Shown: positions 1 to 64,000, numbered from the stretch's first letter. The stretch: DNA of 64,000 bases from a virus (IMGVR_UViG_3300035698_024280), one strand, 5' to 3'. Made by a program: numbers and translations. The notes: generated by a model from the sequence alone, not told the origin.

Positions 1-1252
1 TCTTAGATATAATTTTACCGACCTTTGTCTCGGGGGACATATTTAAGGATATCATTATATTAGGGTATAGGGAATTAGCGTCAAAGGATACTACATATTG
101 CTGAAAACCTCCCTGAGGCTCGCTCACATACGCTCCTGGATTTTTCCCTGTATCTTCATGCCTTATAAATGTGGCAATTTTTTGATCTCTATGTCTAGCT
201 CTAATTGCTGCAGCTCCATTAATGACAGCTACTGCCCCCATAGCTGCCTCTAATGTAGTTAGACCTACATATGCTAACATTCGTAATAGTTCCATATATC
301 TCAATTCCTCATCTAATCTCTGAAGTAAAAATACATCATGAATATTATACTCTACAAAGGTCTGCCAATCCTGAACGCATAAATCTGCAATATGCATATT
401 ACCGTAATCAATTTTTCTTAAATCTAATTCTATATTTGCAATATTATCTAACTTATATGAGTCTCTATTTTTTAATTGAAATCGTTTATATACATCAAGA
501 TAATCTAAGCAAGATACACCATCGATATACCATCTCAAATCATTTCTACCATACATACCTCTGATTGATCTATTATAAACATTACCTATGGGCGATAATC
601 TCTTTATTTCATCCTCCCCCATAATATTGTTTATTCTATTAATAATATATGGCATGTCAAATCCAGCAGAGTTCCATCCCGAGATTACATCTGGATAGTC
701 ACTCTCAAAAAATGTTAGCATTTTATCTAACAATTCTAATTCATTCCGGCAATTATAATAAGTCAAATCTTCGGGAGGATACTTAGAGGAGTCAAATGCG
801 CCAACTCCCCACACAAATGTATGCTTTAATAAATTATCATAAATAGTTATAACGTTGATTGGGTACTTGGCCTCCTCAGCATTCGGAAATTCATCCCTCG
901 CAACAGCCTCAATATCTATAAATTGTACTTTGAGCGGTTTGGATGTAAACTCCTCACCCTCATTAAACTCCCAGTATTTATCTAACAGAAATTGCTGATG
1001 AGTAGGTAGATTTTCAAAAAGTCTCTTTATGCCAGTATCTCGAACAAACCTAGTTCGAGCGTACTGCGTTTGAAAATCTCGACGCTTGAGCTTAGTACCA
1101 AATATTGAAGTATCTGTCCCATTTTTATCTTCAATATACACATAAGGGGTGTACGACTTAGTGTATGATATTCTATTACCATCAGAATCCCAGGTCCAAA
1201 CTTTTACCTCCTTCGTTCTAGGTATGTACGCAATATTTCTATATCCTATCAT
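1..1252 (-). CDS. gp43: Family B DNA polymerase, T4 gp43-like (N-terminal ~417 aa, runs off the window; absent from the ORF track)
   Basis: Hand translation from ATG at 1252: MIGYRNIAY...FIDIEA (ExoI)...ISGWNSAGFDMPY (ExoII)...VSFDANSLYPNIMISLNMSPET (PolB motif A). Confidence 0.97.
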   Translation of the reverse strand, partial: MIGYRNIAYIPRTKEVKVWTWDSDGNRISYTKSYTPYVYIEDKNGTDTSIFGTKLKRRDFQTQYARTRFVRDTGIKRLFENLPTHQQFLLDKYWEFNEGEEFTSKPLKVQFIDIEAVARDEFPNAEEAKYPINVITIYDNLLKHTFVWGVGAFDSSKYPPEDLTYYNCRNELELLDKMLTFFESDYPDVISGWNSAGFDMPYIINRINNIMGEDEIKRLSPIGNVYNRSIRGMYGRNDLRWYIDGVSCLDYLDVYKRFQLKNRDSYKLDNIANIELDLRKIDYGNMHIADLCVQDWQTFVEYNIHDVFLLQRLDEELRYMELLRMLAYVGLTTLEAAMGAVAVINGAAAIRARHRDQKIATFIRHEDTGKNPGAYVSEPQGGFQQYVVSFDANSLYPNIMISLNMSPETKVGKIISK

Positions 1253-1255
1253 AAA

Positions 1256-2485
1256 TTATCGATTGTATCTCGATAACATTATACGATCAGGATGCCCGTA
1301 AGGCAAGGTAATAAGTTCTAAATAACAGTTTATGTTTTCTTCATTCTCTAAAAATCTATTTTGAGCTACTTTATATCTCTTATGAGCTTCCGCTCTATAT
1401 TTTTTACCGTTAGATAATGTATCTTCAATGCACTTTATCATCCCGTCACCGTCTTTAAACTTAATAGGGGCATCTTTATACGTACACATATCCTGACATG
1501 CTACAGGTATACCTAGAGCACATGCTTCAATATATTTTAAGTCACTCTTACCGCGGTTAAAGTTATTTTCAAACAGAGGGGCTACTGACATTTGTATCTC
1601 TAGATCATGTAGCTTTTGCGGGTAATTATAAAATGATTGCCATTCGTGAAACTCAATTTCACCAGCGTTAATATACGGTCGGAGAGCGGCTGGAAATGCG
1701 CCAACAAATACCCATTGAAATCTATGTCTTGTCTTTATTATTGAATCTACAACGTGGTGGAAATCGTCACGTTGCTTGTCTCTATTCTCTACATCAAAAT
1801 GTGCCCCAGATCCAGCATATAATATTCTAGGCTTATTTATGTGCTTCTTATATAATTGACCTACTCTCTTCTCATCAAAGAAGTTCCCAATCCAAAATTT
1901 AGGTGGGAAATTTGGTATAACTGTTATTTCCTCCTTATCTATTTTTTCCTTATAATAGTCTCTCATGAAGTCACACGTTACTGTTACTTCATCACATAAC
2001 CTCATAATTTCTACCGAAGTATTTCTTATTTCATCTGACTCAAATGCCGGTTTAAATTTATTATACTCAGGGATGTCTTCTCTAAATATAATATCGTCCA
2101 CTTCATATATAATTCGGCAACCATACTTTGGTTGTATTACTTCCTTTAAATATTTTACAAACTCTAACTGATTAGGGGTTGCTTGTCTTTGTATTCTTAT
2201 AGCCTTAACACCTTCATAAAATTCAGGTGAAGTAATCATCACTGCAGAGCTCTGCACTAGAGCTTTATTATGAGTGTTTAGCATATGCTCAGGCCATAGC
2301 ATACGCCACAGCCCGCACCCGCTAAAATCTGCGACATAATTAATAGATCGTGGGAGACCTCCAAGGGCTTCAGATTGGCTATTACTCCTAACATCTGCCA
2401 GGTTTGCAATATCTACACTAGGGGGGGTAAATGGTGATGTGAATGGTGAACTGAATAAACCTACAGCTTTACGAGATGGTATCAT
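1256..2485 (-). CDS. GT-B fold glycosyltransferase (GT4-like)
   Basis: IIYEVDD, RILYAGSGAHFD, APL..NNFNRGKSDLKYIEACALGIP resemble GT-B donor-binding motifs. Confidence 0.75.
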   Translation of the reverse strand: MIPSRKAVGLFSSPFTSPFTPPSVDIANLADVRSNSQSEALGGLPRSINYVADFSGCGLWRMLWPEHMLNTHNKALVQSSAVMITSPEFYEGVKAIRIQRQATPNQLEFVKYLKEVIQPKYGCRIIYEVDDIIFREDIPEYNKFKPAFESDEIRNTSVEIMRLCDEVTVTCDFMRDYYKEKIDKEEITVIPNFPPKFWIGNFFDEKRVGQLYKKHINKPRILYAGSGAHFDVENRDKQRDDFHHVVDSIIKTRHRFQWVFVGAFPAALRPYINAGEIEFHEWQSFYNYPQKLHDLEIQMSVAPLFENNFNRGKSDLKYIEACALGIPVACQDMCTYKDAPIKFKDGDGMIKCIEDTLSNGKKYRAEAHKRYKVAQNRFLENEENINCYLELITLPYGHPDRIMLSRYNR

Positions 2486-2508
2486 TGTTATTAATTATGT
2501 AATATTAG

Positions 2509-4320
2509 TTAGACTTCAACTCGTGAAGTTCGTGTAGTTATTCCGCTTTCTTTTTGCAAATATATAATATTTGCATCATTTGCTATAGCTTTTATTGCTT
2601 CCGGTCGATGGGTAATAATAAATATACACTCATTATTATTATTAACACGATCCTGCAGAATATCATTTACTAATTCTACCCCACGGCTATCTAAACTGGA
2701 GTCATATAGTTCATCAAAAAAGCTTACGTTATATGCTACATTACCTTGCATTCTCCTCGCGTCTGCAAAAGTAAATAGACACGCTAAATCTATATTTTTT
2801 CTCTCCCCATCAGAAAAATTAAAATATGAACATATTTTATTATTTTCATTAATTATATCTTCTTCAAAATATTCATTAAAGACACAAATACAATTTGCAT
2901 CCATCTTCTTTAAATAATATGCTAATCTACTGTTAAATATCTGTAATATCTGCTTTACTATATATGCTTTTACTCCTTCTTCTGATACAATAAATTTACC
3001 AATATCAATAATATTTAGCATATCTCTCTCCTTTTCAACCTGGACTGTGATATTTGATATCTCGCTGGTACTCAAATCTATTAATGAATCCATATCAGTA
3101 TTAGTAGACTTAAGTAATTTAATATCACTCTCTAGAGATTTTATCCATTCATTACATTGCTCTATATTTTCTTGTATTCTAGGCTTAGAGCTGGCTCTAA
3201 GTTGTAAATTATTAATTTTTTCTCTAATATTGTTAATTGCAGACTGCAATTTATTCTTACCAGATTTATATTTCTCTACCTCGTCGGTACAATTAATTAG
3301 ATTTTTCTTTTGCTCAGATATTTTATTTAATAAATTTTTCTTATCACCCTCAATACAAGCCCTATCATGATCAGTAATATCTCTAAGGCAGGTGGGGCAG
3401 GCACTTTTATCAGTACCTACTTCATTATATATTTCTGCATCTCTCTTAATATCAGTTTTTATCTCTGCACAATACTCTAATTGACTTCTAATTTTATTCT
3501 CTATTTTATCTACCCCTATTAGATATTCTGATAGAGTATTTTCAAATACATCTGTATCGATTTGAGTTATTTCATCCAGCTCGTCTTTATGCCGCTGTAT
3601 ATTAGTTTTATTAGTAATATACCGTTGTTTATAATCTTCTAATTTTATATTTCTATTATATAAAATTTTGTCTCGTTGAGTTACATAATTAGCACTCGCA
3701 GAAGTTTTCTCTTCTAATTGTGTAATACTAATATCATAATCTTTTTTAATTTCATTATAATCTGATCTGACTAATTTAAGCATTTCACTAAACGCTTCTA
3801 ACGAAAAGATATTTTCAATAAACTTTCTTTTTGCAATAGTCTTTTGACCCATAAACGGTATGGTATTATTGGCGGTCATTACTACACAATTTTTAAATAT
3901 ATCAGGTGAAGCCTCTAGTATATTTAAAATATAAGATGTTGTATTAGCTATAGAATCTCTAGTAATATCTACATCGTCTTTATAAAAGAATAACTTAGAC
4001 GGGTTTAGAGATCTCTCTATTTTGTAATTACTGTTATCGTCTGGGGATTGTATATTAAACTTAAGCGAAACACTGCAGCACCCCCCGGTAATATTATTAA
4101 CAACAAGTTCCTTTTTAATATCTCTAATAGGTCGCCCGAAAATAGCAAAAAAGAAAGCATCCGGTATGGTACTCTTCCCAACACCATTTTTCCTATCCAT
4201 TTTATCCTTATTCTCCCCAGTTATAACATGCATACCTGGAGTAAAATCGATGTCGACAGATTTTTCTCCGACTGATAGAAAGTTACGAATTTTAAGTTGT
4301 TTAAATGTTACGTGTTTCAT
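2509..4320 (-). CDS. gp46: Recombination endonuclease ATPase subunit, gp46/SbcC/Rad50-like
   Basis: Walker A GENKD..NGVGKST, coiled coil, zinc hook CPTC, signature FSDGE, Walker B FFDELYDSSLD, ITH. Confidence 0.96.
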   Translation of the reverse strand: MKHVTFKQLKIRNFLSVGEKSVDIDFTPGMHVITGENKDKMDRKNGVGKSTIPDAFFFAIFGRPIRDIKKELVVNNITGGCCSVSLKFNIQSPDDNSNYKIERSLNPSKLFFYKDDVDITRDSIANTTSYILNILEASPDIFKNCVVMTANNTIPFMGQKTIAKRKFIENIFSLEAFSEMLKLVRSDYNEIKKDYDISITQLEEKTSASANYVTQRDKILYNRNIKLEDYKQRYITNKTNIQRHKDELDEITQIDTDVFENTLSEYLIGVDKIENKIRSQLEYCAEIKTDIKRDAEIYNEVGTDKSACPTCLRDITDHDRACIEGDKKNLLNKISEQKKNLINCTDEVEKYKSGKNKLQSAINNIREKINNLQLRASSKPRIQENIEQCNEWIKSLESDIKLLKSTNTDMDSLIDLSTSEISNITVQVEKERDMLNIIDIGKFIVSEEGVKAYIVKQILQIFNSRLAYYLKKMDANCICVFNEYFEEDIINENNKICSYFNFSDGERKNIDLACLFTFADARRMQGNVAYNVSFFDELYDSSLDSRGVELVNDILQDRVNNNNECIFIITHRPEAIKAIANDANIIYLQKESGITTRTSRVEV

Positions 4321-5366
4321 TGATTTGAGGCGCGGTTGTAGACATCCAATACATACTCCACTACTGGGGACTTATTATCTATATCCATTATATTAATAAA
4401 TTCTGTAATTGCTTGGCTTACATCAATTCCAGAGAAGTCGTGCGAGTTCTCCTCATCAATTATTATATCAAAATTAATATCGTGATCTACATCCAGTCTA
4501 ATAGGTCTAAGAGCTCTAATCTGCTGGAATAAAAAATCAGAGTCAGTGGAGGATATTCTTTGATCTATAATTAGTTTTATTATATTTCCCTCTACCCTCT
4601 TTTTAAGATCTGATATAGTTGCATTGGCTTTAACTAGTTCGGATAAATGCAGCTTATGAAAAACTGGAGATAAATTATTTACTGTAAAATTTAATTTACT
4701 TGTATCTAAATCAATGGAATAAAATCCCTTTTCAGATCCCTGATCCCCGAAATCCATCTGAAATGGGCTACCTACATATAATATAGTACCCTCACTCGTC
4801 TCTCTTAAGGACTTGTGATGAAAGTGCCCGGTAATTGTAAGGGGGGATTTATTATAAACAGAATCGGTGGTTAGCCCGTGGTCACATATTTTAAAAGAGT
4901 TTAGCTTAAACGTTTCAATCTCAAAATGACCAAATAATATATCACATTCTTGTATATCCTCGACTGGAGTTCCCCAAGGTGCAAAAAATATATTTTTACC
5001 AGCGGGTGTTTTATAACTAAATGGTTTATCTATTACTGTAATATTCTCACGACCGTTGAATATTGAGATAGAGTTAATCTCTGAGGACTCTTTATAATAA
5101 CAATCATGATTGCCGGTTATAAATATCATATTTTTGTCTTTCAGAATATCTAAAACTGTTGAAGCGTGGGATAAAGTGTTAGTAGCTATTGAGTCTCTAT
5201 AATGAAAAAAATCTCCTGTAAATATTACATCATTAATATTACTTTTATCCAATTCGCTTTTAAACCACCTGACCCAATCAAGCGTAATTCTATGCCACAT
5301 CGAATCATCTCGATGTACCCCTATATGTATATCGCTAAATATTGCGCACTTACTAGATTTAATCAT
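4317..5366 (-). CDS. gp47: Recombination endonuclease nuclease subunit, gp47/SbcD/Mre11-like
   Basis: SDIH, GDFFH, GNHD, FGHFE, TGHFH, YVGSP metallophosphoesterase motifs; coupled to gp46. Confidence 0.95.
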   Translation of the reverse strand: MIKSSKCAIFSDIHIGVHRDDSMWHRITLDWVRWFKSELDKSNINDVIFTGDFFHYRDSIATNTLSHASTVLDILKDKNMIFITGNHDCYYKESSEINSISIFNGRENITVIDKPFSYKTPAGKNIFFAPWGTPVEDIQECDILFGHFEIETFKLNSFKICDHGLTTDSVYNKSPLTITGHFHHKSLRETSEGTILYVGSPFQMDFGDQGSEKGFYSIDLDTSKLNFTVNNLSPVFHKLHLSELVKANATISDLKKRVEGNIIKLIIDQRISSTDSDFLFQQIRALRPIRLDVDHDINFDIIIDEENSHDFSGIDVSQAITEFINIMDIDNKSPVVEYVLDVYNRASNQ

Positions 5367-5368
5367 TA

Positions 5369-5836
5369 TTACTCATTAAAGAAATCATCCTCCTCTAATG
5401 CAGTAGAAGTTTTAGTATAAACCTTACCATCACTCGATTCAATCATATATTGCTCATACACTTCCTCTCTAAAGTCTGTTTCAGCCTTATGGAGCCTCTT
5501 CTCTTTTTTTATTCTATTTATAAAAGCTCTGAATGCAATAGTAGTAAAATACGAGAAGGGGTTGAATTTTGATGTTACATCAAAATTTTGATTTCTAAGA
5601 GCTGCATACATTTTTACAATAGCATCTCCAATCATATCCTCTTTATATGTATAATCTCTAAATTTACCATTAAAACCTAAACCGTTTGCAATTTTCATTA
5701 TACACTCTCCTAAATAATCTGGAAATATACCATTTTCATAATATAATGCTATTGCTGCCTTAAACTCTTTAGGGTCTACGTAGTAATGCTCATTTTTCTT
5801 TTTCTTTTTCTTCTTTATTATTATTTCTTCAGCCAT
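5369..5836 (-). CDS. gp55: Late-transcription sigma factor gp55
   Basis: HYYVDPKEF, IANGLGFNGKFRDYTYKEDMIGDA, NPFSYFTTIAFRAFINRIKKEK; start set at MAEE (5836). Confidence 0.93.
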   Translation of the reverse strand: MAEEIIIKKKKKKKNEHYYVDPKEFKAAIALYYENGIFPDYLGECIMKIANGLGFNGKFRDYTYKEDMIGDAIVKMYAALRNQNFDVTSKFNPFSYFTTIAFRAFINRIKKEKRLHKAETDFREEVYEQYMIESSDGKVYTKTSTALEEDDFFNE

Positions 5837-5886
5837 TTTAAACTCTATTATAATTATATGCAATCAAAACTACTAATCAACTATAT

Positions 5887-7338
5887 CTACTCTTTTATTG
5901 TAGATATGGTATATGGAATTTTTTCTCTAGTATAAATTAACGTTCTCTTTTCAAAGTGATTAGTACTATACTCGAATTTATCCGCTAGATCTATAATTAA
6001 CAGAGTCGTTTTAGAACTATGGAGGCGTAGACCTCTACCTATAGATTGAACAATTCGTATAAACGCCTTACCCCCACTTGCAAATACAATCATATGTATA
6101 TTTTTAATATTAATACCGGTGGAAAACACAGATGACATCGCTATACATACAACATTATTACTATTTTCCATTATTTTTTTAATACTCTCACGAGTATCAA
6201 TATCCACACTACCACTAACAAAAAACACTTGCTTATCCTTAAGATCTTTATGTATATCGTATAATATATTGCCATGCGCGAGGTGATTTACCAATATTAA
6301 AATATTATTATTAAAATTATCTGATATTTTAGATATAATATTATTTCTAAAGTTACTATTATAAATATAATCTAACTCTGTCTTATATTTTATTGAGCTA
6401 GTCCACTCCGCTTTTGTAAACTGGGTTTTAGGCCCTCCTTTATGGGTCAGTCTAAGTATACTTACACTTACATCCGTTAAGTATCCCTCTTCTCTAAGAT
6501 CAGCACTACCCTTTTCATATAATACCGGCCCTAGTTTACCTATAACTGACCATTTATCTATGGGGCTCTCCGGGAGAGTCCCTGTAAATCCAAACTTTGA
6601 GTGGGTGTGTATTTTATTTACTAATTTTCCAATTTTATTTTTATTCTTTAGCTTATGGCTTTCATCCACTACTACAATATCCACATACTTTAGCCATTCT
6701 GCATCTTTAAATCTACTCTGTACTATCTTATTACTAGCTACCACTATATTACAACTAGTATCTAGATCAAACTCTGCAGTCCAGGGGCAATGGGTATAAG
6801 GTACATTATATTCAGTGAAGTCATCTGAGGTCTGCCTAACAAGCCCTCTATCTGGAACTAATACGAGGCATCTAAAGTTTTTCTTATTCTTAGATCTTAA
6901 ATAATAATTATTTATTAATGTAGCTATTGCTAATGTTTTACCACCACCAGTACCTAAAACACAAACACCTCGACCAGCGCTCATTGCCTTCTGTATAATC
7001 CTGATCTGGTAATATCTCAGGCTAATATCTTTAGTATCCAACATTTTTATATTCTCCGGATCTTCAATTGGTGATATTGTAAGAATAGCTGACGGGCTGA
7101 GTTTAATACTACACTTAATATCAATCTCTTTTATAGCTTCAACTACTTCTGACAATAATCCTGGCTCAAACTTACCACCTGGGGTAATAGCATACAATCT
7201 CGCTGGGGAGTACTTACTAAATCGAGTACCCTCATTAGGAATGCTGAATTTATTTCTAAGACTCTCCATCAGCACAGCATCTTTAGTCTTAACAATACAC
7301 TGACCTATATTAACCAAATAATTAATCTCTACAGACAT
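5887..7338 (-). CDS. uvsW: UvsW SF2 helicase
   Basis: GTGGGKT, DESH, GFTGT, FSTGINIKN, QSIGRGLR; start placed at 7338, where it overlaps the uvsY stop (TAATG). Confidence 0.93.
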   Translation of the reverse strand: MSVEINYLVNIGQCIVKTKDAVLMESLRNKFSIPNEGTRFSKYSPARLYAITPGGKFEPGLLSEVVEAIKEIDIKCSIKLSPSAILTISPIEDPENIKMLDTKDISLRYYQIRIIQKAMSAGRGVCVLGTGGGKTLAIATLINNYYLRSKNKKNFRCLVLVPDRGLVRQTSDDFTEYNVPYTHCPWTAEFDLDTSCNIVVASNKIVQSRFKDAEWLKYVDIVVVDESHKLKNKNKIGKLVNKIHTHSKFGFTGTLPESPIDKWSVIGKLGPVLYEKGSADLREEGYLTDVSVSILRLTHKGGPKTQFTKAEWTSSIKYKTELDYIYNSNFRNNIISKISDNFNNNILILVNHLAHGNILYDIHKDLKDKQVFFVSGSVDIDTRESIKKIMENSNNVVCIAMSSVFSTGINIKNIHMIVFASGGKAFIRIVQSIGRGLRLHSSKTTLLIIDLADKFEYSTNHFEKRTLIYTREKIPYTISTIKE

Positions 7339-7733
7339 TATAGTAATTCTAACTGCCGAATAGCAATAATATTTTTTATATCCCACTGGATAGATGATAA
7401 GTTTTTTTCAGACTTCTCTAAAAACTCAATTATTAACTCTAAATCCTCAATCTGCTGCTTATATTTTATAATCTCTACACTCTGCATAGCAGCTCCCTTT
7501 GTTTGACTCCAGGATAATCTAGTAGGTGATTCATCCTTCAATTTAGCAGCTATAACATTAGCCCTAACATCAATCTCCCTTAATAGTTTATTTAACTCCC
7601 TCTTATGTCTAATCAACCTTGCAGCCCAATGGTGACGGCGTGCTGGCAGGCGTCTCTGCACTTCGCCTACGTTCATTTCATCTATTACCAACTCGGCTTT
7701 CAATTCTTCTATATATTTCTCGAGTAGATCCAT
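7338..7733 (-). CDS. uvsY: UvsY recombination mediator
   Basis: 131 aa helical protein with T4-like C-terminus (IEFLEK...IQWDIKNII); adjacent to uvsW. Confidence 0.8.
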   Translation of the reverse strand: MDLLEKYIEELKAELVIDEMNVGEVQRRLPARRHHWAARLIRHKRELNKLLREIDVRANVIAAKLKDESPTRLSWSQTKGAAMQSVEIIKYKQQIEDLELIIEFLEKSEKNLSSIQWDIKNIIAIRQLELL

Positions 7734-7741
7734 TAAATAAT

Positions 7742-7749
7742 TATAAATA
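7742..7749 (+). promoter_or_regulatory. T4-type late promoter TATAAATA
   Basis: Exact consensus 5 nt before ATG 7755; gp55 is encoded in the window. Confidence 0.8.
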
Positions 7750-7754
7750 CTAAT

Positions 7755-8027
7755 ATGGCAAAGGCAAATTTATATGCGGACTTTTTTAATAAAATATTAA
7801 GGGAGGATATGACAGCGGGGGATGGTGGCGCATTCGGCGATACTGCAAAAATATTTTCAGATACTAATATTACAACGACAGACTCGTATGCACCAGGGGA
7901 TAGTAGAAACATGTTTGGTAATAACATAAAACCGGATATACAAACTCGTAAGAAAACTATTAAATCTAAGAAAAAGTCTAAAAAAACAAAGAAGAATAAA
8001 AAAAAATACAATAAGACTGGAGATTAG
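7755..8027 (+). CDS. Small hypothetical late protein, Lys-rich tail, possible head protein
   Basis: ATG 5 nt after TATAAATA; N-terminus ends in ILRE, similar to a gp21 cleavage site. Confidence 0.65.
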   Translation: MAKANLYADFFNKILREDMTAGDGGAFGDTAKIFSDTNITTTDSYAPGDSRNMFGNNIKPDIQTRKKTIKSKKKSKKTKKNKKKYNKTGD

Positions 8028-8117
8028 CCTTGATTTTATTTTTTATCTATTAAATAACATATGTCTATGTTAAAAAGACCCTAAGAACATCTTAGAAAAG
8101 ATAATAAAATTAATCTA

Positions 8118-8567
8118 ATGAAGGATAAAGAAAATAATATTATTAGTCTAGGTCATTGGAGATCTGAAATCGATACACCTGCTGATTTTTTTGGGTTTGT
8201 ATATTGTATTACAAATATTAGTAATAATCGTCGATATATAGGTAAGAAGCAATGCAAGACAATCATTAAATATCCCCCGTTGAAGGGTAAGAAGCGGAAG
8301 CGGCGGATTCAAAAAGATACTGATTGGAGATTATATTGTGGATCTAGTGAGAGTTTATTAGGGGATATAGAATCTCAAGGGAAAGAGAGTTTTGACTTTA
8401 AAATTATATTATTTTGCAATAGTAAGTCTGAATTAGCATATTACGAGGCTAAGACGCAGTTTGATAATAACGTTCTCTTATCTGAGGATTTCTATAACGG
8501 GATAATTAATATTAGACTTGGTAGAATAAAAGCTGATACACCGACGCTTACTGCTGTTAGTCTTTAA
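8118..8567 (+). CDS. GIY-YIG endonuclease (T4 EndoII/DenA- or Seg-like)
   Basis: GFVYCITN..NNRRYIGKKQ, WRLYCGSS, conserved Glu in LAYYEAK, FYNGII. Confidence 0.85.
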   Translation: MKDKENNIISLGHWRSEIDTPADFFGFVYCITNISNNRRYIGKKQCKTIIKYPPLKGKKRKRRIQKDTDWRLYCGSSESLLGDIESQGKESFDFKIILFCNSKSELAYYEAKTQFDNNVLLSEDFYNGIINIRLGRIKADTPTLTAVSL

Positions 8568-8578
8568 TTAAAAAAAAG

Positions 8579-8606
8579 TTGATATTATAGAAAATATACT
8601 CATAAT
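8579..8606 (+). promoter_or_regulatory. Sigma70-type promoter, leaderless geometry
   Basis: TTGATA-16-CATAAT-6-ATG. Confidence 0.65.
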
Positions 8607-8612
8607 TTGTAC

Positions 8613-9179
8613 ATGGGGATGGAATTAAAGCATTATAATATTAATCTAGTGGATTTAACAGATATTTTATTGAATGACATCATAGTTGATTGGTTAGATT
8701 ATAATGAAAAATTGCAGCTACATAAAGGACCTAAGAATAAAGAAATATATACCCTATATCATTTTTTTATAAAGAGTGCGTGTACATTAATACTATCTAG
8801 TAAGAGTAACGCAAAAACTATATTATTTATATCGTTAGATTTAATGTCATTGCATAATAAAACAGTATTATCTAAGACAAGATTAACTGCGACGCAGTTA
8901 TTAAGAGTTATTAATAAGATGATCGTTGATATTGAACGTCATTTTCCTATTAGAATTATATCAAGTGCACTATCTTATGACAGTTTTACTAGTATTATAG
9001 CAAAAGGCGATGGTAATGGAGACTATCTACTTAGTCTGCTTAGAATAAAAATTAATAAATTATCATCCGCTAAATTCCCATACCAGACCGCAAAAAAGTT
9101 TTGTGATCGTTACGGTCTCGACTGGTTGAATGAACATTTTTTTTGCGATTTTAAAGTTAAAGCCCTATCATTTATATAA
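8613..9179 (+). CDS. Hypothetical protein
   Basis: ORF; ATG at 8613 lies 6 nt after a TTGATA-16-CATAAT promoter. Confidence 0.6.
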   Translation: MGMELKHYNINLVDLTDILLNDIIVDWLDYNEKLQLHKGPKNKEIYTLYHFFIKSACTLILSSKSNAKTILFISLDLMSLHNKTVLSKTRLTATQLLRVINKMIVDIERHFPIRIISSALSYDSFTSIIAKGDGNGDYLLSLLRIKINKLSSAKFPYQTAKKFCDRYGLDWLNEHFFCDFKVKALSFI

Positions 9180-9180
9180 A

Positions 9181-9188
9181 TATAAATA
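9181..9188 (+). promoter_or_regulatory. T4-type late promoter TATAAATA
   Basis: Exact consensus 4 nt before ATG 9193; heads the 9193-13413 operon. Confidence 0.8.
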
Positions 9189-9192
9189 GTGT

Positions 9193-9594
9193 ATGAAGCA
9201 ATTTAATAAGACAATAGTTAGAGCTGGTTATGGTACATTACTAGAGGCAGATGAGTTTACTCTACCTGGAGATGAGATGGGAGCAGCTGCACCTGTTACT
9301 GATGAGGTTGGATCATCTCCAGGTATTGATGGAGATGATGTTGATAATCAGGTAGAAGTAGATGTATTATCTCCTGAGGCCGAGGTAGTACTCGTAAGAT
9401 TTGTCCGAAAGGCATTAGTAATTGATTTATCATTAGATGATAAAGCTAATTTACTATCGTCTGTTCCAGATGAATCAGAAATTGATGAGAATAACGCTAA
9501 GGAAACATTAGAGATACTACAGACGGTTATATCTAGTTATACATCATCCTCAGATGATAGCGTTGAAAGGGAGCAGCTGAATATTCCAATTTAA
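9193..9594 (+). CDS. Acidic hypothetical late protein, probable internal head protein
   Basis: TATAAATA 4 nt upstream; MKQFNK...LLE-A N-terminus. Confidence 0.6.
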   Translation: MKQFNKTIVRAGYGTLLEADEFTLPGDEMGAAAPVTDEVGSSPGIDGDDVDNQVEVDVLSPEAEVVLVRFVRKALVIDLSLDDKANLLSSVPDESEIDENNAKETLEILQTVISSYTSSSDDSVEREQLNIPI

Positions 9595-9595
9595 T

Positions 9596-11053
9596 ATGGG
9601 TAAATATATATCACTTTCAGATATCTATACTAATACAGTAGTATTGCAGGAAGACGTTGAGTTGTTTGCGCAGGAGTTAGGTGAAGAAGCGCCAAAGTCT
9701 ATAGGGACTGTTGAGGATAGTTATTATAATGTTATTAGGCGCCAAGTTATAGCAAAACAAAAGGGAGGTACTGCTGATATTGTTCATAATATACTCAATC
9801 AATGTCGTTGGGACTCTGGTAAAAAGGTTGAATACGAGCAGAAGGTATTAATACCAGTATTAGATATAATTAATAATACTACCGATGTAGATATAGAAAA
9901 ATTTAAAGAATTTTCAGAAGCTAAAGAAACATTTGATTGGCTTGGTACAGAGATAGCGGGAGGTCAACCTTTTAATATTAAAAATGGCTGTATGAATGTT
10001 ATGAGTAGGTTTTTTAGTAACCCCCAGGCTGCATACGAATATATATATAATCATAATTTTGCTATTCAAACGGTTGCTGTTGGAAAGGGTGAGTTAGTTA
10101 TGTCAATGTTTTCAAATGCATCCAAAGGTGTGAGAGGCGACCTGGATGTACCTGGTATAGGCGAAGTTGAAATTAAAGGGGAAAATGGTAGACCTGGTAA
10201 GGGTAAAAATGCACTAAATGCTATTAAAGAACTCCCAAAGTTCTTAGAGACGCACGCAGGTAGGAATATATATAGTGGTAAGGAGATTAGGAAAAAAAGG
10301 GATTATATATTTCAATCATATGACGGTAGTATTTCAAGTCTTATAAATTATGCAACCTTAGGCATAGAAAAGGCTGAAAGCTTGAATAAAGATGCTTCAA
10401 TATTACATAATGTAATTGATATAGCTAATAACATTGTCAAAAATGTAGTATATGATAATAATTTTGAATTAACATCCGAAACGTTATCAGAGCTTCAACT
10501 GTTAATACCCACCGCGGATATTATTAGAAAAGGGGTAGGTCAACGAATACAAAAATTTATAGATGCTATAAATAATTATGAAGAGGCCTTAATAAGTGCT
10601 AACCCAGAAGAATATAGCTCGTCATGGGGTGATACTGTACGTAATACGTTTATGGTACCCTGGGGATTAAGTAAGGAATCATATATTGAAGGGCTGTTGT
10701 ATTTAATTAATGAGGATTTACCACCATCTATGGTATCCAGTTATAAGGATGCTCTAAATACTATATTAACTCCAGATGTTTTGGCAGCGATTTTAGCTAA
10801 TGATTCAAGAGGAGATTTAAAAGCTATAATTGGAACATTACATACAGTATCGTATCAATTTATTCACAAGTTCCCTGTTTTAATGTTTACAAATGAGAAG
10901 TCCTTTAATGTCTTCCCTATATTATTTAAATCTGAAGACCCATATATTAATTTTATTAACGTATATAATATATATACTAAAAACCCATTCAGATTAACTC
11001 TAGCATTAGACTCTCAGTTTGCTGCTGGAATACCGATAACATATTTAGGATAA
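9596..11053 (+). CDS. Hypothetical late protein with a putative PD-(D/E)XK nuclease motif
   Basis: GKGELVM...GDLDV...VEIKG fits an E...D...ExK restriction-endonuclease-fold core. Confidence 0.5.
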   Translation: MGKYISLSDIYTNTVVLQEDVELFAQELGEEAPKSIGTVEDSYYNVIRRQVIAKQKGGTADIVHNILNQCRWDSGKKVEYEQKVLIPVLDIINNTTDVDIEKFKEFSEAKETFDWLGTEIAGGQPFNIKNGCMNVMSRFFSNPQAAYEYIYNHNFAIQTVAVGKGELVMSMFSNASKGVRGDLDVPGIGEVEIKGENGRPGKGKNALNAIKELPKFLETHAGRNIYSGKEIRKKRDYIFQSYDGSISSLINYATLGIEKAESLNKDASILHNVIDIANNIVKNVVYDNNFELTSETLSELQLLIPTADIIRKGVGQRIQKFIDAINNYEEALISANPEEYSSSWGDTVRNTFMVPWGLSKESYIEGLLYLINEDLPPSMVSSYKDALNTILTPDVLAAILANDSRGDLKAIIGTLHTVSYQFIHKFPVLMFTNEKSFNVFPILFKSEDPYINFINVYNIYTKNPFRLTLALDSQFAAGIPITYLG

Positions 11054-11739
11054 TGAAAACACTTAAACAATATATAAAAATTTTAAATGAAGGTGGTAAT
11101 ATGTTTTCATCACGGAGAATTAAAAAGGCAGAGATTTGGCCTACCCTAAGACATTTAGAGTCTATAACTGGACTCCCGCTGAAAGATAATATATTAGGAT
11201 CTACCGGAAAGACGGAAACATCTGGAGATATCGATATAGTCGTAGATGACAGCATCATATCAAAGGATGAGTTAATTAGAGTGCTATTAAGCTCAGGGGC
11301 AACAATGGCGGATATTAGGAAGACTGGTATTCAAGTTGGATTTAGATCTCATATATTTCAAATTGATATGCAACCTCTAGAGGATACGGTTCAAGTTGAT
11401 TTTATGTTTCATGATGAGCCAGAGTTTTTAAAGTGGTTCTATGCTAGTAATGAATCTCCTCCATATAAAGGAAGAGATAGAAATATAACTATATCTGCTA
11501 TTGCAAAAGTGAAGGGGTTTAAAATATCTACAAAGGGGCTTGTAGATAGAGCCACTAATAATATAGTATCAAGGGACCCAGAAGAGATATCGAAGTTAAT
11601 TCTAGATGAAAAAGCAACCTCAAGAGATCTATTTAATATACCCGCCATTATTAAGGCTATTAGGTCAAGGTTTGATGAGGAAACAGTAAAAGGTATATTG
11701 AAGCAGGCAGAAGAAACCCTAGGTATCAATTTAGTATGA
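11053..11739 (+). CDS. Pol-beta superfamily nucleotidyltransferase
   Basis: LGSTGK...SGDIDIVVD and third Asp in VQVDFM; N-terminus MKTLKQYIKILNE. Confidence 0.8.
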   Translation: MKTLKQYIKILNEGGNMFSSRRIKKAEIWPTLRHLESITGLPLKDNILGSTGKTETSGDIDIVVDDSIISKDELIRVLLSSGATMADIRKTGIQVGFRSHIFQIDMQPLEDTVQVDFMFHDEPEFLKWFYASNESPPYKGRDRNITISAIAKVKGFKISTKGLVDRATNNIVSRDPEEISKLILDEKATSRDLFNIPAIIKAIRSRFDEETVKGILKQAEETLGINLV

Positions 11740-12869
11740 TAGAATTTAAAAATTATGTTTTTATAACTGAGGCAAGTGCTCGCATCCAGCACGCAGAAGA
11801 TATAATATTCTGGGAGGGAAGTCGCGGAGCGCTGAGATCAATTAAGTCTCTTAGAGATCTTCAGAATAATCACAGAGACGTTACCCTCAAGTGGGATGGC
11901 AGCCCAGCGATGATATTTGGGAGAGATAAGTCTGGAGATTTTATATTGACGGATAAATCCGGATTTACTGCGAAAGGTTATAACGGTCTAGCTAAATCTG
12001 GTGAGGAATTAAGAGAAATGTTTTTATCTAGAAGTGGGGGAGCTCGTCGCGAAGTTCCAAGCTATGTAGAGTTTGCGGATCGTATGGCTTCTATATTTAA
12101 TATGTTTAAACAGGCTGTGCCTAAGTCTTATAGGGGATTTTTTAAAGGTGATCTGCTCTATACTTCACCACCAAATATATATGGAGGTAATTATATATTT
12201 AAGCCTAATATAGTAGAGTATGGGGTTGATATATCTAGCGATTTGGGTAGGAGAATAAGTAAGTCAAAGGCTGGTATTGTTATACATAGGGAGGTTGATC
12301 CAGATGGAAATGAAACTGCTGTTACAAATGAAGATATATATAATAGTACAACTGTACTGGTTGTGCCTCCCGTCACTGTAGAGGAAGCTCCTGCACTCAA
12401 TATAAATGATTTAGATATTATACAAGATGCAATAATGAAAAATTCTGTATCTATTGATAAGATGTTAGATGAAAGGACATTGAGAGATATTAAACTTTCT
12501 AACTTTGCAACAATATTATATACATATACAAACTCAAAGGTTGACACCGGCCTCGATACTCTAGGTTTGGATTTTGTTGAGTGGGTGAGTACATCACCAA
12601 AGTTTACAGAAAATAAGAAACAAAATATAATAAATTATGTACAGGAAAATCTAGAAGCCTTCGGCGCAGTTTGGCAAATTGTAAACGGCATTATGAGAAT
12701 AAAGGATAATATAATAAATCAATTCGATAGTAGATCTCAGATAGTTAAGCAGAGTATAAATGGGCAGGTAGGTGGGGAAGGGTATGTATTAGCTCATACT
12801 GGTGGAGATATTAAGTTGGTACCTAGAGAGACCTTTTCTAAGGCAAACAGATCAATAACGAGAGAATAA
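11736..12869 (+). CDS. ATP-dependent ligase-superfamily (lysyl-NMP) protein, RNA-ligase-like; conserved in T4-like phages
   Basis: Motif I KWDG, III FKGDLLY, IV GEGYV, V IKLV. Confidence 0.7.
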   Translation: MIEFKNYVFITEASARIQHAEDIIFWEGSRGALRSIKSLRDLQNNHRDVTLKWDGSPAMIFGRDKSGDFILTDKSGFTAKGYNGLAKSGEELREMFLSRSGGARREVPSYVEFADRMASIFNMFKQAVPKSYRGFFKGDLLYTSPPNIYGGNYIFKPNIVEYGVDISSDLGRRISKSKAGIVIHREVDPDGNETAVTNEDIYNSTTVLVVPPVTVEEAPALNINDLDIIQDAIMKNSVSIDKMLDERTLRDIKLSNFATILYTYTNSKVDTGLDTLGLDFVEWVSTSPKFTENKKQNIINYVQENLEAFGAVWQIVNGIMRIKDNIINQFDSRSQIVKQSINGQVGGEGYVLAHTGGDIKLVPRETFSKANRSITRE

Positions 12870-12870
12870 T

Positions 12871-13413
12871 ATGATTAAATTTGATGATTACGTTAATGCA
12901 AAAAATGCTGAAAAAATTGCATTATTACCAGGGGGGTTTAAACCTCCAACGTCTGGTCATTTCGAAGCGTTTAAATATTTACTGAATGACTGTAGCCGTG
13001 GTATTATATTTATAGGTAAAAAAGATAGAGACGATATATCCGCCCTGCAATCTAAGGCTATATGGCAAATATATTCCAAATATTTAAATAAGCCAATTGA
13101 TATACAAATAGCAGATGTAACGCCTGTTAGAAGTGTTTATACCTTTGCAGATGATAATATGGGTATACCAATAAAGGTAGGTGCAGGTGCAAAAGATGAG
13201 GATATTGTAAGATATGACGGCTTCACTGATAATGCAGAAAAATATGCCCTTGTAGAGGTAGTAAAAATACCTCTACAAGCTGGAGGCATTTCAGGGTCAA
13301 TGACTAGAGAGTTAATTTCAACTGATATTGCAGCAGCTATTAATTATTTTACACCGTCGGTCATATCTACTTCAGATAAAGAATTAATTATGTCAATTCT
13401 TGGAGTGTCATAG
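12871..13413 (+). CDS. HIGH-superfamily nucleotidyltransferase (cytidylyltransferase/NMNAT/PPAT-like)
   Basis: PGGFKPPTSGH (HxGH-like) and C-terminal ISGSMTR. Confidence 0.8.
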   Translation: MIKFDDYVNAKNAEKIALLPGGFKPPTSGHFEAFKYLLNDCSRGIIFIGKKDRDDISALQSKAIWQIYSKYLNKPIDIQIADVTPVRSVYTFADDNMGIPIKVGAGAKDEDIVRYDGFTDNAEKYALVEVVKIPLQAGGISGSMTRELISTDIAAAINYFTPSVISTSDKELIMSILGVS

Positions 13414-13642
13414 CTATATTCTTAAGAGTAGATACCTTAGTAATATCTATAGACTCTGGGTCTATTTGTTTGGCCGACGCTATTATTAATCTAATTGCAT
13501 CAGCAGCATCATTAATTTCTTTTGTCACTATATTAACTGAATGGGATTGTATTGGAGATATTGTGCCAGCCATCCCAGGGGATAGGCCGATAGTTTCTGA
13601 CAATACTTTATCCATAAATTGCTTTGTTGATGGGTTAATCAT
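13388..13642 (-). CDS. Small hypothetical protein
   Basis: ORF with TAAATA upstream on the minus strand; N-terminus ends VLSE. Confidence 0.5.
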   Translation of the reverse strand: MINPSTKQFMDKVLSETIGLSPGMAGTISPIQSHSVNIVTKEINDAADAIRLIIASAKQIDPESIDITKVSTLKNIAMTLQELT

Positions 13643-13711
13643 ATTAATTACTCAATCATTATTTAGTAATATATGTATAAAAGGGCAATAGTTGACTAAA
13701 TAATATTAGTT

Positions 13712-14029
13712 ATGGGACAGAATTTTACAGATAATAATGGTACTACATATGTTAATATTAATCAATGTCGCACTTTTAATATAGAAGCTTCTGCTGTATT
13801 AAAGGCGCTTGAAATACAGCCATGCGCTGAGGTTGTTATATTGAATACTTCTGGAAATCCCCTATCTGCCTTTGACGCGGGCTTTATATCCACTAAATAT
13901 GCAATGATTATACCAGATGGTACTGAGTTTACATTAAGAGGTATAACTAATAGTAATCAGGTCAGTGCAATGGGCGATGGTAATTTTTCATACCGTACTC
14001 AATTCTTTAGTAGTAACCCGCAGCGGTAA
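13712..14029 (+). CDS. Small beta-rich hypothetical late protein (possible capsid decoration/structural)
   Basis: TAAATA 9 nt upstream; beta-strand-like composition. Confidence 0.55.
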   Translation: MGQNFTDNNGTTYVNINQCRTFNIEASAVLKALEIQPCAEVVILNTSGNPLSAFDAGFISTKYAMIIPDGTEFTLRGITNSNQVSAMGDGNFSYRTQFFSSNPQR

Positions 14030-14067
14030 GTAAAAGCTATATATAGCTAGTTTATTTTGTATTATTG

Positions 14068-14075
14068 TATAAATA
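14068..14075 (+). promoter_or_regulatory. T4-type late promoter TATAAATA
   Basis: Exact consensus upstream of ATG 14095. Confidence 0.75.
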
Positions 14076-14094
14076 TATTTATATATAAAATAAA

Positions 14095-16662
14095 ATGATT
14101 GTGTTTAGCGAGAAGGTGAATCCCACCTTTACTAGCTCTAATCTCAACGTTATTACAGTTAAGGGTTTTACTGAAATCTTTTATGACGTTTTTGAATTAG
14201 AGATAAACGGGAATAAATTTGTAGTTGAGAAGGTCTCTGAGAATAATGGCATACCTATTGTTAGTATACCGGTAACATACGGGGGTGTACAGCAGGAGGT
14301 TCCTTTTTTGTTGGAGACTGGCGATATGTTCAAGGTCTTTTATAATAAGGATAATCAGAAAAAATATAAGCGGATTAAATCCGGCCGTATTAACGATTAT
14401 AATCCAACTATTGAGCTTATCGAGTCTAAAATTGATGAGGATCTGCTACCATTAGAGATAGTATCTGCCGAGGAAAAAGTAGATATTATAAGAGACGTTA
14501 AGGCCTCTGCTAGAGATTATATAAAAAATACTAGTAGACAATATATAGAAAATCAAAAAACTCAAATATCTAAATTTGAAGAGATAAAAAAAGCAGAAAT
14601 AGATAATGTAGGAGATGAGTTAAAAATCAGTATGTTGAATGAATTTAACATAATTACAGAAGATATAAAATCTAAGGTATTAAACGAATTTGACATCATC
14701 ACTGGATCTATAAAGTCGGGCTTTATAGTAGATAATAATAGGGAAATTGCAAGAGCCTCTACGGATATAAAGAAGCAGGTAGGCTTGGAGATTAAAAAAA
14801 GCAGAGATATATTACAAGAATGTAGGGATACTGCAACTACCTTAAGAAGTGATCTCTTAGAAGAGTTTAAATCTATTGCATCATCAGTAGGCAAAAATTT
14901 ATCTACAAAAAACGCTACCGAGTTTAATAAAACAACCAATATTTATAGAGCTCAAGCAGCATCTGAAATAAAAAGAATAGGTATTGTATTATCTAAATTT
15001 GAAACTGTTACAGATTCTATAAGACTAAAGCTAACTGAGGAAAACTCTGATGAGCTTCAAAGAATAGGTGAAATACTCAATAGGCAGGTAGTAGTAGAGG
15101 CTGAGAATAGTGAAGAGAAAATACTAGAAATTAAAAAAAATTCTAATAGGGCGTTATCTAGATTAGGTAATATGCATCGTGAGATTAGTATTATAAGTGA
15201 GAGAATATCACAGCAAAAGAAAGATATAGTTAAATTTTATAATGATAGAATAGATGTAATTCAAAGTGAAAGAGTCGGAGATAAACAAGAGATTTTAAAA
15301 ATAATAGAGAGTAGTAGGCGTTCAATTTTAACAGAAATATCTAAAATTGAGACAGATGTTCCAAATATTGTAGTTACGGAGGGTTCAAAAAATATTAAAA
15401 CAATAGACCTTAAGTCTATTAAAAGGGAGATTGAATCTAAAGTAGATACTAGATTTGAGAGAGAAATTAGAAATCTTCGACGAATTATAGAGCTCTCAGC
15501 TGGTGGGGGTTCTGTTGCAATGCAGTTTGCTGATGGTGGTGTAATGAATGGCAATCTAGTAGTTGTTGGTACTTTATCTGCAAGAAAATATCTCGGGGTA
15601 GGGGATAACTCTCACCCACCCCCACAGACCTTAGCTTTTGATAATGATACCACGATGCTGCTGATAAGCGATGGTAATTCAGTTAGCTTATCAGCATTAT
15701 CTGGTAGCACGTATAAAGAGACTGACCCAATATTTTCAGCATTTCAACTATCAGGCGGTAATATAGCCGGGCCGTTAACTATTATTGGACCCTTATCTTC
15801 TAATGATTACCTAGGGGTAAATTCACTATCTAAAGAGTGGCAGCAGAATAGTCACGGTTTCGCTGTCGGTGAAATTATATATGGATCAGAAAACAACTGG
15901 GTGAAGAGTATAGCTGATGATTCTGGTCAGTCTGAAATGTCTGGTATAGTAACTGCAATTAAAGATGATAACACATTTACACTATCTTCAGATGGTTATA
16001 TTAAAGGACTGACTGGATTAAGTGCAGATTCACTATATTTTTTATCTGATACTGTAGCAGGCTCTATGACTAGTGTAAAGCCAACAACCATAGGTTTTAT
16101 TAATAAGGCGGTATTTTGGGCTACATCAGATAGTGGGGGATATATTAAGCATTATATTGGGGATGTTATTACCAGTATTAATGCAGAGACCGCAGCGGAA
16201 TTATTAGTATTATTAGGGGTGCACCATCATAAGGTACAGACATATACCGGAGATTTACAACTAGTAACTACTACCCATGTAGATGTTGTAGGCTCAGATT
16301 ATACAGTCACACCAAAACTATCAAATAGTAGAATTTTATATAATTTATCACTATCTATAAGCCCACAACCGCAAGAAGTGCTTAATAATAATACAGGTGG
16401 TGTCTGTCACTTTAAATGCTGGGTAGATGGGGTAGAGATTACAGCGTTTAGAAAAACTACTGAAACCTTCCCGGGCGATAATATGGTAAATGTCTCGTTT
16501 GTTTATGAAAATACCTCTTTAACTGAAAAGGATTTTAAATTAACATGTAGAGAGTATTCTACGACTCGGGAGATGCGACTACATACAACGAATGAGTGGG
16601 ATGGTTCATTAGATGATCAACCGAGCGGTGCAGTATTAACGGTAACCGAATATGCTCCCTAA
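14095..16662 (+). CDS. Large structural protein: long coiled coil plus fibre-like C-terminal domains (whisker/fibritin- or fibre-like)
   Basis: ~450 aa heptad-rich region, hinge RRIIELSAGGGSV, then beta-rich fibre repeats; TATAAATA upstream. Confidence 0.55.
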   Translation: MIVFSEKVNPTFTSSNLNVITVKGFTEIFYDVFELEINGNKFVVEKVSENNGIPIVSIPVTYGGVQQEVPFLLETGDMFKVFYNKDNQKKYKRIKSGRINDYNPTIELIESKIDEDLLPLEIVSAEEKVDIIRDVKASARDYIKNTSRQYIENQKTQISKFEEIKKAEIDNVGDELKISMLNEFNIITEDIKSKVLNEFDIITGSIKSGFIVDNNREIARASTDIKKQVGLEIKKSRDILQECRDTATTLRSDLLEEFKSIASSVGKNLSTKNATEFNKTTNIYRAQAASEIKRIGIVLSKFETVTDSIRLKLTEENSDELQRIGEILNRQVVVEAENSEEKILEIKKNSNRALSRLGNMHREISIISERISQQKKDIVKFYNDRIDVIQSERVGDKQEILKIIESSRRSILTEISKIETDVPNIVVTEGSKNIKTIDLKSIKREIESKVDTRFEREIRNLRRIIELSAGGGSVAMQFADGGVMNGNLVVVGTLSARKYLGVGDNSHPPPQTLAFDNDTTMLLISDGNSVSLSALSGSTYKETDPIFSAFQLSGGNIAGPLTIIGPLSSNDYLGVNSLSKEWQQNSHGFAVGEIIYGSENNWVKSIADDSGQSEMSGIVTAIKDDNTFTLSSDGYIKGLTGLSADSLYFLSDTVAGSMTSVKPTTIGFINKAVFWATSDSGGYIKHYIGDVITSINAETAAELLVLLGVHHHKVQTYTGDLQLVTTTHVDVVGSDYTVTPKLSNSRILYNLSLSISPQPQEVLNNNTGGVCHFKCWVDGVEITAFRKTTETFPGDNMVNVSFVYENTSLTEKDFKLTCREYSTTREMRLHTTNEWDGSLDDQPSGAVLTVTEYAP

Positions 16663-16680
16663 TAATAAATAACTATAGTA

Positions 16681-17454
16681 ATGCAAAGTGAAATTGACAA
16701 AGATATCGACTCTCTTCTGGATCTGTTTAGGAATCCGCCGGTAAACCCTCCTGGTGGAGATGTAGAGAATTATAAGGCAATCTTAGAGTTTAAGATAAAA
16801 AAATTATTAAGACAGAAGTTTGAAGATATTAATAGCTCTCTAGAGACTGATTTTCAATCTCTTATGGTACAACTTCGTCGTGGTTCTCAGATTGAAATGA
16901 AAAATACAGATAATAAGATGTCTGCTCAAAAGATGGCAATGGATCGGTTAGAGAATGATCCTAATCATTATACTAAACAGCCAGATATTAATGTACGGGA
17001 AAATTTTAATAGTAAAAATGATGCATTTAATAATATTAGTACGATAGCCGCCCTGCTTGAGAGAGAGGAGCTGGGCCTAGTTGAGACTATTAAGATTGGT
17101 GGAATTGACTCAGCAATTGAGGCCTTAATAGACTCAGGCAACGGAGCACATAATGTACTCCATGGGGTAGATATCGAAGATTCTGGGAATCAGGTATCAT
17201 TTACTACTGTCGATGATATAAGAATGACAGTAGATAAAGTAGATAATATAACTATCCACGTCGGCGCAGGCAATGATGAGGAAAGACCTGTAGTAGAGTT
17301 TACAATTGAACTAGGTAGTAAGGTATATCCTTCTGTTTTATTTAGTATAGGAGATAGAACAGAAAATCAGCACCCAGTATTAATAGGTGCTGATTTTATA
17401 AGCCAGATCGATGCGCTAATCGATGTAAATAAAACTATGGTAACTACTATCTAA
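16681..17454 (+). CDS. Protein with C-terminal retropepsin-like aspartic protease domain (RimK-associated 'Zn protease' family)
   Basis: EALIDSGNG, ERPVV, FSIGDR...PVLIG. Confidence 0.75.
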   Translation: MQSEIDKDIDSLLDLFRNPPVNPPGGDVENYKAILEFKIKKLLRQKFEDINSSLETDFQSLMVQLRRGSQIEMKNTDNKMSAQKMAMDRLENDPNHYTKQPDINVRENFNSKNDAFNNISTIAALLEREELGLVETIKIGGIDSAIEALIDSGNGAHNVLHGVDIEDSGNQVSFTTVDDIRMTVDKVDNITIHVGAGNDEERPVVEFTIELGSKVYPSVLFSIGDRTENQHPVLIGADFISQIDALIDVNKTMVTTI

Positions 17455-18091
17455 TATCTTTTTTTGCAAATTCAATAAACTTATAAAATTCTACGCGACT
17501 CGTATCACCTTTATCTAAAAAGGTACCAGTCATTCTTGCAGTTCTCATAGTAGAGTTATGTTTAATTCCTCTATTCGAGCAGCAAGTATGATTCGCTTCG
17601 ATTACTACTGCAACACCTTGATTATCTACACATATCTCATCAATAAATTTAGATATTTGAGAGGTCAAGGATTCTTGAACTTGGGGGCGGCGAGCAAACC
17701 AATCAACTACTCGATTTAACTTACTAAGACCTATAACCTTACCGCCAGCTGACGGTATATACCCAACGTGAGCAACGCCACTAAAGGGCATCCAGTGATG
17801 TGAGCATATAGATTTAAGATCAATGTTTGTTTGAGCGACTATACCATCATAATTATCAGTATTATCGAAAGCTGTAATTTTCGGACCATCGTGGAAGCAA
17901 CCAGAGCATATATCATTAACAATTGCCTTTGCAAATCGCATCGGTGTATCTCTTGAGTTTGGGTCTTCTTCCCACTTAAATCCGAGACTTGACATAAACT
18001 CTCCAAAGTGACCGGAGGCTTCTTCTATTCGCTTTTGACGCTCTTTATCATCAAGAGGCATATTTTGATTGGCATATTTAATAAATTCCAT
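17447..18091 (-). CDS. folE: GTP cyclohydrolase I
   Basis: SICSHH, IGLSKLNRVVDWFARRPQVQESLT, HTCCSNRG; Zn ligands present. Confidence 0.97.
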   Translation of the reverse strand: MEFIKYANQNMPLDDKERQKRIEEASGHFGEFMSSLGFKWEEDPNSRDTPMRFAKAIVNDICSGCFHDGPKITAFDNTDNYDGIVAQTNIDLKSICSHHWMPFSGVAHVGYIPSAGGKVIGLSKLNRVVDWFARRPQVQESLTSQISKFIDEICVDNQGVAVVIEANHTCCSNRGIKHNSTMRTARMTGTFLDKGDTSRVEFYKFIEFAKKDIR

Positions 18092-18168
18092 ATATATAAT
18101 GATAGTATATAAAGTAGAAATTTAAAGGTTTTTTTTTGTTTTTTTTTCAATATAGCATAAATATATTT

Positions 18169-19077
18169 GTGAAGCAGTTTAATAAAATATTAAATTCCTA
18201 TATTTCATCCCGTAAAGGTCTAATTAAGGTCAGGCTGAAGGTTGACCCTAGAAATAGAGAAGGGGTAGATTATAGGTCGTTTGATGGATATGAGGGATAT
18301 ATACTCAGAGAAGGTGAGAGTTATAATGTAATATTGTTAGAGACTGACCTTCCAGTTATGCGAGTCCCGTTCTCTATTGTCCAGATATCTAAGATAAGTG
18401 ACCCTGATAAATTTGATCAGGTAAAATATGCTGCGATAAAGCAGCTAAAGTCTGAAAATAAATTAAGCGATCGTAAAGCTTGTGTAATTAAAAATTGTAA
18501 GAATATTGATTTTTTTGAGCAATATCTACGAGCAGAGGGTATGACAGATTTTGATATTAAAAATATATATAAAAAATCTCTTTTTAATATTAGCCTCTCT
18601 GAGAAGGTAAATTGGAATAATATAAGGAAGGTCGCTAAGGTTGCAGGTAAGGCAATAATTGCCCCGTCAGCTGTTATAGATGATGCTCTCGCTTCAACAA
18701 CGTCCAAAAAAATAAAAGAAAGAGCAACAAATATATTTAAATCGCCTAATAATCAGACTGATGCATCGTCGAGCCGATCCTGGGGCCCTATTCATACTCA
18801 ACAATTTGAAAGCTCATTAGTATCAGGTGAGTGGCATATAAATGATATATCGAGTGTAGGTAATATTAAAATATTTGAGAGAAAGATAGAGAATGCGACT
18901 GAATTACTCTTTATAACCTACGATAATAATAATATTTCTAATATTACTACAAATATATCTGCGGATATTATATCTCAATATGATCTCACCCGTCTTAATA
19001 AGATATTAAATACCTTTTCCCCTACATTAATTAACACTATTAGTAACAGTAGCAAAAATATAGTATCTTTATTGTAA
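18169..19077 (+). CDS. Hypothetical late protein
   Basis: GTG at 18169, 5 nt after TAAATA; MKQFNKIL N-terminus shared with the 9193 ORF. Confidence 0.55.
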   Translation: MKQFNKILNSYISSRKGLIKVRLKVDPRNREGVDYRSFDGYEGYILREGESYNVILLETDLPVMRVPFSIVQISKISDPDKFDQVKYAAIKQLKSENKLSDRKACVIKNCKNIDFFEQYLRAEGMTDFDIKNIYKKSLFNISLSEKVNWNNIRKVAKVAGKAIIAPSAVIDDALASTTSKKIKERATNIFKSPNNQTDASSSRSWGPIHTQQFESSLVSGEWHINDISSVGNIKIFERKIENATELLFITYDNNNISNITTNISADIISQYDLTRLNKILNTFSPTLINTISNSSKNIVSLL

Positions 19078-19083
19078 TATAAG

Positions 19084-19111
19084 TTGCCCATAAGGAAAAC
19101 GACATTATATT
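19084..19111 (+). promoter_or_regulatory. Possible sigma70-type promoter for queD
   Basis: TTGCCC-16-TATATT. Confidence 0.45.
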
Positions 19112-19124
19112 ATATATATACATT

Positions 19125-19811
19125 ATGAGTTCATTTGAATCCACTAAGATCGTCGAATTAGGTTCTACAGCTTTCCGTCAATGGAAAGCGACTGATTCCC
19201 ATTGCCAATTTTTACACGGATACCAGCTTAAGGCTAAGTTATGGTTTAGTGCGAGTACACTAGATGAAAACAATTGGGTAGTAGATTTTGGAGGTTTGGA
19301 TTCAGTAAAGGAAGCATTAAAATCTTTATTTGACCATACTACATGTGTCGCTGCCGATGATCCAAACCTGGAGTTTTTTAGAGAGATGGCAGATAAAAAG
19401 ATTATAGTACTTAATGTTTTTAATGAGGGAGTTGGTATTGAAAAATTTGCTGAGTATGTATTTAATCTGGTAGATACTATTATTAAATCTGCTACTAACG
19501 ATAGGTGCCGGGTATCAAAGGTGGAAGTATTTGAACATGCTGAAAACTCAGCGATTTATAAACCTCAGAATTCACCATCAGAGGCTGCAGGCAGCGTATC
19601 AATTACTCAAGAAAAGTTAGTTGGTGTATTAGCTGAGTTAGCGGCTTCATTTCCGCAGAATTTAACATCACCTAAAGTAGATACTAAGTCGCCTCCTGAA
19701 GATTCTAAGAACCCTCAGGAAGCTATTGGTCATGCAATTGATGAGAGGTCTACTGCTGCTCCATTGTATTCAGATAGAACAAAGTCTCTTGCAGAGATAC
19801 TTAGTACTTAA
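19125..19811 (+). CDS. queD: 6-carboxytetrahydropterin synthase (QueD/PTPS family) with C-terminal extension
   Basis: SHCQFLHGY, WVVDFGGL, LFDHT, EKFAEY, VEVFEHAENSA. Confidence 0.9.
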   Translation: MSSFESTKIVELGSTAFRQWKATDSHCQFLHGYQLKAKLWFSASTLDENNWVVDFGGLDSVKEALKSLFDHTTCVAADDPNLEFFREMADKKIIVLNVFNEGVGIEKFAEYVFNLVDTIIKSATNDRCRVSKVEVFEHAENSAIYKPQNSPSEAAGSVSITQEKLVGVLAELAASFPQNLTSPKVDTKSPPEDSKNPQEAIGHAIDERSTAAPLYSDRTKSLAEILST

Positions 19812-20542
19812 GTATTTTTAATACTCGTTAATACTTCGCATATATGTGCTAGTATCGGGTGTCTAACAATTTGCGAAGCATCGAATGTAAAGGAACCAAT
19901 TCCTACATCATTCGATGCTTCTGTGTTAAACGCATTAAATACATCTTTGAAGCCAGATCGATTACCTATATCACTCTGTGTACAGTCGCCTAACAGCACG
20001 TATGATGAGCCTTTGCCGAATCTAGTTAGCACTGTCTCCAGTTCTGACACGGTCATATTTTGACACTCATCAACAATAACTAAACTGTTTCTAAACGTGA
20101 GACCCCTTGAGAGATTAACAGGAATACATCGTACAATCTTGGCCCTCATTATATGTTTTGTCTCCCCTGGGTCGAGTAACTCCTCTACCTTATCATAAAA
20201 TGGTATTGACCAGGGTTGGAACTTATCTTCAACTGTACCGGGGAGATGGCCGAGTTTACTACTTGCTGACTCAACAACACTTCTTATATATACTATTTCT
20301 TCTACTATATTCTTTTTAATGCATAGAAGACCTGCTAATACTGCTATAAATGTCTTTGCACTACCTGCAGGGCCATTTACAATACTTACATATGTATCAT
20401 CGCTTAATATATGCTCTAAAAAATCCTTATGAGGCCCCTCAATTTTATATGGATTAGTTATAGTATACTTATTACTCCACTGACGCTCTAAACTACTTTC
20501 GATTTCATCAGCTGCTTTTGCATTGCGATATTTTTTTGGCAT
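19808..20542 (-). CDS. phoH: PhoH-family ATPase
   Basis: GPAGSAKT, LGHLPG, RGLTF, VDECQN, GDCTQSD, IVRHP. Confidence 0.95.
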   Translation of the reverse strand: MPKKYRNAKAADEIESSLERQWSNKYTITNPYKIEGPHKDFLEHILSDDTYVSIVNGPAGSAKTFIAVLAGLLCIKKNIVEEIVYIRSVVESASSKLGHLPGTVEDKFQPWSIPFYDKVEELLDPGETKHIMRAKIVRCIPVNLSRGLTFRNSLVIVDECQNMTVSELETVLTRFGKGSSYVLLGDCTQSDIGNRSGFKDVFNAFNTEASNDVGIGSFTFDASQIVRHPILAHICEVLTSIKNT

Positions 20543-20648
20543 ACATATATTTATTCAAATTTATACCAAAAAAATGCAATATATAAAAACAGATATAATT
20601 AGTTATACATATTGTTGCTAACTATCAAAAGTTAGATAAATACATTAT

Positions 20649-21353
20649 ATGAGAATAGCCATATCAGGGACCGGGTGTCAGGGGAAGAGTACCTTTCAAT
20701 TAGATTTTTTAGATAAGTGGCCGCAATATAAGGCCCCAAAAAAAACATATAGAGATGTTATAACGGAAAAAAACCTAGCTCATAGTACAAAGACTACAAA
20801 GATTACACAGAGATTCATACTAGACTTTATGGTAGAATCTATGAAGGGTTATACTGTAGATGATAATATAATCTATGATAGGTGCCCTTGGGATGCCTTG
20901 GTTTATTCAATGTGGGGATTATCTGACAGTACCTCTGATATAGATGAAGAGTTTATTGATGAAATAATCCCAATAGTCAGAGAATCTATGAGGGAGCTTG
21001 ACCTTATATTTTTTATACCTATTTCAAAAGTTTCTCCGATTTTAATCGTAGAGGATGAGATGAGAGAGACAGAGGCAGAATATATAAATAGTATAGACAA
21101 TATATTTAAAGACTTTTATAGGAGATATGCTCATCAGAGCTTTGAACCATTTTTTCCGCAAAATGATGTACCCGCTATTATAGAAATTTTTGGTTCTCGG
21201 ACTGAGAGATTGCACATAGCTAATTTATATATTGATGTGGATGGTGATTCTATACCTGGTGATATGGATAGTCTTATAAAGGGAATGGAGGACCTTGTAA
21301 GTGATCACAAGGCTGAGCTATTTAAAACTTCTGGGATTATTACAACCTCCTAA
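20649..21353 (+). CDS. P-loop nucleotide monophosphate kinase (AAA_28/thymidylate kinase-like)
   Basis: ISGTGCQGKST, YDRCPWDALVYS, lid region DEMRET. Confidence 0.8.
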   Translation: MRIAISGTGCQGKSTFQLDFLDKWPQYKAPKKTYRDVITEKNLAHSTKTTKITQRFILDFMVESMKGYTVDDNIIYDRCPWDALVYSMWGLSDSTSDIDEEFIDEIIPIVRESMRELDLIFFIPISKVSPILIVEDEMRETEAEYINSIDNIFKDFYRRYAHQSFEPFFPQNDVPAIIEIFGSRTERLHIANLYIDVDGDSIPGDMDSLIKGMEDLVSDHKAELFKTSGIITTS

Positions 21354-22253
21354 TTATAGAGCTACAGGAACTCTTGTTGGTTCATCAGCCTCATAGTTGA
21401 CATCCCCTATATTAAAAATATCCTCTAAGTCTATTAACTCACAAGTTAACTGAACCGGCCAAGAGGTTCCATAATAGTGAGCAAAATCACCAACTGGTGG
21501 TTTTGGTATTGTTGATACATTTAAGGAACCATCACCGACCGAAATATTACCATCAGTTGAAACTCTTAGACCTACCGGAGAGGTTCTGCATATATTAAAA
21601 AAACCAAATATAGTAGATGTAATGGCAGTTTTTCCATATAGACCAGCTACTGGGACATGTTTTATATCACTGATAAGCATTGATCTAGATGGTGAATCAT
21701 ATTGATATAAATCGGTCATTATATTGCAGCCATATGCATCACCGACATATTGATTCGTTTGCTCATAATGCCGTTTCGGGTTTCTTACAGCAAATGTACT
21801 AACAGCTCTCACTCTATATGTACCTTTAGGTAACACTATTGCATTACTCAGTAATAGGCCACGTGCTTGCTTTTCCTCTTCTACTTCAACAGCATTAGCT
21901 GAAATATGATTTAAAGGCAGCGCAAAATTATTCTCTCTATTAATTACAAAATCTAAATTAGATTCAGGGTTAGTAGCATAATATGCTGCTACTGCACCCC
22001 TAAAAGGGAGACGTTGTATTATACTGCTTTGAATTAAGCTAAATCTCTTTCTTGTTAATGAAGCATTTTCTTTTGCAGCATCTACCTTTAAAGATAATTC
22101 AGTGCTATCATTTTTAAAAGTTAATTCTTTTAATGGTTTTTTATAAATACCATCTCCGGTTTCAATAGCTATATCGCCGGAAATATTTGTGCCCCCTGGT
22201 ATATATGTTTTAGGTGGTAATTCATTACCTGAAATGTTTATAAACTTACTCAT
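21354..22253 (-). CDS. Fibre/spike-like structural protein (paralog 1)
   Basis: Beta-rich; shares the motif LPKGTYRV with the next two large ORFs. Confidence 0.45.
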   Translation of the reverse strand: MSKFINISGNELPPKTYIPGGTNISGDIAIETGDGIYKKPLKELTFKNDSTELSLKVDAAKENASLTRKRFSLIQSSIIQRLPFRGAVAAYYATNPESNLDFVINRENNFALPLNHISANAVEVEEEKQARGLLLSNAIVLPKGTYRVRAVSTFAVRNPKRHYEQTNQYVGDAYGCNIMTDLYQYDSPSRSMLISDIKHVPVAGLYGKTAITSTIFGFFNICRTSPVGLRVSTDGNISVGDGSLNVSTIPKPPVGDFAHYYGTSWPVQLTCELIDLEDIFNIGDVNYEADEPTRVPVAL

Positions 22254-22254
22254 A

Positions 22255-23637
22255 TTATATTTTATTAACGGATGTAATTACCCCTGTATTATCTACCCTA
22301 AAGGTATAATCAAACTTATCACCTACAGTCTTTTCCGAATCGTTTCTAACATACCCCCACCATCCTGATGTAAGCATTTGCAGCTTAGAATCTCTAATAT
22401 CATAAGATTCGCTATTTATAGGAACTGCATCTAAGTCTAAATCTGGTAACTCTGATCTATATTTTGCAATATCACCAACATTCATAGTAGCTCCATCAGT
22501 ACTACTAGGGTCACTAAAATATACTCTCGCGCCCCCTATTATAGAATCAAAAGTTTCACTATAGAAAAATAATAAAAATTTTATTGTAGATTGATCACCA
22601 GTAGGAGCTGACGGTGTATCCCCTACAGCATTTAATTTTGTTACCCAACCCGATTTATACATTAAATTTATTGACGCTGGATATTTAAATGATTGAGATC
22701 TCCTTAATTTAACAGAATCTTCTGTAGGCAATAATACATTTTCATTAGATAGCTTTTCAAGAATTAAAACACTCTGATTTATCTGCGTGGTATTAAAAAG
22801 AGTACGACCAGGTACAGCAGCAGAGAGAGTGTTACCTATAGACGTTGTATTCGCTCCTGGCATAAATGACCCTATGGTGCTAACAGTAACCCCATATTCC
22901 TCTATTTCATCTACATATATAAAACCATTTAAATTTAAGGTGACAGTAGATCCAGATTCTGTATATGTACAAACTGAGTCACCATTTATCACAAATCGTT
23001 TAGGTGATGTTAAATTATATAGCGATAAAAATGCCCATATATTTTCTCTTGCATCTATATCTGCCTGTGTTGGTAAAAGCGGTATATCTATTTGAGGGAT
23101 CACATATGGTGAAATAGAGACGGTACATGTAATTTTATATGTACCTCTTGGTAGACATATAGTCCCCCTATTTATATAGTTTTTACATGGGGCACATTCA
23201 CTAGTATCCAAACTCGATATATCTACATCAATATTACTTACAAAGATATCGTTAAATTTAATTATATTAAGAGGCCCTATTATTGTATTATCTTGAAATT
23301 TAGTCTCCTCATTAAATTCTGGAGTTCCAGCTGTACCAGAACTAGTTGTTGTGATTGTAGTGACCTTTTGATCTACCGTCGTTAGTCTCGCTGAACTATC
23401 CGCAGCGGCTTTAAGTATCTCTAGATTATTCTCTGACGTTTGGGCAATATATATTGAATCATCATATGCCTTATATACTATAGGGTTAAATGTAGTTTGA
23501 TTCTCTCTGATATAAATATTATCAACTTTAAGTAGTTTTAGTCTGCCTGAATCCTCACTATCTAATATTAAAATATTATCTCTATCTGGTAAGATGCTAT
23601 CTATAGGCTGGAGTTCCGATATGGATGGTATACTCAT
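22255..23637 (-). CDS. Fibre/spike-like structural protein (paralog 2)
   Basis: N-terminal SISEL fibre-like start; motif LPRGTYKI. Confidence 0.45.
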   Translation of the reverse strand: MSIPSISELQPIDSILPDRDNILILDSEDSGRLKLLKVDNIYIRENQTTFNPIVYKAYDDSIYIAQTSENNLEILKAAADSSARLTTVDQKVTTITTTSSGTAGTPEFNEETKFQDNTIIGPLNIIKFNDIFVSNIDVDISSLDTSECAPCKNYINRGTICLPRGTYKITCTVSISPYVIPQIDIPLLPTQADIDARENIWAFLSLYNLTSPKRFVINGDSVCTYTESGSTVTLNLNGFIYVDEIEEYGVTVSTIGSFMPGANTTSIGNTLSAAVPGRTLFNTTQINQSVLILEKLSNENVLLPTEDSVKLRRSQSFKYPASINLMYKSGWVTKLNAVGDTPSAPTGDQSTIKFLLFFYSETFDSIIGGARVYFSDPSSTDGATMNVGDIAKYRSELPDLDLDAVPINSESYDIRDSKLQMLTSGWWGYVRNDSEKTVGDKFDYTFRVDNTGVITSVNKI

Positions 23638-23646
23638 TTATTATAT

Positions 23647-24462
23647 TTAAGTTATATACTCATTATAGTTTTGACCGTATGCAGATAAATTATTAATATA
23701 ATCCTCAGGGTATAGTGAGCTAAACTCTGTAACAGTGTTATCTTGCAGTCTAAAGAAAGTATCAAAATCTATACCAGTCCCCCCAGCTAATAAATGTGGA
23801 GTACTTTTCTTTGTTATTAGACCATACCACCCATCGTTTAGGCATAATGCCTCTTCTTGTAGTATATCACCTTCATTATTATAATTTGATATATAACTAT
23901 TACTGTTAATCTCGCCAAACCCCCCCTCCCCTATAAATTTATTTTTATTAGTACTATTTAGTATAGATACAGGAGTACGATTTTGAATACTCATATTTTT
24001 TGCAAACAGTTTACTACCTAGATTAATACTACCTAACATATCGGGGGAATACGCTTGTATATCGCCCCCCCACAAATTCCAATTACCTACTGAAGATGAT
24101 ATAGGAATAAACTCTGTACTATTAGAATTAGACCTTATAGGTGTTTGCATTGTATATCGCCTAGCGGTAGCCGCAATATAATAAAATCTCTCCTGGATAG
24201 AAGTCTCAAATATACTGAGAGTTGAATTTAAATCTTCTTTTTTTAACGATATTGACTCAATTACATCTTCCGGCTTATTTACAAAGTCTAAATTAGATCC
24301 TTGTAAATTAGCACGAGCTTGAGGGGTAGTATCAAAATTAGTATTTTTAGGTAAATTTAGCCAAGACCAGCTATTTATATAAAATAAAAAACCTGTGAAC
24401 TTAAGAAAATCGACGGTTGTATCCACAGATCGATTGAGATTTATATAATTAACTTGTGCCAT
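23647..24462 (-). CDS. Hypothetical protein (probable structural)
   Basis: ORF in the fibre operon, Asn/aromatic-rich. Confidence 0.5.
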   Translation of the reverse strand: MAQVNYINLNRSVDTTVDFLKFTGFLFYINSWSWLNLPKNTNFDTTPQARANLQGSNLDFVNKPEDVIESISLKKEDLNSTLSIFETSIQERFYYIAATARRYTMQTPIRSNSNSTEFIPISSSVGNWNLWGGDIQAYSPDMLGSINLGSKLFAKNMSIQNRTPVSILNSTNKNKFIGEGGFGEINSNSYISNYNNEGDILQEEALCLNDGWYGLITKKSTPHLLAGGTGIDFDTFFRLQDNTVTEFSSLYPEDYINNLSAYGQNYNEYIT

Positions 24463-24465
24463 ATA

Positions 24466-25161
24466 CTACCATTTATTTATTGGACAACTTTCAGTCTGAA
24501 CCATTAGTTTAAATTTAGTTGAGCACCCACATAATGTACATCTTCCAGTTCTACCTAAAGCTTCTGCATCCCACTTATCGCAATCCTTACATATAGCTAA
24601 TCGTTCTGCTACCATAGCTTCTGATGATACAGAGAATCCATTGTTCAACCAATCACTCATACTTTTTGTAAAATTGTGTGCCATATCCTTACCGGATGGG
24701 TAATTATCATTACTATTAGCTAGTAGTATCGATTTGACTTTTCTTGATGCCCCTTTGAGAGTTACCCTTATATTTTCATTTTTAGGCTTTCTTATAGTCT
24801 TATGTTTATAAAATATTAATTCATCATAAAAATTAAAGTAAGATGCCTTTTCAATTTCGAATTTTCTTGCGTATATTCTTAATTTCCACCTATACTTGTA
24901 TAATATATTTAAAAATTCACTAGAATCCTTAACTACTTCTTTATTAAAAATATCTATAACTCTACCATAGGCCGGTAACATAGTACCGTTATATATATTT
25001 CTACCTTTTGTAGCATATATAATATCTAAATCCTCACCCAGAGCTGGGAACTCGACCTTTAAATCTCTTATAAATTTTAATTTAAACCTAATGCCGTAAA
25101 TAGCGGCTGGTATAGCTATCGTAATAGGTATATTTGTACCTGGTATTTTTCTAACCTTCAT
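24466..25161 (-). CDS. Basic protein with C-terminal Cys-rich domain (DUF6171-like)
   Basis: ERLAICKDC...CTLCGC...K...ESCPINKW. Confidence 0.6.
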   Translation of the reverse strand: MKVRKIPGTNIPITIAIPAAIYGIRFKLKFIRDLKVEFPALGEDLDIIYATKGRNIYNGTMLPAYGRVIDIFNKEVVKDSSEFLNILYKYRWKLRIYARKFEIEKASYFNFYDELIFYKHKTIRKPKNENIRVTLKGASRKVKSILLANSNDNYPSGKDMAHNFTKSMSDWLNNGFSVSSEAMVAERLAICKDCDKWDAEALGRTGRCTLCGCSTKFKLMVQTESCPINKW

Positions 25162-25166
25162 ATTAT

Positions 25167-28100
25167 CTATTCAATACACCCCAGATGGTATGTACCATCC
25201 GCTGCAGTATACCCATCTGCAGTCTTTGCATTAGGTAAAGGGCTGTTTAGTATAGCAACAATATCCACAAAATATCCCATCCACGGATACTTCCTTTTTA
25301 TTAGTTCTTGATCCCATACCTCTTTTCCCCCGATTTCCTTCTCATACCATTTTTCATGATCTGTAACTTTACCATCCTCATCTATTATAGGTATTAGTAA
25401 ATCCTTATTCCAAAAGTAGGCCTCTATAATCATACTCTCTCGTCGCATACAACAATTCCCAGAAGTTTCTAATACAGAGCTAGTACGACCACCAGTATTT
25501 TTACCATTACCAAATAGATCTCCTGCAACCTGAGCTCTATCAGGATCTCCTTCTGAATCCTTAATTATAGTTGCGAGTAGATTAGACTTCCACCATGCTC
25601 TCATAGATAAGAAGCCACTCTTAGTATTTGCTCGCTGCCAAAATTTAACTGCATCTAGCCCAGACCCAACTGTACTAGCAAGATTAGATGTATATACAAA
25701 AAAGTCACATTGTATTACATACTCCGCTAATTTGTATAATTTTGCAAAGTTACTCTCCGACCGTGACCCGATGTTTCCACTTTTTATATTATCTAAAAAT
25801 GATTTTGATATATCTTTATTAATCCCTATATATTTATTTAATAAGGCTAGATTATCCATATCTTCTAGAAGTTCTACCAGAAGAACTTCTAGATTTTTAT
25901 CATTTGCGACGGATAAATAATCAGTAAACGGTGTAATTAATAAAATTTTGATTTTAGGTATTATCTTATCCTCTAACTCAAATTCCTCTTTAGTCCTTTG
26001 ACCTAGCTTTACATTATCCGCTAATTGATTCTCCCAATTATTATCTGCCTCGACCCTCGATGCCTCTATATTTAAACTACCCTCAATATAATTATCTATA
26101 TATCGCTGCTTGAGAGTCTCGAGAGTTGGAGGTATATCAACCTGAAATAATTTTTCAGCCTCCTCATGCAGAGTCTTTCTTTTATCTGCATTTAGAGAAT
26201 TTACTACTACAGGCTTTAATTTTTCAAAACCAGATATAGCATCTTTTACTCGCTTCTCTGGCTTTAAGTCATCAATTTTTGTACCATCTGGATTCACACT
26301 AGATTTATATTTTGAAGATCCAAAATCTTTAACATAGCAAGGGTATATCAGAGATACATTACATGTATATGTATCCCCAGTTGTATCATCATCGTATAGA
26401 TGATTAAATTCCCCGTCACCCATATCGGGGTAAATATTAGGTAAATAGTAACCTAAATATACTTGATAATCAAATTCAGCTGATGCTGCATCATAAAACG
26501 GTGTACCTGGGGTTGGGGTCAGCCACCCACTAAAAGATGGCTGCGCGCATTTCGGCTTTTCTTCCTCACCCCCCTCACCGTCTGTTTCAGAATCTGTTTC
26601 AGATCCCTCAGCCTGACAAAACTTCTGGTTGGAATGAGGGCTACTCTGCATCGGGGGTACTGGGAATCCGTACGGTTTAGGTCCATTTCCTAAATCTCTA
26701 CACATATCGCACATTTTATGCCCAGAATTGTTATTATTACTCTCTGGGCGATTTGCTTCGCAATTACTTTCTATACTCTCTATATAGGAATCATAATTTG
26801 ACTTCCCAGACTGATCAGTCCCATCAAAGACATGCCACCCCCCCTCACCAGTTTCAGGGTTCTCATGCCAAGTTCTACCCATTAAATACGCACCGTCCCA
26901 TATATCACCTTCCCATTCCCTATCCTCTTTCTCCTCAGCAGTACCCGGATCGAAGTGAAGAGATTGTATTAGTATCGGTTGAAGATTTCCACCTGCGCTA
27001 ACATGAATTGTTTGAGCAGCATTAGCAGACTCATATTCACTATACCAAGCCCATCCAGGCAAATCTAAAGATCCAGCATCCCATCTACCTCGACCACCAC
27101 CTATCCAGGAATTGCTGCACAAGTTTAAACTTCTACAGTCTTCCAACTCTGGAGATTTTTCTCTAGTTGGACCACCCGGTGATCCGCTCCCACCTCCACC
27201 TCCACCACCACCACCGCCACCGTTAGTGCTTCCGGAGCTGCTGGTAGATGTTCCAGGAATAAATATAGGATCAGCTATATTTACTACACCTGGAGCTGAC
27301 GTTGTAGTATTTACTACAGTAGGTGGAAGTGGTGGTAGAGATGGAGGAGCAAGCGTGGTTGTTACGAGGGGCGTAAAGCCAGTCAATGTATCTAGTTCTC
27401 CTGAGGCAATATCAAATATTAATGGATCTGAATTAATTTTTTCAAATATTATTTGAATAGGGTTTAAAAAAGTGTCGGAAAAATCTCCGGCAGATTGATT
27501 ATCAATGGACCCAATTATATATTCGCCAGCGGTTTTTGCTCTCAGCTTTAATATAGATGGGTTACATACTGATATATACCCATACATATAGCATGTTGAT
27601 GTATAAGAGGTCTCGTCAATATTACCGCTTGTAGCTCTTTCAAATGACGGAGTACTATATAGTAATATTTCATTAGGTGTAGTCTCTTTAAATAGCTCTA
27701 AGACAATATATGCCTTATCACCATTACCGAATGATTTACCTCGAAGATCTACTCCTCCAGGTACTCCAGCTAGTGTAAACGTCCCTGTGCATTCGACCCT
27801 ATAAACTCCTGGCGATAGTATAATTTCAGTTGAACTATATTCCCTAGCAATAGATTTACCCGTGGTCGCATTTTTTGATATAGGTAAATTGTTTGTCAGA
27901 TCTACATTTTTAATTGTATTGACATGCTCTTCAAAAGGTATATCCGTCAATACGTGACCTGCGATGCCTATTGTATCTCCCTGAATATTTGATGGTACTT
28001 TATACTGTAAGGCTAAAATTTCTGGAGTTTCAAAAGACGAAAGTTTATTGTTTGTTGTAGTATTAATGTAAGAGGATAGAGAATCTATTGCCGTTAATAG

Positions 28101-28259
28101 CCCATTAATATTTATATCTGGAAAATTATTCGATGAAAATCTAAGGTCTCCAAACTCTACACGCACTGTACCCGAATCCTCTGTTTCTAATATAATTTCG
28201 TCAGAAATAGATATAATCTTATCTTTTGGGGGAAATGTATCTCTTAAATTTTCAGACAT
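25167..28259 (-). CDS. Large modular structural protein (paralog 3): fibre N-domain, Pro/Thr and Gly linkers, Cys/Trp-rich and helical C-domains
   Basis: Motif LSPGVYRV; TTLAPPSLPPLPP and poly-Gly linker; TAAATA 10 nt upstream. Confidence 0.5.
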   Translation of the reverse strand: MSENLRDTFPPKDKIISISDEIILETEDSGTVRVEFGDLRFSSNNFPDININGLLTAIDSLSSYINTTTNNKLSSFETPEILALQYKVPSNIQGDTIGIAGHVLTDIPFEEHVNTIKNVDLTNNLPISKNATTGKSIAREYSSTEIILSPGVYRVECTGTFTLAGVPGGVDLRGKSFGNGDKAYIVLELFKETTPNEILLYSTPSFERATSGNIDETSYTSTCYMYGYISVCNPSILKLRAKTAGEYIIGSIDNQSAGDFSDTFLNPIQIIFEKINSDPLIFDIASGELDTLTGFTPLVTTTLAPPSLPPLPPTVVNTTTSAPGVVNIADPIFIPGTSTSSSGSTNGGGGGGGGGGGSGSPGGPTREKSPELEDCRSLNLCSNSWIGGGRGRWDAGSLDLPGWAWYSEYESANAAQTIHVSAGGNLQPILIQSLHFDPGTAEEKEDREWEGDIWDGAYLMGRTWHENPETGEGGWHVFDGTDQSGKSNYDSYIESIESNCEANRPESNNNNSGHKMCDMCRDLGNGPKPYGFPVPPMQSSPHSNQKFCQAEGSETDSETDGEGGEEEKPKCAQPSFSGWLTPTPGTPFYDAASAEFDYQVYLGYYLPNIYPDMGDGEFNHLYDDDTTGDTYTCNVSLIYPCYVKDFGSSKYKSSVNPDGTKIDDLKPEKRVKDAISGFEKLKPVVVNSLNADKRKTLHEEAEKLFQVDIPPTLETLKQRYIDNYIEGSLNIEASRVEADNNWENQLADNVKLGQRTKEEFELEDKIIPKIKILLITPFTDYLSVANDKNLEVLLVELLEDMDNLALLNKYIGINKDISKSFLDNIKSGNIGSRSESNFAKLYKLAEYVIQCDFFVYTSNLASTVGSGLDAVKFWQRANTKSGFLSMRAWWKSNLLATIIKDSEGDPDRAQVAGDLFGNGKNTGGRTSSVLETSGNCCMRRESMIIEAYFWNKDLLIPIIDEDGKVTDHEKWYEKEIGGKEVWDQELIKRKYPWMGYFVDIVAILNSPLPNAKTADGYTAADGTYHLGCIE
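27189..27221 (-). repeat. GGT/GGA/GGC codon run encoding a poly-Gly linker
   Basis: cccacctccacctccaccaccaccaccgccacc on the + strand. Confidence 0.9.
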
Positions 28260-28284
28260 TACTAATAATTATTTATTTAGATAG

Positions 28285-28312
28285 TTGAAAAACGCCAACT
28301 AGATAGTATAAT
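28285..28312 (+). promoter_or_regulatory. Sigma70-type promoter for the glycan operon, leaderless geometry
   Basis: TTGAAA-16-TATAAT-6-ATG. Confidence 0.75.
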
Positions 28313-28318
28313 TAATTT

Positions 28319-29155
28319 ATGAATAGTAAATTTGGCGTCGGCTTTATAACCTGCAATAGAGAATCCTTCATACATCGATCGATGGATTCTTTTTCAAATA
28401 GTATATTTGAACATGATTCTAAGGCAAGTAATGTAGTTGTAGTTAATGACGGAGACCCATTAGATAAAACAATAGCCTACGGAGATTTAATAGATAATCC
28501 CAATAATCTTGGTGTAGGTAAGAGTAAAAATATTGCAATAAAAGAGCTAATGGCTCGAGGGTATGATCATATTTTTATAATTGAAGATGACATTATACAA
28601 AAAGATAAATCAGTAAATGTTTTTGAAAAATATATGGATTGTAGTGATCAAACCGGCATTCAACACTTTATGTTTGGGTATCACGGACCCGCTAATAAGG
28701 GGAATGTATCAAAAGGGATCCCACAACCTAGATTGGTTGTTAAATATAATGAGAATTGCTCAGTATTACTTAATCTGCATTGTGTCGGTGCTTTTTGTCA
28801 TTATACTAGAGAGTGTATAGAAGCAATTGGGATGTTTGACGAAGAATATAATAATGCATTTGAACATGTTGATCATTCATATAGAGCTGCTAAACATGGA
28901 ATGATTCCAGGTTATTGGTGGTGGCCGGATATATCAAACAGTTATGATTATTTAGACGAGATTGAATGTAGTGAAAACAGTTCATCTATTAGACCTAGGG
29001 CAGACTGGGGAGAAAATATACAAAAAGGCGCAGTACATTTCCATAGAATGCACGGTTATCAACCCGCATGGGATAATTATGTACCAGATCAGTCTGAATA
29101 TAAAATTAAAAATGCTCTTAAAGCCATTTTCAGTAATTATACAGTTGAAAAATAA
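28319..29155 (+). CDS. Glycosyltransferase, GT2 (GT-A fold)
   Basis: GFITCNR, VVVNDG, NLGVGKSKN, FIIEDD, GMFDE, EHVD. Confidence 0.85.
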   Translation: MNSKFGVGFITCNRESFIHRSMDSFSNSIFEHDSKASNVVVVNDGDPLDKTIAYGDLIDNPNNLGVGKSKNIAIKELMARGYDHIFIIEDDIIQKDKSVNVFEKYMDCSDQTGIQHFMFGYHGPANKGNVSKGIPQPRLVVKYNENCSVLLNLHCVGAFCHYTRECIEAIGMFDEEYNNAFEHVDHSYRAAKHGMIPGYWWWPDISNSYDYLDEIECSENSSSIRPRADWGENIQKGAVHFHRMHGYQPAWDNYVPDQSEYKIKNALKAIFSNYTVEK

Positions 29156-29179
29156 AAAACGAAAAATAAATAACTTTAT

Positions 29180-29641
29180 ATGAATGAAAAACCTTGGAGC
29201 TGGCGAATTAACCATCAACATGAAAATGGCAATGTTGATGCACAAGTAATATCGAGTGATGAAAAATCGTCTCTTTATTTAAGTAATGTACAACCCGGCT
29301 TAGCAGAATCCGTTACATCTCTATTAGAGAGCTCCTTTAAGTGGGGGTATAGCGAAAATGAGCAAGTCAGCTCACCTGAAAAACAGGCAGAGCTACACGC
29401 CTCAATTGATGAATTTCTAGATGGTGGGGATAATGATTTAAAATTGTTGGAACAGGTTGAAGAGAATAATAGGCTCATAGAGCAAATAAAGGATCTGACT
29501 GCAGCGAAAGCAGCCGGTCACACTTCTGCACCTGGTGCAGATATAACAGATGTAACAGAAACTGTAGAACCAAAACCTGAACCAAAATCTATAAAATACA
29601 AAGCTAAGACAAAAGTAACCCCCGCTAAGGCTACCTCTTAA
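29180..29641 (+). CDS. Hypothetical protein
   Basis: ORF inside the glycan operon, acidic middle, basic tail. Confidence 0.55.
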   Translation: MNEKPWSWRINHQHENGNVDAQVISSDEKSSLYLSNVQPGLAESVTSLLESSFKWGYSENEQVSSPEKQAELHASIDEFLDGGDNDLKLLEQVEENNRLIEQIKDLTAAKAAGHTSAPGADITDVTETVEPKPEPKSIKYKAKTKVTPAKATS

Positions 29642-29662
29642 AATAGCTTATAATTATATATT

Positions 29663-30475
29663 ATGCTAGATTTTAGCCGTATATCTTTTATTTGTCATGT
29701 TAGAGTTGATACATATCTACGTGAAAAAAATATTAGAACAATATACGACTATTATAATAAACATACAAATGGTGAGTGTGAGTTTATATTTGTAGAAGAC
29801 GATAAATCTCCTTTGCTATCTAAAATATTACCCCCTCCTTCAAATAATATTACGATCGATTTTATTAAGAACGATTGTGAGGTACATAAATCATTTTGCT
29901 ATAATAGGGGAGCTAAGTTAGCAACGAGGGAAATTTTTGTATTTTTAGATGTAGATGTAATATTAGACACTCGCTTATTATTTGAAACTATAAGCGAAGC
30001 TATAGAGAGAGGCAGCTTAGAATGCTTGATAGGGTATAACGGTATAGCTATATACTGCAATACTTCTGCTGAACAGGAATTCTTAAAATCTCTAGACATA
30101 GAGGATTTATACTCTAAAATAAATGACTTGCCATTAAAGACGATGGCTCAAAATCAATTTGCAACAGTAGGTAATACTCAAGCGGTTGGAGGTTGTTTAT
30201 GTATGACCAGAGAATCATTTAAAAAAATAAATGGATTTAATCCTTTATTTAAAGGTTGGGGGTATGAGGATAATGAAATTATATCTAGAGCAAATAAGTT
30301 AGGTCTGCAGGTTTGTAAAAGCTCTATAGCGAATAATTACCTATTCCATCTCCAACATGAGACTGTGTCTATAGATAAGAGTAAACACAAATTCTATAAA
30401 AATAACGGCGACATTGTAAATAATGTAGAGTGTATGTCTCGAGAGGAATTAGAACAATATATTAAGAAATGGTAA
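29663..30475 (+). CDS. Glycosyltransferase, GT2/GT7C (galactosyltransferase-like)
   Basis: FLDVD (DxD), GGCL, INGFNPLFKGWGYEDNE. Confidence 0.85.
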   Translation: MLDFSRISFICHVRVDTYLREKNIRTIYDYYNKHTNGECEFIFVEDDKSPLLSKILPPPSNNITIDFIKNDCEVHKSFCYNRGAKLATREIFVFLDVDVILDTRLLFETISEAIERGSLECLIGYNGIAIYCNTSAEQEFLKSLDIEDLYSKINDLPLKTMAQNQFATVGNTQAVGGCLCMTRESFKKINGFNPLFKGWGYEDNEIISRANKLGLQVCKSSIANNYLFHLQHETVSIDKSKHKFYKNNGDIVNNVECMSREELEQYIKKW

Positions 30476-31311
30476 CTATAAATATTAGAGACAAAAACTT
30501 CGGAGGTGAGGAATCCTCATGTCATAAAGCTACGAATGATTATGTTAAGTGGGATTTCGGAAATAAAGCAATTTCTAATTCCTGCTTTATTACAGATATG
30601 TGCTTAGATGATGTACATAAGGCCTCAGGGGTAAAGCGAAAGATTGCTTGGATCTTAGAGCCACGAGCTATACACCCGCATATATATGATTGGATAGAGA
30701 AAAATAATAGACTTTTTGATTACGTATTAACATATGATACTTATTTAATTAATAAGGGAGAAAATTATATATATTACCCACATGGTCGATGTTGGATTAC
30801 TAGGAAAAAATCTGAAAATGAATATTTTAAGATAGCAAACGGAAAAACAAAGATGTGTTCTATAATTGCCTCAGGTAAGAATGACACAGTCGGTCATAAG
30901 TTGCGGCATGAAGTTATTTTTAATAATTATTCAAATATAGATGTATTCGGTCATGGTTATAAAAGTGTAGAATTTAAAGAAGAAGCATTAGAGGATTATA
31001 GATTTTCAGTAACTATAGAGAATTCTAAACAGCCAGGGTACTGGACTGAAAAAATTGTAGATTGCTTTGCAACTCAAACTATTCCTATTTTTTGGGGTGA
31101 TGAATCTGTATTTGATCACTTTGACTCATCTGGTATAATTACATTTAATACCATATATGGGCTAGAAGAAATATTAGACAATATAAATGAGAACGGGGAA
31201 GAGATATATCGCTCTATGCAGCCAGCGATCGCTCATAATTTAAAATGTGTAGAGCAATATAGAATACCAGAAGATTGGATTTATAAAAATTACAATTTTT
31301 TAATGAATTAA
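30469..31311 (+). CDS. GT10 fucosyltransferase-like glycosyltransferase
   Basis: YRFSVTIENS..PGYWTEKIVDCF...IPIFWG alpha-1,3-FucT motif. Confidence 0.85.
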   Translation: MVTINIRDKNFGGEESSCHKATNDYVKWDFGNKAISNSCFITDMCLDDVHKASGVKRKIAWILEPRAIHPHIYDWIEKNNRLFDYVLTYDTYLINKGENYIYYPHGRCWITRKKSENEYFKIANGKTKMCSIIASGKNDTVGHKLRHEVIFNNYSNIDVFGHGYKSVEFKEEALEDYRFSVTIENSKQPGYWTEKIVDCFATQTIPIFWGDESVFDHFDSSGIITFNTIYGLEEILDNINENGEEIYRSMQPAIAHNLKCVEQYRIPEDWIYKNYNFLMN

Positions 31312-31316
31312 AATTT

Positions 31317-32111
31317 ATGAATATTGGTATAATTGGTTTAGGGGCTGTAGGTACTGCAAATTCGAATGGATTTAAGCAGGTTGGTAATACAGTAAAAGAG
31401 CATGATATCAAGATGGGGACATCTATTACTGATATTATAAATACAGAACTAGTATTTATATGTGTGCCAACTCCCGCAGCAGAAGACGGCTCATGCGACG
31501 TTAGTATAGTGCATACAATTATTAATGATCTTAATGATCTTAAATATCAAGGCGTCATTGCAATTCGTAGTACATGTTATCCGGGATTTACACAATCAAT
31601 TATAGATAAATATAAAGATCTCCATATTGCATTTGCTCCAGAATTTTTACGAGAGCGATTTGCCGATGAGGACTTCTTACACAATCATAATTTATTAGCG
31701 GTCGGTACTGAAGATGAAGAGATTTTTAATTTAATTACTCACGCACATTCATTTTTACCAAAAAATACTGTAAGGCTCACACCTACAGAAGCTGAATTAT
31801 TAAAGTATTATAATAATGTATACGCCGCATCACGAGTTGTATTTGCAAATATAATGTATGAGCTTTGCTCCAAATTAAATTGTAATTATACGGAAATTAA
31901 AAATGCATATATAAAGACTGGTAAAGCAACCGATCTATATCTTGATGTAAATGATAATATGAGAGGGTATGGTGGAATGTGTTTACCTAAGGATACTAAA
32001 GCTATAGCTGATCTTTTATCGAAGCATAATTTAGACTTCGATTTAATTAAAGCGATCGATAGTGACAATTCGAAGCTCAAGACTACAGTATTCCCCGGGA
32101 TGCGTTCATGA
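31317..32111 (+). CDS. Short UDP-glucose/GDP-mannose 6-dehydrogenase family protein
   Basis: GLGAVG, ICVPTP, RST..PG, PEFLRE, AELLKY..N, GYGGMCLPKD; the usual C-terminal domain is absent. Confidence 0.9.
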   Translation: MNIGIIGLGAVGTANSNGFKQVGNTVKEHDIKMGTSITDIINTELVFICVPTPAAEDGSCDVSIVHTIINDLNDLKYQGVIAIRSTCYPGFTQSIIDKYKDLHIAFAPEFLRERFADEDFLHNHNLLAVGTEDEEIFNLITHAHSFLPKNTVRLTPTEAELLKYYNNVYAASRVVFANIMYELCSKLNCNYTEIKNAYIKTGKATDLYLDVNDNMRGYGGMCLPKDTKAIADLLSKHNLDFDLIKAIDSDNSKLKTTVFPGMRS

Positions 32112-33058
32112 AAAATATACTTGTAACAGGTGCGGCTGGTTTTATGGGCAGCCATTTATGCGATCGCCTCCTTGCTGATGGTCATAATGTAATTGGTGTA
32201 GATAATTTATTCAGGGGTAGTATAAATAACTTACAGATGGGAAATCCTGCATTCGAATTAGATCAATGCGATTTATCATACGATAGTAGCAGATTGCATC
32301 TCCGACAGATTATCCAATCAGAAAAAATTGATACAGTATTTCATTATGCTGCAATCAATGGAACGGAATATTTTTATGATATACCGTATGAGGTTTTTAG
32401 GGATAATAATCAGATAACAAGAAATGTTCTAGGTGCATTAGCTGGTACGACTGTTAAAAAGTTTGTATATACATCCTCTTCTGAAGTTTATGGTGATGAG
32501 CCAATTATACCAACTCCAGAAACTAGTCCAATACTGCTTAATATATTTTCAGATAGAGACAGTTATGCTAGCTCGAAAGCTATGGGGGAATTTGATGTAA
32601 AATTTTCTTGTGAGAGGTCTAATATATCCTATGTTATTCTGAGACCATTTAATACATACGGGTCGAGAATGGTAGATACTAAATATGGTCAAGTTATTCC
32701 TGAATTTATTAAAAGAGTATCTGATGATGCGAAATTTACTATTATAGGGGACGGGACTCAGCAGAGAAGTTTCTGCCATATTAGTGATCATGTACGATTG
32801 GTAGTATCAGGTATTAATAAAATGCATAACGAGATTATAAATATTGGCAATCAAGAAATGATTACAATTAATAACTTAGCTGAGCGGATACATAAAATAG
32901 CCAATAGAGAATTTAAGCCGAAATATTTAACAGGGCGAGAATACGATACTCAACATAGACAGCCATGTATATCTAAAATAAATAAATTATATCCAGAGTA
33001 TAAATTTGCCAATTTAGATAAAGAGCTTAATATATTATATAATGAACCTACTTATTAG
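32108..33058 (+). CDS. Extended SDR nucleotide-sugar enzyme, UDP-glucuronate decarboxylase-like
   Basis: TGAAGFMG, TSSSEVYG, YASSK, RPFNTYG, GDGTQQRSF. Confidence 0.8.
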   Translation: MKNILVTGAAGFMGSHLCDRLLADGHNVIGVDNLFRGSINNLQMGNPAFELDQCDLSYDSSRLHLRQIIQSEKIDTVFHYAAINGTEYFYDIPYEVFRDNNQITRNVLGALAGTTVKKFVYTSSSEVYGDEPIIPTPETSPILLNIFSDRDSYASSKAMGEFDVKFSCERSNISYVILRPFNTYGSRMVDTKYGQVIPEFIKRVSDDAKFTIIGDGTQQRSFCHISDHVRLVVSGINKMHNEIINIGNQEMITINNLAERIHKIANREFKPKYLTGREYDTQHRQPCISKINKLYPEYKFANLDKELNILYNEPTY

Positions 33059-33437
33059 TATACCAGTTGGAGACGCCTTTGATAAATTGTCTATATTAGA
33101 AATTAAAAGAGATCATGCAGATAATAATACTCCACAAAAAACGAATATAGAGAATGAGATTAATTCTCTCAGCGGTGATTTAAATCATTTATGGGAAGGT
33201 GGAGGTGATAGACTTCTCAATCTGTATGATGAGTTGAAATCGACTAATTTAGAGATGTGGGTCATTGAAGATTCTATTAGACTAAAGGAGAAAGCTAAAC
33301 AATTTGATTCAGAGTTCATTCAGCTAGCTAGAGATGTATATTACACTAACGATAGACGGTGTAGAGAAAAAAATAAGATAAGTAAGTTAATGGGGAGCAA
33401 TTTAGTTGAAGAGAAAATTTACGAAAGTTATGAGTAA
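33042..33437 (+). CDS. DUF6165-like protein
   Basis: GDAFDKLSILEIK, LKSTNLEMWVIEDSIR, FIQLARDVYYTNDRR...VEEK. Confidence 0.75.
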   Translation: MNLLISIPVGDAFDKLSILEIKRDHADNNTPQKTNIENEINSLSGDLNHLWEGGGDRLLNLYDELKSTNLEMWVIEDSIRLKEKAKQFDSEFIQLARDVYYTNDRRCREKNKISKLMGSNLVEEKIYESYE

Positions 33438-34164
33438 AGTTTGTTTAATATATCAGCCAGCAGGTATAGGTGATATATTATTTTGCCAGGGAATTGCGAA
33501 GAATTTTGTAGATCGTGGATATAGAGTTATATTTCCAATTTTAAATCGGTTGATGTTTTTACAGGATTATATTAATAACCCCGGTGTAGAGTTTGTAGAC
33601 GAAGCCTTAGAGTTTGAATATAAAGATAAGTATAATCAATCTATAGGGTCCTATAATGAAGATAATTTTTCATTTGTAAATACAGATACATCAACTAGCC
33701 AGATACCCTCAAATAGCCCTAATGGTATATATATAATGCCATCAAAATATGAACATATAGGTCTAAATTTTAGAGAGTGGTCATCGGGATTCAATCTAAT
33801 ACGAAATAAGGCTAGGGAGGATAAACTTTTCTATGACATTTTAAAGCTAACCGATAAAGATGAGTATGCAGTATGTAATAACAAGTACGGTACGCCACCA
33901 AACACTATTGAATACCCAATCCCAGAAATTGAATCTAAACGAAGAATAGTACATATGGAATTTATAGATGGTACTAATATTATGGACTGGTGTAAGGTGC
34001 TTGAACGGGCAAATGGTATAGTAACTGTGGATACCTGTATATTATATATTATGACGATGCTGAAAATAACACATTATGATATGTACTACTGCTATCTGCG
34101 ACCTGGTTGGACTAAAGAGCAATATAATGAAATTACACCCTTTGCTTGGAAATATTTAAACTAA
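33430..34164 (+). CDS. Putative glycosyltransferase (GT9/GT11-like GT-B)
   Basis: QPAGIGDIL at N-terminus, TVDT near C-terminus; start set at MSKV. Confidence 0.55.
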   Translation: MSKVCLIYQPAGIGDILFCQGIAKNFVDRGYRVIFPILNRLMFLQDYINNPGVEFVDEALEFEYKDKYNQSIGSYNEDNFSFVNTDTSTSQIPSNSPNGIYIMPSKYEHIGLNFREWSSGFNLIRNKAREDKLFYDILKLTDKDEYAVCNNKYGTPPNTIEYPIPEIESKRRIVHMEFIDGTNIMDWCKVLERANGIVTVDTCILYIMTMLKITHYDMYYCYLRPGWTKEQYNEITPFAWKYLN

Positions 34165-34171
34165 TAAAGTT

Positions 34172-34783
34172 ATGGGAGATTTAAGTATATTTGACTTATC
34201 ACATATTAAGAATACTAATAATATAAATGTATTAGTAGAAACAGGCACATTTAAAGGTGACGGTACCTTGTTTGCAAAGTCTGTTTTTGATACAGTACAC
34301 TCTATAGAGATAGATGAAGAGCTTTATAATGACGCTACCGAAAGATTTAAAGATGAGCCAAATATTAATATATATTTAGGAAATTCAGTAGACATATTAC
34401 CTAGAGTATTACCCGCTATTACTGAAAATGTATTATTTTGGCTGGATGCTCACTTCCCAGGTGCAGATTGTCATAAAAAAGCATATGATAGTGAGTCGGA
34501 TAAAGTAAAAAGAATTCCACTCACTGAAGAGTTAAAGCTAATCTGCTCCTTAAGATCTGGTAACGATGTAATTATTATAGATGATTTATGGTTATATGAG
34601 GATGGTCCGTTCGCATGGGGATCGTGGGATGATCACTCCGCAACGTGTGGGTTTAATGTTACTAGAGAAGACCTAATGAAGGGAGAGACTCTTGATGAGA
34701 GTATAGAATTGCTCTCCAATACGCATAATATCCGACGGCAGTACGACCATCAGGGATATCTCATCTGCACACCTATTATTTAA
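34172..34783 (+). CDS. Class I SAM-dependent methyltransferase
   Basis: VETGTFKGDG, HSIEID, GNS, FWLDAH, IIDD. Confidence 0.8.
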   Translation: MGDLSIFDLSHIKNTNNINVLVETGTFKGDGTLFAKSVFDTVHSIEIDEELYNDATERFKDEPNINIYLGNSVDILPRVLPAITENVLFWLDAHFPGADCHKKAYDSESDKVKRIPLTEELKLICSLRSGNDVIIIDDLWLYEDGPFAWGSWDDHSATCGFNVTREDLMKGETLDESIELLSNTHNIRRQYDHQGYLICTPII

Positions 34784-34784
34784 T

Positions 34785-35780
34785 ATGAAAGACAATCAAA
34801 CAAAAACAGCTCTGGTATTAGGGGCAGGTGGATTCATCGGGAATCACCTTGTTAATAGATTAAAGGATGAAGGTTATTGGGTTCGGGGGGTAGATTTAGT
34901 ACCACCAGAATATGAAAAAATATCCTCCGCAGATGAATTTATTATAGGTGATTTAAGAGATACCGGATTTACATCTGTATGTATGACCTCCCCAAATCAA
35001 ATATCCAAGACTGCAGGAGGCTTTGATGAAGTATACCAATTAGCGGCTGATATGGGTGGCGCTGGGTATATATTTACTGGAGATCATGACGCAAATGTGA
35101 TGCATAATTCTGCTACAGTTAATCTTAATGTAGCTCACCACTCAAATCTGCTGGGGGTAAAGAAATTATTTTACAGTAGCTCTGCATGTATGTATCCTGA
35201 GTATAATCAACTTGATCCTAATAACCCTAATTGCTCAGAAGATTCTGCATATCCAGCCGCTCCAGATTCAGAGTATGGATGGGAAAAACTGTTTAGTGAG
35301 CGACTGTATTTAGCTTATGCTAAAAACTATAAATTGAATGTAAGAATCGCGAGATTTCATAACATATACGGCCCTAAGGGTACATATAAGGGAGGGAGAG
35401 AAAAGGCTCCGGCTGCAATATGCAGAAAGGTAATTACTGCTACAGATACTATCGAGATTTGGGGTGACGGGAAACAAACTAGATCATTTTTATATATAGA
35501 CGAATGTATTGAAGCTATTCGAAGAATTATGGAGAGTGAGGTAACGGAACCACTCAATGTTGGCTCGGATGAAATGGTAACAATAAATGAATTAGTAAAT
35601 ATAGCTGAGACCGTAGAAGGTAAACAGTTACGTAGAGAATATAAACTAGACGCACCACGGGGAGTAGCTGGTAGAAATTCCTGCAATAAACTAATTATGG
35701 AAAAACTTGGTTGGGCCCCAAACTTTTCGCTTGAAAAAGGTATAGGTATAACCTATAATTGGATAAAGAACCAATTATGA
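34785..35780 (+). CDS. GDP-mannose 3',5'-epimerase-like SDR
   Basis: GAGGFIG, YQLAADMGGAGYI, YSSSACMYPE, PDSEYGWEK, RFHNIYGP, REKAPAAICRK. Confidence 0.9.
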   Translation: MKDNQTKTALVLGAGGFIGNHLVNRLKDEGYWVRGVDLVPPEYEKISSADEFIIGDLRDTGFTSVCMTSPNQISKTAGGFDEVYQLAADMGGAGYIFTGDHDANVMHNSATVNLNVAHHSNLLGVKKLFYSSSACMYPEYNQLDPNNPNCSEDSAYPAAPDSEYGWEKLFSERLYLAYAKNYKLNVRIARFHNIYGPKGTYKGGREKAPAAICRKVITATDTIEIWGDGKQTRSFLYIDECIEAIRRIMESEVTEPLNVGSDEMVTINELVNIAETVEGKQLRREYKLDAPRGVAGRNSCNKLIMEKLGWAPNFSLEKGIGITYNWIKNQL

Positions 35781-36370
35781 AATTAACAAATATTCCAGTA
35801 TATGACGGAGAAATGATCCACGATCGCTTTGCGTATAAATACTTCCGAGAAAATACATCACCGTTAGGCAATATTGTAGCTTTTAGAGCTCCAATGGATG
35901 TACCCGTACATAATATGATTGATCTGGAGGATGTGCTTGAAGAGGATACTATTACTAGTAGAGATGCCATTAATTTTTGTTGGGAAATACCCAACCTTTG
36001 CGCACTCGGCGCTGTAGCATTTCAAAGATTATTTAATACTCATATAGCATCAATTTTATCTTCTAAAATAATAAATAAGCCTATTGCTGTAGATGGTGAT
36101 GACCTAATGGTTCCAGAAAAGTTTACAGGGCATGACGGCGTTCAATATGACGAAGGTAAGTGTAGTGTTTCTATTACATACTCAAAATACGACGTCGCAT
36201 TAGGACATACGGGTATTAATGTTGTTGCTGGTACAAAGGCACCAGGATTTGCATATTCTACTAATATGAATGATGAGCAATGTGAAGAATTTATGCGTCT
36301 ATGTATTGAGCAGTTTTACTTTATTTTAGGAGGCCTTTTTACTGCTACGACTAAAATTATAATAAAATGA
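35777..36370 (+). CDS. DUF366-like protein (lipoate/biotin ligase-like fold)
   Basis: YDG..IH..FAY, IVAFRAPMDV, EDV, DGDDL, GKCSVSI, GHTGINV; ATGA overlap with the upstream stop. Confidence 0.65.
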   Translation: MKLTNIPVYDGEMIHDRFAYKYFRENTSPLGNIVAFRAPMDVPVHNMIDLEDVLEEDTITSRDAINFCWEIPNLCALGAVAFQRLFNTHIASILSSKIINKPIAVDGDDLMVPEKFTGHDGVQYDEGKCSVSITYSKYDVALGHTGINVVAGTKAPGFAYSTNMNDEQCEEFMRLCIEQFYFILGGLFTATTKIIIK

Positions 36371-36744
36371 CCATATTTAATATTTTAAATTCTATATTAT
36401 TTTCTAAAAAATATATAGATTTAAATCAGGACGACGAATCGCAGTTTAATTGTTATATGGTTAATAGATGGATGTCTATGTACTCTATAGATATGGTATC
36501 TATTATTAATGATACATCAAATAGATATGGACATATAATAAAAACCAAAAGAGATCAATTCAATTGGCTCTATAATTTCTTCCCCCGCCTCCGTTTTAAG
36601 AGGATATCTTATATTAAAAAAGCAAAGGCAGCTGAAGATCAAGATAACTCTATCTCAAATGATGAGTTATTATTTCTTGCAAAAAATATGGAAATAAGTT
36701 CTAGAGAGTTGAGAGATTATAGATCCTTAGGGTTAATTAGTTGA
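36367..36744 (+). CDS. gp62: Clamp-loader small subunit gp62
   Basis: FNCYMVNRWMSM...QFNWL...KRISYIKK pattern of T4-like gp62. Confidence 0.75.
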   Translation: MTIFNILNSILFSKKYIDLNQDDESQFNCYMVNRWMSMYSIDMVSIINDTSNRYGHIIKTKRDQFNWLYNFFPRLRFKRISYIKKAKAAEDQDNSISNDELLFLAKNMEISSRELRDYRSLGLIS

Positions 36745-36774
36745 TATTTTTGAAAAAACCGATAATTATATTAT

Positions 36775-37200
36775 ATGAGAGAATCCATTGATAAATTAAT
36801 ACCAGAGAGAGGCTTAATCCAATTATCTGCCGAAACTTCGATCGATTTTAATATCGACGATTTTCAACTATCACGACTTAACGGTGATGTACTATTATGC
36901 GAGTATATAGATATTACAGAAGATGGTGATAGTATCTATAGAAACGGTCTACATGTACCAATTCATAGCCAGACAAAAGCCTGGAGGAAAGCGAGAGTTG
37001 TACTTACCGGTCAAGATACTCAATGGTCAAGTGTAGGGGATGTTGTTATATTCCCGAACAACTTTGGAGTGGAAGTACATAAAATGGACGTGAAGGGTCA
37101 CGGGTCGTTAAAGCATGGGGTATTTCTGAACGAGTCGCGTATATTTGGTGCATGCGAAGCAAAGGCATCATCTAAGGTGAAAAGTAAGGTTAAAGCTTAA
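36775..37200 (+). CDS. groES: GroES-like co-chaperonin
   Basis: GDVLLC, mobile loop with GLHVP, ARVVLTG, VGDVVIF, FLNESRIFG. Confidence 0.75.
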   Translation: MRESIDKLIPERGLIQLSAETSIDFNIDDFQLSRLNGDVLLCEYIDITEDGDSIYRNGLHVPIHSQTKAWRKARVVLTGQDTQWSSVGDVVIFPNNFGVEVHKMDVKGHGSLKHGVFLNESRIFGACEAKASSKVKSKVKA

Positions 37201-37211
37201 TATTATAATTA

Positions 37212-37589
37212 ATGAAAATAGCTAGGGCAAGTTTACAATCTCTACTACTACAAAATGTAGCAGAGATTAGATTTAGACGACGAACTATGGATTCCATTAG
37301 ATCACCATATAGAACTATGCTGTGTACTAACAGTAATGAGATTTTATATGGAGTAAATGGTAGAACAACTCTAAATTTTAAGCCACCGAAAAAAGCTATA
37401 AAATATATACCAGCTGCAAAAAATATAGTACTTACTTGGGACTTATTAATGCAAGAGTTTAGGGCAGTATCTATGGAGGATTGCGAGGTTATTAATAAAT
37501 ATCCAGCCACCGACGAATTTTGGAAGATGTTTAATGAGAAATTTTTTATAATGTCCCCTGAACAAAAACTTTTATATATGAACGCATGA
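37212..37589 (+). CDS. Conserved phage protein, WYL/SH3-like
   Basis: EIRFRRR...RTMLCTN...TWDL...FRAV pattern. Confidence 0.5.
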   Translation: MKIARASLQSLLLQNVAEIRFRRRTMDSIRSPYRTMLCTNSNEILYGVNGRTTLNFKPPKKAIKYIPAAKNIVLTWDLLMQEFRAVSMEDCEVINKYPATDEFWKMFNEKFFIMSPEQKLLYMNA

Positions 37590-37957
37590 TTAATTCTTTT
37601 TCTCTTAATGGAATGATTAACACCGAGAAGCTGGAAAAGAAGTTGGAGCACTTATTGCAGCGCGAAGTTAGATTTGAAGTAAACGGGAAGGTATTACGGC
37701 GAGGGAAGCTCCAGATATATCAGGTGAAAGATTTTTATATAAATTTTACAATTATTAATGATCGGGGCGATATTAAGAAATATGATGTACCGTATCCATT
37801 CGCAATAAATATAACCGAAGATAGCGCATTTTTAAGCTACACTTTAGAGCATTTAGCGTGCGGTAATAAAATGCTACATCATAGGCTTAAGTGTGTTAAT
37901 AAAATTAAGAAAAATAAATTATATAATAGTATTTTAAAAATTATACCTGATATTTAA
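37586..37957 (+). CDS. Hypothetical protein
   Basis: ORF with ATGA coupling to the upstream gene. Confidence 0.55.
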   Translation: MINSFSLNGMINTEKLEKKLEHLLQREVRFEVNGKVLRRGKLQIYQVKDFYINFTIINDRGDIKKYDVPYPFAINITEDSAFLSYTLEHLACGNKMLHHRLKCVNKIKKNKLYNSILKIIPDI

Positions 37958-37970
37958 AGTACTATTTAGA

Positions 37971-37998
37971 TTGACTTATCTATTTTATTTCCTATAAT
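37971..37998 (+). promoter_or_regulatory. Sigma70-type promoter for the DinG gene
   Basis: TTGACT-16-TATAAT-7-ATG. Confidence 0.75.
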
Positions 37999-38005
37999 AT
38001 AATAG

Positions 38006-39592
38006 ATGACAATCTTAAAGGACTTCCCTGATGGCTTTCAGCCACGACCTATTCAAATTAAGCTTTTAAATGATATTGAAAAAGCTTTTAAGGAGTATAA
38101 TATTGTTATTTGTTCTGCTCCTACTGGTACAGGTAAATCTTTCTTAGCGAAAACTCTGAGTAATTCAGGAGTTGAAGTAGATAATGATTTTGTAGATAGT
38201 GTAAACTCATACAGCGCGTATACCAATACCGGGACAAAATCACAATATCAAGGCACTGCCTGCTTAACTATAACAAAAGCCCTTCAGGAGCAATATAAAG
38301 AGCTATTTACTGACGGTGAATCGCTGAAGGGTAAAAGTAACTACCAATGCAAGGTAGATCCAAATGTAGATGTAGAGTTAGGGCCATGTGTATGTCTACC
38401 CAAGATAAAAAAAGATTGCTGGAGTAATGATATCTGCCCATATTTTTCTCAACGTAATAGATCCCTAACAAGTAAGTTTTCGATATATAATTACAATATG
38501 TTTATGGCATTGCCTGATCATCTTAAGAATCAGGAGTATATAATATGCGATGAAGCTAGTGAAATAGAGGATCAATTAGTACAACATTTTTCACTATCAT
38601 TAAATTCTAAGACTTTAAAATATCTTGAGATACCATCCCCAGAGCTCCCTAAGATCACAAACTATAAAAATTTCTACGATTGGCTAGTAACACTTGAAGC
38701 AGATATTGTAGATAGCTTAGATAAATACAAAGTTATAGTTCAATCAAATACAAAAACAGAATCAGCAGTTTCTAAATATAGAGCCTTGCTGAGGATGAGT
38801 GATAAGATAAATTTAATTATAAACTCCTGGAGCGAGTGTGAGTATGTGCTATCTATTACTGAGGGTAATCTTAATATTGTACCATTGTATGTATCAGCCT
38901 TAAGCTCTGAGATATTTAAATATGGTAAAAAAATATTATTAATGTCTGCTACTATTATTGACCCTCAACATTTTGCAAAGTCTCTAGGTATTGAACGATA
39001 TAAATTTGTTGAGGCTAAGTCTACTTTTCTTAGTGAGAAGTCCCCTATTCATATCTCTAATAAATTTAAATTAAATTATAAAAACCTCCAAGCTAATCTA
39101 CCGAAGGTAACAAAAGCAATCCAAGATATATGTGATTTTCATGGAGAAGAAAAAGGCGCTATTCATACTCACACTGGGAGAATTACAGACTATTTACGTG
39201 ATAATTTACTAGGTGATCGTTTTCTATTCAGATTTCAAGATAACAATAATGAAAAACTAATTTTATCTCATACATTATCAGAGCTACCAACTGTAGTTGT
39301 CAGCCCGTCGATTACACATGGTGTTGATTTTAAGGATGATTTAGCCAGATTTCAGATTATAGTAAAATTACCATATCTACCGCTTGGAGATGCACGTGTC
39401 AAAGCGTTGTTTGAGGTTGATAGTGATTGGTATACAAACAAGATGCTAAGTACGTTAGTACAGTCCTCTGGAAGAGGTAGTAGAAGTCAAGATGATTGGT
39501 GTACTACATATATATTAGATGGTACAGCCGCCGCCGTAATTAATAGATCGAAAAACAAAATCCCAGAATCATTCCTAGAACGGATTCATTAA
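38006..39592 (+). CDS. DinG/YoaA-like SF2 helicase with Fe-S cysteines
   Basis: SAPTGTGKS, GKSNYQC..C..C..CPY, DEA, MSAT, GVDF, QSSGRGSR. Confidence 0.9.
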   Translation: MTILKDFPDGFQPRPIQIKLLNDIEKAFKEYNIVICSAPTGTGKSFLAKTLSNSGVEVDNDFVDSVNSYSAYTNTGTKSQYQGTACLTITKALQEQYKELFTDGESLKGKSNYQCKVDPNVDVELGPCVCLPKIKKDCWSNDICPYFSQRNRSLTSKFSIYNYNMFMALPDHLKNQEYIICDEASEIEDQLVQHFSLSLNSKTLKYLEIPSPELPKITNYKNFYDWLVTLEADIVDSLDKYKVIVQSNTKTESAVSKYRALLRMSDKINLIINSWSECEYVLSITEGNLNIVPLYVSALSSEIFKYGKKILLMSATIIDPQHFAKSLGIERYKFVEAKSTFLSEKSPIHISNKFKLNYKNLQANLPKVTKAIQDICDFHGEEKGAIHTHTGRITDYLRDNLLGDRFLFRFQDNNNEKLILSHTLSELPTVVVSPSITHGVDFKDDLARFQIIVKLPYLPLGDARVKALFEVDSDWYTNKMLSTLVQSSGRGSRSQDDWCTTYILDGTAAAVINRSKNKIPESFLERIH

Positions 39593-39605
39593 CTAAATAT
39601 AAGTA

Positions 39606-40739
39606 GTGAAAAATAGAGCATTTCATTGGGAGACAAAAGATATAATTGCGCAATTCATTGCGGCTTTTGATGATGTAGTAATCGGCAGGTATAATAGAGA
39701 TAGAGAAGAGAGGGATACAATAGCGGTTGCATATGTGTATTCCCCTAAGCGTCGAGTAATTCATGACCTAGAAAATAGATCGCAAAATTTAAATTTACCC
39801 ATAGTCGCTGTAACTATGGGAGGTATTACTAGAAATGCATCTCGTTCCTTTAATAAGGCTGAAGGTTTTACATACCCTAATACGAGATACCCCGGGCAGA
39901 ATGCAACATCATCTGCAAGAATTCCTCCCGCGGTGCCTATAGATATTGATGTTAATATGTCTATATTGACGTCATATCAGTCTGATCTTGATCAAATTGT
40001 AAGTAACTTTGCTGCTTACGCGAACCCATATATAATGATATCATGGAAGGTACCAGAAGCAATGGGCCTACCAGCAGGAATGATTATAAACTCGAAGGTT
40101 GAGTGGTCTGGATCTACCACGTTTGATTACCCCGTGGATATAAATCACGCTTCAAGATCAGTAATTACAGCGGATACTTCCTTTAGAATAGAAGGTTGGT
40201 TATTTAAAGAAGAGGTAGATCCGCTAAATCATATATATTATATAGAATCTAATTTCCATAGTAACAACTCATTATCTGCAGGCAATTATATTACATACGA
40301 TAGTTATAATACATTATCTGGAAGTAATTCAGTATTAGATACTATAACATTGTCAGGGACACCAACTATAACAAACGCTTATTTCCGTCCGGAAGATAGA
40401 TCAAAGGCAATTAATATAACTAATACTAATTACACTATTAGTACCCCTGGTAGTATAGTTTTATATGGTACGAGATTCGAGGAAATAGATTATGTAATGC
40501 TTAGTGGTGGTAATAATTTTTATGGCAACAATACATCCCTTTCTGGGTTTGATTATTTCCCAGATTTAACAGCAGCGATAATACCATTGAGTTCATATAG
40601 GGTTGTAACCGATAATATTTTAGAAATTGATATAGTTAACGAATTAAATAATTCAGGTAAATTTGATATAGTTGTAGTTACGCCAGCTGGCTGGTTTACA
40701 TCATACGAAAGTATAGCTGGTCATTTCATAAAACCCTAA
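39606..40739 (+). CDS. gp15: Tail terminator/sheath stabiliser gp15-like with C-terminal extension
   Basis: IAQFIAAFDDVVIGR, YVYSPK, LP, DLDQIVSNF..Y; GTG 6 nt after TAAATA. Confidence 0.7.
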   Translation: MKNRAFHWETKDIIAQFIAAFDDVVIGRYNRDREERDTIAVAYVYSPKRRVIHDLENRSQNLNLPIVAVTMGGITRNASRSFNKAEGFTYPNTRYPGQNATSSARIPPAVPIDIDVNMSILTSYQSDLDQIVSNFAAYANPYIMISWKVPEAMGLPAGMIINSKVEWSGSTTFDYPVDINHASRSVITADTSFRIEGWLFKEEVDPLNHIYYIESNFHSNNSLSAGNYITYDSYNTLSGSNSVLDTITLSGTPTITNAYFRPEDRSKAINITNTNYTISTPGSIVLYGTRFEEIDYVMLSGGNNFYGNNTSLSGFDYFPDLTAAIIPLSSYRVVTDNILEIDIVNELNNSGKFDIVVVTPAGWFTSYESIAGHFIKP

Positions 40740-40753
40740 TAAATATATAATAG

Positions 40754-42550
40754 ATGGCTAAGAATTTTACTGGATCAGGAAAAGAATCAACTTTCGGTCG
40801 CAACTTAATGAATTATGTTGCAGCAAAACTACCATACTCTGGGTATAGTGCAATAGACCTCACATCAGAGACAAACCCAAAATTTAAATATTTTGAAAAT
40901 ATGGGGTCACGGAGAGCAGAAGTTCTCTCTAAACATTCAATCTCACAATCTAATGATTATAATGAGCAAGGTGTAGGCGAAATTGGTGCTGATAGTAACT
41001 TTAGCGAGATGATGTACGCTAATGTACAGAAGGATAAAGATTCCAGAATACAAGATTATAGAGTAATGGCCGCCTTTGCGGAGGTTTCTGATGCATTAGA
41101 TGAGATTTGTGATGAGATAATCAACATAGATGATCAGGGTGAGATAGTTAAGTTGCATATCGATAATAGATTAGAGACTGAGCTCAGCGCTGAGTTAAAA
41201 ACTCAGTTAACTGATGAATTTCATAAGTACATTCAGTACTACGAGTTAGATGATAAAGGTTGGAATTATTTCCGAGACGTATTAATCGAAGGGGAAGTAT
41301 ATTTTGAGCATATTATGCACTCAAAGCACCCAGCTGAAGGGGTGTTAGGTATTGTAAGAGTCCCATCTGAATTAATAGACCCTATTTATACTAATATACA
41401 AAATATGTTAATAAAGGGCTTCTTATATCGAAAGCCTATTATGGAGCCAGATAAATTAATTCAGGGTGAAGACTTCGAATTTATACCTCTTGACTCTAAT
41501 CAGATTGTTTATTCGGATAGTGGTATTTGGAATGAAAATAAATCTATTAAGATGCCCTTTATTGAAAATGCCAGAAGAGCATATAGACAATTATCTCTAA
41601 TTGAGGATGCTATACTTATATATAGATTAGTCAGAGCGCCTGAACGGTTAGTATTTAATGTAGATGTCGGTACTATGTCACCGCCTAAAGCTGAGCAGTA
41701 CCTTAGAAAGCTAATGTCGCAATATTGGTCCACAAAAACATTTGATGGCAATCAAGGCGATATTGTTAATAAATTTAACCCACAATCGATGCTAGATGCT
41801 TTCTGGTTTGCAAAAAGAGCTGGATCCGAAGGTACAGAGGTCAGTCAGTTAGAGGGAGGTGCTAATTTAGGTGAGTTAGCTGACTTAATGTATTTTGTTA
41901 AGAAATTATATAAAGCTCTTAAGGTACCTACCAACAGATTAGAAGCAGAATCTACATTAACAGATTCAAGTGCGATGCTTAGAGAGGAATTAAAATTCGC
42001 AAAGTTTGTTGTTAGGTTGCAGAGAAAATTTGCAGGTGGGTTAAAGCTGGGATTTATAACTCATTTAAAAATGATCGGAGCCTGGAAGGATTTAGATATG
42101 AAGGAGCATGATATATTCCTCGAGTTCAACCCCCCTTCAAACTTCTATGAGCTACGTGAAGCTCAAAAATTAGGAATAAAAGCTGATAACTACAATAATA
42201 TGGCCAGCTCGGAACTGGTATCTCCTACCTATTGTCAGAAAAAATATCTCGGTTGGGATGATAGGGATATACTTGCAAACCGAAGTTATATGAGAGCCGA
42301 TGCCTCATTTACATGGGAGAAGCAACAGATTGAATCATTAGGGCCCGACTGGGAGAAGCAAATTGCTGCTCAGGCTGACCAATTGGCTGGAGAAGAACCG
42401 ATGGGTGATATGGGTATGGGTGGTGGAGATCTAGGAGCAGGAGGACCACCTGCTTTTGGAGGTGGTCCTGGCAATCTAGATTCAGATGATGCTATAGTAG
42501 ACGAACCTATATCGGGTGAGGTCGAAACAGTAGAGGCTCCAGAGTTGTAG
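40754..42550 (+). CDS. gp20: Portal protein gp20
   Basis: EDAILIYRLVRAPERLVFNVDVG, SMLDAFWF, LYKALKVP, REELKFAKFVVRLQ. Confidence 0.97.
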   Translation: MAKNFTGSGKESTFGRNLMNYVAAKLPYSGYSAIDLTSETNPKFKYFENMGSRRAEVLSKHSISQSNDYNEQGVGEIGADSNFSEMMYANVQKDKDSRIQDYRVMAAFAEVSDALDEICDEIINIDDQGEIVKLHIDNRLETELSAELKTQLTDEFHKYIQYYELDDKGWNYFRDVLIEGEVYFEHIMHSKHPAEGVLGIVRVPSELIDPIYTNIQNMLIKGFLYRKPIMEPDKLIQGEDFEFIPLDSNQIVYSDSGIWNENKSIKMPFIENARRAYRQLSLIEDAILIYRLVRAPERLVFNVDVGTMSPPKAEQYLRKLMSQYWSTKTFDGNQGDIVNKFNPQSMLDAFWFAKRAGSEGTEVSQLEGGANLGELADLMYFVKKLYKALKVPTNRLEAESTLTDSSAMLREELKFAKFVVRLQRKFAGGLKLGFITHLKMIGAWKDLDMKEHDIFLEFNPPSNFYELREAQKLGIKADNYNNMASSELVSPTYCQKKYLGWDDRDILANRSYMRADASFTWEKQQIESLGPDWEKQIAAQADQLAGEEPMGDMGMGGGDLGAGGPPAFGGGPGNLDSDDAIVDEPISGEVETVEAPEL

Positions 42551-42594
42551 TATTTACCATCAAAGAGTCACTGTTACATTAAATAGATATAACA

Positions 42595-43770
42595 ATGGCT
42601 TGTAATATTACACCGGTATCTGCGTTCCAGACAACAAATCTAAATAATAAGATTGATACATTCAATCGATTAGCAGATAGAATTGTTCGATCTTTAGGAG
42701 CGCCTCTCGTTCAAGTTGAACTACATCAAGATCAATTATTTGAAAATATCTCTATTGCGGCTGAGATGTTTTCAAAATTTGCTGGTTATACGGAAGAGTA
42801 TTTGGTATTTGACTCTAATTTATATGAAGCAAATGTAGGCTTACGGTTAGATCATTTGTTTACATTAACTAATCCTACATTAACTATCCAGGATAAAGTG
42901 GATAATAAAATAACTGCTCCTGAAGCAGGATATTACTTTGAAGATAGATCTACTATGTATATAGCTACTTCTACAATACCCGCTACTACATTTTCCAGCG
43001 TATCGGCTCTGAGTGCGATATTTGATGAGGGTATATTTCAACATCAAATATTTGACGATTTGACATATACTAGTGTTATTACAGCTTTTGCTGCTACACC
43101 TAGTACTAGTACTATACCGATATCGTCTCACTTTATAGAATCATATGTAACAAAAAGAACAAGATCTGGAGATGAGATAACTCCAGATTCTGAAACCCGC
43201 TCTAATAATATGTTCGATTATGATCTTCTAGATTATAGAAAAGTTATTGCTGTCAGTAACTTCGAGGAAGGTTCTTCTACTGGCATAAATACTCTATTTA
43301 CAATAGAGCAGACTATGGCGCAACAAACATATTTTTCTTATGCTATGGGTAATAATGGTTTCGATCTAGTATCTTGGTATACTTTAAAGGAGTGGATGGA
43401 AATGAGAGAAAAATTATTAGCATTAAAAAGATCATTTAAATTTGATGAAAGAACTCAAATTCTCCAAATATACCCCGAGCCTAAAAATACGAGATTTTAC
43501 GGAGTTATCTCCTGTTATGTCGAAAGACCTATCAGAGATATTATCAAAGAACAATGGGTATATCAATATGCACTAGCTTTATGTAAGATAACTTTAGGGC
43601 AAGTTAGAGGTAAATTTGGTAATATAACTCTCTTCGGGGGTCAGACATTTAATGCTACTGACATAATGACTGCTGGAATCTCAGAAAAAGAAACTCTAGA
43701 GACTAAGTTGTATGAAGGCGCATCTCCGGGGTTTGGAGACGCAGATCCAATTTGCTTTCTTGTTGGTTAA
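42595..43770 (+). CDS. gp13: Neck protein gp13
   Basis: RSLGAPLVQVEL..DQL, WVYQYALALCK...GKF..ITLFGG. Confidence 0.85.
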   Translation: MACNITPVSAFQTTNLNNKIDTFNRLADRIVRSLGAPLVQVELHQDQLFENISIAAEMFSKFAGYTEEYLVFDSNLYEANVGLRLDHLFTLTNPTLTIQDKVDNKITAPEAGYYFEDRSTMYIATSTIPATTFSSVSALSAIFDEGIFQHQIFDDLTYTSVITAFAATPSTSTIPISSHFIESYVTKRTRSGDEITPDSETRSNNMFDYDLLDYRKVIAVSNFEEGSSTGINTLFTIEQTMAQQTYFSYAMGNNGFDLVSWYTLKEWMEMREKLLALKRSFKFDERTQILQIYPEPKNTRFYGVISCYVERPIRDIIKEQWVYQYALALCKITLGQVRGKFGNITLFGGQTFNATDIMTAGISEKETLETKLYEGASPGFGDADPICFLVG

Positions 43771-43801
43771 TATTTTATTGTTTGTAATATTTACACTATG
43801 A

Positions 43802-43809
43802 TATAAATA
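43802..43809 (+). promoter_or_regulatory. T4-type late promoter TATAAATA
   Basis: Exact consensus upstream of ATG 43835. Confidence 0.7.
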
Positions 43810-43834
43810 CTATGGTATATACTAAAAAATTATT

Positions 43835-44152
43835 ATGATAGGAAATGAAGATACAAAATTAATGATGGAGGCTTGGAAGAAGTATAAGGACGAATGTGAG
43901 GAAACATCATCTAATACCCTACTCTCAAAGGCTACTGTAGATCCAAAATCTTACGAATTGAGACTAATGAAGATGTATGGGTTGGATTGGGACGATATAC
44001 AAGAGGAGTGGGATGAATATGTGGGGTTTATATATCCCATAGATGAAGTGGGAGTAGTTGAGTCAGTTCCGGAAGAGGTCACTGGTAGAGACTTAAAGCA
44101 GTTGATTAATATATTCCAATCCGATGCTCCAGAGAATATAGATACAAATTAA
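43835..44152 (+). CDS. Small acidic hypothetical late protein
   Basis: TATAAATA at 43802; N-terminal DTKLMMEAW. Confidence 0.6.
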   Translation: MIGNEDTKLMMEAWKKYKDECEETSSNTLLSKATVDPKSYELRLMKMYGLDWDDIQEEWDEYVGFIYPIDEVGVVESVPEEVTGRDLKQLINIFQSDAPENIDTN

Positions 44153-44160
44153 ATAAAATT

Positions 44161-44466
44161 ATGCACAATAATGACGTAGAATTAATATGGGAAGCTTTAT
44201 CATCCTCACAATATGCTGGTACAATGGCATCTCTAATGAGCACACCTTGTGAGTTTACGATTGAAATAAGTTATACCCCAGACATGGACTATGATGGGAA
44301 TGAAATTTCCAGAGTAGAGGGTAATCTATTTAAAGGTGATGAATTTTTAGAGAGATTATATGGATCTGAACTTGAAGACGCTATAGATAAATTAGAGTCT
44401 GAGTGCCCAGATAATATTATTGATAGGGACTCTCAAAATGCGATCGCTGGCAGAACTACTTATTAA
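44161..44466 (+). CDS. Small acidic hypothetical late protein
   Basis: TAAATA 5 nt upstream; N-terminal DVELIWEAL. Confidence 0.6.
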   Translation: MHNNDVELIWEALSSSQYAGTMASLMSTPCEFTIEISYTPDMDYDGNEISRVEGNLFKGDEFLERLYGSELEDAIDKLESECPDNIIDRDSQNAIAGRTTY

Positions 44467-44804
44467 TGGTAACATTCAGGCAATATATTATGGGACCGAT
44501 TAATGAATCATGCAGCTCTCCTGCTTTCTTTAGAGCAAAAAAGTTATTACTATCTGCTTTACCTTATATCCCTAGAAAATTTAACAAAAAAGTAAAGATT
44601 TGGGAAGATACTCTAAACTCCCCTAAACTAGTAAGGTCGAAGATCAATATACATTATATAGCAGCAGATATAATAGATACTTTAGGCCCAGGTACTCGTC
44701 GAGTTTTTCCAAAGATAATAGGGAATGATATATATACTTTAGCAAGAGCAGTATCTTCTAAATACAAGCCACGGCCAAAGACTGACCCTGATAATGATGC
44801 CTAA
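44466..44804 (+). CDS. Small hypothetical protein with capsid-targeting-like N-terminus
   Basis: MVTFRQYIMGPINE-S; TAATG coupling. Confidence 0.6.
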   Translation: MVTFRQYIMGPINESCSSPAFFRAKKLLLSALPYIPRKFNKKVKIWEDTLNSPKLVRSKINIHYIAADIIDTLGPGTRRVFPKIIGNDIYTLARAVSSKYKPRPKTDPDNDA

Positions 44805-45258
44805 GAAAAGAAAAAAGCCATCTACACAATATAAGCAAGGTATATTTAAACCAAAAAATTCTGATAAATTTGATGGCACAGCTGCAAAATATAGAAGCTC
44901 ATATGAATTAAAATTTTTTAGATGGTGTGATGATAATATAAATGTACAAAAGTGGGGATCGGAAAATGTAGTAGTCCCTTATTTGAACCCACTTACTAAT
45001 AAAGTTTCTCGGTATTTTGTAGATAATTTTATAGTCTTAACGGAAGGGTGTAATACAAAAAAATATCTTATAGAAATTAAGCCAAAACGCCAAACAAGGC
45101 CACCATGTGTAAATAGATATAGGAATAATAAAAACCTCATATATGAAACAAACATGTGGGAGCAAAATCAGGCGAAGTGGTCTGCTGCAGATAAATGGGC
45201 TAAAAAACACGGTGCAGAATTTATCATATTAACTGAAAAGGAACTTTTTAATAAATAA
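44794..45258 (+). CDS. gp4: Head completion protein gp4 (TnsA-like nuclease fold)
   Basis: YRSSYELKFFRWCD, WGSE, RYFVD, IEIKP, KWSAA. Confidence 0.92.
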   Translation: MMPKKRKKPSTQYKQGIFKPKNSDKFDGTAAKYRSSYELKFFRWCDDNINVQKWGSENVVVPYLNPLTNKVSRYFVDNFIVLTEGCNTKKYLIEIKPKRQTRPPCVNRYRNNKNLIYETNMWEQNQAKWSAADKWAKKHGAEFIILTEKELFNK

Positions 45259-45318
45259 TTATAATTATTATTTTTAATTAACGGTAGTTAATAATGATTT
45301 ATACTAAATATAAATATT

Positions 45319-45597
45319 ATAAACGATACCGATACAGACCTTATATATGAAGCGTATGCCGATAGATTGTTAACTGAAGGGTTAATCGATAAATTACAAG
45401 CTGCATTAGATGTTGCAGGTCTAGAGCCTACTATAGGTACTGGTGCAGATGCCGTCAATACTGCAATATCAGCCTTGAGAGCGATAGCAGCAAAAGAGCC
45501 AGATGATCGTAATAAGCATATAATTAATGCTGGTATATCTGCGATATCTCTTATACCATTTGGAGATGTAGCAAAGATGTTAAAAATAAACATATAA
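45319..45597 (+). CDS. Small protein with pre-toxin TG-like helical hairpin; start probably ATA at 45319
   Basis: In-frame ATA 8 nt after TAAATA gives INDTDTDLIYEAY; LDVAGLEPTIGTGAD..N and AISLIPFGD motifs. Confidence 0.5.
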   Translation: MNDTDTDLIYEAYADRLLTEGLIDKLQAALDVAGLEPTIGTGADAVNTAISALRAIAAKEPDDRNKHIINAGISAISLIPFGDVAKMLKINI

Positions 45598-45635
45598 AGT
45601 AGCGGATAAAGTGCCGACACGTAATAAATAACTAT

Positions 45636-46319
45636 ATGGGATTTCGTTTGATTACTGATGAGGCAGCTGCCACACTCGATGAGTTTGAGTATATTTTTGA
45701 GGAGAAAGGCCGTAATGAGCCAAGATCATTGTATATACAAGGACCTTATATGGTAGCAGATGTAGTTAATAGAAATAAGCGAAAGTACCCCATACACGAA
45801 ATGCGTAGGGAAGTCGATAGATATCGAGAGGAAATGATTAATAAAAAGCGGGCGATGGGAGAGTTAAATCACCCACAGTCACCTGATTTAGATTTAGAGC
45901 GTGCCTGCCACATGGTAGAGAATTTAAAAGAAGAGAAGGAAGGTGAAAAATATATATTTACCGGTAGATCGAAAGTACTAACAACGCCATGCGGGAAAAT
46001 TGTACAATCATTAGTTAACGACGGTGTGTCTGTTGGAATGTCATCCAGAGCATTAGGTCAATTAAATGAGAAAGTGACCTATAACGAAGTTAGTCAGATG
46101 AGATTGGTTGCAGTCGATTGCGTTGCAGACCCATCATTTACAGAAGCTTTTGTAAATGGTATATTAGAATCTAAGGAATGGGTATTAAAAGATGATGGGC
46201 AGTTTGAAGAAGATTATGACAAATTTAGCAAGTCTTTAAGGAAGCTACCTAAGGGATCGGTTGCGACAAAAGACCATATTACAGAACAAATTATAAGTTT
46301 TATAAAAAATATTCACTGA
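45636..46319 (+). CDS. gp21: Prohead core protease gp21
   Basis: YIQGPYM..DVVNRNKRKY, GELNHP, ACH, VGMSSRALG, VDCVADPS. Confidence 0.96.
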   Translation: MGFRLITDEAAATLDEFEYIFEEKGRNEPRSLYIQGPYMVADVVNRNKRKYPIHEMRREVDRYREEMINKKRAMGELNHPQSPDLDLERACHMVENLKEEKEGEKYIFTGRSKVLTTPCGKIVQSLVNDGVSVGMSSRALGQLNEKVTYNEVSQMRLVAVDCVADPSFTEAFVNGILESKEWVLKDDGQFEEDYDKFSKSLRKLPKGSVATKDHITEQIISFIKNIH

Positions 46320-46360
46320 GTAGTATAAATATTCATTGGGAAGCATAAATATATATTAGA

Positions 46361-46516
46361 ATGGACGCACAATCTAGAATACACGTAAAGAAATTGATAG
46401 GGGCTATTCTAGATAAGAATTATAATAGCGCTCAAAAGCACCTGCAAGAAGCTGTTGATACAAAAATTAAAAACAGAATTAAGCTTGCAAGTAAAAATAA
46501 ACTTTTTGACAAATAA
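46361..46516 (+). CDS. Small prohead core protein, gp67-like (51 aa, below the ORF-track cutoff)
   Basis: Hand translation MDAQSRIHVKKLIGAILDKNYNSAQKHLQEAVDTKIKNRIKLASKNKLFDK; TAAATA upstream; TAATG coupling to gp22. Confidence 0.65.
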   Translation: MDAQSRIHVKKLIGAILDKNYNSAQKHLQEAVDTKIKNRIKLASKNKLFDK

Positions 46517-47454
46517 TGGATCCGAAAAAAATTAAACAACAGGGGAGTGATATTAAGCGAATATTAAAGGAGGCCACTAATGGTCTATTAGACTCTGAAT
46601 CGCTGGCAGCTATCGAAGAAGCCTTCAATCATGAGGTCGAAGAGAGGTCGGTATTGAGAGAGTCAATTGCCTTAAATATTCAAGATGAGGAGTATTCTAC
46701 TAAATTGATCGGAGTACTTGAGGCAGTTGATCGTGATAATGCTAAAAAGCTCATTAAGGTTGTCGAATCTGTAGATAAGAGTAATGCTCGCAAGCTTAAA
46801 AAAGTAGCCCAGAAGTTTAAGACAGCTCTAAATTCAGATGCTACTGCCTTTAAGGAATCTACTATTACTCATATAAGTGATTACTTAGATCTGTATATTG
46901 AAGAGAATATTCCGCAATCGGCAATTAATGAAGCTGTAAAAAATAAACAGGCGATGTCTGTACTAAGCGCTTTACGTGATCAACTATCCATTGGTACATC
47001 TCTATTAGATGAGTCAGTTAGAGCTGCCGTCCTAGACGGTCGAAGCCAGCTGGACACATTGACTGAATCTCTTAAAGCTAAAGATGAGCAATTAACTTTA
47101 GTAAATGAAAAGCTGAGAGCAGTTTCTGCTAATTTACTTCTCGAACAGAGGAGTGCAGGTCTACCAGCTAAAAAGAAAGAATATTTAAAGAGAGTACTCA
47201 ATAACAAGTCGCCGGAATTTATACAAGAAAATTTCGACTATACTTTAAAGCTATATGAGCGGAAAGATAATGAACATCGCTCAACTTTAAAGGAGGAGGC
47301 TATGACTAGCAGAACAACGCAGGAAGATACTGTAGAGACTACTAGATTCCGTCACCCAGCTAATAGAGAAAAACTAATTAACGAGCAAGCCTCTTTAACT
47401 CGATCGAGAGAAGCAATTAACCCATATTTGGAACAATTGGCTAAATACAACTAA
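46516..47454 (+). CDS. gp22: Prohead scaffold protein gp22
   Basis: Acidic helical protein between gp21 and gp23; ISDYLDLYIEE. Confidence 0.88.
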   Translation: MDPKKIKQQGSDIKRILKEATNGLLDSESLAAIEEAFNHEVEERSVLRESIALNIQDEEYSTKLIGVLEAVDRDNAKKLIKVVESVDKSNARKLKKVAQKFKTALNSDATAFKESTITHISDYLDLYIEENIPQSAINEAVKNKQAMSVLSALRDQLSIGTSLLDESVRAAVLDGRSQLDTLTESLKAKDEQLTLVNEKLRAVSANLLLEQRSAGLPAKKKEYLKRVLNNKSPEFIQENFDYTLKLYERKDNEHRSTLKEEAMTSRTTQEDTVETTRFRHPANREKLINEQASLTRSREAINPYLEQLAKYN

Positions 47455-47511
47455 TTTTTAACTAATTTTAATGAGGCTCAAAGGGCCTGAACTAAGGAAA
47501 CAAAACGAAAC

Positions 47512-49005
47512 ATGAAAAATAACTCATACATCGACGGGAATAAGGCAAAAGCGCTTCTTGAAAAGTGGGCTCCAGTATTGGACTACACTTCAAAGAACAT
47601 TGCACCTATTGAGGATGAACGTACTCGCACGAACACAGCGATCATGCTCGAGAACCAAGAAGACTGGTGTCAAGACCCGGATGGAGGCCTCCTTATGGAG
47701 ACTTCGTATGCCGGTTCTAAGGCAGGTGGTGCTTTTGGTTCAAGCCAGCAGGGAACTGCTGGTGTAAAGAGTGGTGATAACTATGCTTCAGGTGACGCAC
47801 GTCTTCCGAAGATTCTCATCCCGATGATTCGTCGAACTTTCCCTGAATTGATAAGTAATGAGATCGTTGGAGTTCAACCAATGAGCGGACCTGTCGGACT
47901 TGCCTTCGCTTTGCGATACAAGTACAACAGTGAAACTTTAGGTGATACTGTCATCGACGGTAAGTCAGGCGCTGCGGATAACCGTGCCGGCAGACAAACC
48001 GCCCCAAACTTTGGTTCCGGTAACGGAAAAAATGAGCTTGGGTGGCAACATCTTGATACTCGCTTTACGGGCGTGTCTACAAATCAACTTTCAGGTGATG
48101 GAAATTACTTCAATTTTTCAGCTCAGGATCAAGGCGTTGCCGAGATTCTTAAGAACTGGGAAATTAGTAACAAAATCCCTCAGGTTGATATCTCTTTTGA
48201 GAAGACCGCTGTTGAAGCAGGTACTAGACGCCTCGGTGCACGCTGGAGCGTTGAACTGGAACAAGACCTCAAGAACATGAACGGTATCGATGTTGATGCT
48301 GAGATCACAAACGCCATGGCGTACGAGATCCAAGCTGAAATCGACCGCGAAATGATTATCCGGATGATACAGACTGCGCTTAATGCCGGTTATGGTTCTG
48401 GATTTTCTATCTGGTCCCCAGCTTCTGCTGATGGCCGATGGATTGTTGAGAGAAATAGAGATTTCTATCAAAGACTTATCGTCGAAGCGAACCGAATTGC
48501 TACACGTAACCGTCGTGGTGCTGCTAACTTTATTGTTTGTACGCCACGTGTTGCCGCTATTCTCGAAATGCTTCCGGAGTTCCAATGGGCTCCGGTACAA
48601 GGCAACGTGAATACACAGCCAGTTGGGATCGCCAAAGTCGGTAATCTTGGTGGACGTTTTAATGTCTATCGCGATACTCGTACAGAGGCTCAAAACGCTA
48701 GCGTTTATGGAGATCAAGGATATGGAAACCAGCCTAATGGTACTGCCTACACAGAGGGTGTAGAATATGCATTGCTAGGCTATAAGGGTCCAGAATTCTA
48801 TGATACCGGTATTATATACTGTCCATATATTCCAGTGATGGTCCAACGTACTATCGGTCCGCAAGATTTTGCGCCTCGTGTCGGTCTTTTGACTCGATAC
48901 GGTGTTGTAGATAATATCTTCGGTGCAGATTTGTACTACCACGTTATCATTGTTCAGGGATTAGGAGCGGCTTTTACGCCTGCTTCACAGAGTGTATACT
49001 TCTAA
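47512..49005 (+). CDS. gp23: Major capsid protein gp23
   Basis: LLEKWAPVLD, EIVGVQPMSGPVGLAFALRYKY, WSVELEQDL, EIDRE, YCPYIP, TRYG. Confidence 0.98.
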   Translation: MKNNSYIDGNKAKALLEKWAPVLDYTSKNIAPIEDERTRTNTAIMLENQEDWCQDPDGGLLMETSYAGSKAGGAFGSSQQGTAGVKSGDNYASGDARLPKILIPMIRRTFPELISNEIVGVQPMSGPVGLAFALRYKYNSETLGDTVIDGKSGAADNRAGRQTAPNFGSGNGKNELGWQHLDTRFTGVSTNQLSGDGNYFNFSAQDQGVAEILKNWEISNKIPQVDISFEKTAVEAGTRRLGARWSVELEQDLKNMNGIDVDAEITNAMAYEIQAEIDREMIIRMIQTALNAGYGSGFSIWSPASADGRWIVERNRDFYQRLIVEANRIATRNRRGAANFIVCTPRVAAILEMLPEFQWAPVQGNVNTQPVGIAKVGNLGGRFNVYRDTRTEAQNASVYGDQGYGNQPNGTAYTEGVEYALLGYKGPEFYDTGIIYCPYIPVMVQRTIGPQDFAPRVGLLTRYGVVDNIFGADLYYHVIIVQGLGAAFTPASQSVYF

Positions 49006-49054
49006 GAAATTAGAGATATTATCTTTGCCTAGTTAAGACAATCAAACAACCGAA

Positions 49055-49084
49055 GGCCGTGTAGGGAAACCTACACGGTCTTTT
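49055..49084 (+). terminator. Intrinsic terminator after gp23
   Basis: ggccgtgtagg-GAAA-cctacacggtc-tttt (GNRA loop). Confidence 0.9.
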
Positions 49085-49092
49085 CGTGTATA

Positions 49093-49851
49093 TTAAGATT
49101 CCCCTAAAAGAAACTCTTGAGTACGAATCATCGATTCTGGAGTACCCATATCTGACCAGAAATTATTAAATGCATACCATTCAGTTTCTTTACGATTTGC
49201 ATAATACTTATTTATATCTGTGATCTCTAATTCACCTCTAAGAGAAGGTTTCAGCTGATCTGCAACTGTATAAACTTGCGATGTATAATAATACATCCCA
49301 GTTACTGCCGAATCGGATATAAATGTTTTAGGTTTTTCTATTATATCAATTATCACAGAGTCAGTAAAACCATCAAATTTAGCAATACCAAATCGTTCCC
49401 ATTCGTCAGTATGTGATAAAAATAAGCCAGACTTTACATCTGGAGAGTTGGAGCACATATTTATGAAATTAATTATGTTGTTGTCCTCTTCATAGAAGTT
49501 ATCCCCTAAGATCACTATGAAGTCTTCAGAATTTGTAAACCCTTGGGAGAGCTTAAGAGCGCTTGCGATTCCAGGGGGTCTCGATGGATCGCTCATGTCT
49601 TGTATTTTATAAGAAAAATCTAACCCGCTCGCAAATCCATCCCCCAAATACTCGACTATTTTACCGCAGTGCTCTTGAGAGGTAATTATTAAAATGTCTG
49701 TTATACCAAGCGACTTCAATGTATTCACAGGGTATTGTATCATTGGCGTTGCTCCTGATTTAGAATATACCGGAAGTAAATGTTTATTTGTTGAGCTCGT
49801 GGCTGGGTTCATTCGAGTGCCTAAGCCCCCCGCTAGTATAATACCTTTCAT
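49093..49851 (-). CDS. rmlA: Glucose-1-phosphate thymidylyltransferase-like
   Basis: GIILAGGLGTR, KHLLPV, LGDN, EKP, RGELEITD, WSDMGT. Confidence 0.92.
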   Translation of the reverse strand: MKGIILAGGLGTRMNPATSSTNKHLLPVYSKSGATPMIQYPVNTLKSLGITDILIITSQEHCGKIVEYLGDGFASGLDFSYKIQDMSDPSRPPGIASALKLSQGFTNSEDFIVILGDNFYEEDNNIINFINMCSNSPDVKSGLFLSHTDEWERFGIAKFDGFTDSVIIDIIEKPKTFISDSAVTGMYYYTSQVYTVADQLKPSLRGELEITDINKYYANRKETEWYAFNNFWSDMGTPESMIRTQEFLLGES

Positions 49852-50708
49852 AAATTATTTGCTGCTGCAACATCAATTAGTCGTTGGTGAGCACTTGGTA
49901 TAGGTCTACCTAACGCTTCAGTTATTTTATCTACTGATAATACACAATTGCTTCTTCTACATTTCATAATATTCTGTGACAAAAGATCATCTGTTGAGTA
50001 AAATCTCTTTTTATAAATATAACTACTACAAGTATTGAGTATATCTTGTGCAGTTTTAGCGCCAGGGTTGACTATATTATATATGCCTGGTTTCGGTCTT
50101 AGGGATATAATATCATTTACGCAATCAGCCAAATCGGGTATATATGTTAGAGAATTAGGGTAATTTACGAGTTTATTATATTTGAGAATCTTACCGATAT
50201 AATTTTTATCCTCTGAAATATTATTATCAAACGGCATTCGAATTCTTAATAGATAATCACGATTTAAATAGCCTCCATATTTTAATCTCTCTTCAAATTC
50301 GGATTTACATTGCGAGTAATACGAAGCCGTGGGGTTTGATTTTCCAAAGTTATGAGGGTCATCTTCACTATAAGCTACAATTTCATTTGTATCATTATTA
50401 TATATACACCCAGACGAAATAGTTATAGTTGGGGTTGGTGAATTTTTATGGATAACTAAATTATCCATAACATTACGAGATCTACACTCGATCTTATTAT
50501 CTTCACAGCTATCTACATTCGGCCGACCAGTATAACCGTAGCAATTTACAATAATATCAGGATTGTATTGCTCTTTAATTTGCGCTAACCCGCATAAACT
50601 AGTATAGTCAATATCCTGCCTAGATATTAAATTAGTATTATGCACCCTACTTAATATTGGTAAAATTTTAGTTCCAATATACCCTCTACCTAATATGACC
50701 ACATTCAT
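49848..50708 (-). CDS. NDP-4-keto-6-deoxyglucose 3,5-epimerase/4-reductase (RmlD / plant NRS-ER type)
   Basis: GRGYIG, GYTGRPNVDSCE, ISSGCIY, YSQCK, LRIRMP, PNSLT; start set at MNVV (50708). Confidence 0.8.
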   Translation of the reverse strand: MNVVILGRGYIGTKILPILSRVHNTNLISRQDIDYTSLCGLAQIKEQYNPDIIVNCYGYTGRPNVDSCEDNKIECRSRNVMDNLVIHKNSPTPTITISSGCIYNNDTNEIVAYSEDDPHNFGKSNPTASYYSQCKSEFEERLKYGGYLNRDYLLRIRMPFDNNISEDKNYIGKILKYNKLVNYPNSLTYIPDLADCVNDIISLRPKPGIYNIVNPGAKTAQDILNTCSSYIYKKRFYSTDDLLSQNIMKCRRSNCVLSVDKITEALGRPIPSAHQRLIDVAAANNL

Positions 50709-50760
50709 TACTATCATATTTAATATACATAATAAGCTTATCAACAACCTAAATACTAAT

Positions 50761-51294
50761 ATGGTTTGGTTTACGGCAGATACACATTTTTTTGAAGATA
50801 TTAATACTATGAAATATTACGGTCGTCGATTTAGATCTGTAGCAGAGCAAAATGCCACAATAATAGACAACATAAATGAGATGGTATCTGTAGAAGATAC
50901 CTTATGGCATATCGGTGATGTATTTAAGGGTAGTAACGATCAAGGTTCAGAAGTATTATCCAAAATTAAGTGTAAAGACAAATATTTAGTTCGTGGGAAT
51001 TATGATACTGATGAAAGATTGCCGGTTTTAACACAATATTTTAATCGCGTTTTTGACGCTGATGCTACTATAGAGATTGACAATCAATCAATATATATGA
51101 ATCATTACCCGATAAACTGCCCAGAGACAAAATTTTCTATAACTGGACATATTCATGAGAAGTGGAAAATAAAAAAAGAAATGATTAACGTCGGGGTAGA
51201 CGCCAATCATTTCTTTCCGCTATCTTTTACAGATATTATGTTTTATAAGAACGCAATGGATAACCATTACGACGATAATGTATTTACTGCTTAG
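50761..51294 (+). CDS. Calcineurin-like metallophosphoesterase
   Basis: Read directly on the + strand (atggtttggtttacggcagat at 50761): DTH, HIGD, GNYD, NHYP, GHIH; TAAATA 5 nt upstream. Confidence 0.85.
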   Translation: MVWFTADTHFFEDINTMKYYGRRFRSVAEQNATIIDNINEMVSVEDTLWHIGDVFKGSNDQGSEVLSKIKCKDKYLVRGNYDTDERLPVLTQYFNRVFDADATIEIDNQSIYMNHYPINCPETKFSITGHIHEKWKIKKEMINVGVDANHFFPLSFTDIMFYKNAMDNHYDDNVFTA

Positions 51295-52246
51295 GCGTTT
51301 TTACATGAGGTATTTTAGGATCGCTTAACGCTACGTGCATTAAGGAATTTTTACTAACACGCTCTGGATTAATATCTATACCACCGCGTCGTGCATATAA
51401 GCATTTTACACTAAGCTCTTCAGGCTTTAATTTATCCCATATACGCTTATATATAGTTTCACAAATTTCTTCATGAAAGTGACACTCATCACGGAACGAT
51501 ATAATATATTTTAGCATACTAATAGGATCGATTGTTTCGCCTTCCTTCTTAATATATATATAAACATCTCCCCAATCAGGTTGGGATGTTACTCTACAAT
51601 TAGATTTCAGTAGGGAGCTATGGTAACATACTCTTGCACATTCGGATTTAACAACTTTAAGTAGTTTAGGATCCTCTTGATATTTTGTAAAATTAACTTC
51701 GTTTAGTACATAATCTTCTTCAATAGTACTATACACTGGCAGTAGCGAGTCTTTAGCATGTGTGTAGTGCTCCTCAGATGAGCTATTTGATATACCATGG
51801 TCCCACTCCCAATATGGCGATATCTTACACTTCAATATCTGAGAATTTGTGGCGAATACAACCTCTACTTCAGTATCTAATAATTGAGATAAGTCCTTTA
51901 TGACAACTTGCTGTATATTAGCAGCAACTTCAGTAGCAGTATCCCCCAGGGGGGTCATATTGAAGGAATTTAAATATAGTTTAAAGGATTTTGATTCTAC
52001 AATATACTTACTAGTACATCCGTACACCATTTTAATTACCCCAGTCACCGGAAGACCTGAGTCTGTTAAAGCTGATACTTCGTATGCATTCCATACATCA
52101 GACCCTTTAAAGGGTAAGTCATCATCCTTTATCTTTAAATGTACTCTATTGGATGATCTCTCCTCTCGCACTAATAGACTTGAATCATATTTAGATTTAT
52201 ATTTAGAGGTTTTACCCAGGTGTTTGCTAATTTTTGTATTATCCAT
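51284..52246 (-). CDS. queF: NADPH-dependent preQ0 reductase QueF, two-domain YqcD type
   Basis: WNAYE, VESKSFKLYLNSF (NADPH motif), LKSNC..TSQPDWG (catalytic Cys/Asp), FHEEICE, YARRGGIDINP. Confidence 0.95.
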   Translation of the reverse strand: MDNTKISKHLGKTSKYKSKYDSSLLVREERSSNRVHLKIKDDDLPFKGSDVWNAYEVSALTDSGLPVTGVIKMVYGCTSKYIVESKSFKLYLNSFNMTPLGDTATEVAANIQQVVIKDLSQLLDTEVEVVFATNSQILKCKISPYWEWDHGISNSSSEEHYTHAKDSLLPVYSTIEEDYVLNEVNFTKYQEDPKLLKVVKSECARVCYHSSLLKSNCRVTSQPDWGDVYIYIKKEGETIDPISMLKYIISFRDECHFHEEICETIYKRIWDKLKPEELSVKCLYARRGGIDINPERVSKNSLMHVALSDPKIPHVKTPKQ

Positions 52247-52247
52247 T

Positions 52248-52799
52248 TTAAAAATTTATTAAAGTCTTCCTAATTTTTTCCATTCTCTCATTTACAGTTC
52301 CAGATAATATAGTATAAGATACTTTACCCTCTAGCCTCTCGAGTCTCTTCTCAAATATTTCAATTATATCTTCCCGAAATGTTTCATTTACGCTTCTCAC
52401 ACCATCGTCTTCCATAGTAATATCTGCATCAGGGTATGTATAAAATATATGATCTATTTTTGTAATTAACTCTTCAAATACATTCTCAGCATAATCTAAT
52501 ACCCAACCGTCTACACTTCCCTGATCATACAGCCACTGCGTATAGACTACCCCATCTAAGATGCATCTATCCATAACAGTACTATATTTTGCCTCTAAGT
52601 AATTTTGAAGATGTTGATGGATGATACATAATTGAGTAATATTATCACCACTCTCATTTATGTTTAAATTATGCTTCCGCTTTACTTGCCTAGTTACTTC
52701 TAACACAAAGTCGAAATTTTCAAAAGAGCGATCATTGCGGCAAAGATTCAGTAATGTTGTTTTGCCTGTATTCTGAGCACCTGTAAATGATATTATCAT
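52248..52799 (-). CDS. P-loop nucleotide monophosphate kinase (AAA_28/thymidylate kinase-like)
   Basis: FTGAQNTGKTT, MDRCILDGVVY, EDDGVRS. Confidence 0.82.
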   Translation of the reverse strand: MIISFTGAQNTGKTTLLNLCRNDRSFENFDFVLEVTRQVKRKHNLNINESGDNITQLCIIHQHLQNYLEAKYSTVMDRCILDGVVYTQWLYDQGSVDGWVLDYAENVFEELITKIDHIFYTYPDADITMEDDGVRSVNETFREDIIEIFEKRLERLEGKVSYTILSGTVNERMEKIRKTLINF

Positions 52800-53368
52800 A
52801 CTATTAGTTTAAGCTTTAATCTTAAAAAATCAACCCATAGATTTAAGGAGTGGGCCCTTATTTCTTTATTTAACCCCTCTATATTAATAAAAGATGTTTC
52901 TGATAGATTAAACGATGATTCACTTATTATCTTCCCTTCATCTACAGCGGGTACTACTTCATGTATAACAGAGCCAGCCTCGGTATAATTATCTATATTA
53001 ACCCATATTCTCTCAACTGGATCTTTACCTCGTAGTTCCGGATATTGTGAAATAAGACCCGGATGACCGTTATATATATTATAATTACTACAAATCTCAG
53101 GTGGTATAATTTTTAACCATCCATTTAAAGTAACTATACACTTACTACCGCAATCTTTTAAAATTTCCTTATATGTATCTATTGTAACATTAGGACCAGT
53201 CATAATACATCGATTTTTATCTGAGTGTTCATACTCAGATAAAAGTTTCGGTGATATATTTGATATGGTATTATTAGAAACAATAACGTCTGGAAATCTT
53301 CCGATGCGTCTAGATATATCCAATATCTCTGAACCAGTTTGACTAAAAAATGCTATCCAATACTTCAT
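52796..53368 (-). CDS. PurN-like formyltransferase, probable preQ1 formyltransferase (DpdN-like)
   Basis: FSQTGS, YNGHPG (NxH), GSVIHEV...VDEG (catalytic Asp); context inside the deazaguanine operon. Confidence 0.8.
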   Translation of the reverse strand: MKYWIAFFSQTGSEILDISRRIGRFPDVIVSNNTISNISPKLLSEYEHSDKNRCIMTGPNVTIDTYKEILKDCGSKCIVTLNGWLKIIPPEICSNYNIYNGHPGLISQYPELRGKDPVERIWVNIDNYTEAGSVIHEVVPAVDEGKIISESSFNLSETSFINIEGLNKEIRAHSLNLWVDFLRLKLKLIV

Positions 53369-53376
53369 AAGTTATA

Positions 53377-54180
53377 TTAAGGGTTTAGTATATGATTAAA
53401 TTTCCGCATATTGTATTCTATTAAATCCAGTGTATCCTTAGACGGTGTATCCCCATCAATGAAATCCTCATTATCAGCTAAATGTACTTCTTCTGTGAGA
53501 CCTAAATTACCTGCATATTTTAGCGATTTAAGTCCAGCTATAACAGGGTTGCTCGTATCTACAGACCTTATATTATATATATTATTATTTTTGTAGTAAC
53601 TAAACTCTCTAGCAAGAGAGCAACCTAAGAGATGGTGAGGCTTATCCCAGTTCCAAATTCCAGCTGATATGAGGGTTTCAATTAACCTAATTCTACCACT
53701 TACTCTCATATCTGCTACAGACTTACCATGGCCAGTATATTCAAAATATTTCATATCAAATGATATGGCAATATAATCGGCATTTTCGCTCATATGCTTA
53801 TAACAGTTTACAATTTCTTGGTATGTTGTCCCTTGTACCGTTCCAATCTGTAGACCTGCTACATTTTTAAAATTAGCGTTCCAACGCTGAAAATTAAATA
53901 TGGTCTCTTCCGAGTCTTCTAATACATCTGGAACTATATAATATGTCGGTTCTAGTTTATCAATCCATTTTGAATATTGCTTAGGGTCAAATGATTTTTT
54001 GAGCTCATATATACTATTATCTAAGATTACCTCACGATCATTTAATAAAGCTACCTTAAAAAAATTATAATATCTATCGTATCTGTCAAAATGATGTACC
54101 AGCGCATAATCATAATCTGTGTGTTGTTGAACCATCCCCATTAAATTTATAGGGGCCTCATGAGCTTTCATTATATTCAT
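53377..54180 (-). CDS. dpdA: TGT-fold TIM-barrel protein, DpdA-like (probably DpdA3 type)
   Basis: ILDNSIYE, IVPDV, VQG, HHLLGC, RSVDTSNP align with TGT/DpdA core motifs; heads the operon with queF. Confidence 0.7.
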   Translation of the reverse strand: MNIMKAHEAPINLMGMVQQHTDYDYALVHHFDRYDRYYNFFKVALLNDREVILDNSIYELKKSFDPKQYSKWIDKLEPTYYIVPDVLEDSEETIFNFQRWNANFKNVAGLQIGTVQGTTYQEIVNCYKHMSENADYIAISFDMKYFEYTGHGKSVADMRVSGRIRLIETLISAGIWNWDKPHHLLGCSLAREFSYYKNNNIYNIRSVDTSNPVIAGLKSLKYAGNLGLTEEVHLADNEDFIDGDTPSKDTLDLIEYNMRKFNHILNP

Positions 54181-54186
54181 ATATTA

Positions 54187-54192
54187 ATTATA
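54187..54192 (-). promoter_or_regulatory. -10 box for the dpdA-formyltransferase-kinase-queF operon
   Basis: TATAAT 6 nt before ATG 54180; -35 is weak. Confidence 0.5.
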
Positions 54193-54229
54193 CGGTGGAT
54201 CCTTTGAGTTTCCACAATAAATATAATAA

Positions 54230-54799
54230 ATGATAAGTTCATCAATATTTAATTTTCTATTTGTAAAGAATGATTTGTTTTTTATATTAACTGACAATAT
54301 AACTGTATATAGTAGCCAAATTTTAAATTTACTTGAAGACCGTGTAACTGAGAATAAAACTAACAAATCGCGTAATATTGAAGCCGCCGCAGTTTTACGA
54401 GATTTATATAATAGTAATATAAGTATTCCGAGAATTAAGGCAGAACGAGTAATACCGACAAGCGACTCAGTCGCTTCCGTTGCCGCAATTTTCGAGTTCA
54501 GATTAGACACTGAAATTTCGAGGTTATTAGCTAATTCAACTGTAGCTAATATAAATAAATTAAAGAGATCTCAACAGTATTTTGCAGATAGTTTTATTAG
54601 GGCAGTATATACTGCAGAGTCTGGAATAATAGAAGATGTTTTGATAACATCTGGGTTAAATATAGATATACAAAACTTAAGTGCAGTAAATAAAGAAAAT
54701 CTTAAGAATTCAAACCTCGGCACACATGGTAAACTGGATATACGAGACAAGACAGATGATTTTGCAACACTTACACGGGAGAAATGGTACATACAATAA
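54230..54799 (+). CDS. Hypothetical late protein directly upstream of gp5 (possible baseplate component)
   Basis: TAAATA upstream; abuts the gp5 start. Confidence 0.5.
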   Translation: MISSSIFNFLFVKNDLFFILTDNITVYSSQILNLLEDRVTENKTNKSRNIEAAAVLRDLYNSNISIPRIKAERVIPTSDSVASVAAIFEFRLDTEISRLLANSTVANINKLKRSQQYFADSFIRAVYTAESGIIEDVLITSGLNIDIQNLSAVNKENLKNSNLGTHGKLDIRDKTDDFATLTREKWYIQ

Positions 54800-57700
54800 A
54801 TGGACGATAATAACGAAAAACAATACCACGGATTCTATAAGGGTCTAGTTGTTCAAAATAACGATCCAGCCAGAGCTGGTAGAATAAAGATTTTTATACC
54901 TAGTATAATGTCTAATGTTATTGAGAAGGAAAAATTAACGAATGAAGATACAAAAGAATATATAGATTTCAAAAATTTATTTAGTGACGGCACTGATGCA
55001 TTTAAAGATAAAAAAGCATTAACTTTTCTTAAAAATAACTTATTATGGGCCCGGCAAATGTCCCCTCTTCTGGGGACCGGGAGCGGGGTAACTTATAGGC
55101 ATCAGGATAATCTAAATACTACATCTGATAGTAATAACCGAGAAGAGTTCCCAGATAATAAAAAAATGGAAGGTTATCCGTTATCTATACCACCATTTTT
55201 TCAGCCGGGGGGTCATCAGGGCATAGAGCCAGCAATAACTGGTAATAAAAATTTAAAAGATGTACCTACGATTCGTACAGACTTAGATAATAAATCGTTC
55301 GCTCCAGAACTAGGGTCAGGTCAAGCTAAAGGCATTTTTTCTATCCCAAGTGTAAATGCATATGTTTGGGTATTTTTTGATGGGGGCGATTATGATAAGC
55401 CAGTATATTTTGGATATGATCATAGTGATGACCAATGGAGAGGCATGTATGAAGCCGATCAAAAGGGACATAGAGGCGACAGCTATCCTAATATATATGA
55501 AAATGGTAAGACTGATGAGATTGAAAAGGATAGTATTTTATTAAGAAATAAGATTATATTTAATTTTAAATCGGGACGTTTATTGTTTGATGAAACAGAT
55601 TATAAGCAGCGTATACAATTATCATATAGAAATGGCTCTAACTTTGAATTTGACCCTACAGGCTATAAGTTATATGTTCAAGGTAAGGGTAGTGAGCTAG
55701 TGAATGGTAATAAATTCTTGACAGTAAATGGAGACTATATTGGAAGAATTAAAAGAAATTCTAATATCACTATTGATAAAGATCTAGATCTCCGCGTAGG
55801 TAGTAGAAACGAAGAAACCTATAGAGAAGCGCGACGAGTATATTTAGATCGTTCTAAGATGCTTCATAATTTTAGAAAAAAAAGAACAGCTGGGCCTATA
55901 CAGGAGCCGGAAGATGTGGATTATTATAAGCCGGTTCCATTTAATTATCTGCTAGGTATACATAGCCCGTTAGATCCAGGGTCTGAAGCTAGAATACACA
56001 ATCTTAGTTTATATAATTCCGCTGCTAATAATAAGACCAATATATTACTGCCTGGTACCCCGCTATATACCCCAGCTACATTCAACAGAATATATTCTTC
56101 TTCTGCTAGTGTTAGGGGGCAACTCGCCCCTACTCCGGATTGTTCATTTACATTTGCAAATACCCACTTAGGTATATCTGAGACATCGAGAAACATGCCA
56201 GCTTTTTTGTTAGACTCTTACGATGGTAATATAGTATCTTCAGACTATAATTATAATAATTCCAAATTTAGAGTAGGTTTAGGTGACCCCAGAATGCCTA
56301 TAAATGCGAAGAGTAAATCTAATAAACTTTACAAACAACGACATTGGCTATTCAAAACTAATCCAAAAAAATCAACAGGGTCTCCATTAGCTTTTAATAG
56401 AAAGAATCGTATATCTCGGGTTGATATGAGAGATCAACAAAACAAAAGCCCAGCGTCTGCAGGAGGTATATATGAGGATAACCCTAAAACTTCAAAGGAA
56501 GATAGGGCGCAGGAGCTAGTCAAGCTTAATATTCAATTAGATAAAATATTAGCGGAAGATGAAACTGGAGGTGATGCTCGATTTGAAGTTACAAGAGATG
56601 CTTATTTTGATGTTGGTGTAATTACAAACGACTTCCCGGCAATTAGAGTAGACCCAGAAGGGGGATTGGTTTTTGCTGGCGTACATACTACAGCATCTGG
56701 CGGTTCTAATGTTTATAAATCTACGCCGATATATGAAGAGACTCAAAATAGCTCTAATATACCAGTAGGTAACGTTGGATTTAACTTTGGAAATTCATTT
56801 AGTACTACAGTTGGGTCGGGAGGTATCACATTTAAAACGACCGGAGTTGTAGAGTGTAATGGCATAGCTACTAGATTGTCAGGTACACACTCGCTAGAGC
56901 TAACAACTGGAGGCAATGCGAGGCTGACTGCCGGTAGATCACTTATAATATCTGCAGATACTATTTGTATGAAGCAATCAAACGATATGCAATTAGGTAT
57001 AGGCGGGTCTATGGGGATTGAGAATAATCTGACCGTCGCAGGTAGCACTATTTTAAATGGTGAGACTTATGTGCAGCACATCACTGCTCCGGTCGAGATG
57101 CAGGTAACTGAGCAAATCAGTAATTTACAGGCTCGAACAAAATCCACAGAGCATGTAGCATATTTTCCGGAGGGTATGGTAATAGGTAAATTATCCACTC
57201 AAGATTGTCAAGCTATTGTTGCTGCTGCAGAGTCTGGGTCTGGTTCGGTATCTATTAGAGCATGGACTGACACAGATGGTAGTGCAAAATTAGGAGAGCC
57301 CCCATCATATAAATATAGTATGGAGTTAGACGAATATATAATTGAGCCAGGGACTGGGTATAATGATATAACAGATACTAATAGATCTGGGGATAGACGA
57401 AACTCTAAACTACTCAATGATGATGGTCTACCTACTACATCTTGGAAGCTACAGAATGACAACTGGGTGCAGATTGCCGGTAAAAGTAGTAATTCGGTAC
57501 CTATATTTGGTACTGATAGACTAACATCAATTGAAGTAGAGATGCACAGCCATCAATTTAAGAATTTACCGCTCTCTCTAAGAACATCTCATGAAGATGT
57601 ATGTCTAGAAGCTTCTGATGTAGAATCCTATGCAGATATTAAATCTATAAGGAAAGGAAATAAACATGGTAAGGTCTTAGTGAAAGACTATGGGGATTCA

Positions 57701-57847
57701 GAGAGGCATAAAAATATTATGAAGCATCTTGAAAATAGTAGAGATTTGAAAACTACTACAAGTAATGAAATAAAAAAAGCGCAGCTCCGAGGAACTGCGC
57801 TACCATCAATGATGGATGAAGTACAAAATAAAGTAAATATTAGCTAA
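54800..57847 (+). CDS. gp5: Baseplate central spike gp5/VgrG-like (OB-fold plus beta-helix)
   Basis: YKGLVVQNNDP..AGRIK, FSIPSVNAYVWVFFDGGD..KPVYFG, beta-helix repeats, late HSH motif. Confidence 0.8.
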   Translation: MDDNNEKQYHGFYKGLVVQNNDPARAGRIKIFIPSIMSNVIEKEKLTNEDTKEYIDFKNLFSDGTDAFKDKKALTFLKNNLLWARQMSPLLGTGSGVTYRHQDNLNTTSDSNNREEFPDNKKMEGYPLSIPPFFQPGGHQGIEPAITGNKNLKDVPTIRTDLDNKSFAPELGSGQAKGIFSIPSVNAYVWVFFDGGDYDKPVYFGYDHSDDQWRGMYEADQKGHRGDSYPNIYENGKTDEIEKDSILLRNKIIFNFKSGRLLFDETDYKQRIQLSYRNGSNFEFDPTGYKLYVQGKGSELVNGNKFLTVNGDYIGRIKRNSNITIDKDLDLRVGSRNEETYREARRVYLDRSKMLHNFRKKRTAGPIQEPEDVDYYKPVPFNYLLGIHSPLDPGSEARIHNLSLYNSAANNKTNILLPGTPLYTPATFNRIYSSSASVRGQLAPTPDCSFTFANTHLGISETSRNMPAFLLDSYDGNIVSSDYNYNNSKFRVGLGDPRMPINAKSKSNKLYKQRHWLFKTNPKKSTGSPLAFNRKNRISRVDMRDQQNKSPASAGGIYEDNPKTSKEDRAQELVKLNIQLDKILAEDETGGDARFEVTRDAYFDVGVITNDFPAIRVDPEGGLVFAGVHTTASGGSNVYKSTPIYEETQNSSNIPVGNVGFNFGNSFSTTVGSGGITFKTTGVVECNGIATRLSGTHSLELTTGGNARLTAGRSLIISADTICMKQSNDMQLGIGGSMGIENNLTVAGSTILNGETYVQHITAPVEMQVTEQISNLQARTKSTEHVAYFPEGMVIGKLSTQDCQAIVAAAESGSGSVSIRAWTDTDGSAKLGEPPSYKYSMELDEYIIEPGTGYNDITDTNRSGDRRNSKLLNDDGLPTTSWKLQNDNWVQIAGKSSNSVPIFGTDRLTSIEVEMHSHQFKNLPLSLRTSHEDVCLEASDVESYADIKSIRKGNKHGKVLVKDYGDSERHKNIMKHLENSRDLKTTTSNEIKKAQLRGTALPSMMDEVQNKVNIS

Positions 57848-57858
57848 TACTAAATATA

Positions 57859-58122
57859 TTACTTATTATTTGACCCACGTCTTATTGTATTATTTTCGTT
57901 TAAATCTGTTATTGATTGATCTAAAAACGCTCTCCAGGCTACCAGTCCAGGCATTGTTACTGAAGCAAATTTAGTAAACCAATGCATTATATGCATATTT
58001 GCTATATCTTCTATTGGTATACTGTTAAATTCGTTTATCATTGTCGTAAGCATAGCTATGACAATATAAAGAATTAACCTCATGTTAACGCCACGGTTTG
58101 AAGGCTTGTTACTTGTGCTCAT
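57859..58122 (-). CDS. Small membrane protein, possible holin
   Basis: TATAAATA 5 nt upstream; hydrophobic segments LILYIVIAMLTTMI and FASVTMPGLVAW; charged tail. Confidence 0.45.
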   Translation of the reverse strand: MSTSNKPSNRGVNMRLILYIVIAMLTTMINEFNSIPIEDIANMHIMHWFTKFASVTMPGLVAWRAFLDQSITDLNENNTIRRGSNNK

Positions 58123-58127
58123 CCATA

Positions 58128-58135
58128 TATTTATA
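58128..58135 (-). promoter_or_regulatory. T4-type late promoter TATAAATA
   Basis: tatttata on +, 5 nt before ATG 58122. Confidence 0.75.
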
Positions 58136-58182
58136 GCGTATACAAGTATAACCTCCAATTCTGGAGGTTATTTGTATATATA

Positions 58183-59184
58183 TTAGAAATCGTCATCTAG
58201 AGCTCCCGCTGACTGATAGTCAATTACCCGAGTCTCAAAGAAGTTTTTTGCTTTAATAAGATCTTGTACCTCTGATAAGAAGTCGAAGGGGTTTGTATCA
58301 TTAGGGAATCTATAATCTAGACCGATACCTTCAAGCCTTCTATTACCTATATATTGCATATATTTAACAAACATATCTGAATTAAGCCCTAACACACCAC
58401 GAGGTAATACATCCTTTGCATACGCAATCTCTAAATCGACAGCTGTCTTTAAATACCCAACCAACTCATCCTGAAAGTCTTTAGTCCATATTTCCGGATT
58501 TTGCTTTATTATAGTTCTTATAAGTTGGGAGCCAAATTGAATATGTAGAGATTCATCTCTGAGTGTATATTCAATTTGCTCTCCAATCCCTGGTAGTTTA
58601 GATTTTAATGCTAATAACATTGCAAACCCAGAGAAGAAGAAAGTTCCCTCACATACAATCCAGAACAGAAAGCAGGACTTTAAGAGAGCCTTAACTCCTT
58701 CAGGTGTAGATGAATCAATATCGTTGATATTGACATCTCTTGTAACTTCCATTAAAAAGTTATCTTTAGCAGCAATAGACGGTATATTTTCATATGCTTC
58801 GTATACATCTTCAGCTTTAAGATCTGTAATAGAGTCGCACATATATACAATAGTATCGTTATGCAAACACTCCTCCCAAATCTGTCTAGCCATATATTGT
58901 CTACATTCTGGGTCAGTTATATATTTAAATAGCGTAACTAAATTATTACCTACTAAAGATTCAGATCCAGCAAAAAAACCGAGGCATCGACGCACAACCA
59001 ATTTTTCATCAGCTGTCAACACACCATTACTCCAGTTTTGTATATCTCTTGTCATCCCTATATCCTCAGGATTCCAATTATTATTTTTTCCTCTCTTATA
59101 CAGATCCCATGCCCATTTATTAACATGGGGTAGTATCTGATTTACCCCCTCTTGTACTTCTCCAAATATTTTCCCTGTTTTCAT
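58183..59184 (-). CDS. nrdB: Class I ribonucleotide reductase beta subunit with class Ic (R2c) signature
   Basis: FFAGSE75SLVGNN, EECLH108NDTI112, CEG, RDESLH, NFFETRVIDYQ. Confidence 0.93.
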   Translation of the reverse strand: MKTGKIFGEVQEGVNQILPHVNKWAWDLYKRGKNNNWNPEDIGMTRDIQNWSNGVLTADEKLVVRRCLGFFAGSESLVGNNLVTLFKYITDPECRQYMARQIWEECLHNDTIVYMCDSITDLKAEDVYEAYENIPSIAAKDNFLMEVTRDVNINDIDSSTPEGVKALLKSCFLFWIVCEGTFFFSGFAMLLALKSKLPGIGEQIEYTLRDESLHIQFGSQLIRTIIKQNPEIWTKDFQDELVGYLKTAVDLEIAYAKDVLPRGVLGLNSDMFVKYMQYIGNRRLEGIGLDYRFPNDTNPFDFLSEVQDLIKAKNFFETRVIDYQSAGALDDDF

Positions 59185-59202
59185 ATTATTTATAGTTAAA
59201 AA

Positions 59203-61677
59203 TTATTGACAGCTTTCACATGTAGGGTCATCGATTCTGCAGACCATAGCGCTCATATCTTCTGTTGTAGTCGCTTCTAATGCACTCTGATTAATTGAAG
59301 CCTTTTCTACCTGAGATGCACTTTTATTTCTTAGGTAGTATGTAGTTTTAAGACCTATATTCCAGGCGTGCATATATATGTCGTTTAAATGCTTCATACT
59401 CGTCTTATTATTAAATATATTTACGGACATCCCCATATCAATCCATTTACCCCTTACTGCAGCTGCAGTAAGCAATGACATTTGATCCACATTAAATGCA
59501 TCTCTGTATTTTAAAGCAACATCTGAAGGTATCTCAGGTATTTTAGACAGATCACCATCACATCCCTTTATTCTACTAACCATATCATGGCTCCATAAAC
59601 CTAAGGCTTTCATATCTGCAACAAACCAATCATTAATTACAGTAAAATCTCCACCTAATACACTACGAGCAAACAGCACATTAAAATAAGGCTCAGTACA
59701 AGATGAGCATCCAGCAATTTGAGAAATAGTCGCAGTTGGGGCAATAGCCATAGTATTTGAATTTCTCATACCGTAATTCTTAACATGGGATCTAACTATT
59801 GACCAATCTAATAGCTTACTCTCTCCCCTATATAGAGCTTCGTTCTGGCCTCCCTCTCTCTGTTTTAGTAAATCTAAATGAGTATCAATTGGGAATTTAT
59901 TCTGATCCCACAGCGATCCTTTATAGGTGCTATATTTCCCTCTTTCTTTTGCAAGCTTGCTACTATTAAGTATAGTGTGATAAGATATAAATTCATATAG
60001 GTTGTCGCTATATTCTATAGCCTCCTGAGAGTCATATAGAACATCTAAAGCAATAAATAAATCGTGCCACCCCATAGTTCCCATACCTACCGGTCTATGT
60101 CTAGTATTGGAATTTTTTGCCTCTTGCGTAGGGTAGAAATTAATATCAATGACATTATCCAGCATTCTCATACCAGTGGCAATAGTACTAGCAATCTTAT
60201 TATAATTAATTGAATATTTACCATCTAAATTTTTAATGATATGCTCTTTAAGATTAATTGAACCTAAATTACATACTGCAGTTTCCCCATATTCATCAAT
60301 TTCTCGATTATTATTTTCTTTATATTTGGTAGCTTTGCTATGTAATAGAATTTCAGTGCAAAGATTAGAGCTGTTTACTGTACCTTCATGTTGGTTTGAG
60401 TATCTTATATTACTAGGATCTTTAAAAGTAATCCATGGGTGGCCAGTCTCGAATATCATTCCTAGCATTTTTTTCCAAAGATCTTTTGCCTGTACCTCTT
60501 TAAATAATCGCAGAGTTCCAGCCTTACCTAATATTACATATTCCCAATATTTATTTTCAAACTCCTCACCAAAAAGACCATGAAGCTCAGGAGTTTCGTC
60601 AGGAGAAAACAAATACCAAGGGCCATCTTTTTTTACTTGATTTATAAATAAATCTGGGATCCAATTTGCAGTATTCATGTCATGTGTTCGTCTCCGCTCG
60701 TCACCTACATTTTTCTTTAGAGCTAAAAAGTCTTCAATGTCAAAGTGCCATGTTTCGAGATATCCACATCCTGCGCCCTTACGTTTACCTCCTTGGTTAA
60801 TGGCTACGAGCATATCATTATATAGTTTCCAAAAATACACTGCACCTTGAGTATTACCATTAGTCCCCTTTATATATGCATTACTTCCTCTGAATGGTGT
60901 TAGGTCCATACCTAAACCTCCCGCAAATTTTGATTTCTGTGCCTCTTGATGCAGACCATCAAATATACCAAATACTGAATCCTCAAATGTATTTAAAAAG
61001 CATGAGCTTAATTGATTTCGAGTAGATCCTGAGTAAAATAACGTTGGCGTCGAACTCATATACGAAAACGTAGATAATAAATTATAAAATTCAATAGCTC
61101 TTTTTGTTTTATTATCTTCTTTAATAGCTAACCCCATTGCTACTCGCATTACCCAAGCTTGAGGAGTCTCTACTACTTTACCATCTATTCTAAATAAATA
61201 TCTCTCAGCTACTGCTGCAAGACCCTCAAATTGAAAATTGAGATCTCTGTCAGGTATTAAGGCCGCAGAAATTTCATCCATATCGAATTCAGTAAGGAGC
61301 TCTGGATTTACAATTTCTTCATCAATTAGAGACTTTAAATTGTCTATAAAGCATTTACTATATTGCTCTTCAAACGCCTTATCGTTAGTATTACTCTTAA
61401 AACAAGTTTTATATATGGTAAACAATAAAAGACGAGCAGCAACATATTTATATTGTGGGTCTTCTTCAACTAAAGCCCTTGCAGACTTTATCAGTGACTC
61501 ATCTATCTCTTGAGTAGTAACACCATCATATAACTTAACTTCTGCATTATATATAACTTGACGATGGTCTACATCATCTAGCCCCTTACAAGCCCTTTTG
61601 ACAGTTTGAGTAATTTTCCTTGCATCAAAATTAACGGATTTACCGCTTCGCTTTATAACAGTTATAGTATTGTTCAT
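59203..61677 (-). CDS. nrdA: Class I ribonucleotide reductase alpha subunit with ATP cone
   Basis: ATP cone VIKRSG, SSCFL, NLCTEI, CNLGSINL, APTATIS, TYYLR, C-terminal CESCQ. Confidence 0.97.
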   Translation of the reverse strand: MNNTITVIKRSGKSVNFDARKITQTVKRACKGLDDVDHRQVIYNAEVKLYDGVTTQEIDESLIKSARALVEEDPQYKYVAARLLLFTIYKTCFKSNTNDKAFEEQYSKCFIDNLKSLIDEEIVNPELLTEFDMDEISAALIPDRDLNFQFEGLAAVAERYLFRIDGKVVETPQAWVMRVAMGLAIKEDNKTKRAIEFYNLLSTFSYMSSTPTLFYSGSTRNQLSSCFLNTFEDSVFGIFDGLHQEAQKSKFAGGLGMDLTPFRGSNAYIKGTNGNTQGAVYFWKLYNDMLVAINQGGKRKGAGCGYLETWHFDIEDFLALKKNVGDERRRTHDMNTANWIPDLFINQVKKDGPWYLFSPDETPELHGLFGEEFENKYWEYVILGKAGTLRLFKEVQAKDLWKKMLGMIFETGHPWITFKDPSNIRYSNQHEGTVNSSNLCTEILLHSKATKYKENNNREIDEYGETAVCNLGSINLKEHIIKNLDGKYSINYNKIASTIATGMRMLDNVIDINFYPTQEAKNSNTRHRPVGMGTMGWHDLFIALDVLYDSQEAIEYSDNLYEFISYHTILNSSKLAKERGKYSTYKGSLWDQNKFPIDTHLDLLKQREGGQNEALYRGESKLLDWSIVRSHVKNYGMRNSNTMAIAPTATISQIAGCSSCTEPYFNVLFARSVLGGDFTVINDWFVADMKALGLWSHDMVSRIKGCDGDLSKIPEIPSDVALKYRDAFNVDQMSLLTAAAVRGKWIDMGMSVNIFNNKTSMKHLNDIYMHAWNIGLKTTYYLRNKSASQVEKASINQSALEATTTEDMSAMVCRIDDPTCESCQ

Positions 61678-61711
61678 ATATGATTTTTTTTATTAAAAGT
61701 ATTGTGTAGAT

Positions 61712-61747
61712 AAAAAAACGCATTGAAATTTTAAATTACAATGCGTT
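61712..61747 (-). terminator. Probable AT-rich intrinsic terminator between the 61757 ORF and nrdA
   Basis: aacgcattg/caatgcgtt 9-bp inverted repeat followed by a T7 run on the minus strand. Confidence 0.5.
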
Positions 61748-61756
61748 AATTATACT

Positions 61757-62125
61757 TTAGGCTTTTACTGAGCCTCTTAGCTTATTTATATATTTTAGTA
61801 CAGCCGGGTCACTTTCATTAGCTGCTAAGGAGGATACTGCCTCGTAGTTAGCTAATACTCGCCGAACGCTAGAGTCTGAAGCTGCAGCTATTATTTTTTC
61901 TGTCTGTTCTGATGTTAATTTAGGTGCATCCTCGTCACTAACATCCATTAATGATCTTATGTTGTCTATATTATACCCTTTTCTGAGAAGCAACTCTACC
62001 TTCTTGCATACATACAAAGATAAAAATTCAGGTAATGTTATATTATCTTTTGCTGCTCTACTTTCGAGCATTTCAGTAGTTATATAATATTTACTACCGG
62101 TTATATTACAAGTGAGTTTAGGCAT
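61757..62125 (-). CDS. Hypothetical protein
   Basis: ORF; TATAAT 8 nt before ATG. Confidence 0.6.
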   Translation of the reverse strand: MPKLTCNITGSKYYITTEMLESRAAKDNITLPEFLSLYVCKKVELLLRKGYNIDNIRSLMDVSDEDAPKLTSEQTEKIIAAASDSSVRRVLANYEAVSSLAANESDPAVLKYINKLRGSVKA

Positions 62126-62141
62126 ATACTAATATTATAGA

Positions 62142-62543
62142 TTAGGGTTTAATTATTTCTACTTGTGAAATCCTAAATTTTAAATTTTGTATTGCTTCTA
62201 CAGCTTGATCTGACGATGAAAAGTTATTATCTATTTTATCTTTGAATCCGGTCTGCTCAATAGGTACAAAGTCTTCATCCTTTTTATATCTTATGTGTAT
62301 ATTATAACCCGAATCGTCTTCAACAATTTTGAATTGAAATGGCGTTTTAGTATTACGTACTAAATATTTATTTGCTCCTGATATCCCTGTTGTATCGCCC
62401 ATCATTTGAGTTGTAACTGTAGATGGCTTCTGCATTATACCATTTAGCGATGCCTTTGAAACACTCGACCCTAGACCGGCACCAGAGGCCTTCGACCCGT
62501 GGTGTACAAACTCTTCACAATATTGCTTAAATGTTTTATACAT
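62142..62543 (-). CDS. Probable internal head protein with capsid-targeting N-terminus
   Basis: ATG at 62543, 8 nt after TAAATA; MYKTFKQYCEE. Confidence 0.6.
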   Translation of the reverse strand: MYKTFKQYCEEFVHHGSKASGAGLGSSVSKASLNGIMQKPSTVTTQMMGDTTGISGANKYLVRNTKTPFQFKIVEDDSGYNIHIRYKKDEDFVPIEQTGFKDKIDNNFSSSDQAVEAIQNLKFRISQVEIIKP

Positions 62544-62554
62544 TACTAATGTAT

Positions 62555-62986
62555 TTAATACATCTCCCAAGGATAGACTATCCACTCGTCTTTTTTTACA
62601 GTTTTAGCTGTGAAATCGGGAGTAAATATTGCTGAAGGTCTGTAGTGGAGGCTAGCGAATAATAGTATTGAACCATCTCCCTTATATTTCTGATAAATGC
62701 CCCCCATAGTTTCTCCAGAATCACATATATCGTCTATGTATAATGAATTACCTCTTTCTGAATTTCCATAAATACTTAAATCCCCACGGGTCTCCCCATC
62801 ATACGATTTAGCTGTTATTAAATATAGAGGTAATTTTAAAATTCTAGAAATTAAGCTGGCGGGGATTACACCACCTCTCTGTATGCCCACTACCTGATCA
62901 ATCTCTGTATCGGATCGATTCACCTTAGCTGCAATATATGCGCAATATTCCTCGACCTCTCCCCAACTAATATTTAACTTTTTCAT
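62555..62986 (-). CDS. Type I phosphoribosyltransferase, xanthine/guanine PRT (Gpt)-like
   Basis: GIQRGG, YIDDICDSGETM (PRPP loop), WIVYPWE; start set at MKKL. Confidence 0.88.
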   Translation of the reverse strand: MKKLNISWGEVEEYCAYIAAKVNRSDTEIDQVVGIQRGGVIPASLISRILKLPLYLITAKSYDGETRGDLSIYGNSERGNSLYIDDICDSGETMGGIYQKYKGDGSILLFASLHYRPSAIFTPDFTAKTVKKDEWIVYPWEMY

Positions 62987-62994
62987 ATGGCTAT

Positions 62995-63026
62995 AAAAAA
63001 GCGGGACCATCGATCCCGCTCTTTTT
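62995..63026 (-). terminator. Intrinsic, probably bidirectional terminator
   Basis: aaaaaa-gcggga-ccatcga-tcccgc-tcttttt. Confidence 0.8.
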
Positions 63027-63080
63027 CCTATAAAGTTAAGTTACACCTTTACATTAAGCTATAACTTAACTTTTAATTTA

Positions 63081-63617
63081 TTAAAGTGTTAATCTGCTGA
63101 CACTAAGAGTAGTAATTGGGTTTGGCTCTGGAGAAGAAGCCCTAGCAGAAGAAGCAGCTACAGGCTCTAATAGCCCATAGGAAATACCGTCAGCAATTGC
63201 AGTGAGTAAAATAACTAAATGATCGTCAATTTCTCCTTCAATGTTCTGAATATAAAAACTCCCATAGGCACTGAGTGCTAAGCCCAAAGCACCAGAGACA
63301 ATACCACTATACTTGCCGGTGCCGCTATCTGTATAAAATTCGATATTCTCCATTATATCTTCAGGGGTTAGTTCCTTTGCGCCAATTGCAGCTCTAATAC
63401 CTAAAGCAGCACTCTTAAAGTATCTAGATGAATCTGGATTATTAATTAATACGGCAGCCACACTAATAGTAGTACCGGCTTTAAGTACGCTTGCGATTTG
63501 AGCGACCTTTAGACTATCGTCGAGTATATTACTACCTTCTTTGCAGCCGGTAAAAAGGGAACCGAACCCTAGACTGATAATAATTGCGAATGTAGTGAGA
63601 ATAGATTTGATTTTCAT
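63081..63617 (-). CDS. Predicted lipoprotein
   Basis: MKIK + hydrophobic core + lipobox FTG-C; TAAATA 7 nt upstream. Confidence 0.65.
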   Translation of the reverse strand: MKIKSILTTFAIIISLGFGSLFTGCKEGSNILDDSLKVAQIASVLKAGTTISVAAVLINNPDSSRYFKSAALGIRAAIGAKELTPEDIMENIEFYTDSGTGKYSGIVSGALGLALSAYGSFYIQNIEGEIDDHLVILLTAIADGISYGLLEPVAASSARASSPEPNPITTLSVSRLTL

Positions 63618-63630
63618 ATAAATATATTTA
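63617..63630. promoter_or_regulatory. Overlapping divergent late promoters
   Basis: Palindrome taaatatattta (63619-63630) presents TAAATA on both strands between ORFs 15 nt apart. Confidence 0.7.
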
Positions 63631-63632
63631 AG

Positions 63633-63947
63633 ATGGAAAACCAAAACGATCAACTAAAAATACAAAGATTATACGAAGATTTTAGAAATCCCGTGGGCTC
63701 AACTCAACCTTCACAAAATTTAGGGACGGTTCAGCACCCAAATGCTGCAAAGCCAGGATACTCTTACGGTCCTTCAGCTACAACAACTGGGCCATCTGCC
63801 GGTAAACATAATATGCTTACAGCAGAAAATGAGGAGGATGATTTAAATTTAGCTGGGGAAATCCGGGACGTTATTAGTAACTGGACTGGCGGGAACAATT
63901 TATCCGCATTTATAGTAGCTATACAACGAGTATTACCCGAAAAGTAA
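63633..63947 (+). CDS. Small hypothetical late protein
   Basis: TATAAATA 8 nt upstream; N-terminal NDQLKIQRLYED. Confidence 0.6.
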   Translation: MENQNDQLKIQRLYEDFRNPVGSTQPSQNLGTVQHPNAAKPGYSYGPSATTTGPSAGKHNMLTAENEEDDLNLAGEIRDVISNWTGGNNLSAFIVAIQRVLPEK

Positions 63948-64000
63948 TTTTTCGTTAGGTGCTGATTTATCGGATAAATCACTATTTTCGATAAAGGCTA

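Follow-up and report, generated by a model that had tools for sequence, protein, structure and literature searches.

A DpdA3/DpdN-type guanine-replacement operon with a linked kinase in an uncultured marine T4-like phage, and a possible nucleotide-level route to its predicted modified guanine

We analyzed a stretch of 64,000 nucleotides (the window) from an uncultured marine T4-like myovirus known only from metagenomes (IMGVR_UViG_3300035698_024280). Four translationally coupled minus-strand ORFs, dpdA3, dpdN, a kinase gene and queF, occupy positions 51284 to 54180 and are spaced by an 8-nt gap, a 4-nt overlap and a 1-nt gap (Table 1). A first-pass annotation made from the sequence alone had described four tightly coupled genes here, encoding a DpdA-like barrel, a PurN-like formyltransferase, an NMP kinase and QueF. 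Each of these ORFs was recovered in place, and the identities given to the barrel, the formyltransferase and QueF agree with domain, motif and fold evidence. The intergenic space that holds the promoter match upstream of dpdA3 is 49 nt long. An Rfam search of the window gave no match. The metallophosphoesterase gene convergent with queF has a homologue in just one of 82 DpdA3 loci and may or may not be part of the pathway.

Table 1. Features of the operon and of related genes in the window
Feature	Position	Strand	Evidence or remark
DpdA3-type 7-deazaguanine transglycosylase, 267 aa	53377..54180	-	minimal TGT-fold barrel, zinc-binding Cys motif absent
DpdN-like PurN-family formyltransferase (putative), 190 aa	52796..53368	-	PF00551 8.8e-7; immuto DpdN 40% identity
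P-loop kinase, deoxynucleoside-kinase/thymidylate-kinase fold, AAA_28 family, 183 aa	52248..52799	-	AAA_28 1.3e-12
Bimodular (YqcD-type) QueF, preQ0-to-preQ1 reductase, 320 aa	51284..52246	-	PF14819 + PF14489, TIGR03138
Sigma-70-like promoter match directly upstream of dpdA3	54187..54214	-	TGGAAA-16-TATAAT, 10/12; consensus match only
Terminator-like hairpin directly after queF	51173..51218	-	20-pair stem, then T run on minus strand
Calcineurin-like metallophosphoesterase, convergent with queF	50695..51294	+	PF12850 6.3e-7; phrog_547 3.1e-40
FolE, GTP cyclohydrolase I, first step to preQ0	17447..18091	-	PF01227 6.9e-46; immuto FolE 5.5e-67
QueD-like 6-carboxytetrahydropterin synthase, long form, 228 aa	19125..19811	+	PF01242 6.9e-16; TIGR03367 3.3e-8; immuto QueD 7.3e-32
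Second kinase, paralogue of operon kinase, 234 aa	20649..21353	+	AAA_28 1.2e-7
Class Ia ribonucleotide reductase (RNR), alpha + beta	58183..61677	-	translations; Pfam labels on identical contig; context
Xanthine-guanine phosphoribosyltransferase (Gpt)-like, upstream of RNR genes	62555..63010	-	PF00156 2e-15; PRK09177 XGPRT 7e-18

The DpdA3 protein matches phrog_19058 (3.5e-43) and is 40% identical to the DpdA of Flavobacterium phage immuto (6e-55) and 38% identical to gp056 of Campylobacter phage CP220 (1e-37), in each case over at least 87% of its length. They align as one family with 46 invariant columns, which places the window protein with the DpdA3 members named in the literature (immuto, CP220; PMC10516641). 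The barrel motifs read earlier from the translation (DNSIYE, VQG, HLLG and SVDTSNP) are all present, and D54, N55, S56, E59, Q116, G117, H183-G186 and D208-P212 are invariant among 28 homologues. This family comprises at least 2,689 metagenomic protein clusters.

No Pfam or NCBIfam model matched DpdA3, and a search of the PDB with its profile found no sequence-level similarity to TGT or DpdA structures. Its AlphaFold model (pLDDT 94.3) matched TGT in Foldseek (3.5e-9), and VIA-align superposed it on ArcTGT (1iq8), DpdA (7ui4) and the Z. mobilis TGT with Z scores of 17-18 and an rmsd of 3.0 Å over 227-234 residues. The comparison with DpdA types and TGT that the first-pass annotation had proposed thus gives a DpdA3-type protein by sequence and, as modeled, a TGT (beta/alpha)8 barrel fold. 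TGT and DpdA chains have 360-413 residues, just about 230 of which are matched by DpdA3; the CxCxxC zinc motif is absent, and the protein has two cysteines in all. With TGT Asp102 and Asp280 as the reference for the catalytic aspartates, D54, D85 and D208 are invariant and lie at the C-terminal ends of barrel strands. An hhalign alignment with the E. coli TGT anchored VQG and HLLG correctly and placed DTSNP three residues off, at a probability of just 1.5%.

DpdN scores 29.3 bits against PF00551 (cut-off 26.1) and matches PurN at 2.7e-7. Its match to immuto DpdN (YP_010114479; 7e-34) is the only one among cultured phages in 50,697 phage records. The NxH motif and aspartate that had been read as intact correspond to N100, H102 and D143, which all 17 aligned DpdN sequences share and which match E. 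coli PurN in the alignment, and the S9..G12 loop aligns with the N-terminal Ser..Gly loop of that enzyme. In PurN this loop holds the 5'-phosphate of the substrate. The dpdN gene is directly downstream of dpdA3 in the window and in 35 related loci. DpdN is predicted from these similarities to be a formyltransferase for the aminomethyl group of preQ1, whether as the base, as a nucleotide or in DNA; formylation of preQ1 or dPreQ1 by the immuto protein is likewise only a prediction in the paper describing it (PMC10516641).

QueF matches both of its modules above cut-off, PF14819 (QueF_N) at 2.8e-31 and PF14489 (QueF) at 5.9e-22. Its TIGR03138 score (4.4e-73, 246 bits) is below the curated value of 293, so it is a divergent member of the family. 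The motifs of a YqcD-type enzyme, noted before as intact, are visible in the translation: the NADPH motif ESKSFKLY, which follows the pattern E(S/L)K(S/A)hK(L/Y)(Y/F/W), the cysteine in SNCRVTSQPDWG, and FHE. FolE and QueD are encoded elsewhere in the window. A search of the rest of the genome for queC and queE, as had been recommended, found QueC (by its Pfam label) and a divergent QueE-like gene, which no Pfam model matched, just outside the window on a 195-kb contig that is 100% identical to it. The 7-deazaguanine biosynthesis genes are therefore co-encoded with DpdA3. The Gpt-like phosphoribosyltransferase (PRTase) has as PDB matches a purine PRT (1vdm, 1.1e-14) and the E. coli XGPRT (4e-10), and it matches the PRTase encoded between QueE and FolE in immuto at 3.6e-22.

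Formylated dPreQ1 together with a PurN-like DpdN had been named as the precedent for this operon, from a Flavobacterium phage. That precedent is correct, and the phage is immuto, whose DNA contains fdPreQ1 in place of all G and no dG (PMC10516641). Because gene order is shared with immuto, DpdA3 and DpdN share about 40% identity with their immuto counterparts, and the biosynthesis genes are on the same contig, the four genes are, as judged by sequence, a DpdA3/DpdN-type guanine-replacement module and a member of this already known system. The predicted end product in virion DNA is 2'-deoxy-7-(formylamino)methyl-7-deazaguanosine (fdPreQ1) for most or all G, a prediction that rests on the good homology of these two proteins.

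The operon kinase matches AAA_28 with 48.7 bits (cut-off 27) and phrog_2107 at 1.5e-24. Its P-loop, DR-x and lid arginine motifs and its fold are those of deoxynucleoside and thymidylate kinases, and G7, G12, K13, R37, R78, D82, R135 and R172 are invariant. Foldseek matched the model (pLDDT 92) best to dAK, Dm-dNK, dCK and TMPK, at about 1e-7; the profile matched the NadR ribosylnicotinamide kinase (RNK), the nearest solved sequence relative, at 6.8e-5 and TMPK at 1.2e-4. The first-pass assignment as an NMP kinase holds in that this is a P-loop small-molecule kinase, but it is too narrow, since the dNK, TMPK and NadR-RNK matches are of equal rank. We predict a nucleoside or NMP kinase, two classes that sequence and model do not distinguish.

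The second kinase in the window aligns with the operon-kinase family at an hhalign probability of 98%. It has orthologues in two related phage genomes (53% and 42% identity) and a 30% match in CP220. The operon kinase is 35% identical to its immuto counterpart, and by tblastn its family occurs in no cultured phage genus besides the DpdA3 carriers and one group of Streptomyces phages, which carry it beside a methyltransferase and without DpdA3.

A kinase homologue accompanies DpdA3 in 73 of the 78 loci that have room for it downstream; it is within 3 kb in 67 loci and directly adjacent in 40. The linkage is found in seven of eight DpdA3 clusters (60% identity clustering) and in deeply separate phage lineages, including immuto and CP220, although most of the 80 loci are from related marine myoviruses, so that synteny is partly inherited and not independent. 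Among the relatives, fusions occur of kinase with QueF (followed by DpdA3), of kinase with a GNAT acetyltransferase, and of DpdA3 with QueF. Nine related operons have a gene for a PF18909 dATP/dGTP diphosphohydrolase (3.5e-19) between DpdN and the kinase, one has an inorganic pyrophosphatase gene between DpdA3 and the kinase, and in others DpdA3 has a MazG or HD gene as its neighbor. CP220 has an HD+P-loop fusion on the other side of DpdA3 from the kinase. In Cellulophaga phage phiST, an unrelated P-loop kinase of the AAA_18 family is directly upstream of DpdA3 and MazG is two genes away.

This linkage suggests that the modified guanine is built as a free nucleotide before the DNA is copied. 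A pre-replicative route had been proposed from the position of the kinase gene, and the proposal now has comparative support from the kinase linkage, the dGTP-hydrolase genes, the fusions and the kinase fold, but it is unproven. We assign a probability of roughly 0.5 to the overall explanation, an fdPreQ1 module whose pathway handles free nucleosides or nucleotides for at least part of its course; operation at that level, at least in part, is what we consider most likely. The chances are about even that DpdA3 is not a DNA-modifying enzyme but the first TGT-fold transglycosylase to act on a free deoxyguanosine nucleotide or nucleoside, and that two dedicated kinases, variable dGTP hydrolases and a PRTase recycling guanine join it in a pre-replicative pathway whose product, a 7-deazaguanine dNTP, is used by the phage polymerase.

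In such a pathway, preQ0 would be made by FolE, QueD, the QueE-like protein and QueC and reduced to preQ1 by QueF, two steps that are well supported. The substrate of DpdA3 would be a free deoxyguanosine nucleotide or nucleoside, on which preQ1 would take the place of guanine; in relatives with MazZ-like, MazG or HD genes, hydrolysis of dGTP would supply this substrate. The PurN-like DpdN would formylate the aminomethyl group, and the operon kinase, possibly with its paralogue, would rephosphorylate the modified nucleotide. Host NDP kinase would produce the triphosphate for incorporation by the phage polymerase. The released guanine may be returned by the Gpt-like PRTase to GMP, and hence to GTP for FolE.

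Several observations favor this nucleotide-level route. The nearest structures to the kinase are all small-molecule deoxynucleoside or deoxynucleotide kinases, DpdA3 lacks the zinc motif and matches only about 230 residues of TGT and DpdA, and DpdN keeps the Ser..Gly loop of PurN. MazZ-like genes occur in related operons, and MazZ converts dGTP to dGMP in the pre-replicative Z-genome pathway (PMC8342488). DpdA3 alone is reported to have failed in an E. coli DNA-modification test, and the ADG nucleoside to have been detected in the cytoplasm of CP220-infected cells (PMC10516641). Other observations count against it. The kinase family occurs in Streptomyces phages without DpdA3, and homologues of PF18909, of the phiST MazG and of the CP220 HD protein, the dGTP-hydrolysing candidates, were not found in the window and about 30 kb of flanking contig (about 94 kb of the phage); what stands near the operon is just the metallophosphoesterase, which is poorly conserved. 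All characterized enzymes of the TGT superfamily act on a polynucleotide, either tRNA or DNA, and none is known to act on a mononucleotide. The only paper on DpdA3 concluded, from the presence of DpdA, that insertion is post-replicative (PMC10516641).

We give a lesser, though substantial, chance to that published route, in which DpdA3 would act on dsDNA soon after its replication, putting preQ1 (or preQ0) in place of G, and DpdN would formylate dPreQ1 in the DNA. The kinase and hydrolases would then have a general role in nucleotide supply or salvage, or the kinase would be an ATP-using helper of DpdA3, as DpdB is for bacterial DpdA. Besides the substrate preference of the superfamily and the interpretation in the literature, this reading is favored by the match of DpdA3 to the DNA preQ0 insertase DpdA (7ui4, Z 17.6), which is as good as that to the tRNA enzymes, and by the surroundings of the operon, which are structural and nucleotide-metabolism genes in a T4-like genome, a setting in which kinases are often found. 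The failure of DpdA3 alone in E. coli would also fit an absent ATPase partner, but the relatives of the kinase are not DNA-dependent ATPases or ParB-like proteins. Among those proteins of the window that were scanned, none was ParB-like (DpdB-type). A housekeeping role does not account for a kinase that keeps company with DpdA3 in unrelated phages, gives way to a non-homologous one in phiST, and occurs in fusions with QueF or an acyltransferase. The near-confinement of its family to DpdA3 carriers among cultured phages also speaks against this reading, which gives no account of the genes for a MazZ-like dGTP diphosphohydrolase and a pyrophosphatase found within operons.

The position of the Gpt-like gene at the head of the RNR operon raises a ribonucleotide route, in which the PRTase would join preQ1 or preQ0 to PRPP, the kinase would form the diphosphate and the adjacent RNR would reduce it, leaving DpdA3 only to clear residual G from the DNA. 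The deazapurine PRTases ToyH and TubE, which join base to PRPP in toyocamycin and tubercidin synthesis, are a precedent. A Gpt-like PRTase is also inside the deazaguanine cluster of immuto and of an unrelated phage (locus L091), and PF00156 was found in four of five DpdA3 phage records searched. The exception is CP220, which replaces all of its G, and DpdA3, the universal component, would be nearly redundant. Given also that the nearest relatives of the PRTase are ordinary xanthine-guanine salvage enzymes, for which guanine recycling fits at least equally well, we consider this route improbable. Modification of tRNA of the queuosine or archaeosine type, or host takeover, instead of DNA modification is scarcely credible: a TGT fold and a preQ1 pathway are indeed the queuosine toolkit, but the closest characterized relatives, immuto and CP220, modify DNA completely (PMC10516641), the zinc subdomain of tRNA TGTs is absent from the barrel, and queuosine synthesis has no role for a formyltransferase or a nucleotide kinase.

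With this operon, a system known from a single cultured Flavobacterium phage is extended to uncultured T4-like phages that are abundant in the sea. If the apparent meaning of the kinase, the embedded dGTP hydrolases and the fusions is correct, complete replacement of G would take place through the nucleotide pool, as it does for hmC, hmU and 2-aminoadenine. Base exchange by DpdA3 on a free nucleotide or nucleoside would, if true, add a new class of substrate to the TGT superfamily, provide enzymes for making 7-substituted 7-deaza-dGTPs and change the view of how these phages evade restriction.

Among known systems, immuto has the same four genes in the same order and also shares FolE, QueD and the Gpt-like PRTase. 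A small ORF between its DpdA3 and DpdN is absent from the window, and its biosynthetic genes form one cluster whereas those of the window phage are spread over more than 60 kb; the window phage had no nucleotide-level match in the 50,697 phage records. The immuto paper does not mention the kinase (0 occurrences; PMC10516641). The dADG system of CP220 (Firehammervirus) resembles the window in having an AAA_28 kinase directly downstream of DpdA3, and CP220, like DpdA3 phages generally, shows complete G replacement (PMC10516641). It differs in having neither QueF nor DpdN, in its dADG product, in an HD+AAA_33 fusion upstream of DpdA3, and in that a PF00156 search found no PRTase. In the dDG cluster of phiST, a DpdA3-type barrel (CGPG_00065) likewise adjoins a P-loop kinase-like gene, with MazG nearby, beside DNA polymerase. 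The phiST DpdA3 is far removed in sequence (22% identity to that of CP220, E=4; no match to the window DpdA3 at E<=1e-5), the phiST kinase is of the AAA_18/AAA_33 family, and the cluster yields unsubstituted 7-deazaguanine. Bacterial DpdA/DpdB and phage DpdA1/DpdA2 (for example 7ui4) share the TGT barrel, over 229 residues, and the 7-deazaguanine base, but these DpdA proteins are longer, at about 400 residues, and modify DNA to a low or partial extent (PMC10516641). The Z-genome pathway of MazZ, PurZ and DatZ (PMC8342488) has a logic like that proposed here, in which a dNTP is taken to the dNMP, the base is rebuilt, and the product is rephosphorylated and polymerized. MazZ-2-type PF18909 genes are present inside related DpdA3 operons and none was found in the window; the Z-genome pathway proceeds by amination, whereas the proposed DpdA3 route would proceed by base exchange.

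The four minus-strand ORFs that the first-pass annotation had placed at 51284-54180 are all present at exactly those positions; from the barrel gene on, successive ORFs lie 8 nt apart, overlap by 4 nt and lie 1 nt apart. From sequence comparison we judge it highly probable (roughly 85%) that they form a DpdA3/DpdN module for 2'-deoxy-7-(formylamino)methyl-7-deazaguanosine (fdPreQ1). A riboswitch-like leader was sought upstream of the operon, where the intergenic space is just 49 nt, and the window had no Rfam match. The window belongs to a T4-like myovirus, with genes for a gp20 portal, gp15, a prohead protease, a gp23-type capsid protein and a class Ia ribonucleotide reductase (RNR). Compared with 50,697 phage records, it gave no match at the nucleotide level. 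A metagenomic contig of 194,996 bp, found in several samples, is 100% identical to it, and the genome beyond the window was read via this identical ENA contig. Just left of the window (L096, the same contig), two ORFs, of 513 aa and 378 aa, together encode a split family B DNA polymerase of the T4 type (L096:11234-13959). Two mobile-element-type nucleases, at 8118-8567 and 44794-45258 by the Pfam labels on the identical contig, comprise a SegE-like GIY-YIG homing endonuclease and a protein with a Tn7 TnsA-like N-terminal domain.

Features of the deazaguanine operon and of related pathway genes in the window
Feature	Position	Strand	Remark
DpdA3-type barrel	53377-54180	-	267 aa ORF
DpdN-like formyltransferase	52796-53368	-	190 aa ORF
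Kinase	52248-52799	-	183 aa ORF
QueF	51284-52246	-	320 aa ORF
Sigma-70-like promoter match	54214-54187	-	directly upstream of dpdA3
Terminator-like hairpin, strong	51218-51173	-	closes operon unit
FolE	17447-18091	-	in window
QueD, long form	19125-19811	+	in window
Kinase paralogue	20649-21353	+	near FolE and QueD; hhalign probability 98%
Xanthine-guanine PRTase-like gene	62555-63010	-	first gene of RNR operon

No Pfam or NCBIfam model matched the barrel protein. Two phage proteins that Cui, Hutinet et al. named DpdA3 (PMC10516641) resemble it: one from Flavobacterium phage immuto, which carries the annotation DNA guanine transglycosylase DpdA (40% identity), and gp056 of Campylobacter phage CP220 (38% identity). 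A structure model (pLDDT 94.3) superposes on archaeosine TGT, the DNA preQ0 insertase DpdA (7ui4) and bacterial TGT with Z scores of 17-18 and an rmsd of 3.0 Å over about 230 residues. The motifs that had been singled out in the barrel proved to be family invariants, which the model places at the C-terminal ends of barrel strands. The barrel is minimal: of the 360-413 residues in TGT and DpdA chains it matches only some 230, and it has two cysteines in all and no zinc motif. A search of PDB sequences with the DpdA3 profile gave no match, and the hhalign alignment of DpdA3 with E. coli TGT was sensible only in part. The whole-protein pI of DpdA3 (4.7-6.6) was dropped as too weak an argument against DNA binding, and a complex prediction for DpdA3 with the kinase (score 0.00) gave no answer and counts neither for nor against binding. 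Inteins bearing a LAGLIDADG endonuclease (634 aa) occur in some DpdA3 genes, and other DpdA3s are extended at the C-terminus by about 200 aa that resemble a GIY-YIG homing endonuclease (proteins P0121 and P0122); the extra C-terminal part of P0122 was ruled out as the kinase. Homing elements are usually found in essential genes of replication or nucleotide metabolism.

The formyltransferase has immuto DpdN as its sole match among cultured phages (40% identity). It retains the Asn-x-His and Asp of PurN, as had been claimed, and also the PurN N-terminal Ser..Gly loop. QueF is bimodular with its motifs intact, in agreement with its earlier assignment to the YqcD type. The operon kinase is of the AAA_28 family. 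Its model (pLDDT 92) is as much like deoxynucleoside kinases as like thymidylate kinases, and among solved structures the NadR ribosylnicotinamide kinase is nearest to it in sequence; these likenesses therefore indicate a small-molecule kinase, acting on either nucleosides or NMPs. The first-pass label of NMP kinase thus stands as regards a P-loop small-molecule kinase and not as regards NMP over nucleoside, the two folds matching equally.

FolE and QueD are in the window, and the queC and queE to be sought in the rest of the genome were located on the same contig, queE with probability only. QueC lies 4.2 kb outside the left end of the window. About 0.8-1.7 kb outside the right end is a divergent gene that is probably queE: its product has an IQGEG...C-x3-C N-terminus and 24% identity to a QueE-like radical SAM protein, with no match in a Pfam scan. 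The kinase paralogue near FolE and QueD is kept in related genomes, so two phosphorylation steps are possible in the pathway. The PRTase is the orthologue of one within the immuto cluster, and PF00156 was found in four of the five DpdA3 phage records searched, CP220 being the record without a match. The enzyme would likely recycle released guanine; ribosylation of preQ bases instead is a minor alternative. Near QueC, at a distance of 2.5 kb, is a gene for a stand-alone class II glutamine amidotransferase (L096:19924-20619); other phages make archaeosine-type bases with a Gat-QueC fusion.

A search of IMG/VR with a DpdA3 alignment profile gave at least 581 relatives, from which 80 loci were kept; a single-protein query matched nothing. 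Downstream sequence of 1.5 kb or more was available for 78 DpdA3 loci. A kinase homologue is present in 73 of these, 67 having it within 3 kb and 40 immediately next to DpdA3. These counts are not independent, since most of the loci are from related marine myoviruses; after clustering of DpdA3 the kinase is present in 21 of 24 clusters at 70% identity and in 7/8 at 60%. The kinase is downstream of DpdA3 in both immuto and CP220, the latter having an HD and P-loop fusion on the opposite side. In Cellulophaga phage phiST the gene immediately upstream of DpdA3 encodes an unrelated P-loop kinase (AAA_18), MazG is two genes off and a DNA polymerase lies downstream; in Bacillus phage BSTP12 a P-loop gene adjoins a DpdA-like gene and Pol I. 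A tblastn search of cultured phages found the kinase family only in DpdA3 carriers and in one group of Streptomyces phages, where the homologues (25-29% identity) adjoin a methyltransferase. That neighboring gene was considered as a DpdA3 and rejected, being an FkbM methyltransferase. In Streptomyces phage Yaboi (genes 96-97, L083:6211-7609) the distant kinase branch follows the FkbM-type gene with overlapping reading frames; the pair is in 44 Streptomyces phages and may be another nucleotide-level modification pair.

Gene fusions bear on what the kinase acts upon. We found a kinase-QueF fusion of 487 aa followed by a DpdA3 gene, a DpdA3-QueF fusion of 568 aa, and a kinase-GNAT fusion of 332 aa (P0124, L091:6001-6999) in a phage whose cluster also has QueF, QueD, a Gpt-like PRTase, Dut and FolE, beside Pol III alpha. 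A 309-aa gene at the latter locus was rejected as not DpdA3-like. The QueF substrate is a free base, so fusion of the kinase to QueF suits small-molecule metabolism; for a kinase fused to QueF or to an amine-acylating enzyme, this fits better than work on DNA. A DpdA3-kinase fusion was also sought, in matches to the DpdA3 query of 469 aa or longer and in matches to the kinase query of 322 aa or longer; none was seen there, a form of about 450 aa being outside the range of the DpdA3 matches.

The ORFs between DpdA3 and the kinase or QueF were surveyed in related operons. They include nine members of the PF18909 dATP/dGTP diphosphohydrolase family (3.5e-19), an inorganic pyrophosphatase (5e-49) and, between DpdN and the kinase, a ten-member family of about 115 aa (L063:9610-9957) with a weak match to DUF1599, a "nucleotide modification associated domain". 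Also between DpdN and the kinase are L062:11536-12066 and six homologues (176-181 aa), a family for which searches gave no match anywhere. A GNAT acetyltransferase replaces DpdN in some operons (e.g. L067:10791-11363), which predicts an N-acetyl-preQ1 DNA base; to our knowledge such a base has not been described. The PF18909, pyrophosphatase, DUF1599-type and GNAT genes were absent from the window and the approximately 30 kb of flank read. A PF18909 search of four full phage records gave no match, but neither did the controls. An ornithine cyclodeaminase/mu-crystallin gene (2.3e-70, L058:9395-10321) is inserted in one related DpdA3 operon and a cupin gene (L050:6974-7423) in another, a hint of further side-chain chemistry on preQ1.

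Whether the route is, at least in part, pre-replicative seems to us evenly balanced. In the Z-genome pathway, which is pre-replicative, MazZ converts dGTP to dGMP (PMC8342488). The reading is weakened by the phylogenetic non-independence of the loci, and against it also counts that no dGTPase was identified in the window phage (window and about 30 kb of flank). A further point against it is that we know of no TGT-fold enzyme that acts on a mononucleotide. In a literature search of incomplete coverage, none of the papers found put forward a pre-replicative route for 7-deazaguanines. A post-replicative route, which we hold to be somewhat less likely, is that of the DpdA3 paper, where all 7-deazaguanine modifications were concluded to be post-replicative because DpdA is always present; the kinase is mentioned nowhere in it (0 occurrences; PMC10516641).

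A large sugar-nucleotide gene set occupies 29663-35780 and 49093-50747 of the window, with two glycosyltransferases, a UDP-glucose dehydrogenase-like gene, two epimerase/dehydratases, and RmlA-like and RmlD-like genes that directly adjoin the deazaguanine operon. These genes could serve DNA or virion glycosylation or host-surface changes. Right after sugar-nucleotide genes is a DUF366 protein (2.1e-20, 35759-36370), of a family known chiefly from archaea.

The Flavobacterium phage given in the first-pass annotation as a precedent for fdPreQ1 could be traced to immuto (PMC10516641), whose DpdA3 and DpdN are each 40% identical to those of the window. Its gene order, DpdA3, DpdN, kinase and QueF, with a small ORF after DpdA3 that the window operon lacks, is that of the window operon, which by homology and synteny is a member of the immuto-type system. 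In immuto DNA fdPreQ1 is present and dG is undetectable (PMC10516641), and fdPreQ1 DNA would likewise be the product expected for the window phage.
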